Assembly: GCA_965243135.1 (NCBI GenBank)
Contig: OZ251539.1
Location: forward strand, 1,344,001 to 1,408,000
Direction: 5' to 3'
Origin: Alphaproteobacteria bacterium
GTDB lineage: Bacteria; Pseudomonadota; Alphaproteobacteria; MPNO01; UBA830
Length of the DNA stretch: 64,000 nt
In this document: in pieces, positions 1-64,000 of the stretch
How positions within the stretch are numbered: position 1 is the first letter of the stretch
Layout of the letters: each line of letters starts with the position of its first letter
Made by a program: the position numbers and the translations under genes
Notes under the pieces: generated by a model
What the model was told of the DNA's origin: nothing
Database searches by the model: none
Seen by the model: only the letters and a program-made list of their open reading frames with translations

Positions 1-499
1 CGCGGGGCGCCGCTTCGAGCGGCAGGTGCGCACCGCCATTCCAGCGCCTGCCGCGACCGCTCTCGACAGCGGATCCCAGATGTCGCTTTCCCGCACGGCG
101 ACGACCCGCGTGTCGGGGCAGCGTGCGCGATCACCCGGTACCGCACCTGCCGCGGAGAGCGCCGCCCCTGTTCGGCTCGCCGCACCTGTCGGCGCGTCAC
201 GAAGGAGAAGCGCACTGGTGCGCCGGTCGTGTCGCCAGTCCTGTTGCGCCAGCTGTCTCGGCGCGCAGTTTGCCGTGCGTCGGCGGGGCCGCCAGCAAGG
301 GACCGACGACGGTGAAGCGCACCCGCCTCTGGCAGCCGTCTCCCGTTTGGTCAGGCACCCCCCTCTTCAATCGGAAGAGACGGCAAGTTCTGCGGGTGCG
401 CATCGTCGCCGAGCTTGCTCGTCAACGGCGATAGCCGTTGCAGGAGAATCACCGGAGAACATCCCGACCGCGGCAGCGTGTCGGCTGTTTTGGGAAACG

Positions 500-1560
500 G
501 GTGTGCAGCTTGCGCCACAGGGAGGTCTCGACGAAAGTCTCGCGCCGCCAACGCCGCCAGCGCTGAAGTGTGCATTTGTCGATGCCCAGACGACCTGACG
601 GAAATCGGGACTCAGGACCCTCTGCGAAATGGCTGTCAGGAATATGAAGGCGAAGGCCGTGTACACCCGGCGCGTACCGCACCGAGGGCGGCGTGACGCG
701 GCGGCGGCAACCTGCGCAACTGAAACTCAGACGCCACGCTCCGGCGACGAGCGGTCGCTCAACGCTGCACGGCTTTCGTGGGCGTAGCCTGCCGCCGCAG
801 TGCGGGCAGTGTGGCACGGGCTGCCCTTGTCTATGCGTTTCTATGCGTTCGAGAAAAGCCCGGGTTGTGGAGCTGACAAGAAAATCGTGGGACAATGGTC
901 GTGTCTTCTGGGTAGTAGCGGACCCGGAAGACGCACCCTCTCGGCGCTTGTCTGGCAAGCTCGCCGAGGGAGATCCTCAAATAATTTGATTAAAATCCAC
1001 AGGAAACCTGTGCATATCCCTGCACAGCCACAGATCCGCTCCGTCTCCCTGCCGCCGCCGCGGCCCGCGCCGCTTCCCGTTCAGGTCGTTCAGCGAGCCG
1101 AAGCCGCGGCGCCAAACCGGTGGTTCCTGCTCACCACAGTCGCCGTTTCGTCCGTCGAAGACGCCCTGCGGGTCGTGGGTTGGTACGCCCTGAGGTGGCT
1201 GGCATCGCGCGCTGAAATCCGGGTGCAAAGTCGAAGAAACGGGCCACCGCAACGCGTCTCGAGCGCGTGATCAACGCAGTCATGGCGCATCATGGCTCTG
1301 CTGGCGCGCGAGACGCCGAACGGCCCCGCCGAGCTCATGTTCTCGGACATGGAACTGCTCGTCAGACTACGCGACGAAACTGCCGAGAACGCCGAAGACA
1401 CTCAAAGCTGCGGTGTTGATCGTTGCCGCCGGCTACCGCAAGCACGACCCGCCGCCCGGCCATCAGAAAGCAGGGTTATCTCGCTGGCTATTGTCAGGCA
1501 TACGAGGATCTGGCGGAAATCAAGAAATCGGGGAGCCTCTGCTCAGTCCAGAAGAGGATT
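500..1560 (+). pseudogene. Degenerate IS4-family (Tn5/IS50-like) transposase
   Basis: Motifs scattered across frames: GLPL, RVFWVVADPEDA, RWFLLTTVAVSSVEDALRVVGWYALRW, LKSGCKVEE, MALLARETPNGPAELMFSDMEL, RKHDPPPGHQK; many frameshifts; ends approximate. Confidence 0.65.
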
Positions 1561-1578
1561 TGTGATGACAGGGCAGCC

Positions 1579-2043
1579 CTATCCTTGCATCATCGCCAAT
1601 ACTTCCTTCGGCCTCCGATCCGGCGACGCGAAAGGGTCGATGACCCGGACCTGGCCGAAAATCTGGCCATGCTGCAAATCCTCGGTGAGCAGCGCCGAGC
1701 ACGCGCAAGACTGCGCCGCCGCGACTATGAGCGTATCCCACCACGAAAGAGAATGTCGTTGCTGCAACAGCCAGCCTTGTTCCAGGATCGCGAGGTCGAC
1801 GACTGCCGGCCGCCATACCGCAAGGTCGCGCACGATCCCCTGCGCCTCCTCGGCGTCGAACGCCGGCTTCAGCTTGCGCGTGAGAGTGGCATACAGCCCT
1901 TGCAGAACCTGAAAACTGATGCGTGCGGCGCGAAGGCGCGCGAGGTACGCGATCCAGTCGTCGGCGCGGGACTGCTTGGTGGGGTCCGAACCGTCTTGCC
2001 GATAGACGAGGACGTTGGTGTCAACGAAGACCGGGGCGGTCAT
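1579..2043 (-). CDS. vapC: PIN-domain toxin (VapC family)
   Basis: VFVDTNVLVY ... SWWDTLIVAAA ... LLTEDLQHG PIN motifs, 154 aa, overlaps the upstream antitoxin gene. Confidence 0.9.
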   Translation of the reverse strand: MTAPVFVDTNVLVYRQDGSDPTKQSRADDWIAYLARLRAARISFQVLQGLYATLTRKLKPAFDAEEAQGIVRDLAVWRPAVVDLAILEQGWLLQQRHSLSWWDTLIVAAAQSCACSALLTEDLQHGQIFGQVRVIDPFASPDRRPKEVLAMMQG

Positions 2044-2263
2044 GCAATTCGTCGCGCGTCGGCTTGCGGCCGTCGACCCAACTCAGCCGGCGCGGTTTTT
2101 TGGCCAGATAGCGCTCCATGGCGAGGTCGTACTCGTCCTCCCCGCGCCGCATCCCTTCCAGCAACTCGGCGAGCCATCCGGATACGCTGCGTCCGTTCTC
2201 GGCGGCCCGGACTCTCAGCCACGCCGCGACATCCTCGGGCAATGTGACGGTGACATTCTTCAT
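2021..2263 (-). CDS. vapB: Ribbon-helix-helix antitoxin (VapB/CopG-like)
   Basis: MKNVTVTLPEDVAAWLRVRAAENGRSVS RHH pattern, 80 aa, directly upstream of the PIN toxin. Confidence 0.8.
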   Translation of the reverse strand: MKNVTVTLPEDVAAWLRVRAAENGRSVSGWLAELLEGMRRGEDEYDLAMERYLAKKPRRLSWVDGRKPTRDELHDRPGLR

Positions 2264-2377
2264 GGCGCGAAGCTAGCGAAATACGAAATTCATGTCAACG
2301 GACTTCGCGGATCGTGTCGGCGCACGTCAGCGCAGTCTCGGCATCCGTATTTCATACAGTACCGGGCTATCGGCGTT

Positions 2378-2397
2378 CAGCAATTCCCGCTAAGGCT
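2378..2397 (+). repeat. Orphan terminal inverted repeat of the ISNCY-like element
   Basis: CAGCAATTCCCGCTAAGGCT is identical to the left ends at 17200 and 24162; it sits at the truncation point of the S8 protease gene. Confidence 0.8.
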
Positions 2398-2862
2398 GGG
2401 GAAGTCTCCTGTCGGACAGCCAACTTTCCCAGAGTGAAATCATCTGCTGCAAGGCAGCCTGATCGGTGAAGATCATGAAAACGCGGCCCCGAAGAGCCTT
2501 GTCCGGCCGTGCCTCGCCATCGGCGGTCACGGCGAAGAAATCGTCGTCTGGAGGGATTTCTTCAACCTCGACCTCGGCGAGCCACTCCATTCCAGGCACT
2601 GCTTCCACGGCGCGAATGAACTCGTCTACCGTCCCCACCGTCTCCAGCACCACCACTTCCTCGGGGACGAGGTCACGGGCCTCCATTCGCAACCGCGCTC
2701 GTCGCTCCTCCAACGTCTGTTGCAGATGTTCGAACTGCGGCGACAGGCGTTCGGCTTGGCGCCCGGGGGTCGGGCGATGGAAACTCCCGCCGCCGCCGTG
2801 CCTCCTTTGCCGCGCCATGGGCTCTTCCGGACTCGGGAGAATGGCAGAGGACGCTCAGGCAT
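2390..2862 (-). pseudogene. ietS: N-terminal fragment of a subtilisin-like S8 protease (IetS-like), frameshifted and truncated
   Basis: Starts MPERPL overlapping the ATPase stop, continues in another frame (RQAERLSPQF...PEEVVVLETVGTVDEFIRAVEAVPGMEWLAE...GRVFMIFTDQAALQQMISLW); no catalytic domain before the stop created by the IS end. Confidence 0.7.
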
Positions 2863-3871
2863 CGCTTCTTGGCGCCCGCGCCGGCTCAGGCGTTTGCAGC
2901 AGTGCCGGGGAGCGGTCCTGCCATTGTTTCAACCGCTCGGCGACGATCGTGCGTATATCGCGGTCGGGGAGCGTGAGTATGTATTGCCGCTGTACGTCGA
3001 GAGCGAACTGTTCCAGCTCGGAGAAACTCAGGCCCATGAGACGCTTCGCCAGGGTCGCGGGCTTGTACCCCAGGCTCTCGCCAAGGCGTTTTTCGAAACG
3101 ACGGAACCATTCCTCCGCCAACGCAAGAGTGGGCGCCGGAAGATTCAGCCGAAGCTGGAACCGCCGCCAGACCGCTCTGTCCAGCAATTCGGGGTGGTTC
3201 GTCGCCGTGACGACGACGACGTGACTCGGCAAATCGTCGATCTGCAGCAGGAGCGAGCTGACGACCCGCTTGATCTCTCCTGTTTCGTGAACGTCGCCGC
3301 GTTCCTTTCCAACCACGTCGAACTCGTCGAAGAAGAGCACGCAGCGGCGGGTGCGCACCTCGTCGAAGAGGCGGGAAAGGCGCACCGCCGTTTCGCCGAG
3401 GTAGCTGGCGATGACCGACTCGTAGCGCACCGCGAACAGCGGAACCGCGAGCTCCGTGGCGAACGCCTCGGCGAAGGAAGTCTTCCCGTTGCCGGGCGGA
3501 CCGGTAAGAAGCACCCGATGTCGGGGCTCCAGATTGTGCGCTCGCAAGAGGTCGGCGCGTCGAAATTCCTCGACCAGTTCCCGCGCGGCGTTCGCTACCG
3601 AGGCCGGCAGAACGAGGTCCCCCATCCGCCGTTCGGGATACATCTCATGGAACGACCCGGCGGCTGGCCCGTTGCGGCGCGTCAAGGACGGCGAAGCGCC
3701 GGCGTTCTGCAGCCCGCCCGCGTTGAGATGGGCAGCCAGGCGGTCCGCCAGCACGTGGTGCTGCTTTGCGCGTTCCTCGGAGACGAGGGCTTCGAGGGAC
3801 TTGCGGAACAGGGGCTGGTCGCCTTTGGCGCCCGCGCGTACGAGATCGAGCAGGAGGTCGGCGCGGGCCAT
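2855..3871 (-). CDS. ietA: AAA+ ATPase of the IetAS type
   Basis: Likely start MARADLLLDLV at 3871; Walker A GPPGNGKTS, Walker B LFFDEFD, ETGEIKRVVSSLL, ATNHPELLDRAVWRRF; coupled to the S8 fragment. Confidence 0.85.
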   Translation of the reverse strand: MARADLLLDLVRAGAKGDQPLFRKSLEALVSEERAKQHHVLADRLAAHLNAGGLQNAGASPSLTRRNGPAAGSFHEMYPERRMGDLVLPASVANAARELVEEFRRADLLRAHNLEPRHRVLLTGPPGNGKTSFAEAFATELAVPLFAVRYESVIASYLGETAVRLSRLFDEVRTRRCVLFFDEFDVVGKERGDVHETGEIKRVVSSLLLQIDDLPSHVVVVTATNHPELLDRAVWRRFQLRLNLPAPTLALAEEWFRRFEKRLGESLGYKPATLAKRLMGLSFSELEQFALDVQRQYILTLPDRDIRTIVAERLKQWQDRSPALLQTPEPARAPRSDA

Positions 3872-4284
3872 CTCACGCCCTTCCCGAGGCCGACCGCCGC
3901 AGCGGCGGGCGCCGCTTGCCAGTCGACCCGAGGCCGTCTGAAAAAGAAATCTTGACGACTTGACCGTCTCCTTCAATGCCGGTGTATGTCTTCCGAAGGG
4001 ATTTGCGGACATCTTGCAACATTGCGGATCGGCCGTTGATATTCGTTGTATCTTTCGCAGTGCTGGTAGAGTAACTGGAAGATCGTATCCATTGAATCCT
4101 GCGGTCCCTCGACCATACGAGCGGAATCCGTAGTTTGTTTTCGAATCTCGTCCCCGAAAGTCAAGACTCAACTGCCGGGTTATGCGTTGGACCCAGGCCC
4201 GTTGTAACCGTGCTGTTTGAGCGAAAAACTCTGAAATCTTCGCCGACGCCCACGATTATGAACTCCTCGTGCTACGCATGAAGG

Positions 4285-4511
4285 ATGGATTTTGGCGTCA
4301 ACGACGACGGGCTCGGTCATGCAACTCATTCCGGCTTGCGCCCGCCCTGCGAGGTTTTCTGACCGCAAAGCGCTCCTTCGTCGTGTCGTGCTTGCCCTCT
4401 CGGCCCCTGCCTTTTTTCAAGTGGATCGGCCATGGCGACGCTACGCCCATTGTCGACGGCCCGGATCCGCAGCGCAACTTCTCCCGGGGGCGTGACGCCG
4501 ACGTTCCTCAT
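4285..4511 (-). pseudogene. Degenerate second copy of the vapB-vapC locus
   Basis: MRNVGVTPPGEVALRIRAVDNGRSV followed by MTEPVVVDAKI parallels MKNVTVTLPEDVAAWLRVRAAENGRSV / MTAPVFVDTNV. Confidence 0.7.
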
Positions 4512-5267
4512 GACGCGAGTGTAGTGGCCACCGAATTCGCGTCAACTCGGGAGCCCGCCGTCCCGAGACGGATTCCCTCGGTGCCGCTGTACCTCTCTGC
4601 ATGTGTGCCGTCTGCCCCAAGGCGGCACTTCGCGGAACCGGGCGGCGAGGGCCTCCCGCTTGGCGTGGAGACCTTGAAAGAACCGTTTGGCAAAAATAGA
4701 TCTACGCCTGCGCGACGGCAGGTGCCGCCGACGGTTTGCGGCTTGACTGCCTGGCGCAACGAGGCGGAAAAGGCCGGGAGCGCTCCGGCGCGAACGCCGG
4801 AAAGCCGGGAAGGGGCGGGCCGGCGGGGAGCGCGGGGGAGCCGGCCGGAAAGAAGCGAGGCGCGTCCGCGGGTTTCCGGTCGTCTTTGAAGTTCGCGCGG
4901 CCCGCGGAGGGCCGACTCCTGGACCGCGATGTCCGCGGAGCGATGTCCGTGTCGAACGGGGCCTGTAGGGCTCGGCGCGGCGCGAGGCGCTCATAAGTCG
5001 CGGCGGGGGCGGGCTGTCGGACGGTCTAACCTCGCCGTGGTGCCGGATGGCCGAACGGAGCGTCCAGCTCATCGAGGACATCGGCGAAACCTTGGCGCGC
5101 TTGCCGGCGTCGCGCCGGTCGGCCGGGCTTCCGGCGACGGTTTCGGCAGGCCGGAGACCTCGGGGAAATCCGGCGCGTTTGGATTGGCCTTCCGGAAAGT
5201 AGTACGAAGGCGGCGCCGGCTGCCGGACGAAGTCGCCGGTCCGGCGCGCGCACTGGAGGAGCGAAGC

Positions 5268-6068
5268 GTGAAGGTTGGAATAGCCGGGTTCGGAACGATC
5301 GGACAATCCGTGGCCCGCGCCCTCGGCAAGGGGATGGAAGGGCTCGAACTCGTCGCCGTCTGCTCTCGCGACCGGGAAAAGGCGAAGCGAAACATGGCGG
5401 GACGCTGCGCGCCCGTGCCGGTCGTCGGCCCCCGGGAGCTTGCCGAAGCCTGCGACGTGATCGTCGATTGCGCGCCGAAATCTGCCTTCCGCGAAATCGC
5501 GGATCCGGCCCTCGAAGCCGGCCGCACGTTGGTCACCGTGAGCGGCGCGGGGCTGCTGCAGCACCCGGACGCGATCGACCTTGCCCGGTCGAGGGGCGCG
5601 CGGATCGTGCTCGCGACGGGCGCGTTGCTCGGCCTCGATGCGGTCAGGGCGGCGGCGGAAGGCGAAATCCGCGAGGTCCGCATGGTCTCCCGGAAGCCTC
5701 CGGCCGCGCTCGCCGGAGCGCCCTACCTGGCGGAGGCGGGAATTGCCGTCGAGAGCCTGACGGCGCCGCTCAGGGTCTTCGAGGGCAGCGCCCGGGAGGG
5801 GGCGAAAGGGTTTCCGGCCAACGTCAACGTGGCGGCGGCGCTCGGCCTCGCGGGAATCGGGCCGGACCGCACGCGCCTGGAGATCTGGGCCGATCCCTCC
5901 ATCGACCGGAACGTCCACGAAATCGAGGTCGAGGCGGACAGCGCGCGCTTCTCGCTTCGCATCGAGAACGTGCCGACGGCCGAAAACCCCGCGACCGGGA
6001 AGATCACCGCGTTGAGCGTGATCGCCGCGCTGAGGGGCCTGACGGCGCCTTTCAAGGCCGGAAGCTGA
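5268..6068 (+). CDS. nadX: L-aspartate dehydrogenase family protein
   Basis: GTG start after GGAGGAG; KVGIAGFGTIG Rossmann motif, TGALLGLDAV, FPANVNVAAAL, ENPATGKITALS. Confidence 0.9.
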   Translation: MKVGIAGFGTIGQSVARALGKGMEGLELVAVCSRDREKAKRNMAGRCAPVPVVGPRELAEACDVIVDCAPKSAFREIADPALEAGRTLVTVSGAGLLQHPDAIDLARSRGARIVLATGALLGLDAVRAAAEGEIREVRMVSRKPPAALAGAPYLAEAGIAVESLTAPLRVFEGSAREGAKGFPANVNVAAALGLAGIGPDRTRLEIWADPSIDRNVHEIEVEADSARFSLRIENVPTAENPATGKITALSVIAALRGLTAPFKAGS

Positions 6069-6084
6069 CGCAACGGAGGGAGCG

Positions 6085-6981
6085 ATGGAATACAAGGCGC
6101 TGAAATGGGAATTGCGCGAGAACCCCGGACGGCCCGGCGAAAAATCGATCGGACTGCTTACGCTGAACCGGCCCGAAAGCCTCAATGCCGTGGACGTCCG
6201 GATGCGCGTCGAACTCGACGTGCTGTGCGACGAGATCGCCCATAACGGCAACCTCAAGGTCGTCGTGATCACCGGCGAGGGCAGGGGGTTTTCCGCGGGC
6301 GGCGACCTCAAGACGGAAGCCGGTCCGCTCGGCGCCGGCGAGGAGGATTTCGACTTCGGAAACTTCGGCGCCTATCGGGAACTCGCCGGATATTTCTTCA
6401 ACGACCTGCGCCATCAGGTGCTGCAGCGGGCCTTCCGCAAGTTCGAGGATCTGCCGTGCATCGTGATCGCCGCGATAAACGGGCCGGCGGTCGGAATCGG
6501 ACTGGAAATCTGCACCCTCTGCGATTTGCGGTTCGCGTCGGAGCGGGCGAAGCTCGGCGAGGTCGCCGTGCCGGCCGGTTTCCTCCCGGAATCGGGCGGC
6601 GCGCGCAATTTGCCGAAGCTCGTCGGCGTCGGCCGGGCGCTCGACATGATTCTGACCGGGGAAATCGTCGATGCCGCGGAGGCGCTTAAAATCGGTTTGG
6701 TCGAGAAGGTCTTTCCGCACGACGAATTGCTGCCCGAGACGCTTGCCTATGCCGGCCGGGTCGCCTCGAACCCCTATCTCTCTGTGCGCTACGCCAAGCA
6801 GCTGGTCCGGATGTACTGGAACCACAACCGGACGGACGAGGGCTGGGCGCGGGAGTTCGCCGCGATCCAGGAAATCACCCGCACGAAAGACTGCGTCGAG
6901 GGCATCCGCGCCTTCCTCGAAAAGCGTCCGCCGGAATACCGGGGCCCGCACTACGACGGCGGCTCCGGCGAAGGGACATGA
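6085..6981 (+). CDS. Enoyl-CoA hydratase/isomerase (crotonase family)
   Basis: LTLNRPESLNA, FSAGGDL, IAAINGPAVGIG, EGIRAFLEKRPP. Confidence 0.92.
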   Translation: MEYKALKWELRENPGRPGEKSIGLLTLNRPESLNAVDVRMRVELDVLCDEIAHNGNLKVVVITGEGRGFSAGGDLKTEAGPLGAGEEDFDFGNFGAYRELAGYFFNDLRHQVLQRAFRKFEDLPCIVIAAINGPAVGIGLEICTLCDLRFASERAKLGEVAVPAGFLPESGGARNLPKLVGVGRALDMILTGEIVDAAEALKIGLVEKVFPHDELLPETLAYAGRVASNPYLSVRYAKQLVRMYWNHNRTDEGWAREFAAIQEITRTKDCVEGIRAFLEKRPPEYRGPHYDGGSGEGT

Positions 6982-8534
6982 CCCTGCCTGAACCGCCTCC
7001 GGGCTACCGCGAGATTCCCGACCGCCTCAACATGGCGGAGGAGGCGCTTCGCGAAGTCGAAAGAGCGGGGGAGCGAACGGCTTTCGTCTGGGACGGCGGC
7101 TCGCTGAGCTTCCGGGAGTTCGCGGCCAGGGTCGACCGGTTGGCGCACGGGCTGTCGGGGCGCGGCGTCGAACGGTCGATGCCGGTGCTCGTGTTCATGG
7201 GCAATTGCCGCGAATTCGCCGAGACCGTCGTCGCTCTTCTCAAGATCGGCGCGCTTCCGGTTCTGCTCAACTCGTCTCTGGGCGAGGAGGAAGTCGATTA
7301 CGTCGTCGATCACTCCGAGGCTCGGGCGGCGGTAACCCTCTCCGGATGCATGAGCGCGCTCGCGCCCGTTGCGGGGAAACTGCCCGAAGGCGTGATCGTC
7401 GCCCGCGGCGGCGAGGAGCCGGACTACGAAACGATCGTCGCGGACGCGCCCGATCGATCCTTCGACGCTGCGGATACGGCAGCCGACGATCCGGCGTTCT
7501 TCGTGTACACGTCGGGAACCACCGGCAGGCCGAAGGGCATAGTTCACGCCCATCGTTGGATCGTCGCGCTCGGCGATTCGAACCGCTACCGCCTGCCTCC
7601 CGCCGCTGAGGACCGCGTTCTCGCGACCGGAGAATGGAGTTTCGTCAGCGCGCTTGGTCACAACGTTCTCTTTCCGCTGAGGAACGGGGTGACGGGAGTC
7701 GTTCTGGAGGACCGCCCGAGTCCCCGGAACGTCCTTCGGGCCGTCGAGCGCCATCGCGTGACTTTGCTTTATTCGGTCGCCACCGTGTATCGCCGCATCC
7801 TCGCCGAGCGGGGAATCGAGGACGACTACGATCTGTCGTCGCTTCGGGGTTGCAACGCGACGGGAGAGGCGCTCGAAGCGGCGACCTGGCGGGAGTTCAG
7901 GGACCGCGTCGGCTGCGAGATATGGGAGCATTACGGGGTTTCGGAAATGCAGATGGTGCTTGGGCAAGGGCCGCGGCGCGCCGTCCGCCCGGGATCGCCG
8001 GGCATGCCCATGCCCGGCACGACGGTCGCCGTGACGGACGACGACGGCAATCTTTTGGCGGACGGAGAGACCGGGCGCCTGCTGATCGCGGCCGACGATC
8101 CGGGATTCTTTCTCGGCTACCACAAGGAGCCGGAGCGGACGCGGGAGGCGATGCGCGACGGCTGGTACCATACCGGCGATCTCGGATATCGCGACGCCGA
8201 CGGGTATTTCTGGATCGCCGGGAGAAGCGACGACTGCTTCAAGAGCCGCGGCATTTTCATCTCTCCATACGAGATCGAAAACGTTCTGCGCCAGCATCCC
8301 GCCGTCGCCGAGGCTTGCGTCGTTCCCCGGGACGACGCCGAAATCGGCAATCGCATACGCGCGATTTGCGTTCTCCGCGGCGGCGAAAGGCCCGGCGGTC
8401 CGCTCGCCGAAGACATAAGGCGGCACGTGGCGGACAGGATCGCGCGGCATAAGGTGCCGCATCTGGTGGACTTCGCGACCGCCTTGCCCAAGAGTCCCGT
8501 GGGCAAGGTCCTGAGGCGGGAACTCGCCTCCTGA
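6978..8534 (+). CDS. Acyl-CoA synthetase / AMP-binding ligase (benzoate-CoA ligase-like)
   Basis: YTSGTTGRPKG, YGVSE, WYHTGDLG, GRSDD, LPKSPVGK; ATGA overlap with the crotonase. Confidence 0.92.
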   Translation: MTLPEPPPGYREIPDRLNMAEEALREVERAGERTAFVWDGGSLSFREFAARVDRLAHGLSGRGVERSMPVLVFMGNCREFAETVVALLKIGALPVLLNSSLGEEEVDYVVDHSEARAAVTLSGCMSALAPVAGKLPEGVIVARGGEEPDYETIVADAPDRSFDAADTAADDPAFFVYTSGTTGRPKGIVHAHRWIVALGDSNRYRLPPAAEDRVLATGEWSFVSALGHNVLFPLRNGVTGVVLEDRPSPRNVLRAVERHRVTLLYSVATVYRRILAERGIEDDYDLSSLRGCNATGEALEAATWREFRDRVGCEIWEHYGVSEMQMVLGQGPRRAVRPGSPGMPMPGTTVAVTDDDGNLLADGETGRLLIAADDPGFFLGYHKEPERTREAMRDGWYHTGDLGYRDADGYFWIAGRSDDCFKSRGIFISPYEIENVLRQHPAVAEACVVPRDDAEIGNRIRAICVLRGGERPGGPLAEDIRRHVADRIARHKVPHLVDFATALPKSPVGKVLRRELAS

Positions 8535-9724
8535 ACGCGCAAGGAAATACGGGTTTTCTCGCGGCCCTCGTTGCGATCACGCTGATCGGACCGCTTGCGA
8601 TTCACATATACATACCGTTGATGCCGACGATCCAGAAGGCGTTCTCGGTATCGACCGTGATGACCACCCTGACGTTCAGCATGGTGTTGTTCGTCATGGC
8701 GTTCGGCACTCTGCTGTACGGCAGCGCTTCGGACCGCTTCGGCAGAAAACCGGTTCTGGTGGCGGGGCTCGTCCTGTTCGTGGCGGGATCCGCCGTGTGC
8801 GCCGTCGCTTCGAGCTTCGAAGTCCTGGTTGCGGGCCGGTTTTTGCAAGCGATCGCCGCCGGCTGCGGCGTCGTGCTGGCGCGGGCGATCGCCCGCGACG
8901 TCTACGGCCCCGACCGGCTGGCGCAAGTCATCGCCTATATCACGGCGGCTTACGTTATCGGGCCGACGGTCGCGCCGCCTGTCGGCGGCGCCATATCGGA
9001 TTTTTTCGGTTGGAACGCGGTTTTTGCGTTCGCGACCGCGGCGTCGGCGCTGGTGGCCCTCCTCGGTCTGTTCGTCATTCCGGAAACCCATGCCGGTCGA
9101 GGCAGGGCCCGGAGCGTCGGCGCGCTGTTCGCGGACTACGCCAGGCTGGTCCGCAACGCGACGTTCGTTTGCTACGCGCTTGTGCCGGCCTTTACTTCGG
9201 GGGCCTTTTTCTCGCTGAGCATTTACGCCTCGTTCCTGATGGCCGACCACTACCGAGGCACGCCCGGCGAATACGGGCTCTTCTTCACCCTGCTTACGCT
9301 CGGCTTCATGTCGGGAAACTTCATCTCCGGCCGGCTGGGGAATCGCGAATCGAGCGAGTACATGGTGTTGATAGGCAGCGTCGTCTCGATCCTGACGGTC
9401 GAGTTGCTCGTCGTGAGCGTCATGTTTCTTCCCGGCGAGCCGCTGGCGCTGTTTCTTCCCGGCGCTTTCCTCGGCATCGCGCAGGGACTTTCGATGCCGC
9501 ATGCGCAGGCGATAGCGATCAACGCGGCGCCGGAACTGGCCGGAACCGCTTCGGGCGTGGTGATGTTCCTGCACTTCATGGCGGCCGCGCTTGCGTCGCT
9601 GTTCATTTCGGCGCTTTACGACCGGTCGGTGTTTCCGTTGATCGAGGTGCTCTTCTCGCTCACGCTCGCCTCCCTGGCCTTCGCGGTATGCGCCGGACTG
9701 AAGCGGAGAACGTCTCCCGTCTGA
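8531..9724 (+). CDS. Bcr/CflA-family MFS efflux transporter
   Basis: YGSASDRFGRKPV, GRFLQAIAAG, ARAIARDVY, GPTVAPPVGG; the frame stays open to a CTG at 8531 and adds TM1 (first canonical start is 8618). Confidence 0.88.
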   Translation: MNAQGNTGFLAALVAITLIGPLAIHIYIPLMPTIQKAFSVSTVMTTLTFSMVLFVMAFGTLLYGSASDRFGRKPVLVAGLVLFVAGSAVCAVASSFEVLVAGRFLQAIAAGCGVVLARAIARDVYGPDRLAQVIAYITAAYVIGPTVAPPVGGAISDFFGWNAVFAFATAASALVALLGLFVIPETHAGRGRARSVGALFADYARLVRNATFVCYALVPAFTSGAFFSLSIYASFLMADHYRGTPGEYGLFFTLLTLGFMSGNFISGRLGNRESSEYMVLIGSVVSILTVELLVVSVMFLPGEPLALFLPGAFLGIAQGLSMPHAQAIAINAAPELAGTASGVVMFLHFMAAALASLFISALYDRSVFPLIEVLFSLTLASLAFAVCAGLKRRTSPV

Positions 9725-10678
9725 TCACGTCCGGTCGAAGTCCGTGCCGTGCCGCCCGAGGCCGTTCAGCGCGTCCTCGACGAAGCGGCGCGCGAGAAAG
9801 CTGTCCACGGCATCCGTTTCGGGATAGAGTTCGCGGCAGAGCGCAAGCTGTTGCGACCAGTGTCCGTCGGACATCTCGCCGTTCACCGCGAACCCGCCGG
9901 ATTCGCGCTCCTGACGCCAGATCCGGCGAATGCGGTCCTCCGGCAAATCCACGGTCACATGGGCGCCGTAGACTTCCCGGAAAGCCTCATAGCTGTCGTG
10001 CAGCGCCCGCGAAGCGCGAATCATCCCGCGCGTCAGACGCGCCAGCGTCTCGGGGCGCTCTGCCTCGAAAGCCTCGGTCGTTCCCAGAACGCCGTGCGGC
10101 TGCATGGGCACGAGTTCCTTGAGCCGGGTAAAGCCCAGGATATTGCGGACGCGGTCGCCGTGGCCGATCTCGAGAGCGACGGCTTCCTCGACCCGTATCA
10201 GCGAAGCGTCGACGCTGCCGTCGAGCAGGCGCTCGATGCGCTGCGGCGGCGGGCCCGCGACCTGCCAGTCGATGTCGGCTTCGTCGATGCCGAGCGCGCG
10301 CACGACGAGACGCGCCATGTGATGGCTCAGCGCGTTCATGCCGTCGAGCGCCCACGACGCTCCACGAAGTTGGTCGGTAGTTTCGATGCGGTTTTGGACC
10401 ACCAGGTTCTGGGCCAGCCCGCGCGCCATCGATACGACCGCGCGCACCGGGTCGCCGTTCGCCCGCGCCCTGATCAGAGGCCCAAGCCCTCCGTAGGAGA
10501 CGTCGACCGTGCCGTCCAGAATGGCCTTGATAGCGGCGACGCCGCCGCGCACCGGCGTCCAGGTTACGTCAAGGCCTTCGTCCGCCCACAATCCGAGGGT
10601 CGTCGCGGCGGCGCAGGCGAGGTCGTCGACCCCGAAGGTTTCGCCGGATCCGGCGGCAAGGCGAAGCGATTCGGCCAT
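9725..10678 (-). CDS. ABC-type substrate-binding protein, NMT1/THI5/SsuA-like
   Basis: GLWADEGLDVTW..VRGG..AIKAILDGTVDV, RIERLLDGSVDA, PETLARLTRGMIRA. Confidence 0.75.
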   Translation of the reverse strand: MAESLRLAAGSGETFGVDDLACAAATTLGLWADEGLDVTWTPVRGGVAAIKAILDGTVDVSYGGLGPLIRARANGDPVRAVVSMARGLAQNLVVQNRIETTDQLRGASWALDGMNALSHHMARLVVRALGIDEADIDWQVAGPPPQRIERLLDGSVDASLIRVEEAVALEIGHGDRVRNILGFTRLKELVPMQPHGVLGTTEAFEAERPETLARLTRGMIRASRALHDSYEAFREVYGAHVTVDLPEDRIRRIWRQERESGGFAVNGEMSDGHWSQQLALCRELYPETDAVDSFLARRFVEDALNGLGRHGTDFDRT

Positions 10679-11155
10679 CGTGACCTCTCATGTTGCGGAA
10701 GGGCGCCGAGCGGACGAGCAAACCGTTTGCACGGCGGGGCGCACACCAAGGGACGATGCTGCTATTGCTGCCGGCCGTCAAGGCGGGGAATCGCCCGATT
10801 CGCGACCGAGACGCTTCGCAATGACGGGGTCCGGGCTGGGTTTTCGACCGATCGGCTGGTCAAAGGACGACGCTATTCTGGGGGTTGAGGCTCCGTTCCA
10901 GTTCGCTAGCCCCCTGTGCACGGATATGATAATCGTAAGCGTTCGGTCGTGGGGTGACGGTGTTGAGAGTCCGCCTCCAGGCAAGGGTTCAACCAGACAT
11001 CCTTGACCGGGAGAGCGCGTTCGTTCCGGGTGCCTGAGGCTGTCCACCCCTGGTTGGCGGCCCGGCGCTCCTCGCGGAGTAAACGTTCGGTTGAGCATGG
11101 CGAATGATTCGGGCGGGGGCTGGACACGCGTTTTTGGCTCCTGTATACGGTCGCC

Positions 11156-12987
11156 ATGTCGAGCGAACATTCACTTCCGGGGACCGAGTTGTCGGGCGGC
11201 GGCCAGGAGCTGGCTGCGTCGCGCCGGGAGAGCGCGGATCTCAGCCGGAAGCTGGCTGCGTCGCGCCGGGAGAGCGCGGATCTCAGCCGGAAGCTGGCCG
11301 CGTCGCGCCGGGAGAGCGCGGATCTCAGCCGGGAGCTGGCCGCGTCGCGCCGGGAGAGCGCGGATCTCAGCCGGGAGCTGGCCGCGTCGCGCCGGGAGAG
11401 CGCGGATCTCAGCCGGGAGCTGGCCGCGTCGCGCCGGGAGAGCGCGGATCTCAGCCGGAAGCTGGCCGCGTCGCGCCGGGAGAGCGCGGATCTCAGCCGG
11501 GAGCTGGCCGCGTCGCGCCGGGAGAATGCGGATCTTGGCCAAAAGCTGGAGACCGCGGTCCAGAAAGCGGAGAAGTGTTGCTGCGACGCCGAGATAAAGA
11601 GACATGAGGCACCGCCCCCGTGTCGAGCTGCGGAGACGCCGGAGAACGAGAGTCTGGAGTCCCGCAGCCGCAGATTTGCCCGGGAGCTGTTCGGGCGCCG
11701 CAGCGAGCGGCGGCCTGCGGCAACCGGTCGACGCCGGGGGCGCCGCCAGGGAACGTCGTCGCATGGCCGCACGCGGCGCCCTGAGCTGCCCGTTCGCGAG
11801 GAAGAGTCGCTTCCGGACGGGCGCACGTGCCCGGACTGCGGCAAGGTCTGGGTCTCGAACGGTTGGAAGGACACGGAGATCGTCGAGACCAGGACCGTCA
11901 CCTATGTCCGGAGGACGGAAGCGGCTGCGCCCGGCCTGCGCATGCCGGCCGGAAAAGGAGGTCGTCGGCCCGGCCCCGGCGCGGCTGTTTCCGAATACCC
12001 GGTATGGAGTCTCCGTCTGGGCGAACGTCCTGGCGGAGAGGTACGGCCTGCACCGTCCGCTGCGTTCGGTCTGCCGCGCGCTGGGCCAGCACGGACTCGC
12101 CCCCGGCACGTTGGCGGACGCCCAGCGACGGTTCCTGCGCCTGGCCGCTCGACGACGAGATCTCCCGGCGCCTGTCGGAGGCGCCGGTCGTTCACGGCGA
12201 CGAAACGGGGTGGACGGGAGTTGGGCGAGGAGGACGGAGGCAACGCCCGCGCCTGGGCTGCCCGGTCGGCGGACGCGGTTCGCATCCTCGCCATCGCGCA
12301 GCGCGGAAGCCGCCCTTGAGCTATTCAGGGGTCTCGGCTCGCCCGAGCAGGCGGCTCACCTGGTCTGCGACCGCCGCCTACCGGAAGCTGGCGCGCGTCA
12401 TGGAGGGGTGCGTCGTCCTTTCATATTGCTGGGTCCACGCCAGGCGCGACTTCGTCAACCTCGAGACCGGCTACCCGAACCTCGCGCAGTTCGCCCAAAA
12501 GTGGCTTCGTCACGCATTGTACCGTCTCAACGCTAGGCGTCTGGCGCGCCCGGGCAACGCCGCCGTCCAGCGGCGGCTCGCGAGGTTCGCCGAAGCGTTC
12601 TTCGCGGCGGCGAAAAAGGCGCGGGACGCGCTCCCGGAGAGCGCGGCGCAACGCGGCCCTCTGAACTCCCTGCTGCGCCACCGCGACGGTCTGACAACGT
12701 TCGTGGACAACGCGGCCGTTCCCATGGACAACAACGCCGCCGAACGCGGCTTGCGCGGAATCAGCCGGAAGCTCTCGTTCGGGTCGCAAAGCGTGGACGG
12801 AGCGCGGTTGGCGGGCATGTCCATCTTCGGTACGCTCGAGATGGCCGGCATCTCGCCGTACAGCTGGCTGCTCGATTATGCTTGCGCCCGTCGTCCACCG
12901 CCCGAAGGCCCTGCTGACTGGCTGCCGTGGGGCGTCGGCGAGGAACGTCTCCGCTCCTGGCATCCCTCTCTCCCCCAGGGACCATGA
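11156..12987 (+). pseudogene. tnpC: IS66 transposase TnpC, frameshifted
   Basis: ELFGRRSER, CPDCG zinc finger, VVHGDETGW, CWVHARRDF, VPMDNNAAERGLR, in different frames. Confidence 0.9.
11207..11542 (+). repeat. 42-bp in-frame tandem repeat x8 encoding (E/K)LAASRRESADLSR
   Basis: Eight near-identical contiguous units in the TnpC N-terminal coiled coil. Confidence 0.97.
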
Positions 12988-13775
12988 GCGGCAGCCCTTG
13001 CCGCTACTGCGGGCGCGACTTCTCCGAGGACGAGATCGACATGATCCGCTCCCTGATCGGAAGGAGCAGCCGCAGGGCGCTGTCGCGGGAGGTCTGCCGG
13101 CGCCTCGACTGGCGCAAGCCCGACGGCGGCCTAAAGGAGCGCGCGGGTGGCCATGTTGCGCATGCACGGCGTGATCGTCCTGCCGCCGCCGAGGCAAACG
13201 CCGACCGCACGCCCGTGCCCGGCCCCGCGACCGACCGGCCCCTGTTCCCGGTCCCCGAACGTCTCGCCGATGTCCAACCCGTCGCCGCGGAGCCTGTCCG
13301 GAACGCAGGCGAAGGCCGCCTCTGGAACGAGTTCGTCGCCCGCTATCATTGCCACTCGACGTTGCCCGGTGCGCAGCACTTCGTCCGGGCCGCTGGCGGC
13401 GAACCCCTCGCCGTCCTCGGCTTCGGTGCCGCGGCCTGGAAGATCGCGCCCAGGGACGAACTCGTGGAACCCCGAGACCCGCCGCCGCAACCTGCCGCTG
13501 GCGGTCAACAATGCCCGGGCCTTGCCCTGGGTCAAAAATCTCGCGTCCCCTCGCTCTGGTCGAACGACGGCTGCCGGACGACTGGGAGCGCCGCTACGCT
13601 CCGGTCCTGCTCGAGACCTTCTGCGAAACGCCGCGCTTCGAAGGAAGCTGCTACCGGGCCGCCAGCAAGGCCGGCAAAACACAGGGCCGCGGCAGCACCC
13701 GGAAAGAACGCGCTCTCCCGGTCAAGGACGCTGAAGCCCCTGCGGCGGGACTGGAGGAGGAGCCTCAACAAATAG
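12984..13775 (+). pseudogene. DUF4338 (DruA-like domain) protein, frameshifted
   Basis: RYCGRDFS, LSREVCRRLDWR, LWNEFVARYH, LGFGAAAWKIAPRD, PVLLETFCE.PRFEGSCYRAA, GKTQGRG. Confidence 0.82.
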
Positions 13776-13802
13776 ACCGTCACCCCACGACCGAACGCTT
13801 AC

Positions 13803-14010
13803 TGATAATCGATGAAAGCATTTGGAGAAGGCGATCAAAATACGATAGGATCCTGGCAGCAGCTATCCTACGAGTTCACTGGTTGCCTTCAGGGCCAAAT
13901 CATGGTGCTGCGGGGCTGTATTATGCTGAAAGAAAACAATCTCTTCTGGCCCGATCACTCTCAGGCGTGAGAGGAAACGAAAGCGCCTTCCTTCCAGGCC
14001 TGGATCAGGC
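13803..14010 (+). repeat. Dispersed repeat R3 (split by IS66 copy 1); paralogue at ~30160-30360
   Basis: Shared TGATAATCGATG.AA.CATTTG, TTCACTGGTTGCC and TCACTCTCAGGCGTGAGAGGAAACGAAA blocks. Confidence 0.8.
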
Positions 14011-14083
14011 GTCCTCATGGAAGCGTCGGCGACTTCTCCTCCGGTGCATCGGCGGTTTATCGGCGGTTTCCACCGACGCTTCA

Positions 14084-14243
14084 GCGTGACGCCGATGGCA
14101 GCTCCGTATCGCCCTGTCCTTGCGTCGCACCGCCCGAACGCGGAACGGTTATTTCGGCGTATGATAAGCGGGGCGAATCCGGGAAACCAGCCCCAAAAGT
14201 TGGATGCTACGGGGTGAGCATGTGCTGATCATGAGCGTTTGTT
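14084..14243 (+). repeat. Dispersed repeat R1, partial copy
   Basis: AGCGTGACGC...CGCCCGAAC.CGGAACGGTTAT.TCGGCG...ATGCTACGGGG...GATCATGAGCGTTTGT, shared with 32721-32966. Confidence 0.8.
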
Positions 14244-14260
14244 GTGATCTGAAAATAATC

Positions 14261-14305
14261 GGTGACAATTATCACCTTGACATCTTAAAGAAGAATTGTT
14301 ATTTT
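14261..14305 (+). promoter_or_regulatory. Sigma70-like promoter with an adjacent palindromic operator, upstream of SIR2-STAND
   Basis: TTGACA (14277-14282), 17 bp, TGnTATTTT (-10 at 14300-14305); palindrome GGTGACAATTATCACC at 14261-14276. Confidence 0.6.
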
Positions 14306-14333
14306 TGGTTCTCAAAATCCAAGGGGAAGCTTT

Positions 14334-16739
14334 ATGACGCTACAGGAAATCCAAGAAATTGATCCATCTGAATCGATCCTGTTTCTTGGGGCTGGATTTT
14401 CGAAAAGTGCGGAAAATATATGTGGAGATAATATCCCACTAAGCGACCAATTGCAACAAAAATTAGCGAACATGCTTAATGTTGACGGAGATAAATATGA
14501 TTTAAAGGTTCTCGCAGATGAGGTTCATTCTCGTCCAGATTTCGATTTATATCAAATTCTCTATGAAACCTTTACAGCTAACAAAATCAGCAAAGAGCAG
14601 GACAATATTCTGCGTCCAACTTGGAAACGAATATACACAACTAATTATGATGATATTGTAGAGTTTTTTCATCTTCAAAATAACAACCGAATTCAAAGCT
14701 ATAGTTTTACAGATGATATTCCTCAAAGGCTAAATAACGGTTCCATAATTCATTTGCATGGAGTAATTCGCAGTACAAATAGGGAAAATATGTTTGACCA
14801 GCTTGTGTTAAATGAATCCTCTTACGTTCGGCAACGCTTCGAAGATTCTCCTTGGTATAACCATTTTATTCGTGATTTAAAATTCTGTCAAAATTGTTTT
14901 TTTGTCGGCTACGGATTGAGAGACTATCACATTAGTTCTCTTCTGATGCAAAACGAGAATTGGCGTCAAAAAATCTTTTTCGTTGTGGAGCAAAATCCTG
15001 ATGAAATATTTAAGAATCGCGTGTCTCCTTATGGTAAAATTCTTCCTATTGGTTTAATGGGTTTCTCTCAACTATGCCAGACTCGTCCGCGTTCGCGTAT
15101 AGCTCAAAGCCTTAATACCTTAAATACGTTTCGATATCTAGATCCTATAAAGGACAAAAAAACTCTTTCAAAGCCTACCGTGTCGGAAATAATGAATCTT
15201 GTCGCATATGGCGGATTCAACGACCAGAGATGTTATTCCACCCTTCCTCTAGCGGATTATGTTATACCGAGAAAACAACTAGTTCAACAGGCAGTAAGAA
15301 AATTAAAAGAGAATAATTGTTTATTGGTCCACTCCAGATTAGGAAATGGTAAATCCATTTTTCTCCACATACTGGCCTACGAATTGAGTCAGGATGGATT
15401 TTATTGCTTTCTATGCAAGTCGGAACCGGAACTAGCAAAAATACAGCAGGATATTGAATTTTTGAATACGCTAGATAAAGCAGTTATCTTTTTCGATTCA
15501 TATGATTTAGCGGTTGATTTAATGGAAAATTTGAAAAACTCCCAGACGTTAATCAAATTGGTCGTGACTGTTAGAACTAATATTCAAGATGTTCGTATGT
15601 TTGAAATCATAAAGATGTTTCCCGAACCTAGATCACAATTAAGTCTTGATGGAATGAATAAGAGAGACAAGGAAGATTTTAAAAATCTTCTCGATAAATC
15701 TGGTATAAGGATCGAAAATTTTGAACGTACTATAGATCGATGCAGAGATTTTCGGGATGTAGTTTCATCGCTGTATAATAATTCGAAAATTGCTAAACAA
15801 GTTACAGATCAACTTGCGCCAGCTATCCAAGATAAAAAGTTCCGATCAGTCTTTGTTGTTAGCCATCTCTTTAAATCAATCGGACAGGATGTTGATGCAG
15901 TATTTCTTCGGAATGTGACCAATAGCGATCCATATATCGAGATAGCGAAAGATCCTTTTATTGCCTATGATATCTATAAATTAGACGAAGATAGAATCGA
16001 AGTCCGGTCGGCAGTATTTTCGGAATATTTAATCAAAACTCAATTTGAAGCGGCAGACATTATGGAGTTCGTTTATAGGATTATTACAGAAGCCATAAAG
16101 AGAAAGACAGAACACGGAATCAGCCGCACAAACAACGCAATTATTGGAGGGTTTATGCGATACTCTGCTCTTAACAGAGCGCTAGGAAATGAATCAAATA
16201 AGGTAGATATATTAAACACTCTTTTCGAGAGATTGCGTTTAAATGAGGCTGTGAACAGGGAGCCACTTTTCTGGCTACAATATGCAATTTTGAAAAATGC
16301 AAATGACGAATTGCCTATAGCGGAACATTTTATCGAGACCGCATATTCTAGAGCGGCTAATATTCGCAATTTTCACACTTTCCAAATTGATACGTTTGCC
16401 CTTGGATTACTGATGCGAATAGAAAGTCGGCAAAAATCCCATAGATCTGTGAAAAGATTTGACCAAATTATAGAAAAACTGGAGCGCGTTAGACAGATGA
16501 TTGGTGATGGAACTCGTCGGTATCACGCCATCAAGGTTCTTGAGGGTATAGACCCCTTTATCCAAGCATGTGTTCCTGCCTTATCGACAGGACAAAAAAA
16601 TATATTTATCTATCATTTTAATCTTTTGATTGACAGCCTGAATGAACTGACTGAAGAAGATCGGAAGCAAACTGGAGTGCCTAGGATAATAACAGGAATT
16701 AAACGCGCAAATCAGCGTATCCTAACATTTACTTCGTGA
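14334..16739 (+). CDS. SIR2-like NADase fused to a STAND-type NTPase and helical C-terminus (Avs5-like antiphage protein)
   Basis: LFLGAGFS, IYTTNYDD, IIHLHG, FFVGYGLRD (SIR2_2); HSRLGNGKS Walker A; VIFFDSY Walker B; TPR-like PLFWLQYA; AT-rich, intact 801 aa. Confidence 0.85.
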   Translation: MTLQEIQEIDPSESILFLGAGFSKSAENICGDNIPLSDQLQQKLANMLNVDGDKYDLKVLADEVHSRPDFDLYQILYETFTANKISKEQDNILRPTWKRIYTTNYDDIVEFFHLQNNNRIQSYSFTDDIPQRLNNGSIIHLHGVIRSTNRENMFDQLVLNESSYVRQRFEDSPWYNHFIRDLKFCQNCFFVGYGLRDYHISSLLMQNENWRQKIFFVVEQNPDEIFKNRVSPYGKILPIGLMGFSQLCQTRPRSRIAQSLNTLNTFRYLDPIKDKKTLSKPTVSEIMNLVAYGGFNDQRCYSTLPLADYVIPRKQLVQQAVRKLKENNCLLVHSRLGNGKSIFLHILAYELSQDGFYCFLCKSEPELAKIQQDIEFLNTLDKAVIFFDSYDLAVDLMENLKNSQTLIKLVVTVRTNIQDVRMFEIIKMFPEPRSQLSLDGMNKRDKEDFKNLLDKSGIRIENFERTIDRCRDFRDVVSSLYNNSKIAKQVTDQLAPAIQDKKFRSVFVVSHLFKSIGQDVDAVFLRNVTNSDPYIEIAKDPFIAYDIYKLDEDRIEVRSAVFSEYLIKTQFEAADIMEFVYRIITEAIKRKTEHGISRTNNAIIGGFMRYSALNRALGNESNKVDILNTLFERLRLNEAVNREPLFWLQYAILKNANDELPIAEHFIETAYSRAANIRNFHTFQIDTFALGLLMRIESRQKSHRSVKRFDQIIEKLERVRQMIGDGTRRYHAIKVLEGIDPFIQACVPALSTGQKNIFIYHFNLLIDSLNELTEEDRKQTGVPRIITGIKRANQRILTFTS

Positions 16740-16919
16740 GCATTTTTTGGATCACGAAAAAGCCTATTGGCATGGCTAGCTCATTTACAAATACTTCCGA
16801 ACCCTCGCGATGACACAGCAAGGACTGCAACGGCTTGCGCGGCAGCACGGTCGGCACAAACGGGGAAGCGTTCGGTCACGAGGTGACCTACTTATTTAGG
16901 AGTCGCCTCCAGTTCCGGC

Positions 16920-17060
16920 CTAGTGCTTCATCACAATACAATCATAGGATAAACCGACTTCAACTTGCAACGGGCATCGTCGACTTTCCCAGTTGACGCC
17001 GTGCTGCTGCTCGTTGACGTCAATAGCCCACGCCGTGATTTTGGTCTGGAGGGTCTCGGT
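16920..17060 (-). pseudogene. C-terminal fragment of an IS630 transposase
   Basis: LQTKITAW...GVNW then DDARCKLKSVYP after a frameshift; ends at CTAG. Confidence 0.6.
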
Positions 17061-17199
17061 CGAGCGGCACATGCGCGATTTGAAGCCGGGCGCGCAGGCC
17101 GGGCGACGCATGGTGCGGCAAGGACCGCTACCAGAAGGGAAAGCAGTCGGAGATCGACGCGGCGGCGTCATCCGGAGCGAGATCTCGACTCGGTTTCGT

Positions 17200-18831
17200 C
17201 AGCAATTCCCGCTAAGGCTCGAAACCCTTGCAAAATATGGAGTCTGAAAAAAATCTTTCGTGGACTTTTCGAGGCGATTCGGGGCTATTTGCCTTCAAGC
17301 GGAGCATTTTTCTCTGGAAAGTGGTCCAAAGGCGAGGCGGGGTTGTACCAAAATGGCCAGAATGCCAAGCATGCGCAAGACGCTCAGCGCTCCGGGATTG
17401 CTGAAGGAAGTGCGAGCTTGTTTCGACCGTATCGAAGATTGCAAGCCGGGGGCTGAATCAGACGGACTGCCTGATGTCGGGTTTAGCGGTGTTCGGTATG
17501 AAGTATGCATCGCTTCTGCAATTCGACGAAGCCGCGCATGCCGACGAAGCGGTTCGGCACAACCTCGCGACCCTGTACGGCATCAAACGCGTACCGTCGG
17601 ACAGGCGAGAACGTCTTGACGAAGTCTGTCCGCGGCAATTGCGGCGTTGTTTCACGAAGCTGTTCCAAGTTTTGCAACGAGGGAAGGGGTTGGAAGAATA
17701 CACTTGTCTGAACGGCTATTATGCTCTTTCGATTGACGGAACGGGATACTTCTCGTCGGACAAGGTGCACTGTAAAAACTGCTGCGAGAAACACCATCGC
17801 GACGCTACGATTACCTACTATCACCAGATGTTGGGAGCCGTACTGGTGCATCCGGAACAGAAGGAGGTTTTTCCGTTTGCGCCGGAACCGATCCTGAAGG
17901 AAGACGGCGCAAAAAAGAACGATTGCGAACGCAATGCGGCGAAACGGCTTCTGGAAGATGTGCGTCGCGAACACCCGCGCCTGAAGCTGGTCGTGCTGGA
18001 GGATGGGCTGGCCTCGAATGGACCACATGTCAATCTTCTCAAGGAGTTAGACATGCGTTTCATACTGGGGGCGAAGCCCGGCGACCACAAGTTCCTGTTC
18101 GAGTGGGTCAACAACGCGCTGTCCGTGGAGCGCCGGGAGTTCACGGACGAGGACAACATACGGCACGAATTCCGGTATCTCAACGGAGTGCCTCTGAACG
18201 ATACGCACTTCGACCTCAAAGTGAACTTTCTCGAATACTGGGAGAAGCTTCCAAACGGCAAGAAACAACGTTTCTCCTGGGTCACGGATCTGCCAATCGA
18301 CGAAGGGAACCTGATGGAGTTGATGCGCACCGGTCGAGCGCGCTGGAAGATCGAGAACGAAACTTTCAACACCCTGAAGAACCAAGGCTACTGCTTTGAG
18401 CACAACTTCGGTCACGGTAACAAGAATCTGTCGACGGTCTTTGCGTTCCTGATGATGCTGGCGTTCCTGATTGACCAGATTCAACAGCGATGTTGCAAAC
18501 TGTTCCAACAGGCGCAAAAGAAGGCCAAGCGGTCCATTTACTTCTGGGAAAAGGTGCGGGGATTGTTTCTCGAATACTTCCTGAAGGACTGGGAAACGCT
18601 CTACGATCGCGTTTGGATACCGGAAAGCAGAGGGAATTCCCTACGACACCTCCTGACCTGGCACCGTGACCGAATGTGCCAAAGCAAGTTTTTCAGGGGA
18701 AACAGGATGGTCAAGGCTAAGTCGGCGCCAAGCCGAAGCGGGGAAGGTGCGTCGCGGCGGCTGGTCCCTCGGTAACGACACTATCTCGACGCGCCTTTCG
18801 CAAAGGGCGGCCACCTTAGCGGGAATTTCTG
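17200..18831 (+). mobile_element. ISNCY-like (ISDol1-like) DDE insertion sequence, copy 1
   Basis: TIRs CAGCAATTCCCGCTAAGG / CCTTAGCGGGAATTTCTG; 9-bp target duplication CGGTTTCGT at 17191-17199 and 18832-18840; family name less certain than the boundaries. Confidence 0.92.
17353..18657 (+). pseudogene. DDE transposase, frameshifted near both ends
   Basis: SIDGTGYFSS, VLEDGLASNGPH, RARWKIENETFNTLKNQGY; N-terminus MARMPSMRKTLSAPGLL is in another frame. Confidence 0.85.
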
Positions 18832-18919
18832 CGGTTTCGTTGCTGGGGCGCGGTCAACAACCGGCCGGGATGGCTCTCGGCCCCGACGATCGTTTACCGG
18901 AAAGCGCCGCACGGAGGGA

Positions 18920-21325
18920 TCACTCTGCGCTGAAGATCTCCCCCGCTAGGCGTTCGAGTTCCGCGGCGACGCCGTGATCCGCGAGCGCGGCGCGCACGCG
19001 GCTTCTCGTCCGCGTGAAATACTCCCCCTCGACGCTCGGGACGCTGGCCGCGACTTCCTCCGCTGTCTCCGCCGCCGCGGCGATGCGGCGATGGAGTTCG
19101 TCGTTCTCGTCGAAGCGGGGGATGGGCAGGTTGAACACGTACTTGTCGAAGTCCCGTGCGCCCCACTGCCCCTGCGATTGGAACCGCCTCACGCCGGCCA
19201 GCAGCGCGGCGCTGTTGAGGAGGCCGCAGAGATAGCGGGCTTCCCCGAGGCTGTCGGCCGGCGCCCAATAGAGCTTGTGATCGATGATCGCTTCCTCGTC
19301 CTGCACGACCGCCGCTGCAAGGTTGGTTCCGGCCTCGGCGAACAGGACGCAGCTCGGCACCGGAAACAGCGGTCGCACGTCCGGACCGAAGGTCCAAGCC
19401 TCCGTGAACCGGAGCCTGAAGACGACATGTCCGGCCTGCGCGACTTCGCCCTTGTGGAACGCGGAGTACGCCCGGCGCGAGAGGGCGGCGTAGGGCAGCA
19501 CCAGGGCGATCCGCCCGGAGCGGCGCATGTAGAGCAGCGCCGCGCGCATGTAGAAGTAGCTCGCCAGATCCTGCTGGGTCGCCACGTTGCCGCCGACCCA
19601 GAGGCGCGACGCGCGGCACTCTTCGCGGAAGCGCTTCTGGAATTCCGCGCTCATGTAGCGGAACGAGACCCAGGGCGGGTTGCCGACGACGACGTCGGCC
19701 TTGCGGACGTCGGAAGCCAGCCAGACCGGCCGCGCGAGGTTGCGAGCGACATGGCCCCAGATGTGGTTGCGCCCTTCCTGCTGCAAACGCCGCATCGCCT
19801 CGAAGGTCGCGACGAGAACGCGCCTGTCCGTTGGCGACGCGAGGTCTTCCCGTTGCGCCCAGGCGTCGAACTCGTCCGGTGTCGCGCCGCGGTCGCCGAA
19901 ATCGATCATGCTGCGCAGAATGCGATCCAGAAGCCGCGCGTCGGCCGCCACGCCGGCCGGGAAGCGCAGCGTCGCCGCGCCGAGGCGCTGGGGTTTCGGG
20001 CTGGTCAAAGTAACTGGCGGGACGAAGATTTCCAGCATCTGCTCGTCGACCAGCAAATCCGGCTGTGCGCCTTTCTCGGCGGTGCGGGCGAGGTTCCATT
20101 GCAGCGCGTCGCCGAGATAGACCGGCAGCGCCACCTGTCCCGGATGGCCGCCGCGAAGCGCCGGCATCAGCGCCAGCAGGTAGGTGACGCGGGCGAATAT
20201 GACGGCGACTGGATGGATGTCGATTCCCGTCACCTTTTCCGTCGCGCGGCGAACCGCTTCGGCGGGTGGCAGTCCCGCTCTTTCGGCGGCGTCGAGAACC
20301 GCCCGCACAAGGTGGAAGAGGAACGTCCCGGAGCCGCAGGCCGGGTCCATCGTCCGGAACTGGAGCGGATATCCGTCACGGCGGCCGCGACTATGCGTGC
20401 CGCCAGCCAGTCCGGCGTGTAGTACTCCCCGAGGTCGTGGCGGGTCTCCGGATCGATGAGGCTCTCGTAGAGCGCTTTCAGGATGTCGACGCGGATGTCC
20501 TGCAGCCGGAACCGGCTGACGTGACGCCAGATTCGCATGACGAGGTCGCCGTCGGCGTTGGTCGCCGCGACCCAGTCGAAGAAATCGGGTTCGGCCTGGC
20601 AGGTGATGCCGAGCTTGGCGAAGCCTTCGCCGTGGAGAAGGGAAGGCGGGTCGGGCGGCGTGGCCATCGCCGCCCAGGCGATGGCCTTGGCGATGATCGC
20701 GAGATAGATGTGCTGCAAGATCGTCGCTGCCGACCTCGGCGCCGTACGCGAGACCGAGCAGCCTGCCCCACAGTTCCCTCTTCAGCTGCGCTGGCGGCGG
20801 ACCACAGTTCGGCGAGATCGTCGAGGGCGCGGCGGGTGCCGAGACTCTCGCGCCCGAACTCGCGCATGACCGTCTCTGGATCGGGCGGCAGGTCGCCGCC
20901 GATCGCGACCGCGCCCTGAAGCCAGGCCAGAAGCGTGCGAGGGCCTCCCAGTCGGTCCGTTAGCGGGCCGCAATCTCGAGGTTGTCGTTTCTGAGAAAGC
21001 AGGCGAGAAATTCGAAGCCGTCGGTAGCGAGGCCGACATAGCGTTCGCCGGTGGCGTCCTGACGCTCGGCAAGGTACCGCGCCAGTCCCCTTTCGGCGTC
21101 TTGGCGCTCGCGCCGCAGATCGGACTTGAACTCGAAGACGGTCCGGCCCAGCAGGGCGTCGATGCGTCCGTTCACTTCCGGCGCGGGCTTCTCGAAGTCG
21201 ATCTCCCGGCTTGCCGCGCCCAGACCGTCGACGAGAAGCCGGTACAGCAGCGTGCGCACCTTCTCGTGGCCGGGCCGCGATGCCAGTTCGACGACCGTTT
21301 CGTTCAAGACTTCCGCTGTCAGCAT
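18920..21325 (-). pseudogene. Type IIG-like fused restriction endonuclease / N6-adenine methyltransferase, frameshifted
   Basis: N-terminal GRIDALLGRTVFEFK (PD-(D/E)xK), LGEYYTPDWLA, DPACGSGTF (motif I), VGNPPW (motif IV), spread over at least four frames. Confidence 0.85.
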
Positions 21326-21795
21326 ATTCTCGTTTCGGGAGGTCCCGCACCCCTCCGTGTCCGTGCTCCGGACCGCAGCATACAGGCGGAAGGAGGAATC
21401 GGTAATTCCGCGAGCCCGCAGCGCCGGCCCCGGGCCGTCTGCGGTTCGCTCGCGGGAAATGCCGCAAGGCGGCGTCCAGACGCCGCCAGCCGTTCGCCGG
21501 TAAGGCAACGGTCCCCGGTTGGTTTGCGTTGCCTTCGCGACCCAGAATGCTTCCGGTAAGTTCTCGGCAGTCTGTAGTCGTGCTTCCCCCTGTGGACGGT
21601 CATTGACCGCAGGGAGCGCCTTTTCCTCGGCTGACATATGAAGACGGGCGGGCAGGGCGGGGCGCAGAGGATCCCGGAGGTGCAACGGTTCAACGTTTGG
21701 CCGCGCTGCGTCGTCTCGGCAGTCAAGGCCGTTCGCGGACGCGAGGAGCGTTGAGATGCTGGCTGGCGGTTTCGGAAACAGGAAGGAGAGGCGAC

Positions 21796-22080
21796 ATGAC
21801 CGGCGCGGCCTTTGCAGCATCGCTTGAGCGGCGCATTCGGAAAGCATACGAGGAGAGCGGAAACGTTCTCGGGTGGCGTTTTCTCTCCAGCCCGGCGGGA
21901 ACGTTGGATTCCGCCGAGGTTGCGCTGATCGACCAGAATCCGGGCGGCGATCGTCAACCGGACGACCATCCCGAATTCGCCATGGAGAAAGGTAGCGCAT
22001 ACGAAGAGGAAAAAAGGGACCATCCCCTGTCAATTCCGAAGCGCAACGCAGCCAGTCGGCACGCAAGGCAGGCGAGTTAA
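21796..22080 (+). pseudogene. Truncated hypothetical protein, possibly UDG-like superfamily N-terminus
   Basis: GGAGAGG RBS; GWRFLSSP...AEVALIDQNPGG resembles the G(L/I)NPG motif; stops at repeat R4. Confidence 0.35.
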
Positions 22081-22225
22081 GCGTCCCGCCGCTCCTCCCT
22101 CCGAAGGCCGCTGCGCGATGCTCTTCGCAGCCGCAACGCCTTACGCCGGCCCCGCGGACGCCTTCCCGCAACTTTTCAGGCGCTTACCGGTCGAGCGCCG
22201 CGCGAGCAACGAGCGCTGCCGCCTT
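22071..22225 (+). repeat. Dispersed repeat R4; second copy at ~41404-41570
   Basis: GGCGAGTTAAGCGTC...CCGAAGGCCGCTGCGCGA.GCTCTTCGCAG...TTCAGGCGCTTA.CGG...GCGCGAGCAACGA. Confidence 0.8.
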
Positions 22226-22290
22226 CGATGGCGCGCAGGCCGAACCCGCGGCGGCGTTCTTTCGCGGAGGCGGCCGTGACGGGAAGCCGT

Positions 22291-23823
22291 TCAGGCGGCC
22301 TCGCAATCGAAGCCGACGATGTTGCGCTCCTCGCGGCTGAACTCCACCCCGATCATCTGCACCGAACGTCCGAGACGGCGGTACTTGTCCGCGTAGCCCT
22401 TCTCCCGCAGTTGCGCGATCGCGGTTCCCTCCCGCCCGCGTTCCACTACCTTGAACTCGAACAGGTAAACGCGCCCGCCGGCGCGGATCGCCATGTCGGC
22501 GCGCCCCTGGCTGCCGCTGTCCTCGGCCACCGGCTCGACGCCCTCCATCAGGAAGCAACTGTGGATGACGCTCGCGTAGTGGGCCTCGTACTTCGCGACG
22601 GGGCTGGTCGCGTACCATTGGTGCGGGATGGCGGCGAAGACGCCGCGGAACAGGGTCCCGAGGCGCTCGAAGTCGTTCGCCTCCAGCAATTCGCCCAGCC
22701 GCAGGCGCTGCGTCTTCTTGCGCGCCTCGACCGGAAGCAGTTCTCCCAGCAGGGCCTCGCCCAGGCTCCGGCGCACCTCGAGGTTCGGGTAGTCCAGCCG
22801 GTAGCGCCCGTCCTCCTCGCCGACGATGGTGAGATAGCCGGTCTGGAACAGAAGCGCCTCGACCGAGATATTGTCCACGTCGAAGGTCGAGAGCAGGCTC
22901 TCGCTGCCGATCATGCCGTCCAGATCCGGAGTGGGCAGGTCGCGGCGCGTCAGCGTCTCGACCAGGAAGGTCGGCGTGCCGCTCTGGAACCAGTAGTTGC
23001 CGAACCTGCGCTCGGCGAGCAGCAGCAGGATGCCGAACGGATTGTAGAGCCTCTCCGGCCCGCGCCAGTTGTAGCCGTTGTACCAGCGGCGGATCTCGTC
23101 CCGGTCCAGGCCCTCGAGTTCCGGGGCGAAGACCGCGTCCAGTTCGTCGTCGGTATAGCCGCAGATGTCCGAGAACTCCGGCGCCAGCGTGATGTCGCGC
23201 AGGTTGTTCAGGCCCGAGAACAGGCCCGATAACTTGCTCACCCCCGTCAGAAAAACGAAATGGAGCTGCTCGTCGCAGGTCTTGATCACCCCGTACAGGC
23301 TGCGCAGGAAGTCGCGGTTGGCCAGCGCCAGTTCCCGGTCGCCGAGCGCGTCCAGGATCGGCTTGTCGTATTCGTCGACCAGAACGACCGCCCGCTGTCC
23401 GGTGCGCTCGTGCAGCGTCCTTATCAGGTGCCGAAAACGGACCGCCGCCCCGGCGGGGCCCGGTTCGAGGCCGGCCTGCATCTCCGTCTCTTCCAGCTGC
23501 GCTTCCACGGTTTCCCGAACCCCGTCCGGGCCGTCGAAACGGCCCACGCCGCTGAAATCCAGCCGCACGACCGGATGGTGCGCCGACCAGTCCCACTTGT
23601 CGTGTATGGCGAGGCCCCGGAACAACTCCTCGCTTCCCTCGAACAGCTTCTGCAGCGTGTCCACCAGCAGGGTCTTGCCGAACCGGCGCGGACGCGACAG
23701 GAAGTAGTAATCGCCCCCTTCGACGAGCCGTCGCACATGGTCCGTCTTGTCGACGTAGTAGCAGTCTCTCGTCCGGATTTTCCGGAGGGAGGTCAAGCCG
23801 ATCGGAAGCACGCGTTTCGTCAT
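22291..23823 (-). CDS. AAA-ATPase-like protein with C-terminal PD-(D/E)xK nuclease (PDDEXK_9 type)
   Basis: LPIG...YYVDKT, LSRPRRFGKT, VLVDEYDKP, FLTGVSK, WYNGY, YNPF, GRADM...YLFEFK, QLREKGYADKY. Confidence 0.92.
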   Translation of the reverse strand: MTKRVLPIGLTSLRKIRTRDCYYVDKTDHVRRLVEGGDYYFLSRPRRFGKTLLVDTLQKLFEGSEELFRGLAIHDKWDWSAHHPVVRLDFSGVGRFDGPDGVRETVEAQLEETEMQAGLEPGPAGAAVRFRHLIRTLHERTGQRAVVLVDEYDKPILDALGDRELALANRDFLRSLYGVIKTCDEQLHFVFLTGVSKLSGLFSGLNNLRDITLAPEFSDICGYTDDELDAVFAPELEGLDRDEIRRWYNGYNWRGPERLYNPFGILLLLAERRFGNYWFQSGTPTFLVETLTRRDLPTPDLDGMIGSESLLSTFDVDNISVEALLFQTGYLTIVGEEDGRYRLDYPNLEVRRSLGEALLGELLPVEARKKTQRLRLGELLEANDFERLGTLFRGVFAAIPHQWYATSPVAKYEAHYASVIHSCFLMEGVEPVAEDSGSQGRADMAIRAGGRVYLFEFKVVERGREGTAIAQLREKGYADKYRRLGRSVQMIGVEFSREERNIVGFDCEAA

Positions 23824-24161
23824 TTGAAGAGGGTAGGCCGCCGCGCCGGAGCCGTCAAGAAGTCGGCGGCGGCAGGCCTGTCTGCGTCCCTTGGCGCTGC
23901 AAGCAGCCAGCAGCTTCCGCGGCGGTACGGGCGGGCGGCAGGGAAAGCGCGGAGGCGAGCGAACCTGTCGCTCCGCGGAAATCCTGCCCCGCCGAGGCGA
24001 GCGCGTTCGGCACGCTCAACGCGCGGCCAGGGAGGCCGCGGGCGGAAGCGAACGCCGACGGAAGGCGCCGCCACTAAAGGCGACGCGCAACGACGTCGAC
24101 GCCGGCTTCGCGAGCCTCGACGGCAAGGTTGACGCCTTCGCCGCGGAAACCAGGGCCGACG

Positions 24162-25798
24162 CAGCAATTCCCGCTAAGGCTCGAAACCCGTGGAAAATAT
24201 GGAGTCCGAAAAAAATTTTTCGTAGACTTTTCGAGGTGATTCGGGGCTATTTGCCTTCGAGCGGAGCATCTTTCTCTGGAAAGTGGTCCGAAGGCGAGGC
24301 GGGATTGTACCAAAATGGCCAGAATGCCAGGCATGCGCAAGACGCTCAGCGCTCCGGGATTGCTGAAGGCGCTCCGGGAGGTTTTTGACGGCATTGAGGA
24401 TCTGACGGCGAGTCGAGGCGTCGCTCTTTCGGACTGCCTGATGTCGGGGATTGCGGTATTTGGTTTGAAGTACAAATCTCTTTTAAAGTTTGATCGCGAC
24501 GCACGTTTTGATGAAACGGTTCGCAATAATCTTGCGACGTTGTACGGGATAGAGAGAGCGCCTTCCGACAGCAGGTTGCGCGAGCGTCTGGACGACGTGG
24601 ACCCCCGTAGTTTACGTCCCGCTTTCACGAAGATGTTCCAGTTGCTTCAGCGTGGAAAGGGTCTGGAAGGTTACACCTGTCTAGGCGGGCATTATCTTTT
24701 ATCCGTTGACGGAACGGGATATTTTTCATCTCACAAGGTGCACTGTAAAAGCTGCTGTGAAAAGCATCACAGGAACGGAACAATCACGTACTACCACCAG
24801 ATGCTGGGGGCAGTTCTCGTGCGCCAAAAGGAAGTTTTCCCTCTTGCACCGGAGCCGATTACCAAGAAAGATGGAAAGAAGAAAAACGATTGCGAACGCA
24901 ACGCAGCGACACGACTGTTGCGCGATGTGCGGCGGGAGCATCCGTTTTTGAAATTGATAGTGGTAGAAGACGGACTTGCCTCGAACGGCCCGCATGTCAA
25001 GCATCTCAAGGAGTTGAACCTTCGCTTCATACTGGGCGCGAAGCCGGGAGATCATAAATTTTTGTTTGATTTAGTGGACAGGTCACGATCTGTGAAACGT
25101 GCTGAATTCTCCGATAAAGAAGGTATAATGCACGAATTCAGATATCTTAACAAGGCACCACTCAACGATGCGAATTTCGACCTTGAAGTCAACTTTGTTG
25201 AATACTGGGAAAAGCATCCCGACGGCAGAAAGCAACGCTTCTCTTGGGTTACGGATCTGCCAGTAGGAGATCACAACCTGATGGAGATAATGCGCGCCGG
25301 ACGTGCGCGTTGGCGTATCGAAAACGAGACCTTCAACACCCTGAAGAACCAAGGTTACAACTTCGAACACAACTTCGGTCATGGTTACAAGCATCTGTCG
25401 AATGTCTTTGCTAACTTGATGATGCTGGCTTTCCTGATCGATCAGATTCAGCAGAGATGTTGCAATCTGTTTCAAAGAGCACGGAAGAAAGCCGAGCGTT
25501 CCATCTACTTGTGGGAGAAGTTGAGGGCTATGTTCTTCAACTTTTCACTACCAAGCTGGGAAACGCTTTATCGTGCGATAGCGTTCGGATATAAGAAACC
25601 GATTTTGGAACCTTACGATACTTCCTGACATAATAAATTTTCGAAGTGTGTAGCAGGTTCTTCAGGGGGAAACATAACCAACGAAAGCTCGGCCATAAAG
25701 CCGAACGTTAGACGTCTGTCCTGACGGTCGTGCCTCCTGTCGAGAGAGTCCTTTGCATCTGATTTAGCAGGACCACTACGAGTTAGCGGGAATTTCTG
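24162..25798 (+). mobile_element. ISNCY-like (ISDol1-like) insertion sequence, copy 2
   Basis: Same TIRs; 9-bp target duplication GGGCCGACG at 24153-24161 and 25799-25807. Confidence 0.92.
24315..25628 (+). CDS. DDE transposase, open reading frame intact
   Basis: SVDGTGYFSS, VVEDGLASNGPH, RARWRIENETFNTLKNQGYNFEHNFGHG; 437 aa. Confidence 0.9.
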   Translation: MARMPGMRKTLSAPGLLKALREVFDGIEDLTASRGVALSDCLMSGIAVFGLKYKSLLKFDRDARFDETVRNNLATLYGIERAPSDSRLRERLDDVDPRSLRPAFTKMFQLLQRGKGLEGYTCLGGHYLLSVDGTGYFSSHKVHCKSCCEKHHRNGTITYYHQMLGAVLVRQKEVFPLAPEPITKKDGKKKNDCERNAATRLLRDVRREHPFLKLIVVEDGLASNGPHVKHLKELNLRFILGAKPGDHKFLFDLVDRSRSVKRAEFSDKEGIMHEFRYLNKAPLNDANFDLEVNFVEYWEKHPDGRKQRFSWVTDLPVGDHNLMEIMRAGRARWRIENETFNTLKNQGYNFEHNFGHGYKHLSNVFANLMMLAFLIDQIQQRCCNLFQRARKKAERSIYLWEKLRAMFFNFSLPSWETLYRAIAFGYKKPILEPYDTS

Positions 25799-25849
25799 GG
25801 GCCGACGCAACTCGACGGCAAGCGCCCTCGCCAGGGAAAGCCGCGCGCC

Positions 25850-26716
25850 GACGATTGTCGCGGCAGGCCTCGCCGCCCCTGTGTTGGTTCGCCGCCAGAG
25901 ATCCGTGCGCGCGACGACATGCGCCGCAAGCGGCGAAACGCCTGAACGTCAGACAACGGTTTCGTCGAACGAGAGCGTCGTCCGGTCGAGCGAGCGGACG
26001 TCCGCCGCCGAAAACCATGGGTTCGTTCGAAGCCATCAACCGAAGCGGCTCACGAAACCGGAAATCTGGAAATGCAACGCAAGGCAGGACCACCTTGCAA
26101 CCGCCACCGGAAACTCCTTGCCGTTGCCGGTCGTGCGCACGAACTCCCTGTACGGGACACTCCCGTTTCTTGGCCGTCCTGCCGCCGAGCAGGACCGGAA
26201 ACGTGAACCTGGAGGCGCGAACCGCCCTCCCAGTCCCCGACCCGCGACTTCTCTTCGACGATCTCCGGGCGCATGTCCGTCCGGCCCGCCCTTTGGCGCG
26301 CGAGTTCCCCTTCTTGCCGCGTCGCCGCCGGAACAACGTTCCGCCAGCCCCTTCCATGCGCGCCTGCCGCTCGTGGCCGACCGCCCGGAGGCGCAGGCGT
26401 CCCGAGCCGGGACTCCGCTGCAGGGACAGCTTCTCGTCGGCTTTGCCCCACCGGGTTCCGAGGCTGCGCCGAAGCCGCGCTGCGGCGCTCGGTCGCCAGC
26501 CGGTCGGCCTGGTCGCGCCGGCCCGCGTTGCGGGTCGGTTCGCGGCTGGCGGGGTGGCGGCCGAGCCGCGTCGCTGCCTCGCCGCCTTCCTTCTACCAAC
26601 GTTCGTCGCGGGCAGACGTTGGCCTCTATTTTTGAACTCACCCGCCTGACCTCTCCGCAACGTGCAAACGGTCGGTCAGCCACCACGCGTGTTGCGCTTC
26701 AAACTTGAAGTGGCGG
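25850..26716 (-). pseudogene. Degenerate IS30-family element
   Basis: RPEIVEEKSRVGDWEG and TGNGKEF motifs; IS30-like end GTTGCGCTTCAAACTTGAAGTGGCG near 26691-26715; left limit approximate. Confidence 0.65.
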
Positions 26717-26762
26717 GACGTATTCGGTAAAGTCCATTTCCCCGAGCGCGAGGAAGTTTGCA

Positions 26763-27869
26763 ATGAACGCTGAACTGATCGAACGCATAAACGTCTCCGA
26801 GCTGGCGTTCGATGTCCGCAACCCCCGGCTTCCCGAGTTCGACCTGACGGATGCCACGCCGGAGGAGGATGTCGTTCGCCTGTTGTGGGAGACAATGGAC
26901 GTGCGGGAACTTGTGATGTCCATTGCCGCGAGCGGTTTCTTTTCTCATGAACCGCTGATTATTGCGTGCGAAGACGGCAAGAACGTGGTGATCGAGGGCA
27001 ACCGCCGCCTCGCCGCCGTGAAACTTCTTTTGCATCCCGATCTTGCGCAAAAGGTAGGCGCCGAGGTTCCTGCTCTTGGGAAGGAAAGAAAGGAAGCGCT
27101 TAACGAGCTTCCCGTCGTGCATGCGACGCGCGAGGGGGCGTGGCGTTACCTCGGTTTCAAGCACGTCAACGGCCCCGCCAAGTGGGGAAGTTATGCCAAA
27201 TCAAAATACGTCGCCGAAATACATAGGAAATACGGCGTTAGTCTTGAAGATATTGCCAAGCAGATCGGCGACACGCACAGGATGGTGCAGAGAATGTACA
27301 GGGGTCTTATGGTCATTGAGCAAGCGGAACGATTGGAGCTCTTTAGCCGTGAGGATCGCTGGAGAAGGCGTTTTTATTTTTCTCATATGTACACCGGGAT
27401 TGAATATCGTGGCATTGGCGGGTTCATCGGTCTCCGTCCCGCGGCTGACGAGGCTCCTGAACCGGTTCCTTCCGACAAAACGAAAGAACTCCGCGAACTC
27501 TGCTTGTGGATGTATGGAAGTAAGAGGGAGGATAGGCAGCCGATCATAGAACGGCAAAATCCGGATCTTCGGCATCTCGAAGCTGTCGTTTCCAACGAGG
27601 AAGCAATTGCCGCCCTTCGGGCAGGTGAAACGCTTCGTATTGCCTACGAAATAAGTAGACCGTCTTCGAATGTTTTTGAGGAAAGCTTGACGGCTTCGAG
27701 GCGAATTCTTGAAAAAGCGCAAAGCAAAATGTCCGCTGGTTATGATGGATCCGAACAATTGCTTCGAATCGCCGGAACCGTGTTGACAATCGCAGAAGAT
27801 CTATACAAAGAAATGGATCGTAAACGTAATCCGGAAGACAAAAAGAAGCGCCTCACGGTCGACAACTGA
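26763..27869 (+). CDS. ParB/Srx-like N-terminal domain protein
   Basis: LAFDVRNPRL, ELVMSIAASGF..HEPLI, VIEGNRRLAAVKLL, HVNGPAKW, HTH-like SLEDIAKQIG; 368 aa intact. Confidence 0.8.
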   Translation: MNAELIERINVSELAFDVRNPRLPEFDLTDATPEEDVVRLLWETMDVRELVMSIAASGFFSHEPLIIACEDGKNVVIEGNRRLAAVKLLLHPDLAQKVGAEVPALGKERKEALNELPVVHATREGAWRYLGFKHVNGPAKWGSYAKSKYVAEIHRKYGVSLEDIAKQIGDTHRMVQRMYRGLMVIEQAERLELFSREDRWRRRFYFSHMYTGIEYRGIGGFIGLRPAADEAPEPVPSDKTKELRELCLWMYGSKREDRQPIIERQNPDLRHLEAVVSNEEAIAALRAGETLRIAYEISRPSSNVFEESLTASRRILEKAQSKMSAGYDGSEQLLRIAGTVLTIAEDLYKEMDRKRNPEDKKKRLTVDN

Positions 27870-28813
27870 TGTTTAAATTTCCGGGCGTTCCCACTGTGCG
27901 TGCGTCCGCGCACGAGCTTGCGGATTTCGCCGAACTGATGGCCTGGCGGGATGGGAGTGTATCGACTACTGATTTATCACGGGCCATCGGAAGGATCGAA
28001 GAAAACGACTATGGTGCAGGAGTGCCGGAGGAGGACGAGGCGGAGCATGACGCGGAAAGTGCTTATATTGAGATAGAAAATCGCGATTGCGCTTGCGGAA
28101 CGAGCGCGAGCTATCCGTTTTTGATTTGCGCCCGAGGGAATACGCTCGTACGGCATTCTGAGAAATTGAATTGCCGACAACTGGTTTATCTTTACTTGCT
28201 TCTCGCAACTCGACTGAATATGCGTGATAATCGAATGCATGCTGGAATCGATGGTGCGCTTCTTTTCGAGAAAGTATGTGCCGACGTGGCGAAATCCTAC
28301 CTCGGCGACCGCGCCGAAAGCATGGTGTTCGGAATAGCGGCGGAGGCCGGTGGATTTCGGAAGAGGATCGAGGATTTTTGTCGCCAACTTGGTGAAGGAG
28401 GAGGTGTGAAGGACAAGGTGAATCCCAACGTGAAAGACGACAATCTGGACGTCGTCGCATGGAAACCGTTTGCCGATTCATGGCAAGGTAAGCTCATAAT
28501 TTTCGGCCAATGCAAAACAGGAACGAATTACAGAGATATGCTGAGGCAGCTTCAACCTGACGCTTTTTGCGACAAATGGCTACGGGAAAGGCCACCAGTC
28601 GTTCCTTTGCGCGCTTTTTTTGTTTCCGAAGCGTTATCTCGGTCGGGCGGCCGGTCACGGTGCCAATGGTACGAACATTCCGTTGACGCCGGGCTTCTCT
28701 TCGACCGTTGTCGGATCGTCGATTTCTGCGATAGCGTAGCGGAAGAGATATTGGAGGAAGTCAGGACATGGACCGAGGCTGCCGCTGAGTGTACCGAACT
28801 TCCTGCTCCCTGA
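27869..28813 (+). CDS. Hypothetical protein with a restriction-endonuclease-like PD-(D/E)xK C-terminal region
   Basis: TGATG overlap; LLFEKVC...KDDNLDVVAWKPF...FGQCKTG (E..D..QxK), GLLFDRCRI. Confidence 0.65.
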   Translation: MFKFPGVPTVRASAHELADFAELMAWRDGSVSTTDLSRAIGRIEENDYGAGVPEEDEAEHDAESAYIEIENRDCACGTSASYPFLICARGNTLVRHSEKLNCRQLVYLYLLLATRLNMRDNRMHAGIDGALLFEKVCADVAKSYLGDRAESMVFGIAAEAGGFRKRIEDFCRQLGEGGGVKDKVNPNVKDDNLDVVAWKPFADSWQGKLIIFGQCKTGTNYRDMLRQLQPDAFCDKWLRERPPVVPLRAFFVSEALSRSGGRSRCQWYEHSVDAGLLFDRCRIVDFCDSVAEEILEEVRTWTEAAAECTELPAP

Positions 28814-29299
28814 CACGGTCTTGCGCGCGATCCACGCGAGGATCGGCCAAACAGAGCGACACAGACGCGTCGGCCCCGCTGCGGTTTCCTGCTTGGATGT
28901 CCGCAACCATGGACGGCGACAGATTGTCCGCGGCAATGGCCGCGACCAGCGCATGTCTCCGGGGACCTGGCGGCGCCCGCCCGGAGCGCTGCCGAAGGTT
29001 TCCGCGTCCGACGACTCGCTTCGCCGTGCCGACCGACGGCGAAACCACGGCGGAGGCGCAGAAACGGCGAAGCAGGAACACCACGACCGGAATGTCCCGC
29101 GCGGAACATTGCCCGCGAGGACGACGTGGACGATCCGATCTTCAGCGAGGCGGCGACGCTCGAAGGCCAGCGTCACGGAAGCGCTTCTCGACCATGCCGT
29201 TAAGAAACAGCGGTGCGAGGAATTGGCGAACTTCTTGGTGCCTCGCCGGCCGGCCGAGGCCTGGCTGTAGGCGGAGGAGCGGCGCGGACGGATTGTCTA

Positions 29300-29950
29300 C
29301 CAGCCGGTTTTCATAACGGCGTTCGACCGCACCGAGGCCATCGTGCGCCCGAAGCACGGACCATGGACGTTCTGCGCGCGAAATCAACGTGCGCTGCCGC
29401 GGCTACCCGCTCTATCGGAGAGAAAGATAAGCGCTGCCGGCAGAGGACCAGAGACCGGTCGGGTGCGCGGACCACGGAACGGCCGCATGTTGGCGAAATC
29501 AGAGGCGCTCTTTCCAGCGCGGCTCGGGAAAGCATCCGGCTCCCGACACAGCGATCATCATGAGAAGGTGGAGTAAAGAGCGATGCTTGCCCCGCGGAAG
29601 GAGCTTGTCCTGTTCCCGGGCGGCGGAGCATGTCGGCGCGGTCCCCCCGGTACAACCGGAAACAAGCCGCTGCGGGGTTGTTCTCGTAGGTGGAACAGTC
29701 GGTCTCCTGAACGTTCTGGACGGCATATCGTGCGTGCAATCTGTGGAACTCCGGGATGTTCCGGCTGGTCCGCGAAACTGTCCACGTCCCCGGCGGCGTT
29801 CCACGGCTCCGTTCCGGAATGGACGACCGTCGAGAAGGGGATCCGACCGTCGGTGCCGTCGAGCTCCGCATGGTTTCCTGGTCCACGCGGTTCGATCCGG
29901 TAGGACGCTATGGGTTCCGCCATCTCGCGCCCTGGCTGTTCAGCATCCGC
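29300..29950 (-). pseudogene. Possible Rpn/YhgA-like nuclease remnant
   Basis: GRIPFSTVVHSGTEPWNAAGDVDSF resembles P.V.Y.G..PW.A..D; heavily degraded. Confidence 0.3.
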
Positions 29951-30159
29951 AATGGCGTCCGTCCGGCAGGAACGGGTTCGCGCCGCACTCGACGAGAACG
30001 GCGAAGGCCGCGTAGTTCTTGGCGAGCGTGGTGCCGTGCCGACAATCTTCGTTACCAGTTCTGCAGGACGGCCCGCAGACAATGAAACTGGGGACAGAGC
30101 CTTAAGCCAAGGGTCTGCAAGTGACCGGCGGCGTTCCAGAACGACAGGTTCAGGCTCCG

Positions 30160-30360
30160 GTGTGCACGTGCATGATAATCGATGGAAACATTTGAAGAAC
30201 TCTATCAAAAGGCTCTTGACAGCAACCGAATTCACTGGTTGCCTCCAGGGTCACGCCACGGCGCTGCGGGGCTGTGTTGAAAGAGAACGGCGTTTCCCGG
30301 CCCCGTCACTCTCAGGCGTGAGAGGAAACGAAAACGCCTTCCCTCCGGGCGTGGAGCGGT
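30160..30360 (+). repeat. Dispersed repeat R3, uninterrupted copy
   Basis: Contains a single TGATAATC (30173-30180) in a context matching both flanks of IS66 copy 1. Confidence 0.8.
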
Positions 30361-30393
30361 CACCCTCGACTATTCTGCACCTGAAACTGCCGA

Positions 30394-31229
30394 TTATCGT
30401 GACTGCTCACAGTTCGAATCGAGCGCTTTCAGTTCGTCATAGCGCTTCAAAAATTCTCGATGCATTCGGGTAACCATGCCAAGTAAATCTTCGTATTTTC
30501 GGACGTATATTTGCGAACGTTCCAAGTTATCCATTTTCTCGATAACTTCCCAAGTGTTGACCAAATCTCCGCAAAGCAGATATCCTACAACGCCTTTAAG
30601 TCGTAGATCGGGATCAGTGGTTTTTTTGACTTGATTTCTCACGAACGATACATATCTTTCGATTTGCTCCAATTCCCTGATGGACGCTCGCAAACCGGGG
30701 CGCTTTATCTCCACTACTACCAAGTTTGTACTCTCTCGAACGCAAAGAAAATCAATTCGTCTGTCGGATTCCGGGAGATCGTCCGATTCGGGAAATTGCT
30801 CCTTAAAATGGCGCTGAATCTTACCTCATCATCCACCAGCGTCCACCGTGGATCGATAACCCAGGGAAACTCTTTCAGAAAATTATGAAGCGTAGGTACC
30901 TCCAATGCGTTAGTTTTGATCAAATCCTGCAGCTTTTGTATCGTGGTAATTCTGCCCTCGGCCACGCGAGACATTTCTTTCGATTCCACTATCTGCCATT
31001 CTCTAAATAATTTAAAGATGGTTGAAACGTCATCTATATCTGCCTTCACTAAATCGTCAGCTATCTGCACGAATGAATCGAATTCGATAAAGTCCAAAGA
31101 CATTTTGATTATCGGCATAATTTCTTCTTTTTCAGCGGTCAGGTTCTTGGTTATCGATTGACGGACGAGCTGATCCGCTAATTCGAACGCTCTACCGGTT
31201 TGCTTGGGGTGCAGATCTATTTTTGCCAA
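30394..31229 (-). pseudogene. C-terminal part of a GHKL/MORC-ATPase-associated PD-(D/E)xK endonuclease, 5'-truncated and frameshifted
   Basis: LHNFLKEFPWVIDPRW, frameshift, then VVVEIKRPG...ELEQIERYV; AT-rich; cut off by the ISKra4-like remnant. Confidence 0.6.
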
Positions 31230-31268
31230 ACTCCTTGTTTTTATTTATGGAATCGGGGATTTCCGCCG

Positions 31269-32700
31269 TCAGGCCGCGATGACGTTGAACGCCTGATTGT
31301 CGTTCGCAGCCCCAGTCATTGCCTGCCATGCCGACTCGAAGCGGCCCGACCTTATCAACGCTCTGAGAGTGAGGACGTTCTGACCGCCTTCGACGCTCCA
31401 GCGCGTGCCGGCCCGTTTCATGCGCTGGTTGACCAGCACCTTGTTGGCGGCCTCCACGACGCCCGACCGCGTAGCCGCCGGCCCTGAGGCTCGCATAGCG
31501 CATGCGGCGCCTGTGCTTGCGGAAAAACCTGAGCTCGCGCCCGAGAACCTTGAGCGCCGTTTCCGTCGTCGCCTTGTCGCGGAGGTCGCCAACCTTGTCG
31601 ACGCCGTCGGCGTCGTCGCGCAGGACGGCACGGTACTTTTCGTACCAGTTGCTTGCGACGGTCCGAGACCTCGTTGAGATGTTCGCACGCAAAAATCGAC
31701 CGCCCGCTCGTCGGGCCGGAGGTTGTCGAGAAACGTCCAGTTGTCGGGCGCGGCGTCGGCAACGGCGACCACCTTCAGGTCGGGCCGTACTTTGGTGGGC
31801 GACCTCTTCGGCGAGTTGCGCCTTCAGCGTCGCCTTGCCGGCCTCCGGCTCCGAAACTGAGCGTTTTCAAGCGATTGCCTTCCGCGTCGTGGAAACTGAC
31901 CGTCCCGCAGGACGCCTCGCGCCAGCACGCTTCTTCCTCCCCGTCCGGGCGAAGCGAAACCCCGTCAAGCGAAACGGCGCAGGAAACCGCCTCCTCCGGC
32001 ACTGTTTCCGCCTCGCGGATGCTTTCCATGGCTTCCTGCTCCTTTTCCTTCCAGAGACTGCCCGTCGTCTCCAACAGACGCTTCAGGTGACTCGACGACG
32101 GGTTCATGCCCCCCAACTCCCCGAAGAGTTGGGCCGTTTCCTGCGGCGTGCAGTGCTCCAGAAGCAGGAGAGAAGCGGCCGGGTTCAGCCGTCAACCAGG
32201 CCCAGGTCGTTGTCGACCGGCGAGAACGACCCGTTTTCCGAGCGCGTTCGAAAATACCGGACCGGACCGAACAGCGTGTGGACGGTCTTCTGCGTCCGCG
32301 CAGCCCGGTAGAAGACCTTGTCGTCCTTGCGAATCGGGCCTCCCCTTTCGTCCCGGTCCTCGTTGCAAATCACCGTCCGGCACAGCGCAGCGACCCGCTT
32401 ACCCAAGCTCGAAATCGGCGAACGCCTCGGGACCCTCCCCCTCGGACCCTTCCTTGAGGAAGGCCGCGAATTCCCCGAACGCCTTGGCGGTCGCGGCCCC
32501 TTTCTCGACGATGGACGCGAAGGATCGCACCGCCCCGGCGGCCACCGGGGAGAGGCTGGAAAGGGACAAACCGCTCGAAGATTGCGAAACTGACATGGGA
32601 ATGCTCCTGATGTTGTGGGTTAGAGCCAACATTCTGCCGCATTTTGCGGTCTGGAGCATTCCTTTTTTTCGTCTTCCGGCCCCCTGATCGTGACAAAATC
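31269..32700 (-). pseudogene. Degenerate ISKra4/ISLre2-like transposase
   Basis: VAVADAAPDNW, FFRKHRRRMRYASLRAGG, SGVVEAANKVLVNQRMKRAGTRWSVEGGQNVLTLR, AVSLDGV, KTVHTLFGPV. Confidence 0.8.
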
Positions 32701-32720
32701 CGCGCCCGGAACGGCGTTTT

Positions 32721-32966
32721 GCTGTGTAACTACCCCGAACTGCCGGCCACACAAAACCGTTCCGCGAATCGAAGATTTTTTCGCGGCGGCACTGGCCGTT
32801 CGAGAATTCGGGAGCGTGACGCTGAGGGCAGCCCCGTATAGCCCTGTTTTCGCGCCGCGCCGCCCGAACCCGGAACGGTTATGTCGGCGCATGATAGCGG
32901 CGCGACGCCAGCAAAACCACCAGTTACATGCTACGGGGCGAGCAGGCGCCGATCATGAGCGTTTGT
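32721..32966 (+). repeat. Dispersed repeat R1, full-length copy
   Basis: Starts GCTGTGTAACTACCCCGAACTGCCGGCCACACAAAACCGTTCCGCG; close inverted copy at 55837-56080. Confidence 0.9.
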
Positions 32967-33027
32967 CACGAAATCGCCGATTTCGTCCTTGAAGCGTCGC
33001 GGTTAGTGCTCGAATAATTGTTGAAAA

Positions 33028-33336
33028 TCAACAGGTTGTTTCCCGTTTGGCAATATCAGACCTGCACCCGTTGAGGGAAGAGAATGGCTGGCAAGGCGTG
33101 CAAGCGGAGTACAATGTCGCATCCGTCGATTTTATTCCTAATTCGGACCGAAATCTGTCGATGTCTATTTCAGTAATGTCTCTAGCAAAAAAACGGCTCG
33201 GCGCGTTGTTATGCTCATAGGTTTTTTGGAGCTTACGATCATTGTCCACGCCCGCAACGACCGAGATACCTGCGTCCAACAAACCCCGCGTCAAGCCGCC
33301 GGCGCCGCAGCAAAAATCGATAGCTTTAATTGACAT
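33028..33336 (-). pseudogene. N-terminal fragment of a DNA (cytosine-5) methyltransferase
   Basis: AIDFCCGAGGLTRG (motif I) and ACTPCQPFS (motif IV), truncated right after. Confidence 0.85.
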
Positions 33337-34439
33337 TCGCTTTTCGCTTTTCCTTTGGCGTAGTTCGTCTTGGTGAAAGGAGTGCCCGGCACGCCCTGTC
33401 TTTTGCAGGCTCTCGAGGGCGTCGCTGCGGGACTAGAGTGCCGTCGCATCGCCGAGCCTGTTCGGACAGATCTATTATGTGCCATGGGCAATCGGGCGGC
33501 AAGGGCGGCTTGGTGAATATCGGCAAGGCGGTCCAACCGTTCGGTCAGAGGATTGTTCGCCTGTCCGCACCTGATGATCAGCCGCATCCTGAGCGGGTCG
33601 CATAGCTGCAGGACGCAATTCCACTGCTGCTGGCGGCGGCGAGCGCGGCATAGGCTTTGTCTGACAGGATCCCGGGAGGCGCTCGGTCGCGCGCCTTCCG
33701 TCTCTCCGCATGTTCGGGTGCCGGCCGCCGTTAGCGACCGCAGCACGAACGAATCGGAAGAGTTCACGCTTCGAGACAGGTCCGGTCGCGGAGGGGGTGT
33801 GTGCGGCTGCGTCCTGCGGCAGGCCCTTCGCGACGACATACTGCTTGTCGGGGCCGGGCGTCACGAGCCGTTCCCTGACGGTCGATGCCGTCTCCCACGC
33901 CTGTGACGACGCCCTGCTTTCTTGAACGGCTGGAGCGACTGAACGCCGCCTGGAGGGAGCGTGGCCCGCGTCCACGCCGGCGGCATCATGTATTGCCACT
34001 CGGAGCTCGTCGGATCCGTGCCGAGCTGGACGACAATGCGGGACAGCGGCTCGACCGGGCGCTGGAACATCTGGTGGCGGGACGGGTGGCGCATCGGCGA
34101 GCACATCGCGGCCGTCGCCAGGAACGACGGGCGGCGCACGGAACTCTTCGAGGATTGGGAATGCGGCAGCAACGTCGACGAGGGACATTCCTTCCTATGC
34201 CGCTTGGTGGGTGGATCGGCCGCTCGCCGCCGGGCGTGCCATTCTCGAGGACCGGAACGGCCTCGCAAGCGACGACCTCGTTTCTTGGACGGGCGGTGGA
34301 ATCGAAAAGGCTTACGAACGCGACGATGCGGTCAGGAATCCGCTATGGCCGGACGAACCCGACTCCTTGCGGCCCGAGGTGCCGAGTGCGGAACCCGGGA
34401 GGGTGATCGTTGCGGATCCTGCTGACCTCGCGCACAGCG

Positions 34440-34780
34440 ATGTTCTTCGGTGGACAGAAGATGCCCGGCGTGGGGGTGACCGTGCCGGTGGCGATGTCGT
34501 CGCTGCCGGAGTGGGCGGCGACCGGCACCCGCACGGCCAGCGTTTCCACGGCGGCGAAGTCGCCCGTGAGGGCCGGCGTGAGGGTGGCCACGTTGGTGCC
34601 CGTGACGCCGACCTGCAAGACGGAGATGCTCGGGATGTCGGTGATCAGCGCGAAGCTCGACGCGGTGGCGTCGCTGGCGAAGGTGGCGTTGGCAAGCGCC
34701 ACGGTGACGGTGGCGGTGTGCAGGTTCGCCTCGGTCAGGTTCGCCGGGTTGGTGGAGGTGACGCTGACGCCGACCTGTGT
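34440..34780 (-). pseudogene. Isolated beta-rich repeat domain from a large surface protein
   Basis: VSVTSTNPANLTEANLHTATVTVALANATF...ATLTPALTGDFAAVETLAVRV...IATGTVTPTP, T/A/V-rich with GC3 codon bias; no start or signal context. Confidence 0.45.
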
Positions 34781-34847
34781 GCAAGGGCCGTTGACTGGCT
34801 GCGCCGCTTCTGCTGCCCGCTTTGCTCCGAAGGGAGCCTCCGGCGCG

Positions 34848-35099
34848 CTATCTTGCCCGTACCGTATGACCGCCCGGGGGTGCGCCGGTCCGCCGGTCCG
34901 CCGTCCGTTCGGGCAGCGCCCCCTCCTCGTCGCGAATGACTTCCAGCCACTCGTCCACGATCCCGCACAGTTCCCGGTACACCGCCACTTCGTCGTCGCC
35001 GTGACAGCACGGGCCGATGACCCCAGGGCAGGAACCGACGAAACACCGATCCTCGTCCGACCACTCGACCCGCTTGACGTATCTTGCGCTGTCCTTCAT
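34848..35099 (-). CDS. hicB: HicB-family antitoxin
   Basis: MKDSARYVKRVEWSDEDRCFVGSCPGVIGPCCHGDDEVAVYRELCGIVDEWL. Confidence 0.8.
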   Translation of the reverse strand: MKDSARYVKRVEWSDEDRCFVGSCPGVIGPCCHGDDEVAVYRELCGIVDEWLEVIRDEEGALPERTADRRTGAPPGGHTVRAR

Positions 35100-35281
35100 T
35101 CCTGCCACTCCCTTCCGCCGCACCTCTCGTTCAGGGCTTGGCATCGTCACCCGGGGTTCCGGAGATCGTCACGCGCAGCCCCTTCGGGTGCCGGTAATTC
35201 CTACTGGCTGCCCCCGCCGCCGCGCGACACGAGCCCCGCCCGCTCCAAGTCTTTCACCAACGCTGCGATTTTACGCGGCAT
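35096..35281 (-). pseudogene. hicA: HicA-family mRNA interferase, frameshifted
   Basis: MPRKIAALVKDLERAGLVSRGGGGSQ, shift, RNYRHPKGLRVTISGTPGDDAKP; the lesion falls on the GSH catalytic motif. Confidence 0.8.
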
Positions 35282-35377
35282 GGCGGCGCCGGACAGTGGA
35301 AAATGTCGTAGTTGCCGACGGCGCGGCGCAAGTCCGCCCGCCGCGGCCGGCCGGTGTCGGCCTCCGCAGGTCGGCGG

Positions 35378-35695
35378 CTATCTGCAAGAGGTGCTCCGGC
35401 GCCGCGCTGCTCCGGCTCGTTCCCGACCTCCGATTTGGCGGTGAACGAGACCACGGGAGACGCTGTCCGCATCCTTGAGTTCGGTGGACAAGCGAACCAT
35501 CAGCTTGAGCAGCGCCGGGGAGCCGGGAAGGCCCTCGGCGTCGTTTCCGTCGTCATAGGTGAGGCGTATCAAGAGGAGATCGTCGCCGTCGCCGTTCACT
35601 TCCGGGTCCACGGAAAGCACCGTGAGCGGGGCGGACTGCCGGTGCAGGAAGCCTTCCACGGTGTTGCGCGCCCGTTCCAGAATCTGCTGTTTCAT
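35378..35695 (-). CDS. Small hypothetical protein
   Basis: MKQQILERARNTVEGFL...DGDDLLLIRLTYDD has protein-like composition and an RBS-like AGGTAG; C-terminus may be shifted. Confidence 0.45.
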   Translation of the reverse strand: MKQQILERARNTVEGFLHRQSAPLTVLSVDPEVNGDGDDLLLIRLTYDDGNDAEGLPGSPALLKLMVRLSTELKDADSVSRGLVHRQIGGRERAGAARRRSTSCR

Positions 35696-36365
35696 CGCCC
35701 GCTACCTGTCTGGCAGTGTGGAAAACGGGGGTTACGCTACCAGCGGCGTAAGCTGCCCGCTCCCGCGCTCCCGCCGAAATGTCCAGTTTCCCTTGGAAGA
35801 AGCCGTACTCCGGGCGCATGGCGGAACCGAAGCGTGGCGGCGACGATGCCGGCGCCCTGAATCCGGAAGGTGCGCTCGCCGCGGGAATGACGGGTGCCAG
35901 CCGCGCATTTCTGAAACTATGGCTTCGGCTTGCCGAGTCTCGAAGCCGTTTCGAGCAGGTTGAAGGCGGTAGTGACCATGGCGTATTCCACGAAGATACC
36001 ATAAGATGGCTTCCATCAAGTCATGCGGGTTCGCGGCAAAAGTCCTCCGGGTGCCGGTGGGGTTGCGCTGAATGCCTCGGACGGCGACCCGGTGGATCCC
36101 GCCGCGGGCGGCGGCGCAGAACGCTGCGGCTTTCTCCGCGGACACGCCGCAGAAATCGCGGATCGGTGCGTCCGGGCGGAACCGTTTCGCCTTCTCAACA
36201 GGATGGAGATCTGCTTGCGGTTCGTCGCCAAGGAGGAAGGCAACGGTGCAGGTTCGAGCAGGCGTTGTGCGCCGGCCAGCCGTTCTGGACCCACCCATAT
36301 TGACGGTGTTCATGGCGTCCCGTATTCTATATTCGTCCAGTGAAAATTCGAATGAAGACCGACGC

Positions 36366-37526
36366 ATGCGCCTTACTCGCCTCACGCTCAAGAATTGGCG
36401 CAATTTCAAAAAGGCCGATTTCAAGATCCAGGATCGTATGCTGATAATCGGTTCCAATGCTTCCGGCAAGTCGAATCTGCTCGATGCGCTCCTGTTCCTG
36501 AAACAAATTGCCTCTCCAGGAGGGGGATTCCAGAAAGCTGTCGAGAGCCGCGGAGGCATGTCGCGCGTTCGTTGTTTGGCGGCCAGAAGCTTCAATCACG
36601 GATGGGTGACAATGGCGATTGAAATTGGCGACGACAAATGCTCCAGTCGTTGGTCTTACGACTTGACGTTCACCGCAGAACGTCGGGGACTTCATCGACC
36701 AATCGTCAAAAGCGAGATCGTAAGGAAGAACGGCGAGGTGTTGCTCGAAAGGCCTACGGAAGAGGACGACAAAGATCCTGAACAAATGACTCAAACGGAT
36801 CTGGAGCAGGTGAAGGCCAACAAAGAGTTCCGAAATATCGTTGAATTTCTGAAGTCGATCCGCTATCTTCATCTTGTTCCGCACATTATTCGGGACCCGG
36901 AACGTAGCGGAGACCGGAATGACGATCCATACGGCGCGGACTTTTTGCTTAGAATCGCCAAGACTCCACAGAAAACTCGCAACCGTCATCTAAAAAAAAT
37001 TAACGAAGCTCTTAAAGCCGCCGTGCCGCAACTTGATCGCCTTGAACTCAAGCGGGACAAAATGGGAAGCTGGCATCTGGAAGCGCGCTACCAGCATTGG
37101 CGTCCGCAAGGCGCGTTGCAGAATGAACGGGATTTTTCGGACGGCACGCTCCGTTTGATCGGTCTGTTGTGGTCCCTGATAGAAGAAGGACGAGTCGGAG
37201 GGCCAGTGCTTCTGGAGGAGCCTGAGTTAACGCTGCACTCGTCCGTGGTATGCCAGATCCCTGCTATCCTCAGCCGGGTTCGCGCTAATGGCGGTCCCCA
37301 AGTGGTAGTTACCACGCATTCTAACGAAATATTGCACGATCAAGGCCTCGGAAAAGATGAAGTTGTCGTACTCATTCCGGGCGCGGACGGTACGGAAACT
37401 CAAGAAGCCGCGGGGATCCCGGATATTCAAGATCTTCTGGATTCAGGTTTGAGCATGGCAGAAATCCTCTTGCCGAAAACCCAGCCCGAAATGGTTCATG
37501 AATTGCCCCAAAGAATTACTCAATAG
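36366..37526 (+). CDS. ABC-type (AAA_21/AriA-like) ATPase
   Basis: MRLTRLTLKNWRNF, IGSNASGKSN, FSDGTLR signature, LLEEPE, VTTHS; 386 aa. Confidence 0.9.
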   Translation: MRLTRLTLKNWRNFKKADFKIQDRMLIIGSNASGKSNLLDALLFLKQIASPGGGFQKAVESRGGMSRVRCLAARSFNHGWVTMAIEIGDDKCSSRWSYDLTFTAERRGLHRPIVKSEIVRKNGEVLLERPTEEDDKDPEQMTQTDLEQVKANKEFRNIVEFLKSIRYLHLVPHIIRDPERSGDRNDDPYGADFLLRIAKTPQKTRNRHLKKINEALKAAVPQLDRLELKRDKMGSWHLEARYQHWRPQGALQNERDFSDGTLRLIGLLWSLIEEGRVGGPVLLEEPELTLHSSVVCQIPAILSRVRANGGPQVVVTTHSNEILHDQGLGKDEVVVLIPGADGTETQEAAGIPDIQDLLDSGLSMAEILLPKTQPEMVHELPQRITQ

Positions 37527-38119
37527 ATGACCCTTGTCAACTTGGTCGGCGAAGGCATTACGGATATTTCTGCGGCGATGAGCTTGGCAAAAATTGTTGC
37601 AACTGAAACGCGGCGCGGCAAGCTCCGTCGGAAGCAAATCCAAGATAGACGCCAAATTGCAAGAATTCAACCGTACAGGCGGACGCTTGAACTGGTTGAT
37701 TTTGCGAGATCTCGACTACGACGAGAAGCGCGCATCCCGGTTAATAAAGAGACTGATGGAAAATCGTTCGCCCGAGCATACGGATTCCTGTCAGAGCGAT
37801 GGAGAGTTGGCTGCTCGCGGATGTTGATGGCTTCGTCGAGGAGTTCTATGTGGATCGACGTCGTTTGCCAAAATATCCTGACGAATTGGATGATCCGAAA
37901 CAACGGGTTGTCGAAATCTGCAAATGGTCAAACCAGTCGAAGATTCGAAAGGCTATGGTGCCCCGGAACGGAAGCGGAAGAAAAGTTGGTCCAGAATTCG
38001 ATAACAGAATGTCTACTTTCGCAACAAACCAGTGGGATCCGCAACGGGCGGCGCAGCGGCCGCCAAGCCTTCAACGAACCCTCGCTGCGTTGAGAAAACT
38101 GGTCAAGGTTTGGACATAG
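37527..38119 (+). pseudogene. DUF4276-like (TOPRIM-related) protein, frameshifted
   Basis: LVGEGITD, WLILRDLD, MESWLLAD, PDELDDPK, WDPQRAAQRPPSLQR in three frames. Confidence 0.75.
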
Positions 38120-38299
38120 TTCGTCTTTATATTTTCCGCTGGAACGAACTAATCGCCAAGAGACGAGAGGCCTCCAAGGGGCCAGTCGCTCCAGATGCGA
38201 ATTTGAAAACTTTATTGGTGCGCCGTGTAAAGGCGCTTTCTATGGTGGGCGCGAAGCTCACCCAACAACTGTGGTTCCAGTTGGTGGCGGTCAGGGCGG

Positions 38300-38760
38300 T
38301 TTACATAGGCGTAGGTTGAAGCGCTCTGGCGGAAGGGCGGCAAGAGCGCTCATCGAACCCGCTCTACCCCGATCAGGTCGGGGCGCCCGACGGCCAGCGC
38401 CAGCACGCCGTCGCCCCGCGTCATGATCGTTCGTGTCCTTGTAACCCAACGAAAGGCCGAACAGCCGCTGCGCAACCAGTTGCTTCACTGGGTGCGTTCC
38501 TGACATCTGAGGTCGCCCGCGGCGTCAGGCCGAGCAGCAGGTCGGCCTGACGCAACGGCAGTGCGCCGCCATCGGTACCGAAGCGGCCGCCTTCGAAATA
38601 GCCGACCACCTTTTCGAAGCCTTGAAACTCGAGCCGCGACGGTTTACAGTCCGTGGGATTCTCTTCCGCAGGTTGTGTAGATGCTTGCTTCTTCCACATT
38701 TACTGCGAAGCGGAGGCAACCGGTAGAGGAAAGCGCCTTTCCACGGCGCACTGAGATGGC
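38300..38760 (-). pseudogene. 5' fragment of an IS1380-family transposase
   Basis: FEGGRFGTDGGALPLRQAD..LGL and LVAQRLFGLSLGYKDTNDHD. Confidence 0.8.
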
Positions 38761-38843
38761 CATGGTTTTCTCCAGGAGGCGAGAGCCATGAGGCTTCGCC
38801 GCCTCGTCGAGGCAGCCGCCGAAGCGCGGACAGGGAATCGCGG

Positions 38844-39130
38844 ATGCGCTACGAGTGCAATGAAAAGCACAAGCAACCTTGGCAACGGGGACGGCGCGGT
38901 TCGCTTTGTCCGAGGACCATGGACCCGGCGGCGGCTCAGGAATCGGACAGTGAACCGGTGGGCGACAAGCGCTATGCGGTCCATGAAGGCAGGGCGTATT
39001 GTGCGCAGGAGCGCGGCGCAGATGCTTGGCACGGCTGTCGGCTGGGCGGAGGTGCACGAAAGCCTGCGTCGTCGATGGCTGGCGGAAGGGCGCCTGCGGA
39101 GACGAGACATGAAGAAGCACTGGAATGATT
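38844..39130 (+). pseudogene. Small putative toxin/nuclease upstream of the IrrE-like gene, frameshifted
   Basis: MRYECNEKHKQPWQRGRRGSLCP...KRYAVHEGRAYCAQE...WHG, shift, VGWAEVHESLRRRW...KHWND. Confidence 0.55.
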
Positions 39131-39138
39131 AGCTTGCC

Positions 39139-40719
39139 ATGACGACTCGGTGGGAAAGGCTCGATGGCGACACGAGCGTGTTCGCGCTGAAGCTGTCATT
39201 CGCCTCCGATCCGGACGAAGGGCGGGGCATCGACCCCGAGACCGGCCTTTCTTGGGGGAGCTTCCAAATCTGGGTTCGGGACAGGAACCTGTGCGCCCAC
39301 TGGGAGGAAGGCGAGCGCATCGACTCGGTTCACTGGTATCTGCTGCCGCTGCTGGAGTGGTTTGCCCGCAACTGGGATGCCCTGCTTCACGAAGAGCGCC
39401 TGTCGGCGAAGAATGCGGGCGAGACCGCCTGGGAGTCGCTGCGGGCGACTTGTTTCCCGCCATCGGCCGACGACGAGGATAAGGCTTCCGCCTGGGAGGG
39501 CGCTTGGCATGGCTGGTGGTCCCGGCACGCCCTCCAGGCTGCAAGGGAAGGCGGATTGTTTCCCGACATCGTGCTCCGGCGCTTGCGGGACCGGGTAGAA
39601 GTCTCTTGGGGTTCCGTTCGCAGCGCGGGGATGCCGGGCCATTACCGATTCATGGAGTCGGACCGAGGCTCCGCTCTGCTGGAGCCGCAAGCGGTGGCTG
39701 GAGCGTTGCACGAGGTCCTGTCGCAGGCTGCGAGCTATCTGTCGTCGTCGATGCCGAATTCGAAGCGTATCGTGGCTTTGAACCGGAAGCTGCGAAATCT
39801 GAATGCGGGCGGAAAGGCCCGGAACGAAGCTCGCGAGCGACGGCTGGCATGGCTCGCCGGGCTGGGGACGACCAAGCACGGCATGCGGGCTGGGTGGCGC
39901 CGGGCGGTGGAAGGCCTGTTGCGTTCGGATCTGGCGGAGCGGCCGCGCCAGGCTCTGCTGGAAGCCGCGGAGACGCCGCTTGTCGTCACCGGTTCTTGCC
40001 ATGCCGCGCTTATGTTCGGTTCCCTCGCCCCCAACGTGACGGAGGCGGATGTCCAGGAGCTCGTTCGGGCGACGGTCGGCCTCTACGCCCCGGAGGGCGA
40101 GGCCGGGGCGATGAGCGGGATGTACCGCGCCGCGCCCATTGAGGACTCCGCCTCCCGCCCATGGAACCAGGGATACGAATTGGCGGAAAAGGTCCACGAG
40201 GATCTCGGTGGTGACTTCGAGAAGGGCGCTCTCGTCGATGTGAAAAGGCTGGTCGAGGCACTCGGCGTTCGCATCGAGCTACTGGACCTGTCGGACACGC
40301 ATGTGCGGGGTGTCTCCATCGCCGGCCCGCAGCACAGGCCTGGAATCTTCGTCAACGGGCGCCATGCCTCCAATGCCCATGAGGCCGGCCGCCGCTTCAC
40401 GCTTGCGCACGAGCTTTGCCACCTGTTGTTTGACCGGGAACAAGGGCGGCCGCTGGCCGTCGCCAGTGGACCCTGGGCGCCACGCGCCATCGAGCAACGC
40501 GCCAACGCTTTCGCAGCGATGCTGCTGATGCCTACGTCCCTGGTGAAGCGGACACTGGCGAGGTTGACGGTTGCGGTCGCCACGAAGGAAGGCGTGGACG
40601 AAGTGGCGGAACGCTTGGGCACCGGCCGCCTTGCCGTGCTCAATCACTTGGTGAATTTGGGCTTCATGGACGAGACGGACCAGCGACGACTGGAAGTCCA
40701 GTTGTCGTCCCTCGCGTGA
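39139..40719 (+). CDS. ImmA/IrrE-family metallopeptidase with a long N-terminal extension
   Basis: RRFTLAHELCHLLFD (HExxH), IEQRANAFAAMLLMP, C-terminal HTH-like HLVNLG; 526 aa. Confidence 0.88.
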   Translation: MTTRWERLDGDTSVFALKLSFASDPDEGRGIDPETGLSWGSFQIWVRDRNLCAHWEEGERIDSVHWYLLPLLEWFARNWDALLHEERLSAKNAGETAWESLRATCFPPSADDEDKASAWEGAWHGWWSRHALQAAREGGLFPDIVLRRLRDRVEVSWGSVRSAGMPGHYRFMESDRGSALLEPQAVAGALHEVLSQAASYLSSSMPNSKRIVALNRKLRNLNAGGKARNEARERRLAWLAGLGTTKHGMRAGWRRAVEGLLRSDLAERPRQALLEAAETPLVVTGSCHAALMFGSLAPNVTEADVQELVRATVGLYAPEGEAGAMSGMYRAAPIEDSASRPWNQGYELAEKVHEDLGGDFEKGALVDVKRLVEALGVRIELLDLSDTHVRGVSIAGPQHRPGIFVNGRHASNAHEAGRRFTLAHELCHLLFDREQGRPLAVASGPWAPRAIEQRANAFAAMLLMPTSLVKRTLARLTVAVATKEGVDEVAERLGTGRLAVLNHLVNLGFMDETDQRRLEVQLSSLA

Positions 40720-41342
40720 GGTGCGCCCGGCGATGGCGAAGAGCCGGGCCTTGGTACAGGGTCGTCCGTCTGAAGGAGGGGACAGCGACGCGCGCCCTCG
40801 AAGTCGCCGTTGCGCAAGGCGTCGGCAGACCTCCCGCGACAGCGTCCGGCGGTGGCCCCTCGCGGCGCGAATCATCCCGTCCCTGGAGAAATCGCGCCCG
40901 CAGTAGCGGCAAGGGTTGCCGCTCCATGGGGGAAAGGCCAGAAACGGAGACGCTCCTCGTCGGCGCCCCACGGCAGCCAGACAGCCGGGTCTTCAGGCGG
41001 CGGACGCCGGGCGCAGGCATTCAGCCATGGCGAGGCCATCGCGCCGAGGATAGAGCATGCCTGCCAACCGCGCTCCGTCTACGCTTTGCGGCGAGAGTTC
41101 CGGCTGAGGCCGCGCAAGCCGCGTTCGGCGGGGTTGTTGTCCACGGCCGCGTTGTCGACGAACACTGTCAGGCTGTCGCGGTGGCGCAGCAGGGAGTCCA
41201 GGCGTCTGCGTTGCGGTTTGCTTTCGGGAAGTTCGTTTCGCGCCTTCTTCGCTGTCGCGAAGAACGCTCGGGCGAACTTTGCGAACTGCTGTTGGGCGGC
41301 AGCGTTGCTCGGGCACGCCAGACGCCTGGCGTTGAGACGGTC
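40720..41342 (-). pseudogene. Internal fragment of a third, diverged IS66-DUF4338 element
   Basis: SLLRHRDSLTVFVDNAAVDNNPAERGLRG and CRYCGRDFS...TLSREVCRRL; no TIRs seen. Confidence 0.8.
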
Positions 41343-41403
41343 CCTTAATCAATTCCGAAGCGCGGCGGTCGGCAATCTCTCTCGCGAGGCAGTATGGGCT
41401 TCG

Positions 41404-41570
41404 CGGCGAGTTAAGCGTCTCACTTCCCTCGTCCCCCCGAAGGCCGCTGCGCGACGCTCTTCGCAGTCGCAGCGCGTTACCGGGATCTCCAAGCCGCCCA
41501 CGCCTTCCCGCGACGTTTCAGGCGCTTATCGGCCGGGTGCTGCGCGAGCAACGAACGCCGCCTCCGCGCC
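41404..41570 (+). repeat. Dispersed repeat R4, copy 2
   Basis: Aligns by eye with 22071-22225. Confidence 0.8.
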
Positions 41571-41579
41571 GCGCCTTTC

Positions 41580-41890
41580 CGGCGCCGGCAGAGCAAAGAC
41601 CCCGGCGAGCGCGGCAAGCGCGACCCACCAAAGTCCGTCTCGCGGTCAGAGACCCCCGAGCAAGATCCCTGCGCCCAGGGAATGGCCGCCGAGCGGCAGC
41701 CCGAGCGTGAGGCCCTTGACAGGTAATGCGCCGCGGCGATGTTGGCGATCACCGGGAAGACGGCGAAGTTGAGAACGCCGAAGAGGGCCGCGAAGACAAA
41801 CAGCACGGAGATGTCGGCTACGACGAACGGCAGCAAGACGAAGGCCACGGCGCGGCAGAAGAATATGCTCGCCAGCGGGCGCGGGCGATG
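41580..41890 (-). pseudogene. C-terminal fragment of an MFS transporter
   Basis: RPLASIFFCRAVAFVLLPFV...VFAALFGVLNFAVFPVIANIAAAHY, shift, GGHSLGAG. Confidence 0.6.
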
Positions 41891-42125
41891 GAACGGAAAA
41901 CCGAGAATTTTCCGCGTCGAGAACGTCGTTTTCGCACACCCCAAGCCGCTCCGAGACCGCAGACGATCGCCCGCGTTCGGACCCCCCAAGTTTGCCGCGC
42001 GGCATCAGGGCGACCGGATATTCCGTTTTCATTTCGCATTCGCCAGCCTGTGCAACCCTTGGGGCCGGCCGACGGCCGGCCGGGCGGTCCGCGGGAGCGC
42101 CGAGCTAACGACAAAAAAATAACGC
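41890..42125 (+). repeat. Dispersed repeat R2; second copy at ~55562-55805
   Basis: GACCGCA.ACGATCGCCC.CGT...CCCCAAGTTTGCCG...CAGGGC.ACCGGATATTCCG.TTTC...TTCGCCAGC...CCCTTGGG. Confidence 0.8.
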
Positions 42126-42143
42126 AAACGCCCTCAAGGTACA

Positions 42144-42172
42144 TTGACTCGCCGACGATCCCGGACTATCGT
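42144..42172 (+). promoter_or_regulatory. Sigma70-like promoter of the NYN-NACHT operon
   Basis: TTGACT (42144-42149), 17 bp, TATCGT (42167-42172). Confidence 0.45.
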
Positions 42173-42305
42173 AATAATTGAGGTTGCTACCCTCCTGTGG
42201 CAAATGTAGAGATGGATGGATGATGACTGAATCTTTCTGCGTCTGAATTTCGCGGCTAGAACTTGCTGGAATCGTAAGGTTAAACTACAGCTTTTGGATC
42301 GCTAT

Positions 42306-42965
42306 ATGCCTGCAAGACCGCTGACCCCACCTAGGCGCGTCGATGCTCTGGTTGATTGGAACAGCCAATTTCATATGGTCCAGAACCGGTCACTTCCCCC
42401 GCATTCAGCGTCACTGTCTCGGCTTGTTCTCAAATACCTCTGCCGAAACGTAAGCGAATGTCTGGTCAAGGCCGAGCCAGGCGGCAGGTTTGAAGTGCAC
42501 CTCCGAGCATATCACGGCTGGCATAACGGCTTCCAGCCAACACCACGGAGAAGGGCCGCTATTGATGCACAGTCTGGCGACCCAAACGATCCGAACGACC
42601 AAGGCCTGTTAGGCTACTCGCCTCGACGAGAGGTGATTTTTCGTTCGTTTGCGTTCGGCGACAAGCTTCTTTTTGCGCTTGATAAACGTTTACATGTTGG
42701 ACTGGATTGCCATCTGCCGGGAACCCTTCAGCGGATTCGCGACGATTACGAAGAAAAGATGGTTGATACGGCACTTGCAAGTGACCTTGTCTATCTTGCG
42801 CTCTCGGATACGAATAGCTGGCTTATGGTTGTCGGGCAGGATCGCGATCTGGTGCCCGCACTCTACGTTGCCGAGGCGGCGGTCGACGGAACGGAACGCC
42901 GCGTGTTTTTTCTCGCCCGCGATAGCATAAGTCTACTCAAGCTGGATGGGTTACAATATCCATGA
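42306..42965 (+). CDS. NYN/LabA-like PIN-fold ribonuclease
   Basis: ALVDWNSQ, LRAYHGW, EEKMVDTALASDL, VVGQDRDLVP acidic catalytic pattern; alternative TTG start at 42294. Confidence 0.78.
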   Translation: MPARPLTPPRRVDALVDWNSQFHMVQNRSLPPHSASLSRLVLKYLCRNVSECLVKAEPGGRFEVHLRAYHGWHNGFQPTPRRRAAIDAQSGDPNDPNDQGLLGYSPRREVIFRSFAFGDKLLFALDKRLHVGLDCHLPGTLQRIRDDYEEKMVDTALASDLVYLALSDTNSWLMVVGQDRDLVPALYVAEAAVDGTERRVFFLARDSISLLKLDGLQYP

Positions 42966-45160
42966 ACGCTCCTGTTCCCCTGATCCGTAGTGACCTCGTG
43001 CCTTTTGCGGATTTCGGCACGGAAGTGCCGGAACCGCGGGTGACCGAATCCGAACGTAGATTCACTCTCACCCGTAACGGAACCGAGTGGACAATTACGG
43101 TCGGATCGGATCAGCGCATCACGCTGTCCGGACCCGTTGACCAGAGGCAGTCCTTTCCGTCCGCGGCAGCGATGTTCGCCGGACCTGCGTTTGGAGATCT
43201 TGATCGCTGGTCGCGGCATCAGGCTTATGTCTCCATGAAGTCGGCTAGCTCCGCTGAACCGATTCCGATGATGGGAACTTTGCGAACAGCCGAGAGCGGG
43301 ACAACGGACTCGGATGCGTTAGATCTTGACGTCGAAAAATTAGATGCGTTCCTGACGGCGCATCGATCCAGCATGACGACCGATACATCCCTCATCCTAG
43401 TCGTTGACGGACCGGCCGGAAGCGGAAAAACAACTCTCATCGAGGATCTGACACTCCGCCGCGCCAATGCATGGCAGAGCTATTTGAAGCCTTTGGTTCT
43501 TCATGTAGAGAGCCGTGGACGTGTGTTACAGAATCTGCGAGACTTATTGGCGTTTAGCTTGCAAACGTTGCGTGTGACGGTCACCTACGATCAGGTCGTG
43601 CCGCTGGTGCGGCACGGCCTTGTCATGCTGGCGATAGATGGCTTCGACGAGCTAGCTGACCCGACCGGTTACCAGACGGCTTGGTCGCAACTCAACGAAT
43701 TGATAATCCATACGCGAGGTCGGGCAACCTTGATAATGGCAGGACGAGAATCTTTCATTTCGCGCCCCCGGGTGGAGAGGGCGTTGCCGGCGTATAGGCG
43801 GAAAGACGATCGGATGCCATTGTTTACCATTGACGAGGTACGTCCTCATGAGGCGAAGAAATGGCTTCAAGGCCTTGGATGGACGGACGCGGCCTTCTCG
43901 TTACCGGCTGTGGAACCTATATTTGAACCAGGTTCATATGCGTTGCGACCGGTTTTCCTCTCACAGTTCCATCACCTGAAGGACGAGCTTCAAGAACGGA
44001 ACGAGATTGTTTCAGATCTGCTATCCTTTCTTGTTGAGCGGATGCTGGATCGGGAGTCGAGCAAGTTTACCGAGGCTGTTGAGGGAAACGAATTGCCGCG
44101 GATCCGAAGCTTTTTGAAGCGTCTGTTGCAGGAGATCGCGCGCGATTTGGCCGAGAATCAAGTTAACGCTATTCCAAACGAGAGTTTACGCTGGATCGCT
44201 GAGTTTGTCGCATCCGGGGTTTTCCCTTCTGATTTTGTCGACCTCCTTGTTAACCGAGCTGAAAGCGTTGCCTTTTTGATGCCTGACGCGCGCTTCGAAC
44301 ACACGCGTTTTAGTCATGAGCAAATTTCGATCCATTTTCTCGCTCAGGAAAGCCTGCGAGCGATTGCCGATGGCGAAGTGCCGAAGTATGTTCGGCGTAA
44401 CATTTTCGGTCGAGAGGTCTTGGATGGATTTGCGCGAGCTGTAGAATCGCTAGATGCTCTCAAGGCTAATGAATTCGTTACGGCTTGCAAAAAACAGTTT
44501 ACCGTGTTCGGAAATGCGGACAGGTCGAAGCGGAATCTAGCGGCGTTGGCTATAGTCGTTTCTTGCATGGTGGAGATCCCGTCAGAAGAACCGCTGCGTT
44601 TTGACAATGTCGACTTGGGCGAAATTCTGATACCGGCGGATGCTGCGCCAATCGTTTTTTCCAAAGTTGTCATCGGGACGCTCTATGCAAGGAATGTAGA
44701 TCTGACGTCCATTGTCTGGGACAATGTAGGAATCGTTACGCTTTTTTCGAACGAATTTACTGTGTACGGAGACGGTATTCCGTTGCCTGCCGTAGTGGAG
44801 CTGCCTGGAAGGACATTGCGAAATCGTCAAGAGATCGAAGAATGCCTATACCCGGTAACGTCCTCTATGAGCGCAGAGGGATCGACTGCGTCGGTGGAAG
44901 ATGTTGATCTTCTTAAACGGATCGACCGATACCGTCACTTCTGGTTGCGTGAAGCTCGGGATACTACAGATCGATCCGCCCGCAAGATCATCAGTGATCC
45001 AAACTGGGCAAGGGTTCGTCAAATTTTGCTGGAAAAACAGCTTATGATAGAGCGCACCGTTGCAGCTTCCGGTCCCCACGATAAGTTTATACACTTTCGC
45101 AACTCCATAAATAAGTTCGCTGATAATTATGAGTTGATTTCCGCTCTTCAAAATGGATGA
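42962..45160 (+). CDS. NACHT/STAND-class NTPase
   Basis: ILVVDGPAGSGKTT Walker A, MLAIDGFDEL Walker B, LIMAGRESF sensor, RPVFL, RFSHEQI winged-helix motif; ATGA overlap; 732 aa intact. Confidence 0.85.
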   Translation: MNAPVPLIRSDLVPFADFGTEVPEPRVTESERRFTLTRNGTEWTITVGSDQRITLSGPVDQRQSFPSAAAMFAGPAFGDLDRWSRHQAYVSMKSASSAEPIPMMGTLRTAESGTTDSDALDLDVEKLDAFLTAHRSSMTTDTSLILVVDGPAGSGKTTLIEDLTLRRANAWQSYLKPLVLHVESRGRVLQNLRDLLAFSLQTLRVTVTYDQVVPLVRHGLVMLAIDGFDELADPTGYQTAWSQLNELIIHTRGRATLIMAGRESFISRPRVERALPAYRRKDDRMPLFTIDEVRPHEAKKWLQGLGWTDAAFSLPAVEPIFEPGSYALRPVFLSQFHHLKDELQERNEIVSDLLSFLVERMLDRESSKFTEAVEGNELPRIRSFLKRLLQEIARDLAENQVNAIPNESLRWIAEFVASGVFPSDFVDLLVNRAESVAFLMPDARFEHTRFSHEQISIHFLAQESLRAIADGEVPKYVRRNIFGREVLDGFARAVESLDALKANEFVTACKKQFTVFGNADRSKRNLAALAIVVSCMVEIPSEEPLRFDNVDLGEILIPADAAPIVFSKVVIGTLYARNVDLTSIVWDNVGIVTLFSNEFTVYGDGIPLPAVVELPGRTLRNRQEIEECLYPVTSSMSAEGSTASVEDVDLLKRIDRYRHFWLREARDTTDRSARKIISDPNWARVRQILLEKQLMIERTVAASGPHDKFIHFRNSINKFADNYELISALQNG

Positions 45161-45209
45161 TGCAAGTATAGAATGTGCCGGGTACAGATCTATTTTTGCA
45201 AAATTTTGT

Positions 45210-45316
45210 CGTGTAACTAACCCCGAGCTGCCGGACGTCCGAAACCGTTCCGCAACCGATGATATTTTCGCGGCGGTGCTCACTGTTTGAGAATTCGGGA
45301 ATGGGACGCTGAGGAC
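45210..45316 (+). repeat. Dispersed repeat R1, partial copy
   Basis: GTGTAACTAACCCCGAGCTGCCGG...AAACCGTTCCGC...GAGAATTCGGGA..GGACGCTGAGG. Confidence 0.8.
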
Positions 45317-45374
45317 GCTGAGGTCTGCTTCGTGGTGCAAGTCTGACGTAAGCGTTCGGTCGTGGGGTGACGGT

Positions 45375-46173
45375 CTATTTGTTGAGGCTCCTCTTCCAGT
45401 CCCGCCGCAGGGGCTTCAGCGTCCTTGACCGGGAGAGCGCGTTCTTTCCGGGTCTTGCCCCGGCCCTGTGTTTTGCCGACCTTGCTGGCGGCCCGGTAGC
45501 AGCTTCCTTCGAAGCGCGGCGCCTCGCAGAAGGTCTCGAGCAGGACCGGAGCGTAGCGGTGCTCCCAGTCGTCCGGCAACCGTCGTTCGACCAGAGCGAG
45601 GGGACGCGAGGTTTTTTATCCGAACCCAGGGCAGGAACCGGGCATTGTTGACCGCCAGCGGTGCGGCGGCGGGTCTCGGGGTTCCACGAGCTTGTCCCGG
45701 GGCGCGATCTTCCAGGCCGCGGCGCCGAAGCCGAGGACGGCGAGGGGTTCGCCGCCAGCGGCCCGGACGAAGTATCGCATTTGCGCGCCGGGCAGCGTGG
45801 AGTAGCCAAGATAATGGTAGCGAGCGACGAACTCGTTCCAGAGGCGGCCTTCGCCTGCGTTCCGGACAGGCTCCGCGGCGACGGGCTGGACATCGGCGAG
45901 ACGTTCGGGGACCGGGAACAGGGGCCTGTCGGTCGCGGGGCCGGGCACGGGCGTACGGTCGGCGTTTGCCTCGGCGGCGGCAGGACGATCACGCCGTGCA
46001 TGCGCAACATGGCCACCCGCGCGCTCATATCCTTTAGGCCGCCGTCGGGCTTGCGCCAGTCGAGGCGCCGGCAGACCTCCCGCGGCAGCGCCCCGCGGCT
46101 GAGGCTGCACCTCAGGGAGCGGCTCGTCCTCGGAGAAGTCGCGCCCGCAGTAGCGGCAAGGGCCGCCGCTCAC
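45375..46173 (-). pseudogene. DUF4338 protein, frameshifted
   Basis: WNEFVARYHYLGYSTLPGAQMRYFV, PDDWEHRYAPVLLETFCE. Confidence 0.82.
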
Positions 46174-47692
46174 GGTCCCTGGGGGAGAGGCCAGGAGCGG
46201 AGGCGCTCCTCGCCTGCGCCCCATGGTAGCCAGTCAGCAGGGCCTTCGGGCGGTGGACGACGGGCGCAAGCATAATCAAGCAGCCAGCTGTACGGCGAGA
46301 TGCCGGCCATCGTGCCGAAGATGGACATGCCCGCCAACCGCGCTCCGTCCACGCTTTGCGACCCGAACGAAAGTTTCCGGCTGAGGCCGCGCAAGCCGCG
46401 TTCGGCGGGGTTGTTGTCCATGGGAACGGCCGCGTTGTCCACGAAGGTTGTCAGGCCGTCGCGGTGGCGCAGCAGGGAGTCCAGAGGGCCGCGTTGCGCC
46501 GCGCTCTCCGGGAGCGCGTCCCGCGCCTTTTTCGCCGCCGCGAAGAACGCTTCGGCGAACCTCGCGAGCCGCCGCTGGGCGGCGGCGTTGCCCGGGCTCG
46601 CCAGACGTCTGGCGTTGAGACGGTACAATGCGTGACGAAGCCACTTTTGGGCGAACCGCGCGAGGTTCGGGTAGCCGGTCTCGAGGTTGACGAAGTCGCG
46701 CCTGGCATGGACCCAGCAATATGAAAGGACGATGCACCCCTCCATGACGCGCGCCAGCAGGCGGAGTAGCGGTCGCAGACCAAGTAAGCCGCCTGTCCGG
46801 GCGAGCCGAGCCCCCTGAACAACTCAAGGGCGGCTTCCGCGCTGCGTGACGGCAACGATGCGGACCGCGTCCGTCGCCCGGGCGGCCCAGGCGCGAGCGT
46901 TGCCTCCGTCCTCCTCGTCCAACTCCCGTCCACCCCGTTTCGTCGCCGTGAACGACCGGCGCCTCCGACAGGCGCCGTGAGATCTCTTCGTCGAGCGGTC
47001 AGGCGCAGGAACCGTCGCTGGGCGTCCGCCAACGTGCCGGGGGCGAGCCCGTGCTGGCTTAGCGCGCGGCAGACCGAACGCAGCGGACGATGCAGGCCGT
47101 ACCTCTCCGCCAGGACGTTCGCCCAGACGGAGACTCCGTACCGGGTAAACAGCCTCGCCGGGGCCGGGCCGACGACCTCCTTTTCCGGTCGGCAGGTACA
47201 GGCCGGGCGCAGCCGCTTCCGTCGAATCCTCCTGACATAGGTGACGGTCCTGGTTTCGACGAGCTCCGTGTCCTTCCAACCGTTCGAGACCCAGGCCTTG
47301 CCGCAGTCCGGGCACGTGCGCTCGTCCGGAATCGACTCTTCCTCGCGAACGGGCAGTTCGGGGCGCTGCGTGCGACCATGCGACGGCGTTCCCTGGCGGC
47401 GCCCCCGGCGTCGACCGGTTGCCGTAGGCCGCCGCTCGCTGCGGCGCCCGAACAACTCCCGGGCAAACCTGCGGCTGCGGGACTTCAGACTCTCGTTCTC
47501 CGGCGTTTCCGCAGTTCGACACGGGGGCGGCACCTCATGTCTCTTTATCTCGGCGTCGCAGCAACACTTCTCCGCTTTCTGGACCGCGGTCTCCAGCTCC
47601 CGGCCGAGATCCGCACTCTCCCGGCGCGCCGCGGGCAGCTCCTGGCCGCCGCCCGACAACTCGGTCCCCGGAAGTGAATGTTCGCTCGACAT
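46170..47692 (-). pseudogene. tnpC: IS66 transposase TnpC, frameshifted
   Basis: Paralogue of 11156-12987 with a single coiled-coil unit. Confidence 0.9.
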
Positions 47693-47979
47693 GGCGACCG
47701 TGGAGCCAAAAACGCGTGTCCAGCCCCCGCCCGAATCATTCGCCAAGCTCAACCGAACGTTTACTCCGCGAGGAGCGCCGGGCCGCCAACCAGGGGTGGA
47801 CAGCCTCAGGCACCCGGAACGAACGCGCTCTCCCGGTCAAGGATGTCTGGTTGAACCCTTGCCTGGAGGCGGACTCTCAAAACCGTCACCCCACGACCGA
47901 ACGCTTACAGTCTGACATGGCCAAATCGGAAACGGCTATTGATGTTTAGAAACTGTGCACGCTGCAAGGCCAGAGATTT

Positions 47980-48170
47980 CGTGACAAAGCGTCGTTCCGA
48001 GCGCGGATTTGGTGCGGGCTGGAGGACAAAAAAAAGGAATCCTCCTGGTTCGCGGCAGAATGTCGGTTTGAACCCACAACCCATGTCGATCTTGAAGTCT
48101 TCGAATGGTTTGCCCCTTGCGAAGTTCTCCTCGGTTTCCGCTGGTGGGTGCGCTCACCGACAACCGTCGT
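47980..48170 (+). repeat. Diverged inverted copy of the 5' region of the ISKra4-like element (32530-32720)
   Basis: CGTTCCG.GCGCGGATTT...AAAAAAAGGAAT...GCGGCAGAATGT.GG.T..AACCCACAAC. Confidence 0.65.
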
Positions 48171-48431
48171 TCCGGTGAAACCGGAGCGGTTTACGGAGGC
48201 TGAAGCACTCTGGGAAAGGCCGGCGAAGGCCGCTCGGCGAACATACGGGCCGAATTGTGTAGTGAACATTGAGCAGAACACAGACAATTCGGAGGTTAAC
48301 TCCGGCGAACGTGGGAGAAATCCGCTGACGGCCGGGAAGAGAACGACGAGCGCGCCGGCCGGATCCGGCGGGCTCGCGTCATGCCACGGCCGTGCCAGGT
48401 TCGGATGTCGGGGCACAGGGCGGGACAGTCT

Positions 48432-48530
48432 TCGGCGTCACGCTCCCGAACTCCAGGGTATCGCTGCGAAAAATTCCTTGTTTCGCGGAACGATATTCTC
48501 CTGCCCGCAGCTTGGGGGTAGTTGCGCAGC
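48432..48530 (-). repeat. Dispersed repeat R1, partial inverted copy
   Basis: GCGTCACGCTCCCGAACTC...CGCGGAACG...GGGGGTAGTT. Confidence 0.7.
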
Positions 48531-48862
48531 CGAGAGTGTTCATGGCTGACGCTTGCTTCTCGGGCTGCAAGCGTTGGCCTGCGACGGACATTCGACCTGT
48601 GACGCACGGCCACTGGCCTTGACCGGCTCCCATTCGACGAGCTTGACGCTCCGGACGGGTTTTTCGGTGCCGGTTTTGCCACCATGCTTGCACCGTGCGA
48701 GGTTTCCAGGAGTGCGCTGAAGGTGGCTCCGTGTCTCTTCCGGGCGCGCCCGGATGCCTTGAACTTCCGCGGGCTCGGCGTCCCGCACGGCTGATAGGCT
48801 GCCCTGTTTCGGAGCGGTGTCCCGTGCGTGCGATCGGGCGCGGCAGGCGTTATAGTTCACCC

Positions 48863-50461
48863 ATGCGCCGTTTCAATACAGAGGGGCCGGTGCGCCCGGA
48901 CAAGCACTACGCCATCCAGCCGCTGGAGCGGATGGGCTTGGAGAAACTGCTGGACCTGATTCGGACCCGGAACTACTTCGTGCTGCACGCGCCGCGCCAG
49001 ACGGGCAAGACCTCCGCCCTGATCGCCCTGCGCGACCTGCTCAACAGCGGCGAAGCCGGCAATTTCCGTTGCGTGGACGTGAACGTCGAATCCGCCCAAG
49101 TGGCGCGGGACGACACCGCGCGCGGCATCCGCGCCATTCTGGGCAGCCTGGCCACGAGCGCGCGTCTGCTGGGCGACGACTACCCGGACGGCGTCTGGCC
49201 GGACATTCTGGCGAAGGCGGGGCCGGATAGCGCGCTGAACGAGCTGCTCTCCCGCTGGTGCGCGGCGAACCCGACGCCGCTGGTGCTGCTGGTGGACGAG
49301 ATCGACTCGCTGGTCGGCGACACCCTGCTCTCGGTGCTGCGCCAGCTCCGCGCCGGCTACGAACATCGTCCCGAGGGCTTTCCGCAGAGCGTCGTGCTGT
49401 GCGGGTTGCGCGATGTCCGCGACTACCGCATCCGGTCGACCGTCGGCGAAGTCGTCGCCGGCGGCAGCCCGTTCAATGTCGCGGCGAAGCCGGTTCGCCT
49501 GGGCGACTTCACCGAGGCGGAGACGCGCGCGCTGATGGCGCAGCACACGGAGGAGACCGGCCAGCGCTTTTCGGAGGCGGCGCAGGAAGCGGTGTGGACG
49601 CAGACGCGAGGCCAGCCGTGGCTGGTGAATGCGCTGTGCGCGGAGGCATGCTTCGACAACAAGGCGGGGCGGGACCGCTCGCGGACGATCGAACCGGACG
49701 ACGTCTACGCGGCGCGGGAGGAGCTGATCCTGTCGCGGCGCACGCATCTTGACCAGCTGCTGCACAAGCTTGAGGAGGAGGAGCGGGTGCGGCGCGTCGT
49801 CGAGCCCATCCTGGCCGGCGGCCTGCCGCAGTACGATGCCGACGACTTGGGGTACGCGCGCGACCTGGGCCTGCTCGCGCCGGACTCGCCCCCGCGCATG
49901 GCGAACCCGATCTATGCGGAGATGGTGCCGCGCGAACTGGGCTATATCCTGCAAAGCAGCCTGGACATGCAGTTGGCTTGGTACGTGGACGGGCGGCTGG
50001 ACATGACGAAGCTGCTGACGGCGTTCCGCGCGTTCTTCGGCGAGCACGCGGAGCATTGGCTGGAGCGCTTCAGCGAGTATCCGGAGGCTGGCCCGCAACT
50101 CATCCTGCAGGCGTACCTGCAGCGGGTGGTGAACGGCGGCGGGCGGATGGAGCGGGAGTACGGCCTCGGGCGGGGGCGGACGGACCTTCTGGTGCTGTGG
50201 CCGCGGGAGGCGGGTCAGCCGTCGGATCTGTGGGAGCGTTTCGTGGTCGAGTGCAAGGTGCTGCGGGACTCGGACCGCAAGAGCTTGGAGCGGACCGTCG
50301 AGCAAGGGGTGGAGCGGACGCTGGGCTACATGGCGAAGTGCGGGGCGGACGAAGGGCATCTGGTGGTGATCGACCGCCGGGCCGCCGCGGAAGAGCGCCG
50401 GAGCGGCGAGGCGGGCGGGGACCGGCAGGACGAGCGCGGGGTGACGGTCTGGGCGCTGTAG
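48863..50461 (+). CDS. AAA-family ATPase with C-terminal PD-(D/E)xK-like nuclease
   Basis: MRRFNTEGPV, LHAPRQTGKTS, LLVDEIDSL, TRGQPWLVNAL, EREYGLGRGRTDL...FVVECK; 532 aa. Confidence 0.9.
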   Translation: MRRFNTEGPVRPDKHYAIQPLERMGLEKLLDLIRTRNYFVLHAPRQTGKTSALIALRDLLNSGEAGNFRCVDVNVESAQVARDDTARGIRAILGSLATSARLLGDDYPDGVWPDILAKAGPDSALNELLSRWCAANPTPLVLLVDEIDSLVGDTLLSVLRQLRAGYEHRPEGFPQSVVLCGLRDVRDYRIRSTVGEVVAGGSPFNVAAKPVRLGDFTEAETRALMAQHTEETGQRFSEAAQEAVWTQTRGQPWLVNALCAEACFDNKAGRDRSRTIEPDDVYAAREELILSRRTHLDQLLHKLEEEERVRRVVEPILAGGLPQYDADDLGYARDLGLLAPDSPPRMANPIYAEMVPRELGYILQSSLDMQLAWYVDGRLDMTKLLTAFRAFFGEHAEHWLERFSEYPEAGPQLILQAYLQRVVNGGGRMEREYGLGRGRTDLLVLWPREAGQPSDLWERFVVECKVLRDSDRKSLERTVEQGVERTLGYMAKCGADEGHLVVIDRRAAAEERRSGEAGGDRQDERGVTVWAL

Positions 50462-50597
50462 TTTCTGTGCCGCCCGGGAGGACGAACGGGCAGCTGATGG
50501 TCAGGATCGTCGCAACGGCTTGCAAGGATCGGCGGGGCCAAGATCGGTAGCGGGCCGGCGAGAAGAGGGCTCCTGCCGCGTGCGCCTGACCCGCCGA

Positions 50598-50665
50598 CCG
50601 CAAAACGCCGTTTCGCGAACTGGAAAACTTTTCGTGGCGACGCTCGCTTTTCGGGAGTGCGGCAT
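50598..50665 (+). repeat. Dispersed repeat R5; second copy at ~56310-56380
   Basis: GCAAAACG..GTTTCGCGAAC.GGAA.ACTTTT...GGCG.CGCTC. Confidence 0.6.
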
Positions 50666-50682
50666 CCGTGTTGTCTTCGCGC

Positions 50683-50717
50683 CGACAACTCCCGCCAAGG
50701 CTCGAATCCCATGGAAA
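50683..50717 (+). repeat. Diverged orphan left end of the ISNCY-like element
   Basis: CAACTCCCGCCAAGGCTCGAATCCCATGGAAA vs CAATTCCCGCTAAGGCTCGAAACCCGTGGAAA. Confidence 0.6.
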
Positions 50718-51289
50718 GTGAGCGTTCGCTACCCGGGGGACGAAAAAATTTGTCTGGGGACCGGACACGGGGTTTTTAATCCTTGCGCCTTCATTGGCGA
50801 TACCAGATTTTCGCTTCGAAATGACTGACAGACGGGGTTGCTGGCAACGACCCTCCGGCACCGGGATGAGGCGGACCTTCCACCTCCTCGGGCGAAAAAT
50901 CCCCTAAGTCCGGAGCGGAGGTCTTGTTTGAAGCCATGGCTGGCGAGTAACCGAATCGGCTTGCGAAAGCTAAAGAAAGACGCAGCGCGGCGAAGAAAAA
51001 GCGGAATCATGCCGCAGCCCTAACGCGGGATCGCCTTGGCCCGCCCCGGTATCTTGACTCGCTGGCCAACCTACCCCGATAATGCCCCTGCGACAGGGGT
51101 TGCCGACCGCCTGCCGTGCACTTCATTATGGACGCCCGACGAAAGCGTTTTTTCATGGAAAGCTCGGTGCATGTGGTCAAGTGCATTCGTGTCTCTCAGC
51201 GACTTCGGTGGCCGCGGACAGCGATACGCGGGCCGGATCCAAGTTGCGTGCTCGAAGTACGCAAGAAGTGCCGCTTTAGCGGTTCTATG

Positions 51290-51700
51290 ACCATTTGCCC
51301 TTACTCTCCCTCCATCCTTGTCCCCGACGTCCAGCGCAAGCGTTGCCTGACCCTAGGAAACCCTTCTGTCGAAAGTCGGCACGGTCGCCGGCGCTCGGTA
51401 GGACTCCTCCTTCTTCGTCGGTGGCGCTCAGGCGCATGCCGTTGGCCAGAGCCGCCGCCGCCAGCTTCGGAGGCTTGGTCGCAAGCGCCAGCCACGAGCC
51501 CGCGCCGCGTCGTTTCGCCAACCGAACGACCGGCATGTCGCCGATGCTTTGTCACGCCGCCCCGTGGCCGAGCCTCGCCTTGCCGCCCGTGTTGTCTTCT
51601 CTCGGCATCAGACCCAGCCAAACCGCGGAGTCGGGCCCCAACCGGAAATTTGGCGGTGCGAAGGCTGCCGAAGCGGTCATGGGACCGGCGTCGAGCATGC
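51290..51700 (-). pseudogene. 3' fragment of an IS110-family transposase
   Basis: SAVWLGLMPREDNTGGKARLG and KPPKLAAAALAN motifs. Confidence 0.7.
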
Positions 51701-51719
51701 TTCGTATCAAGTTCTCGTC

Positions 51720-51829
51720 CTCCCTTTATGGGGGACGGGACCACCGTTAGAGTAGCATTAGGCCGTGGCTCTCATGGCGTTGAACTGAATAAAGAATTCT
51801 GTCAATATAATGTTGATGAAGGACTCTAG
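51720..51829 (+). pseudogene. C-terminal remnant of an amino (N4C/N6A) DNA methyltransferase
   Basis: PFMGDGTTVRVALGRGSHGVELNKEFC resembles DPFMGSGTT..A..LGR..GxEL; stop abuts the ATPase ATG. Confidence 0.6.
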
Positions 51830-53140
51830 ATGTATTTTTCAGCGGAACAGATAAAGAGAGCGATAATCCAACTAAAGGATGTTCACCCTTTTTTTGGTAT
51901 AACTTTTCTTGCCTGTAAAAAAGAAAATTTGCCGATTGGAAAGCCGATTAAATTTCATTTAGGAAGAATAACTAAAGAGCACATGGAAAAACATCACAAA
52001 TTAAATCAAAATTCCAAACACTATTTTCAGCCATTTCATAGAACAAGAAGATGGGTTAGAAATGATTATCCATCCAGCGGGTTACAAGAGATCAATACGC
52101 AAACCTTCAAAGACGCCTTTATTCATCCGCCCAAAAGGCCGCAATGGGGATGGTCCGACGATTACATCAGCTTCTTGAATAAATTTCTTTCTCGCAATAT
52201 GGGGGAAAACAAAATTCCAGCTTACGCCTTGGCTGTCTGGTTATATAAGGAGCAAGAAGTATCGGACGCCACCGCGATGGAATTGATTTCAAAATTCATG
52301 GAAGAATATAACATTATCGAAGAAGAGACCCATTTTTTTAATCAACAGGCAACGGTATCGGACGGTGGCCCCACCGAAGCGCATGTTGCTGTCTGGCGCG
52401 ATCTTCGTCCATTCGTCGGCCGTCCTCCGGATGCGTCGCCCATAAGAGGCGGCCCGCTCGGGCATCTTCATATTAGAGGGAGTGGGCCAGCGCCAGAGCT
52501 TCGTATGGAGCCTTCCGAACACATGACGATCATTACGGGGGACAATGGCCTGGGAAAGACGTTTCTGCTCGATTGCGCTTGGTGGGCGCTAACCGGTACA
52601 TGGGCGGACCAGCCTGCCACGCCCCGGGATGACAGCGCCAAAAGGAATGTTTTGATTTCTTTCGGAATTCGGGACCAAGAACTAATGGAGGCGGGCGAAG
52701 CTTTCACGCAAGAAGTATCCTATAATTGGGATTTGCAAGAGTGGTCGAAGGCCGACAGGACAGCTACCGTACCCGGGCTGATCTTGTATGTACGCGTGGA
52801 CGGTTCCTTTGCGATATGGGATCCGATTCGACGCGCGGAAGCGCAAAATGGGGCGGAAAATCAAACCGCCCTTTCAAGTAAGGAAATATGGTATGGTAAA
52901 GAAGGAAAAACGGAAGGCCTGATTAGGGATTGGGCACAATGGCAGAGTAATCCAAAGACTTCGCCGTTTTCGATTTTTTCAAAAATCTTGAAAGCACTAT
53001 CGCCGCCGGATCTTGGTGAGCTGTCACCAGGAAAGCTTGTTCGTTTGCCTCGCGAATTGCGACCTATTCCGACTATCCGGCATAACTATGGCGAAATTCC
53101 GATTGTAAGCGCATCAGCCGGCGTGAAGAGGATAGTCACG

Positions 53141-54223
53141 CTAGTGTTCTGTCCCAGAAATACGCATAGATAATCTTTGAACCTTTTCGAGAATGGATTC
53201 GGCGGTGGCAATCCAAACGAAGGGAGCGGCATCGCGATTGTAGTCCTCGGTGAACTGCTTGATGCATTTCACCAATTGGCTGACGTTTGCGAACGATCCC
53301 CGGCGAAGGGCGGTCTCCGTGATGAGGCCAAACCAGCGCTCGACCTGATTGAGCCAGGAAGCGTAGGTCGGCGTGAAGTGGAGATGGTAGCGAGGTCGCT
53401 GCGCTATCCAGGCGCGAACCTTGGGATGCTTATGGGTCGCGTAGTTGTCGGCCACCAAATGGATGTCGAGTTCTTTGGGGACGTTGCGGTCGATGAGGCG
53501 CAGAAAATCGAGGAAATCCTGGTGGCGATGACGTTGCTTGCAGGTGGCGATGACCTGCCCGGTGGCAATGTCGAGCGCGGCGAACAACGTGGTGGTGCCG
53601 TGGCGGATGTAGTCATGGGTGTAGCCCTCGACATAGCCAAGCCCGAGGGGCAGGGTCGGCTGGGTACGGTCGAGGGCCTGAATCTGCGATTTCTCGTCGA
53701 CGCACAGCACCACCGCGTGTTCCGGAGGGTTGAGGTACAATCCAACGATGTCGCGCACTTTCTCCACGAAGAACGGGTCTGTCGACAGCTTGAACGTCTT
53801 GCGCAGGTGGGGCTTGACGCCGAACAACTCGAACCAGCGCTGGACGGTGCTCTTCGAGAGGCCGGCATGGCGGGCCATTGAACGAACGCTCCAGTGCGTC
53901 GCATTCTTCGGCGTTTCCTGAAGGGCGCTCTTGATGACCTCGGCAACCCGTTCGTCATCGTATGTTCGGGGCCGGCCGCTGCGCAACTCGTCGTGTAGCC
54001 CTTCGGTCCCGCCTTCCACAAACCGCTTTCGCCATTTGCCTACGGTCAACGGCGATACGTCGAGCTTTTCGGCGACCGCCTTGTTCGACATTCCCGCAGC
54101 GCAATCCAGAACGATCTTGGCGCGTAGAGTCAAACCGGAAGGCAGCGACGTTGCATTCGCAATGCTGCGCAATTGCGCTTCCTGATCCAAAGTGAGAACG
54201 AGCGGCGGCTTTCCTTTCGGCAT
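53141..54223 (-). CDS. IS630 transposase, intact
   Basis: [50 protein letters not shown]. Confidence 0.96.
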
Positions 54224-54284
54224 GGCGACCTCCTCCTGAAAATGCCCATGCCTGTATATAATATGTATTTGAGGGACACAACAC
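53144..54284 (-). mobile_element. IS630-family insertion sequence
   Basis: TIRs GTGTTCTGTCCCAGAAATAC / GTGTTGTGTCCCTCAAATAC; TA duplication inside CTAG at 53142-53143 and 54285-54286. Confidence 0.95.
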
Positions 54285-54861
54285 TAGCGTACCTTTTGGT
54301 ATGGCTCTTGGAGGAACATTATATACGCGCACGCTTTATCAAGCGTCTTCCCGAGAATAGAATTGTCGTACTCGTCGATGAAATGGAAGCGCATCTGCAT
54401 CCAAAATGGCAACGGCTAGTGCTGCCGACCGTTATTTCTATAATAGAATCCGATTTAAAAGAAAGGTATAACGATATAAGCGCTCAGATCATTGTTACCA
54501 CGCATTCGCCGTTGGTTCTTGCATCTATAGAAGCCAAATTTGATGACGAAAAAGACTCTCTGATTCACCTTGGATTAAAGGAGGGAGAACCAATATTGGA
54601 ACCAATAAACTTTATCAAATACGGCAGCGTAGAGCTTTGGTTGACTTCGCCAATTTTTGGACTCGGGGATGCACGATCTCGCGAAGCTGAAGCCGCCATT
54701 TTCCAAGCGATGGAGCTGAAAGATCTTAAATTATTGGAGAACCAGGAAATTGGTCGGGAAGAAATTTGGGAAGTGACAGAGAAATTACGTAAGCATCTGC
54801 CGGATCATGACGATTTTTGGCCTCGTTGGATCGGATTTGCCAAAAAATTTGGCGTCGATAT

Positions 54862-55470
54862 ATGATCCCGGTGGTGAGACAGCCCGAACCGAGCGATTTT
54901 AATCGGCTTGTAAGGCGACCTGGTCGAACATTTATTATGGCGAATAATCCACGAAAGAGTAAAGAGTTTGAGCCATATTGGAGGAGAATAAGTCAAGATC
55001 TCCATGAGGCGTACAGCAACACTTGTGCGTACACCTGTATCTACTTGGCGTCGTTGTCGGGAACCGTGGATCATTTTATACCAAAGAGCGGATGTCCCCG
55101 CTTAGCATATGAATGGGATAATTATAGACTTGCATTGAATGTCGTAAATCAATACAAAGACAACTCGGTGGGTCTTTTGGATCCATTCGAGATCGGGGAG
55201 GATTGGTTTGCTTTGGATTTTCCCACTTGTTATGTTATTATCGGTGATCAAATGCCGAATTACCTAATCGATAAGGCGAAGGAAACAATTGAAATTCTGA
55301 AGCTAAACGAAAATTATTTTGCGCGTCTGCGTTTCAGTATCGTTAAAAATTTCTGGAATAGGGAACTGGAATGGCCGACGTTGCAACAAAAATATCCTTT
55401 TTTAGCGAATGAATTGGAAAGGCAGGATCTTAGAAACAGGAGACAAATACGTCTGCGTTTTCAATTTTGA
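54862..55470 (+). CDS. HNH endonuclease (PtuB-like)
   Basis: CAYTC...TVDHFIPKS...LAYEWDNY...N..K...LLDPF; ATGA overlap with the ATPase. Confidence 0.85.
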   Translation: MIPVVRQPEPSDFNRLVRRPGRTFIMANNPRKSKEFEPYWRRISQDLHEAYSNTCAYTCIYLASLSGTVDHFIPKSGCPRLAYEWDNYRLALNVVNQYKDNSVGLLDPFEIGEDWFALDFPTCYVIIGDQMPNYLIDKAKETIEILKLNENYFARLRFSIVKNFWNRELEWPTLQQKYPFLANELERQDLRNRRQIRLRFQF

Positions 55471-55561
55471 CTTTTATCTATCTTATGCACGGCGAAAGTG
55501 CGTATTGCATCCTCTCTCTCGGCTCCGAATGGCTTTCAAGGGGTGGAATTTTTCCTCGGGT

Positions 55562-55805
55562 ACGGAGAACCCCAAATTTTTCGCTCCGGGAATGCCATTT
55601 TTGCAGATTCCACCAGCCCCTCCACGACCGCAAACGATCGCCCACGTCGGACCTCGCCCCAAGTTTGCCGTACCGCACCAGGGCAACCGGATATTCCGCT
55701 TTCGTTCCGTGTTCGCCAGCTTTTGCTTCCCTTGGGACTTGCCGACGGGCGGCCGGAGCGACCTGTGGGGAGCCGAACGGACGACAGCCGACAAAAAATG
55801 GCGCA
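55562..55805 (+). repeat. Dispersed repeat R2, copy 2
   Basis: Aligns by eye with 41890-42125. Confidence 0.8.
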
Positions 55806-55836
55806 GCGCAAACGCCTCTGGAAAACGCGGATTCGA

Positions 55837-56080
55837 GATAAACGCTCATGATCGGCGCCCGCTCGCCCCGTAGCATGTAACTTTGGGGGTGGTTCTCCCG
55901 GCCTCGCGCCGCTCGCCGACATAACCGTTCCGCGTCCGGGCGTCGCGGCGCGAAGACAGGGCTATACGGGGCAGCCCTCAGCGTCACGCTCCCGAATTCT
56001 CGAGCGGCGAGCGCCGCCGCGAAAAAATCTCGCGGAACGGTTTTGTGTGGCCGGCAGCTCGGGGGTAGTTACACAGCAAA
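55837..56080 (-). repeat. Dispersed repeat R1, full-length inverted copy
   Basis: Reverse complement closely matches 32721-32966. Confidence 0.9.
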
Positions 56081-56451
56081 TTTCTCGTGGATTTTTCCGG
56101 GTGTTTCGGTGCGATTTGCTTCGGATGAGGGAATTCTCTCGTGTCGCGGCGCCTTTGGCGACTCTGCCTTCCCTGCGTGTCTTTCGGTGCCTTGGCGGGA
56201 GTGCCCGCCTTCGCGCTGGGCCGTCATGTCGCCCGCTGCTCCCGGAAGCCCTCGAAGCGTCCACTGAGCATGGAACCGTAGTGCGGCGTCCGCACCGCCG
56301 CTGCGTCCAGCTGCAAAACGTGGTTTCGCGAACCGGAAGACTTTTCTCGGCGGCGCTCCCCGTTCAAAAGTGCGACGCTTCGCCCTGCGCTGTTTGAAAC
56401 CGGATTGTTGCAGCGCGGCGTGTGCCTGGGGGAACCATGCTGCGGTCGCGT

Positions 56452-57759
56452 CTACATCAAGCTGGGTAGCCACAGGGCGAGATCGGGAGCGGCGATCAGT
56501 ATCAATATCAGTATCGCGTCGCAGACCAGGAACGGGAACGCGGCCTTGGCCACCTCGATCAGATTCGTCCCCTTGGGAGCGACCCCCAGCATCACGTAGA
56601 GCAACAGCCCGAACGGCGGCGTCGTCCCCGCCATCTCTATGGTGATCAGCACGAACAGGCCGTACCAGATCAGGTCGAAGCCCAGCGCGTTCGCCAGCGG
56701 AAAGAAGATCGGCACCGTGATCAGCATCATCGACGTCGCGTCCATGAACATGCCGAGCAGGATGAGGACGCAGAACATCATCAGCAGAATCGCCAGCCGG
56801 TGCAGCTCGTAACTCGTCACCCATTCGATCAGGCCCTTGCTCGCGCCGGAATAGGCGAGCATCTGGCTGAACACCGTGGAGTTCATGATGATCAGGAACA
56901 CCATGGCCGCGACCCGCACGGTCGCCTCGACCGAGGTCGTGAGCGCCCTGAACCTGAGCGCGCCGTAGCCGACGGCGATCGCCATCACCCCGAGCACGCC
57001 GCAGGCGGCCGCTTCCGTCGGCGTCGCGATGCCGAGCACGATGAAGCCGACCACCATGAACACCACGAGGCCCATCGGCAGGATGTTGGTCGCCACCATG
57101 CGCAGTCGCGTCGCGAGACTCATGGGATCGACGTCGTAGGCCGGCGCCGAGCCGGGATTGCGGACCAGCTGAAGGGTGATCATCGCCGCGTACAGCCCGG
57201 CGAGCACGAAGCCCGGCAGGAATCCCGCCACCAGCAGCCGTCCGACGTCGATTTCGGCGATCGCGGCGAGAAGCACCCCGAGGGCGGACGGCGGGATGAT
57301 CATGGCGAGGCCGCCGGTGCCGAGAATCGGCCCCATCGACATCTTCTTGCTGTAGCCGCGCCGCTCCATCTCCGGAACCATGAGGGAGCCCAGCATGGCG
57401 GTGTTGGCCATGGACGAGCCCGTCAGCGTCGAGAAGATCGCGCCGCCGGCGACGGTCAGATAGCAGAGGCGGCCCGGCAGCCGTCCGAATATCGCGTCGA
57501 GGCCGTCGAACACCTTGATCGCGAGGCCGGTGTGGAAGAACAGCGACCCCATCAGGATGAACATCGGCACCGGGCCGAGAATGAAGCGCGATATGAGCTG
57601 CGTCGAATTGTCCACCACCTGGATCAGGCCGCCGGCGCCGGCGAAGATCAGCACCGCCAGAAAATTGGTCATGATGAAGGCGAACGCGACCGGCACGCCC
57701 AGCGCCATGAAGGAGATGACCATGCCGAGGAGAAGGGCGAACGCCCAATACCACTCCAC
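56452..57759 (-). CDS. dctM: TRAP transporter large permease
   Basis: VPMFILMG, TGSSMANTAMLG, GGLAMIIPPS, ATPTEAAA, TTPPFGLLLY; GTG start. Confidence 0.93.
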   Translation of the reverse strand: MEWYWAFALLLGMVISFMALGVPVAFAFIMTNFLAVLIFAGAGGLIQVVDNSTQLISRFILGPVPMFILMGSLFFHTGLAIKVFDGLDAIFGRLPGRLCYLTVAGGAIFSTLTGSSMANTAMLGSLMVPEMERRGYSKKMSMGPILGTGGLAMIIPPSALGVLLAAIAEIDVGRLLVAGFLPGFVLAGLYAAMITLQLVRNPGSAPAYDVDPMSLATRLRMVATNILPMGLVVFMVVGFIVLGIATPTEAAACGVLGVMAIAVGYGALRFRALTTSVEATVRVAAMVFLIIMNSTVFSQMLAYSGASKGLIEWVTSYELHRLAILLMMFCVLILLGMFMDATSMMLITVPIFFPLANALGFDLIWYGLFVLITIEMAGTTPPFGLLLYVMLGVAPKGTNLIEVAKAAFPFLVCDAILILILIAAPDLALWLPSLM

Positions 57760-57761
57760 GA

Positions 57762-58286
57762 CTACATGCCTTCCCGCGCGTCGGTGCGGCTGCCGTACAT
57801 GTCGTCGATGCCGAGAAAGTAGCGCAGGAATTCGATCGCGAGGAGAAAGAAGGCGATCGGCATGGGGGCGTACAGCCACCAGTTCATCAGTTCCATTCCG
57901 CGCTCGTCGATTTGTTCCGTCTCCCAAGTTTCGAGGAGCAGAACGACGGAATAGTAGCAGAATCCCGACGAGCCGGCGATCGCCACCAGATAGGCGAACT
58001 TGGCGGCGATCTTCTGCGCCGCCGGAGCGAAGAGCTGCGTCAGCGCGTCGATGAAGACGTGCCCCTTGATTCGGGCGAGCCAGGGCGCTCCGAGCATGGT
58101 GAACCAGAGCAGCCCGTATTCGACGAGCCCGATGGTGCCTTCGAAGGGCGTGACGCCGAGCGTGGTCAGCGCGACGTCCGCGACGATCAGCAGGAAGATC
58201 GCGAACACGACGACGCCCGCCAGGATTTTCAGCGCGTCCAGCAGCCAGTCATGCGCCCTTGTTAAGATTTGCATGTTCCTTTCCAC
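57762..58286 (-). CDS. dctQ: TRAP transporter small permease
   Basis: Four TM segments, EYGLLWFTMLGAPW, GHVFID. Confidence 0.9.
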   Translation of the reverse strand: MERNMQILTRAHDWLLDALKILAGVVVFAIFLLIVADVALTTLGVTPFEGTIGLVEYGLLWFTMLGAPWLARIKGHVFIDALTQLFAPAAQKIAAKFAYLVAIAGSSGFCYYSVVLLLETWETEQIDERGMELMNWWLYAPMPIAFFLLAIEFLRYFLGIDDMYGSRTDAREGM

Positions 58287-58479
58287 GCTGCCGACGCGGG
58301 CTTCTCACGATAGCCGGGAAGCTGCCGCGCGGCAACCGGCGCCCGGCGACCGGCGAAATTTCCGGTTTCGCCGTCGCGCTCGCGCTGCGCGAGGTTGCCG
58401 GGAGCGCGCCGAGGCGGCCCCGCGTCTTGGCGACCTCGGACGCCTTGAGCCTGGGCTCGGCGCCGTGCGGACAGCGGGC

Positions 58480-59379
58480 TCAAAGGTCGATCCGCATCAG
58501 GTCGCGCGCCATTCGCAGTTCGCCCTGCCAGTTGCGGCGTATGTCGGCCGCCATCTCCTCCATCATCTCGGGACCCATCAGGTCCGTCGGCATGTGCCTG
58601 GACATGAGGTCGCGCATCATGGGGCGCGTCGAGTCGAAATGGCCGAAATGCGTGGCGACGAGGCTTTTGACCTTCGCCTTCGTCGCGATTTCGCCGAGTT
58701 CGGTCGGGCTGGTGTGCGCCCACGTGCCGATGCCGGCCTTCGACCGGAAGTCGATGGCCGATTGCGGGAAGGTGCATTCGTGGATCAGCAGGTCGGCTTC
58801 GCCCGCGAGCTCGATCAGCCGGTCGCACGGCGCGGTGTCGCCGGAGAAAACGACCGATTTCCCGTCGACGCTGTCGAGGCGGAGGCCGAAGCAGGGCGAT
58901 ATCTCCATCGGGATGTGCTCGACGTAGCAGGCGGTCACGCGAACCAGATCGTCCTCGAAGAGCGGCCCGGCTTCCTTCTCCCTCACGTCGGCGCGAAGCG
59001 CGCCGAAGTTGGCCTTGCGCTGCGGGTACTGGACGCGAGCTTCGATGTCCTTGCGGAACGCGCCGCGTTCGGGATCGAGCAGCGACTCGACGAAGTGCGC
59101 CGTGTCGTCCGGGCCGATCACCACCGGCGGCGCCTGCCGGTTGGCCATCCAGGTCGTGATCATGAAGTAGGCGAAATCGGCGATGTGGTCGTAATGCAGA
59201 TGCGACAGGAAGACGTGATTCACCTCCGCCGGGTTGACGTTGGCGGCCACCATCTGATTGGTGGCGCCGTGGCCGCAGTCGAACAGGTAATGGCGGTCGC
59301 GAACGGTGATCAGGATGCCGGAATCGTGCCGGTCGGGATTCGGCATCGCGGCGCCCGTGCCGAGCATGATTACGCGCAC
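58480..59379 (-). CDS. Metallo-beta-lactamase-fold hydrolase (RNase Z / arylsulfatase-like)
   Basis: GTG start after GGGAGG; LGTGAAMP, LFDCG, SHLHYDH, FSGDT, LIHEC, HTSP, THF. Confidence 0.9.
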   Translation of the reverse strand: MRVIMLGTGAAMPNPDRHDSGILITVRDRHYLFDCGHGATNQMVAANVNPAEVNHVFLSHLHYDHIADFAYFMITTWMANRQAPPVVIGPDDTAHFVESLLDPERGAFRKDIEARVQYPQRKANFGALRADVREKEAGPLFEDDLVRVTACYVEHIPMEISPCFGLRLDSVDGKSVVFSGDTAPCDRLIELAGEADLLIHECTFPQSAIDFRSKAGIGTWAHTSPTELGEIATKAKVKSLVATHFGHFDSTRPMMRDLMSRHMPTDLMGPEMMEEMAADIRRNWQGELRMARDLMRIDL

Positions 59380-61298
59380 GTCGACCTCCCTTGCCGGCGG
59401 GCGGCCAGCGTTTCCCCGGCGATCAGCGCGGCCGCCGCGGCCGCGCCGGCGACGTCGGTCCAGACGCCGTTCGCCACCGCGCCGGCCGGGATCATCATGG
59501 CGACGCCGCTCGCGACGAACAAGGCGCGCCGGGCCGGATCGAGCGGACGCGCGAAATAGCCGACGAACCCGGCCGACACCGTCCATACGCCGGCGATGGC
59601 CGTCGCCGCCGTTTGCGCGACCAGCCAGACGGATCCCTGCATCGTCAGTTCGGGCGCGACCACGAACATGAACGGCACTACGTAGGCCGACCAGCCGAAC
59701 TGGACCGCCGCCGTCGCGGTCTTCATCGGGTCGGACTCCGCGACGGTCGCGGCGGCGAACGCCGCGATCGCCACCGGCGGCGTGATCATCGACAGCATTC
59801 CGAAGTAGAGCGCGAACAGGTGGGCCGCTATCGGCGAAATCCCCACTTCGACCATGGCCGGCGCGACGAGCGTCGCGACCAGCAGATAGACCCCGAGAGT
59901 CGGCATGCCCATGCCGAGAATGATCGAAATCACGGCGGCCATGGCGAGGATGAGAACGAGATTGCCGCCGGCGAACTGAACGAGCGACTGGGTCAGCGCG
60001 AAGCTCAGCCCGGTGATGTTGAGGACCCCGATGACGATGCCGGCCATCGCGCCGATCATGATCAGTTGGACGACGAGGGATCCCGTTTCGGCGAGGGCGC
60101 GGACCGGCGCGATGAACGCCATGCGTTCGCCGTCGTAGCCCAGCGCGAGGCCGATGGGCAGCAGGCTGACCGATGCCCACAGCGCCGACGCCTGCGGCTG
60201 CAGATTGAGGTGGAAGAGGCAGACGATGATGACGACGAAGGGCGCGATGTAGGGCCAGCCGGCGCGGAATACCGGCCATCGCGCCGGAATCCGGTCCCGG
60301 TCCACGGCCTTCAGCCCGTCGCGGGCGGCGACGAGGTCGGCCTGGATGAACAGGGCGACGTAATAGAGGACCGCCGGAATCAGCGCCGCGAGCACGACCG
60401 TGCGGTAGGCGATTTCCAGGAACTCCGCCATCAGGAAGGCGGCCGCTCCCATCATCGGCGGCATCAGCTGGCCGCCGGTCGACGCCACCGCTTCGATCGC
60501 GCCGGCCTGGTGCGGCTTGTAGCCGCCGCGGGCCATCAACGGTATCGTGATCACGCCGGTCGAGACGACGTTGGAGACGGCGCTCCCGGAAATCGACCCG
60601 AACAGCGAGGAGGCGGTGACGGCGATCTTGGCCGAGCCGCCGCGGTATCTTCCCATCAGGGCGCTCGAGACGTCGGTGAAGAAGCGCGAACCTCCCGACA
60701 TCCCCAGAAGCGTCCCGAAATAGATGAACGTGATGACGATGGTCGTCGAAACCCGTAGCGGAAAGCCGACCAGCCCGTTGGAATCGAGTCCGGCGTAAAT
60801 GAACAGCCGGTCGAAGCCCACTTCCTCTCCCTGGAAATCGCCGGGCACGTAGTGGCCGAACAGTCCGAAGGCCACGAAAAAGATCAGGAAACCGAACAGC
60901 ACGTTGCCCGCCGTCCGCCGCAATCCTTCCGCCACCACGACGATGACGACCGCGCCGATCGCAACCGCTTCCGGCGGGTTGTCGGCCATCGCCTCGAAGA
61001 TCGGTTCGTAGCGCCAGGCGGCGTAGAAGCAGACCCCGGATCCGGCGATCGCGATTATCCAGTCGTGGAACGGCACGCGCGTTCGCTCGCCGTTGCGGCG
61101 GGCCGGTTTGAGGATGAACAGCGCGGCGATCGCCACGCCGAGATAGACCAGCAGGCGCGCTTCGGGATAGGGAGCCCACCCGAACAGTTCGTCGACCGCC
61201 CCGGCTTCCGCCAGAGCCGCCAGCGTGAGCGCGCCTGCGAGCCAGCGCCCGAGAACGCGGACGGTCCAGCTTTTCCCGTCGTTCGGCAACGGCGTCAC
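59370..61298 (-). CDS. TRAP 4TM/12TM fused permease (TAXI-associated)
   Basis: GGSAKIAV, GSISGSAVSNVVSTG, EAVASTGGQLMPPMMGAAAF, ITPPVAIAAF. Confidence 0.95.
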   Translation of the reverse strand: MTPLPNDGKSWTVRVLGRWLAGALTLAALAEAGAVDELFGWAPYPEARLLVYLGVAIAALFILKPARRNGERTRVPFHDWIIAIAGSGVCFYAAWRYEPIFEAMADNPPEAVAIGAVVIVVVAEGLRRTAGNVLFGFLIFFVAFGLFGHYVPGDFQGEEVGFDRLFIYAGLDSNGLVGFPLRVSTTIVITFIYFGTLLGMSGGSRFFTDVSSALMGRYRGGSAKIAVTASSLFGSISGSAVSNVVSTGVITIPLMARGGYKPHQAGAIEAVASTGGQLMPPMMGAAAFLMAEFLEIAYRTVVLAALIPAVLYYVALFIQADLVAARDGLKAVDRDRIPARWPVFRAGWPYIAPFVVIIVCLFHLNLQPQASALWASVSLLPIGLALGYDGERMAFIAPVRALAETGSLVVQLIMIGAMAGIVIGVLNITGLSFALTQSLVQFAGGNLVLILAMAAVISIILGMGMPTLGVYLLVATLVAPAMVEVGISPIAAHLFALYFGMLSMITPPVAIAAFAAATVAESDPMKTATAAVQFGWSAYVVPFMFVVAPELTMQGSVWLVAQTAATAIAGVWTVSAGFVGYFARPLDPARRALFVASGVAMMIPAGAVANGVWTDVAGAAAAAALIAGETLAARRQGRSTCA

Positions 61299-62245
61299 AT
61301 CAGGCCGGCTTCCATGAAGAACTTCCGGGCGCCGTCATGGTAGGGCAGGCCGATGTCGCGGCCGATGTTCTTGGGGTCGAAGCTGCCGAACGCCTTGTGC
61401 GACGCCACCAGTTTTTCCTTGTTGCCGTAAATCGCCTTCACGACCTTGTAGACCAGCTCGGCGGGCGTGTTCGTGCTTGCGTTCAGGATGAACGGAGCGA
61501 CGAGCGTGTTGGTCGGCCCCTCGACGCCCGGGAATCTCGGCGTCGGCTGGATCGTTCCGATGTAGGCGCCCGGCGCGATGCCCTGAAGAATCTTCTGGGT
61601 CTTCTCGTTGAGTTCGGCGGAAAGCACCCGGATTCCGCCGACCGCGGCGTGAGCCTGGCGGGTCTTGCCGGACGAAAGGGAAAAGTTCGCCGCGTCGACC
61701 TTGCCCGCCATGAAAGCCTCCACGCCGCGGACGCCGTTCGGAACCGGGAAGGGTTTGGTGTCCTTTTCGGCGACGCCCGCCGTGGCGAGCAGCGCCCTAG
61801 CGAACAGGCTGGCGATCCTCTGCTTGGTGTATTTCGAGGGAAGCCGCGCGCCCTTCAGGTCGCCGATGGTCTTGATCGGCGAATCCTGGCGCACGAACCA
61901 TCCGACCACCAGCGGGAACAGCGACGCCGCCATGCGGACGTCTTCCTGCTTCTTGTCCTTGAACATGACCGCGCCTTGCCGCGCGAAAGCGGTCACCACG
62001 CTGACCGAGATCGTGAAGTCCAGACGCCCCTTGTTCAGCAGCGGCAGCGTCACGACCGGTCCGCCCTGGGGCACGACCCGCATCTTCACGTCGGCGTTTT
62101 CGATCGCGACCCTCGCGATTCCGGCGCCGGTGGCGTAGGCGAGCGAACCCTGCGGGTTCGTGCCGATGCTGATCGTCTGGGCCGACGCCGTCGCGGCGGC
62201 GAGGCCTCCGACGATCAGCGCGCTGGTCATCATGGCCGTTTTCAT
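61295..62245 (-). CDS. TAXI-family TRAP solute-binding protein
   Basis: Signal peptide, ISIGTNPQGS, SPIKTIGDLKG, LPYHDGARKFF. Confidence 0.92.
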   Translation of the reverse strand: MKTAMMTSALIVGGLAAATASAQTISIGTNPQGSLAYATGAGIARVAIENADVKMRVVPQGGPVVTLPLLNKGRLDFTISVSVVTAFARQGAVMFKDKKQEDVRMAASLFPLVVGWFVRQDSPIKTIGDLKGARLPSKYTKQRIASLFARALLATAGVAEKDTKPFPVPNGVRGVEAFMAGKVDAANFSLSSGKTRQAHAAVGGIRVLSAELNEKTQKILQGIAPGAYIGTIQPTPRFPGVEGPTNTLVAPFILNASTNTPAELVYKVVKAIYGNKEKLVASHKAFGSFDPKNIGRDIGLPYHDGARKFFMEAGLM

Positions 62246-62314
62246 GTGTCTTCTCCCATTTGGTAGCCGGTTGCCGAGCGTCGTTGTATCACCGGGAGCG
62301 CGCGTCCGAAAACT

Positions 62315-63028
62315 TCACGCGAGGCCCGCCCGGATCGGTCCGTCGGGGGTCTTGCGCACGAACTGCGCGACGTAGGGGTTGTCGGCGGCGTCGATATCCG
62401 CGCCCGTCCAGACCACGCGCCCCTCGTGAAGCATCACGGTCCGATCCGCGATCGACCGGGCGACGTCGAGGTTGCTGGTCGCGGTGATCGCCGTCGCTCC
62501 CAGTCTCGCGACGTTTTCGGCGATCAGGTCGGTGATGATTCCGGTCATGACCGGATCGAGGCCCGCCGTCGGTTCGTCCAGCAGCAGGAGGTCCGGATCG
62601 TCCGCGAGCGCCCGGGCGAGTCCGACCCGTTTCTGCATGCCGCCGGACAGCTCGACCGGATAGAGGAAGGCCGCTTCGGCGTCGAGGCCGACCTGAGCCA
62701 GCCTCGCCGTGGCGGCGGCGATCGCGTCGTCCCGCCTGGCCCTGAGCCTGAAAGCGATGTTTTCCCAGACCGTCAGGCTGTCGAACAATGCGGCGCGCTG
62801 GAACAGCATGCCGATCCGGACGCCGTCGGCGAACCCTTCGACGCTTCCCGACTCCGGGCGGAAAAGGCCGGCGAGCGTCTTCAGCGTCACTGTCTTGCCC
62901 GCGGCGGTGGGGCCGATCAGGACCAGGGATTTTCCGCTCTCGGCCTCGAAGCCGACGCCGTCCAGAACGCGCGCGCCTTCCAACCGCACGGTGACGTTCC
63001 TCAGCGAAATCCCCGCCCGGCCGGTCAT
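62315..63028 (-). CDS. ABC transporter ATP-binding protein (MlaF-like)
   Basis: GPTAAGKT, FQRAALFDSLTV, LSGGMQKRVGLARA, DEPTAGLDP; H-loop reads TSN instead of THD. Confidence 0.85.
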   Translation of the reverse strand: MTGRAGISLRNVTVRLEGARVLDGVGFEAESGKSLVLIGPTAAGKTVTLKTLAGLFRPESGSVEGFADGVRIGMLFQRAALFDSLTVWENIAFRLRARRDDAIAAATARLAQVGLDAEAAFLYPVELSGGMQKRVGLARALADDPDLLLLDEPTAGLDPVMTGIITDLIAENVARLGATAITATSNLDVARSIADRTVMLHEGRVVWTGADIDAADNPYVAQFVRKTPDGPIRAGLA

Positions 63029-63310
63029 GCGCCGCCGGATCCCGGCAAGCGCCGCCGCCGCCCGCGGCGGGACGCGGAAGAGTCCCGGCCGGAGACGCCC
63101 GCGCCGCGAACGGCCGCGTCGACTCGACAGCGCTTCGGCATGATCGTCCCTTCAAGAGTCGTTCCGGGCATCATGTCACCCTTGCGCGGCGGTGTCATGT
63201 CCGCCCGCGCCGCCGTCCCGCGAGGCGAGGCGTCGGCGCCGCCCGCTTCCATTCCGGCGGAAATTCGTTCAAAACGCTTCCGGAAGCGGCGGCATGGAAG
63301 GGTTCGAGTC

Positions 63311-64000
63311 ATGTTCACGGATCGCATCGAGGCCAAGTGGATCGACACGTTCTGTTCGGTATTCGAGCTGTGCGGGTTGTCGCCGGGCGACACCGCTGCC
63401 GTTTTGTCGGAAACGCAGTCGCGCGAGCTGAACGTCCATCTCGCGGAGCTCGCCCTGCGGCGTCTGAATGTCCGCGCCTTTCACGTGAAGCTCGTGTCCC
63501 CGCTCCAGACCGCGCCGGTTCCGGTGCGCTCCACGGGCGCGTCGAACGCGGTGCAGGGGCTTGCTCCCGTCGTCGCGGCCCTGGGAGCCTCGACGATCGT
63601 GGTGGACTGCACCGTGGAAGGGCTGCTTCATGCGCAGGAATTGCCGCAAATCCTCGAGGGCGGCGCGCGCCTCATGATGATTTCCAACGAGCATCCGGAC
63701 GTTCTCGAACGGCTGGCGCCGGATCCCGAACTCGCCCCGAGGGTGAAGAACGGCGTGCGGAAACTGTCGGCCGCGAGCCGCATGACGGTCGAGTCCGATG
63801 CCGGCACCGAACTGGAGATCGACGTCGACGGGACGCGCGGCGCGGGCGTCTGGGGCTTTTGCGACCGGCCGGGGCACGTCGCTCACTGGCCGGGCGGACT
63901 GGTGCTCTGCTTTCCGGCGGCGGGCGCCGTCAACGGCAAGCTGGTGCTGGACGCGGGCGACGTCAATCTGACCTTCAAGCGCTATCTCGAAGCTCCGATC
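63311..64000 (+). CDS. Peptidase M29-like / 2,5-dihydroxypyridine dioxygenase (NicX)-like protein, runs off the window
   Basis: MFTDRIEAKW...LSETQSR...VPVRSTGAS...VDCTVEGLLHA...ISNEHP...HWPGGLVLCFP; open to the window end. Confidence 0.75.
   Translation, partial: MFTDRIEAKWIDTFCSVFELCGLSPGDTAAVLSETQSRELNVHLAELALRRLNVRAFHVKLVSPLQTAPVPVRSTGASNAVQGLAPVVAALGASTIVVDCTVEGLLHAQELPQILEGGARLMMISNEHPDVLERLAPDPELAPRVKNGVRKLSAASRMTVESDAGTELEIDVDGTRGAGVWGFCDRPGHVAHWPGGLVLCFPAAGAVNGKLVLDAGDVNLTFKRYLEAPI

Follow-up and report, generated by a model that had tools for sequence, protein, structure and literature searches.

A two-gene island with low GC content

Two overlapping genes, one for a NYN-fold protein and one for a NACHT protein, raise the question of whether such a pair makes up an immune system of its own. 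We examined the pair within the 64,000 nt stretch of DNA that contains it (the window), and concluded that it is likely to be an uncatalogued immune system in which the putative killing enzyme is encoded separately.

The two ORFs lie on one strand and overlap in an ATGA at 42962–42965. They occupy a low-GC island, with a GC content of 0.496–0.570 across the 500 nt bins from 42000 to 45499, and the flanks are higher, at 0.646–0.672 in bins 39000–41999 and 0.692–0.702 in bins 45500–47499. Both genes are full length relative to their families (about 213–229 aa for gene 1 and about 724–766 aa for gene 2). The translational coupling, the GC content below that of the host genes and the intactness of both genes had all been reported in the first-pass annotation of this DNA, and these observations stood. 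The sigma70-like promoter also assigned to the pair fared less well. This candidate site (42144..42172, + strand; TTGACT, 17 nt spacer, TATCGT), upstream of gene 1, matches the sigma70 pattern at 9 of 12 positions, and a scan of 41800–45600 detected three sites compared with 2.0 +/- 1.3 in shuffled sequences. Because the shuffles yield similar site counts, the match is at chance level.

Direct repeats related to IS66 (families D1–D3) flank the cassette, the left copy at 40878..41341 and the right copy at 46125..46624, with no strand assigned to either. The paired segments, at 40878–40924 and 46125–46171, 41098–41146 and 46375–46423, and 41143–41341 and 46426–46624, are 82–98% identical. The right copy overlaps an IS66-family transposase fragment (46170–46745, − strand; DDE_Tnp_IS66, E 1.5e-16, profile positions 148–283 of 284). 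The window copy of the pair sits amid defence genes. Its neighbours include an HEC-01A ATPase (E 5e-152), a truncated PtuA (E 4e-148, profile positions 1–445 of 627), a DruA fragment, a CapP/RmrA-like M78 protein and IS66 fragments. An earlier remark that most neighbours are decayed is correct for PtuA, DruA and the IS66 fragments, and as a general claim holds for only some of the neighbours.

Gene 1 encodes a divergent NYN-fold protein

Gene 1 (42294..42965, + strand) encodes 223 aa if read from the TTG at 42294 or 219 aa from the ATG at 42307. The ATG is the likely true start, as the closest homologues (80–84% identity) have 219 aa. On the basis of the ORF, the fold and the conserved acids, the product is a divergent NYN-fold protein (LabA/MARF1-like, PIN-like) and a predicted metal-dependent nuclease. 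The AF2 model had a pLDDT of 94.4, and VIA-align matched it to the NYN domain of MARF1 (5yaa_A; Z 10.7, rmsd 3.3, 140 of 150 residues aligned) and to LabA (VPA0982, 2qip_A; Z 9.7, rmsd 4.8, 150 of 162 residues aligned), which were the sole chains at Z>=8 among 48,161 PDB chains. The next structural matches after these two NYN chains were FEN/PIN-like nucleases at Z about 7. Foldseek returned no match at E<=0.001, and 2qip was found at rank 43 (E 0.053).

Sequence searches placed the protein at the edge of known families. Nothing was detected in Pfam at E<=0.1, and the score against the NYN model PF01936 (13 bits, E 0.15) did not reach the gathering score of 24.2. PF01936 was matched at E<=1 by 33 of the 52 members of the gene 1 family, the best at 5.2e-5. 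As gene 1 falls below the Pfam cut-off, it was filed as a distinct divergent NYN-fold family outside PF01936.

Five aspartates (D21, D158, D164, D183 and D185) are invariant in the 52 family members, and the motif E154-K-M-V-D-T is also conserved. Among 57 paired gene 1 sequences no variation occurs at D158, D164, D183 or D185, and D21 is conserved in at least 90%. A weak hhalign match of the family to canonical NYN proteins (E 0.077, printed probability 0.73) puts D158/D164 on mDiELAiD and D183/D185 on sGDgD. Gene 1 shares with the NYN domains of MARF1 and LabA (VPA0982) the placement of the acidic residues in the EKxVD...D and D-x-D motifs, but the sequences are only 9–13% identical, and the gene 1 family has an insertion at about residues 75–113 and invariants of its own (W22, R71, Y73, G75, W76 and H140-L-P). 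The NYN/PIN-like fold and acidic residues seen in the first reading of the sequence were therefore recovered in the fold match and in the conserved columns, and the model indicates that the product is a divergent NYN-fold nuclease, its activity predicted, in which no acidic member of the metal-binding set is missing.

Gene 2 encodes a NACHT STAND NTPase

Gene 2 (42962..45160, + strand) encodes a true NACHT STAND NTPase of 732 aa, as had been proposed, in which the Walker A, Walker B and sensor motifs are intact. The assignment to the NACHT clade was made from the ORF, PF05729, Foldseek and VIA-align. Residues 146–247 pass the cut-off of the Pfam NACHT model PF05729 (E 1.3e-6, 28.8 bits, cut-off 26.7), and most gene 2 homologues carry a precomputed PF05729. 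The Walker A P-loop GPAGSGKT is at residues 150–157 (43409..43432, + strand) and the Walker B strand at 43622..43651 (+ strand) includes the NACHT signature D226-G-F-D-E230, which has the form D[GAS]hDE defined in the accessible text of Kibby et al. (10.1101/2022.07.19.500537). No substitution occurs at G150, A152, G153, G155 or K156 in 42 sequences or in 57 paired sequences, and the same is true of D226, G227, F228, D229 and E230.

Foldseek recovered 215 matches at E<=0.001, of which the top rows were animal NLRs, with NOD2 first (E 1e-12) followed by NLRP14, NLRC4, NLRP3 and NAIP. The VIA-align matches were NLRP3 (Z 15.0, 350 aligned, rmsd 10.2), the NLRP3 NACHT 8zem (Z 14.2, 232 aligned, rmsd 3.5), NLRP9 (Z 13.8), NOD2 (Z 13.2) and NAIP5 (Z 13.0, 429 residues aligned). 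In the model, gene 2 thus has an NBD, helical and winged-helix architecture resembling that of solved NLRs. The winged-helix region (residues 399–447; 44156..44302, + strand), which is the predicted dock for the NYN protein, adjoins F450-x-H452. Here, no variation was seen at N399, Q400 or F450, and H452 is conserved in at least 90% of sequences.

A family-specific N-terminal domain, marked by invariant columns and by model strands at residues 31–65, spans residues 1 to about 75 (42962..43186, + strand). The N-terminal region had been put at about 130 aa and is shorter, as the structural matches to NLRs begin at model residues of about 70–79. The second part of that description, that it contains no recognisable enzyme motif, stood: there was no Pfam match at E<=10, the best Atlas score (0.82) was at chance level, and neither a catalytic motif nor a known fold was found in Pfam or Atlas. 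F15, D17 and G19, in the motif PFADxGT, are invariant. A profile of residues 1–125 detected 173 representatives (clusters at 50% identity) at E<=0.001 among 1.84 billion. In 146 of the best 150 of these 173, the domain is the N-terminus of a protein of 710–770 aa or of a shorter piece, the exceptions being P0326, P0322, P0240 and P0335.

The beta-rich stretch previously noted towards the C-terminus was also seen in the model, as paired strands (545–548/551–556, 564–567/570–575, 584–587/590–595 and 611–619) that recur about every 20 residues. This region (residues about 541–620; 44582..44821, + strand) has no Pfam match and is a candidate sensor surface. Judging by its periodicity, it may resemble a pentapeptide-repeat beta-helix. 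It is followed by a helix-strand module (residues about 645–712; 44894..45097, + strand) with a winged-helix-like order of elements in the model (H645–656, E662–664, H671–677, H682–691, E695–700 and E707–712), for which family searches, Pfam included, found none.

The pair is conserved and horizontally mobile

Of the 74 gene 1 loci in species genomes, 72 have a gene 2 homologue immediately downstream in the same orientation, and we regard the pairing as obligate. The 57 complete pairs include 32 with a 4 nt overlap and 48 with an overlap of any length, and all gaps are <=23 nt. Pairwise distances of the NYN and NACHT proteins were correlated (r = 0.94, reached by none of 999 permutations), a value that is also expected from gene linkage. 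The two genes lie side by side in nearly every case, mostly with an overlap, and have diverged together; the expectation that homologues keep the pair was borne out. A fused NYN-NACHT form was looked for and none was found, which is weak evidence.

The NYN/NACHT pair moves horizontally between distant bacteria as one unit. Its hosts are Alpha-, Beta- and Gammaproteobacteria, Vicinamibacteria and others, and the family was found at E<=1e-20 in none of 60 relatives. A search of 72,556 plasmids at E<=1e-20 and another of 50,697 phages at E<=1e-10 turned up no copy. The host genome contains a second, divergent pair in a tight island (GC 0.43–0.48), again with a 4 nt overlap. Two divergent pairs also coexist in at least three other records, namely OZ241843.1 (loci L040 and L058), OY282382.1 (L055 and L059) and OY282378.1 (L032 and L068).

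The nearest neighbours in other genomes (235 ORFs at 72 loci) were also examined. The Pfam tallies were led by housekeeping genes (PEP carboxylase, adenylosuccinate synthetase, aldehyde dehydrogenases and aconitase) and ABC transporters, with some mobile-element genes. PADLOC matches at E<=1e-10 among these ORFs were two type II methylases, one type I restriction enzyme, one PDC-S36, one DrmMI, two SNF2-type helicases and five 'mad3' matches, the last probably the same as the five ABC transporters of the Pfam tally. The expectation that homologues would lie in defence islands thus found little support, with few defence genes and mostly housekeeping genes as neighbours, and association with defence islands beyond the window is weak, the counts being raw tallies.

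Family membership, horizontal transfer and the defence island in the window itself nevertheless suggest a role in defence. The pair is probably a conflict system of the NLR-like type, complete in its two genes and horizontally mobile, and abortive infection directed against phage is its most likely function. The mainly housekeeping neighbours in other genomes and the lack of copies in the plasmids and phages searched would also suit a regulatory or stress-related RNA-processing module, in which the NACHT protein senses an endogenous signal and steers the NYN protein to particular cellular RNAs. Genes for canonical LabA-type NYN proteins have housekeeping roles, were found in 12 of the 13 related genomes searched and would fit the same picture. 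Such a module is unlikely, however, given a family that is missing from all 60 relatives yet spread across several phyla, two copies in the host genome that are both low-GC islets, and a window copy surrounded by defence genes. Two divergent pairs per genome, in the host and in at least three other records, also fit diversifying conflict genes.

Tight translational coupling and transfer as a unit are equally features that a selfish addiction cassette of the toxin-antitoxin kind would have, with the NYN protein as toxin, the NACHT protein as its restrainer, and maintenance by post-segregational killing with no sensing of phage. At five loci (L064, L068, L070, L073 and L049) the NACHT frame is open (741–745 aa) beside a NYN gene that is truncated, interrupted or contains a stop, while no locus inside a contig had an intact NYN with a broken NACHT gene, an asymmetry that fits a toxic NYN protein. 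At L069, the NYN gene is truncated and the NACHT match, separated from it by a 404 nt gap, begins only at query residue 70, so both genes may be damaged. However, most broken NYN copies are in records whose titles give them as MAG assemblies of a single chromosome, where frameshift errors are plausible. A sensor-type STAND protein of 732 aa with conserved extra domains far exceeds the needs of an antitoxin, and the plasmid search found no copies, making an addiction cassette improbable. The addiction reading overlaps with abortive infection and is compatible with it.

A predicted complex between the two proteins

The prediction of a NYN-NACHT complex scored 0.64 (runs 0.66, 0.56 and 0.64), compared with 0.33 for the best control, and so passed its controls. 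Among solved complexes, 58 of 80 attained the mark used, and among mismatched pairs 2 of 110 did; this calibration holds only roughly, as our own alignments were used as input. Contacts agreed between runs at >=75% and partner pLDDT was >=83. A control that kept the NYN protein and swapped the NACHT protein still scored 0.33, so the NYN protein is somewhat 'sticky' in the model.

In the model, the NYN protein is docked on the winged-helix region of the NACHT protein, away from its N-terminus, with gene 2 residues 399, 405, 407–408, 411, 414–415, 417–423, 426, 444–447, 475 and 519 at the interface. The first-pass annotation had suggested that the STAND protein recruits a separate RNase or holds it inactive. 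Recruitment agrees with the conserved pairing and with the difference between complex and control, but the predicted dock is the winged helix rather than the N-terminal region. As the NYN protein makes contact through the face opposite its acidic pocket, inactivation by occlusion gains no support. That the NACHT N-terminal domain or a host factor executes the response, and that the NYN protein is an upstream sensor or co-factor that, for example, binds or trims an RNA cue, would accord with the conservation of F15, D17 and G19, with the restriction of the domain to the family N-terminus in 146 of the best 150 of 173 representatives, and with an N-terminal position (that of the effector in most NLR-like proteins, according to the accessible part of a preprint) left without NYN in the complex model, but it is doubtful, as the domain is small and lacks a catalytic motif or known fold, the NYN protein keeps its full catalytic set across 57 pairs, and RNase domains are, in the accessible literature text, established effector types on bacterial NACHT proteins.

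Under the preferred reading, a two-gene conflict system with the NYN protein as effector, the NACHT protein would be both sensor and switch. A cue from the invader may be read by the N-terminal domain and/or by the C-terminal beta-repeat and winged-helix-like module, and nucleotide exchange and oligomerisation would then follow by analogy with other NLRs. The NYN protein would act as an effector in trans, its active site facing away from the NACHT winged-helix domain on which it is seated. Firing of the switch would activate it by clustering or repositioning, and the activated enzyme would cut cellular and/or phage RNA, its putative substrate, so that growth stops. We tentatively propose that this is a widespread, uncatalogued NLR system in which a separate receptor and a NYN RNase are pre-assembled through the winged helix and fired by conformational change or oligomerisation. 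If so, two diverged receptor-RNase pairs in a genome would represent parallel specificities.

How STAND switches convert the sensing of a pathogen into a response at the level of the cell can be studied with bacterial NLR-like proteins as a model. To our knowledge, the effector is a fused domain in nearly all that have been characterised. A conserved effector in trans would allow binding, activation and catalysis to be separated genetically and biochemically. The pair would bring NYN RNases into the effector repertoire of NLR-type immunity, and would extend the catalogues by one defence family found in at least 72 species genomes and several phyla. Surveys that call STAND clades 'defence' from fused effectors would tend to overlook such families, going by the criteria in the accessible part of one report (10.64898/2026.01.04.697583).

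Relationship to known systems

No system model in PADLOC v2.0.0 matches the pair, as the first reading had anticipated, the pair is described nowhere in the literature searched, and no named NLR system model in PADLOC or NCBIfam matches gene 2. The only PADLOC model touched by gene 1 is HEC-09 (E 5.5e-5, 20.9 bits, residues 148–198, profile positions 97–147 of 203). Identification as HEC-09 was rejected, as the match covers only 51 residues and not the full length. In the accessible text of Payne et al. (10.1101/2024.01.29.577857), HEC-09 is a MARF1-like NYN protein with three conserved aspartates that was proposed as an RNase-based defence candidate and protected against none of the phages tested. 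It shares with gene 1 the MARF1-like NYN domain, but as described there it is encoded by one gene, has a helix-turn-helix-like part at its N-terminus and is located inside Hma systems, without a NACHT partner.

Gene 2 had only P-loop-level matches in PADLOC, the best to Avs2 (E 0.0021, residues 115–170), and the NCBIfam Avs2 model gave 9.9 bits against a cut-off of 1000. Identification as Avs was rejected, as the Avs2 models match only the P-loop region. Avs/AVAST proteins are described in the accessible part of a report (10.64898/2026.01.04.697583) as STAND NTPases that carry a C-terminal sensor, form oligomers and unleash effectors such as nucleases. Gene 2 is likewise a STAND NTPase, but Avs effectors are fused whereas the candidate effector of the pair is a separate protein, and the candidate sensor of gene 2 is short and of another, unassigned type than Avs sensors.

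Bacterial NACHT proteins protect against phage, normally with fused effectors that include RNases, according to the accessible text of Kibby et al. (10.1101/2022.07.19.500537). As characterised there, they have in common with gene 2 the NACHT core, Walker A and D[GAS]hDE, and with the pair the logic of sensor, switch and effector and the use of RNase effectors. Their effectors are fused N-terminally, and the list in that text includes Schlafen and HEPN RNases and no NYN (10.1101/2022.07.19.500537). A bNACHT01-like clade (clade 14) has a short C-terminal SNaCT and no effector. In the pair, by contrast, a NYN protein with a gene of its own is the candidate effector, encoded within a strongly conserved overlapping operon.

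STAND/NLR systems with separate effectors include those with effector-associated or Death-like adaptor domains, bacterial CARD-NLR-gasdermin systems and NLR-amyloid motif pairs, and they couple through homotypic adaptor domains or short common motifs. As in the pair, the effector is encoded by a neighbouring gene, and in the known systems it is recruited by the NTPase. Local alignment of the termini of the 57 pairs gave mean scores of 14.7 for cognate, 14.5 for non-cognate and 14.7 for shuffled sequences, and coupling through a common terminal amyloid or adaptor motif was rejected as the cognate score equals the shuffled score. Direct docking, if correct, would be an alternative to the known adaptor-domain or fusion solutions. 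In contrast to the adaptor and amyloid systems, the model predicts that the enzyme itself docks on the winged-helix domain.

A conserved gene pair

A NYN-fold nuclease and a NACHT NTPase almost certainly form an obligate mobile pair. The gene for the NYN-fold protein (gene 1) is an ORF of 223 aa starting with TTG at 42294..42965, and the NACHT NTPase gene (gene 2), an ORF of 732 aa starting with ATG, follows on the same strand at 42962..45160. An ATG at 42307 in the gene 1 frame is the likely true start, because the closest homologues (80–84% identity) are 219 aa long. The two genes overlap at 42962–42965, where the four bases ATGA hold both the start codon of gene 2 and the stop codon of gene 1, as reported in a first-pass annotation made from the sequence. 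The lower GC content noted there was also found, with all 500-nt bins across 42000–45499 at 0.496–0.570 versus 0.646–0.672 in the bins of 39000–41999 and 0.692–0.702 in those of 45500–47499. The pair had also been credited with its own sigma70-like promoter. A site fitting 9 of 12 positions is present at 42144, but the scan found three such sites against 2.0 ± 1.3 in shuffled sequences, which is not above chance. Terminator-like sites were not enriched in the same scan (6 against 4.3 ± 2.4), and the whole 64-kb window includes no Rfam family at gathering thresholds and no tRNA or tmRNA gene detectable by ARAGORN.

When one genome per species was scanned with a gene 1 profile, 74 loci were recovered, and in 72 of them tblastn located a NACHT homologue directly downstream on the same strand, so homologues do keep the gene pair. 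The two exceptions were a 1.5-kb contig (L037) and a partial match of 40 residues (L074). Among the 57 loci with both genes full length, the 4-nt overlap seen in the window recurred in 32 and an overlap of any length was found in 48, and all gaps were 23 nt or less. Distances between the two proteins across the 57 pairs were strongly correlated (r = 0.94; r = 0.93 within the major subfamily; none of 999 permutations as high), which shows co-inheritance and not interaction, because linked genes with a common history are expected to correlate. A search with gene 1 for longer proteins revealed no NYN-NACHT fusion among 3,533 candidates at E ≤ 0.001, which weighs little against such a form.

No third gene was conserved with the pair, as the 235 nearest ORFs (111 upstream, 124 downstream) fell into 86 and 79 Pfam families, each represented at most five times. 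Five of the upstream ORFs match ABC_membrane, ABC_tran and the PADLOC model 'mad3'. Candidates for these, guessed from their size (613–650 aa) and their position just upstream on the same strand, are at 5786–7627 in L030, 6121–7962 in L036, 6048–8000 in L053, 6004–7920 in L063 and 6040–7956 in L065. These ABC-type ORFs are probably not a third component but reflect synteny common to relatives.

Gene 1 encodes a distinct NYN-fold protein

The gene 1 protein had no Pfam match at E ≤ 0.1 and no NCBIfam match. PADLOC yielded a single weak, local match, of residues 148–198 to HEC-09, an NYN candidate (E 5.5e-5). Against PDB chains, the best matches obtained with the gene 1 and gene 2 sequences were an adiponectin chain (E 0.0045, no passing stretch) and a P-loop protein (E 0.34), and the NYN profile reached no better than E 0.32. 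The family comprises 112 clusters at E ≤ 0.001 among 776 candidates, with proteins of about 205–280 aa, and one cluster carries the JGI name 'LabA/DUF88 family protein'. When the 52 members of an alignment were searched singly against the Pfam NYN family (PF01936), 33 matched at E ≤ 1 (best 5.2e-5); the window's own protein scored 13 bits, against a cut-off of 24.2.

The fold was recognised from an AlphaFold2 model (pLDDT 94.4, pTM 0.90) by VIA-align alone and not by Foldseek, which returned no match at E ≤ 0.001 and placed the LabA-like 2qip at rank 43. An exhaustive VIA-align comparison with 48,161 chains gave exactly two at Z ≥ 8, both of them NYN domains: that of mouse MARF1 (5yaa_A; Z 10.7, rmsd 3.3, 140 of 150 residues aligned) and VPA0982 (2qip_A; Z 9.7, rmsd 4.8, 150 of 162 aligned). 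The next matches were FEN/PIN-like 5' nucleases at Z of about 7. The NYN/PIN-fold identity proposed at first pass is borne out by these two matches.

Invariant residues in the 52-member alignment are D21, W22, R71, Y73, G75, W76, G122, K155-M-V-D158-T159, D164, D183, D185 and P188; they include the acidic residues D21, D158, D164, D183 and D185, in agreement with the earlier claim of an acidic catalytic set. An hhalign comparison of the family with 12 canonical NYN proteins of related genomes gave a weak match (E 0.077, printed probability 0.73) limited to the C-terminal half, where VDTALASD was laid on mDiELAiD and GQDRD on sGDgD, a pairing that would place D158, D164, D183 and D185 at the canonical acidic positions. 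The family is further marked by an insertion at about residues 75–113 and by additional invariant residues of its own. We conclude that gene 1 represents a distinct NYN-fold family with a complete acidic set that lies beyond the PF01936 threshold, and that its product is a predicted nuclease.

Gene 2 encodes a NACHT NTPase

Gene 2 is a true NACHT NTPase, as the first-pass annotation had stated. It exceeds the Pfam NACHT cut-off (28.8 versus 26.7 bits), and NCBIfam gave P-loop matches only. Scoring of 8,000 candidates yielded at least 349 homologous clusters at E ≤ 0.001. Among the 120 homologues listed, nearly all are 724–758 aa long with 96–100% query coverage, the exceptions being the cluster representatives P0120 (495 aa, 64%) and P0160 (658 aa, 86%), and several are named 'NACHT domain-containing protein' by NCBI. 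The family is invariant at GPAGSGKT (150–157), S184-R-G-R187, G261-R262 and F450, and H452 is at least 90% conserved. The conserved arginine and histidine among G261-R262, F450 and H452 are presumably the NLR sensor arginine and winged-helix histidine. Also invariant is D226-G-F-D-E230, which corresponds to D[GAS]hDE, the signature given in the accessible text of the Kibby et al. preprint (10.1101/2022.07.19.500537) as parting NACHT from other STANDs.

Animal NLRs were the top structural matches of the gene 2 model (pLDDT 83.1). Foldseek returned 215 matches at E ≤ 0.001, with NOD2 first (E 1e-12), then NLRP14, NLRC4, NLRP3 and NAIP. VIA-align gave NLRP3 (Z 15.0), NLRP9 (13.8), NOD2 (13.2), NAIP5 (13.0) and NLRC4 (12.4), in matches spanning residues from about 70 to, in the longest alignments, 592, with residues of about 79–466 alone well tested by this use of the whole model.

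Since the NLR matches begin at about residue 70, the N-terminal part with no assignment covers residues 1 to about 75. An N-terminal domain outside recognised families had been correctly noted, but its length had been put at about 130 aa. Within it, F15, D17 and G19 are invariant. Searching 1.84 billion proteins with a profile of residues 1–125 built from 57 members yielded 173 representatives at E ≤ 0.001, and in the best 150 of these the domain was N-terminal in proteins of 710–770 aa or in shorter pieces, with four exceptions. These were the cluster representatives P0326 (5,348 aa, internal repeated stretches), P0322 (389 aa, domain at residues 145–236), P0240 (at 51–169) and P0335 (at 45–155); the offsets in the last two we take to be differing called starts. 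The domain is thus all but confined to the gene 2 family.

The C-terminal region had been described as beta-rich, and the model does place paired beta strands about every 20 residues over 545–619, followed by a helix-strand module at 645–712. Neither part was assigned to a family by Pfam or the ESM Atlas; in the latter, the best scores were 0.82 for residues 1–137 and 0.79 for residues 536–732, both at chance level. Pfam searches of four separate pieces of gene 2 at E ≤ 10 produced no meaningful match, which leaves the idea that residues 541–620 form a pentapeptide-repeat helix without support.

A predicted complex between the two proteins

When the complex was predicted from full-length chains, with a row-paired alignment of 57 sequences for each, the score was 0.64 (0.66, 0.56 and 0.64 in three runs) versus 0.33 for the best control, in which the NYN protein was kept and the NACHT chain replaced. 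At least 75% of the contacts agreed between runs, with partner pLDDT of at least 83. In calibration, 58 of 80 solved complexes attained the mark for this score, as did 2 of 110 mismatched pairs; this calibration holds only roughly because the alignments were self-supplied.

On the NACHT side, the predicted interface consists of residues 399, 405–426, 444–447, 475 and 519 in the winged-helix region, standing after an invariant A-R-D-x-A-E-N-Q helix and ahead of F450-x-H452. The N-terminal region had been proposed to recruit the NYN protein, and the model instead docks it on this winged-helix region (399–447, 475, 519). The first-pass observation was largely right and its interpretation supported in part, the pair standing and the N-terminal recruitment not. 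On the NYN side, the interface is formed by residues 5–13, 65, 67, 103–118, 129 and 173, which the model places at the N-terminal ends of strands 14–21, 66–73, 114–121 and 176–180 or immediately ahead of them, with the acidic residues at the opposite, C-terminal ends. The model thus docks the NYN protein by its back face, leaving the pocket open. A test for coupling of the amyloid-signalling type, in which NLR pairs share a terminal motif, was negative (cognate score 14.7, non-cognate 14.5, shuffled 14.7).

In NLRs, the winged-helix domain rotates on activation. The NYN protein may be carried constitutively on the NACHT winged-helix domain and would become active once the switch oligomerises or repositions it, rather than by release from steric occlusion.

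Five loci (L064, L068, L070, L073 and L049) retain an open NACHT frame beside a truncated, interrupted or stop-bearing NYN gene; the damage includes a 1.6-kb gap in L070 and an in-frame stop in L049. In L069 the NYN gene is also truncated, and a 404-nt gap precedes the NACHT match, which does not begin until query residue 70. The gene 1 region lies near 8001–8700 in L064, L068, L070 and L049, and near 150–1100 in L069 and L073. Assembly or sequencing errors in metagenome-assembled genomes are a plausible source of these copies, because most of the broken loci are in records titled as single-chromosome MAG assemblies. Among loci inside a contig, there was no case of an intact NYN gene with a broken NACHT gene, and the broken copies may hint at decay of a toxic effector.

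Mobility and distribution

The window's genome (6.1 Mb, one contig) carries a second NYN and NACHT pair with 28–31% identity to the first. It consists of ORFs of 212 and 747 aa with a 4-nt overlap, on the minus strand at about 3368506–3371384 of the same contig (G000:C1; 1411..4289 of L076), in an islet of GC 0.43–0.48 that is exactly two genes wide between flanks of 0.65. One pair of each subfamily was also found in OZ241843.1 (L040, L058), OY282382.1 (L055, L059) and OY282378.1 (L032, L068). The NACHT family was absent at E ≤ 1e-20 from all 60 related genomes searched, which comprised four from the genus, 21 from the family and 35 from the order of the window's genome. By title, the host records are Alpha-, Beta- and Gammaproteobacteria, Vicinamibacteria, Acidobacteriaceae and 'Spirochaetia' MAGs.

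Direct repeats related to IS66, at 40878–41341 and 46125–46624 (82–98% identity), flank the cassette in the window. A tblastn search with the NACHT protein produced no match among 72,556 plasmids and 50,697 phages, which counts against a plasmid or phage lifestyle.

Comparison with known systems

In the accessible text of the bNACHT study (10.1101/2022.07.19.500537), effectors are fused at the N-terminus, whereas here the NYN protein is separate; the RNase effectors named in that text are Schlafen and HEPN, and NYN is not among them. According to the main text of a 2026 STAND survey (10.64898/2026.01.04.697583), defence clades were called by fused effector domains or by neighbourhood, and the words NYN, PIN, operon and two-gene are absent from it. 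HEC-09 is presented in the accessible text of 10.1101/2024.01.29.577857 as a single-gene MARF1-like NYN candidate that blocked none of the tested phages. The pairing had been thought not to be a named system, and we likewise found no bacterial NYN-NACHT gene pair described in the papers searched; the clade may figure in the supplementary tables of Kibby et al. or of the 2026 survey. These differences set the pair apart as a predicted NLR-like system with a separate, directly docked NYN nuclease.

Defence context

On balance, we favour an immune system with the NYN protein as its effector. Bacterial NACHT members protect against phage, according to the accessible text of 10.1101/2022.07.19.500537, and the defence reading is based on NACHT family membership, on horizontal transfer and patchiness and on the island in the window, not on a demonstrated enrichment. 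The location of homologues in defence islands was evident for the window's own neighbours, but few defence genes were seen among the 235 nearest ORFs at the other loci. Raw counts of PADLOC matches to these at E ≤ 1e-10 were two type II methylases, one type I restriction enzyme, one PDC-S36, one DrmMI and two SNF2-type helicases, together with five 'mad3' matches that are probably the five ABC transporters. Housekeeping families lead the raw Pfam tallies near the pair, which also include integrase, NikA, TrwB, RepA, IS200, resolvase and one phage portal.

Within the window, an ABC-type ATPase of 484 aa at 36072–37526 (+) is an end-to-end match to the PADLOC model HEC-01A (E 5.3e-152; Pfam AAA_21/AAA_15). 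HEC-01 is described in the accessible text of 10.1101/2024.01.29.577857 as a combination of an ATPase and a TOPRIM protein that failed to protect when tested. Here the ATPase is followed with no gap by a 188-aa ORF lacking a family match (region 36072–38093, +). A PtuA of Septu at 51830–53173 (+; E 3.8e-148) covers profile positions 1–445 of 627 and is probably truncated; the ORF preceding it, at 51116–51829, had no match. A DruA (Druantia) fragment at 45616–46224 (−) matches positions 53–119 of 297 of PF14236 (E 8e-11). It is adjoined by an IS66-family transposase fragment (both within 45616–46745, −), and because related sequence is repeated at 40878–41341, IS66-like remnants bracket the NYN-NACHT cassette.

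A 526-aa protein at 39139–40719 (+) has a C-terminal peptidase domain of the M78/IrrE type (Pfam E 2.3e-14; PADLOC CapP E 1.5e-16, RmrA down to E 6e-13), and its N-terminal 350 aa or so were not assigned by Pfam or PADLOC. A 588-aa ATPase at 48695–50461 (+; AAA_22 E 4.9e-7, AAA_35 E 1.9e-5) had no PADLOC match and could be a further orphan NTPase in this island. Further away, an 801-aa protein at 14334–16739 (+) showed weak PADLOC matches to the STALD region of ThsA (E 1.1e-7) and to LmuA (E 2.2e-6).
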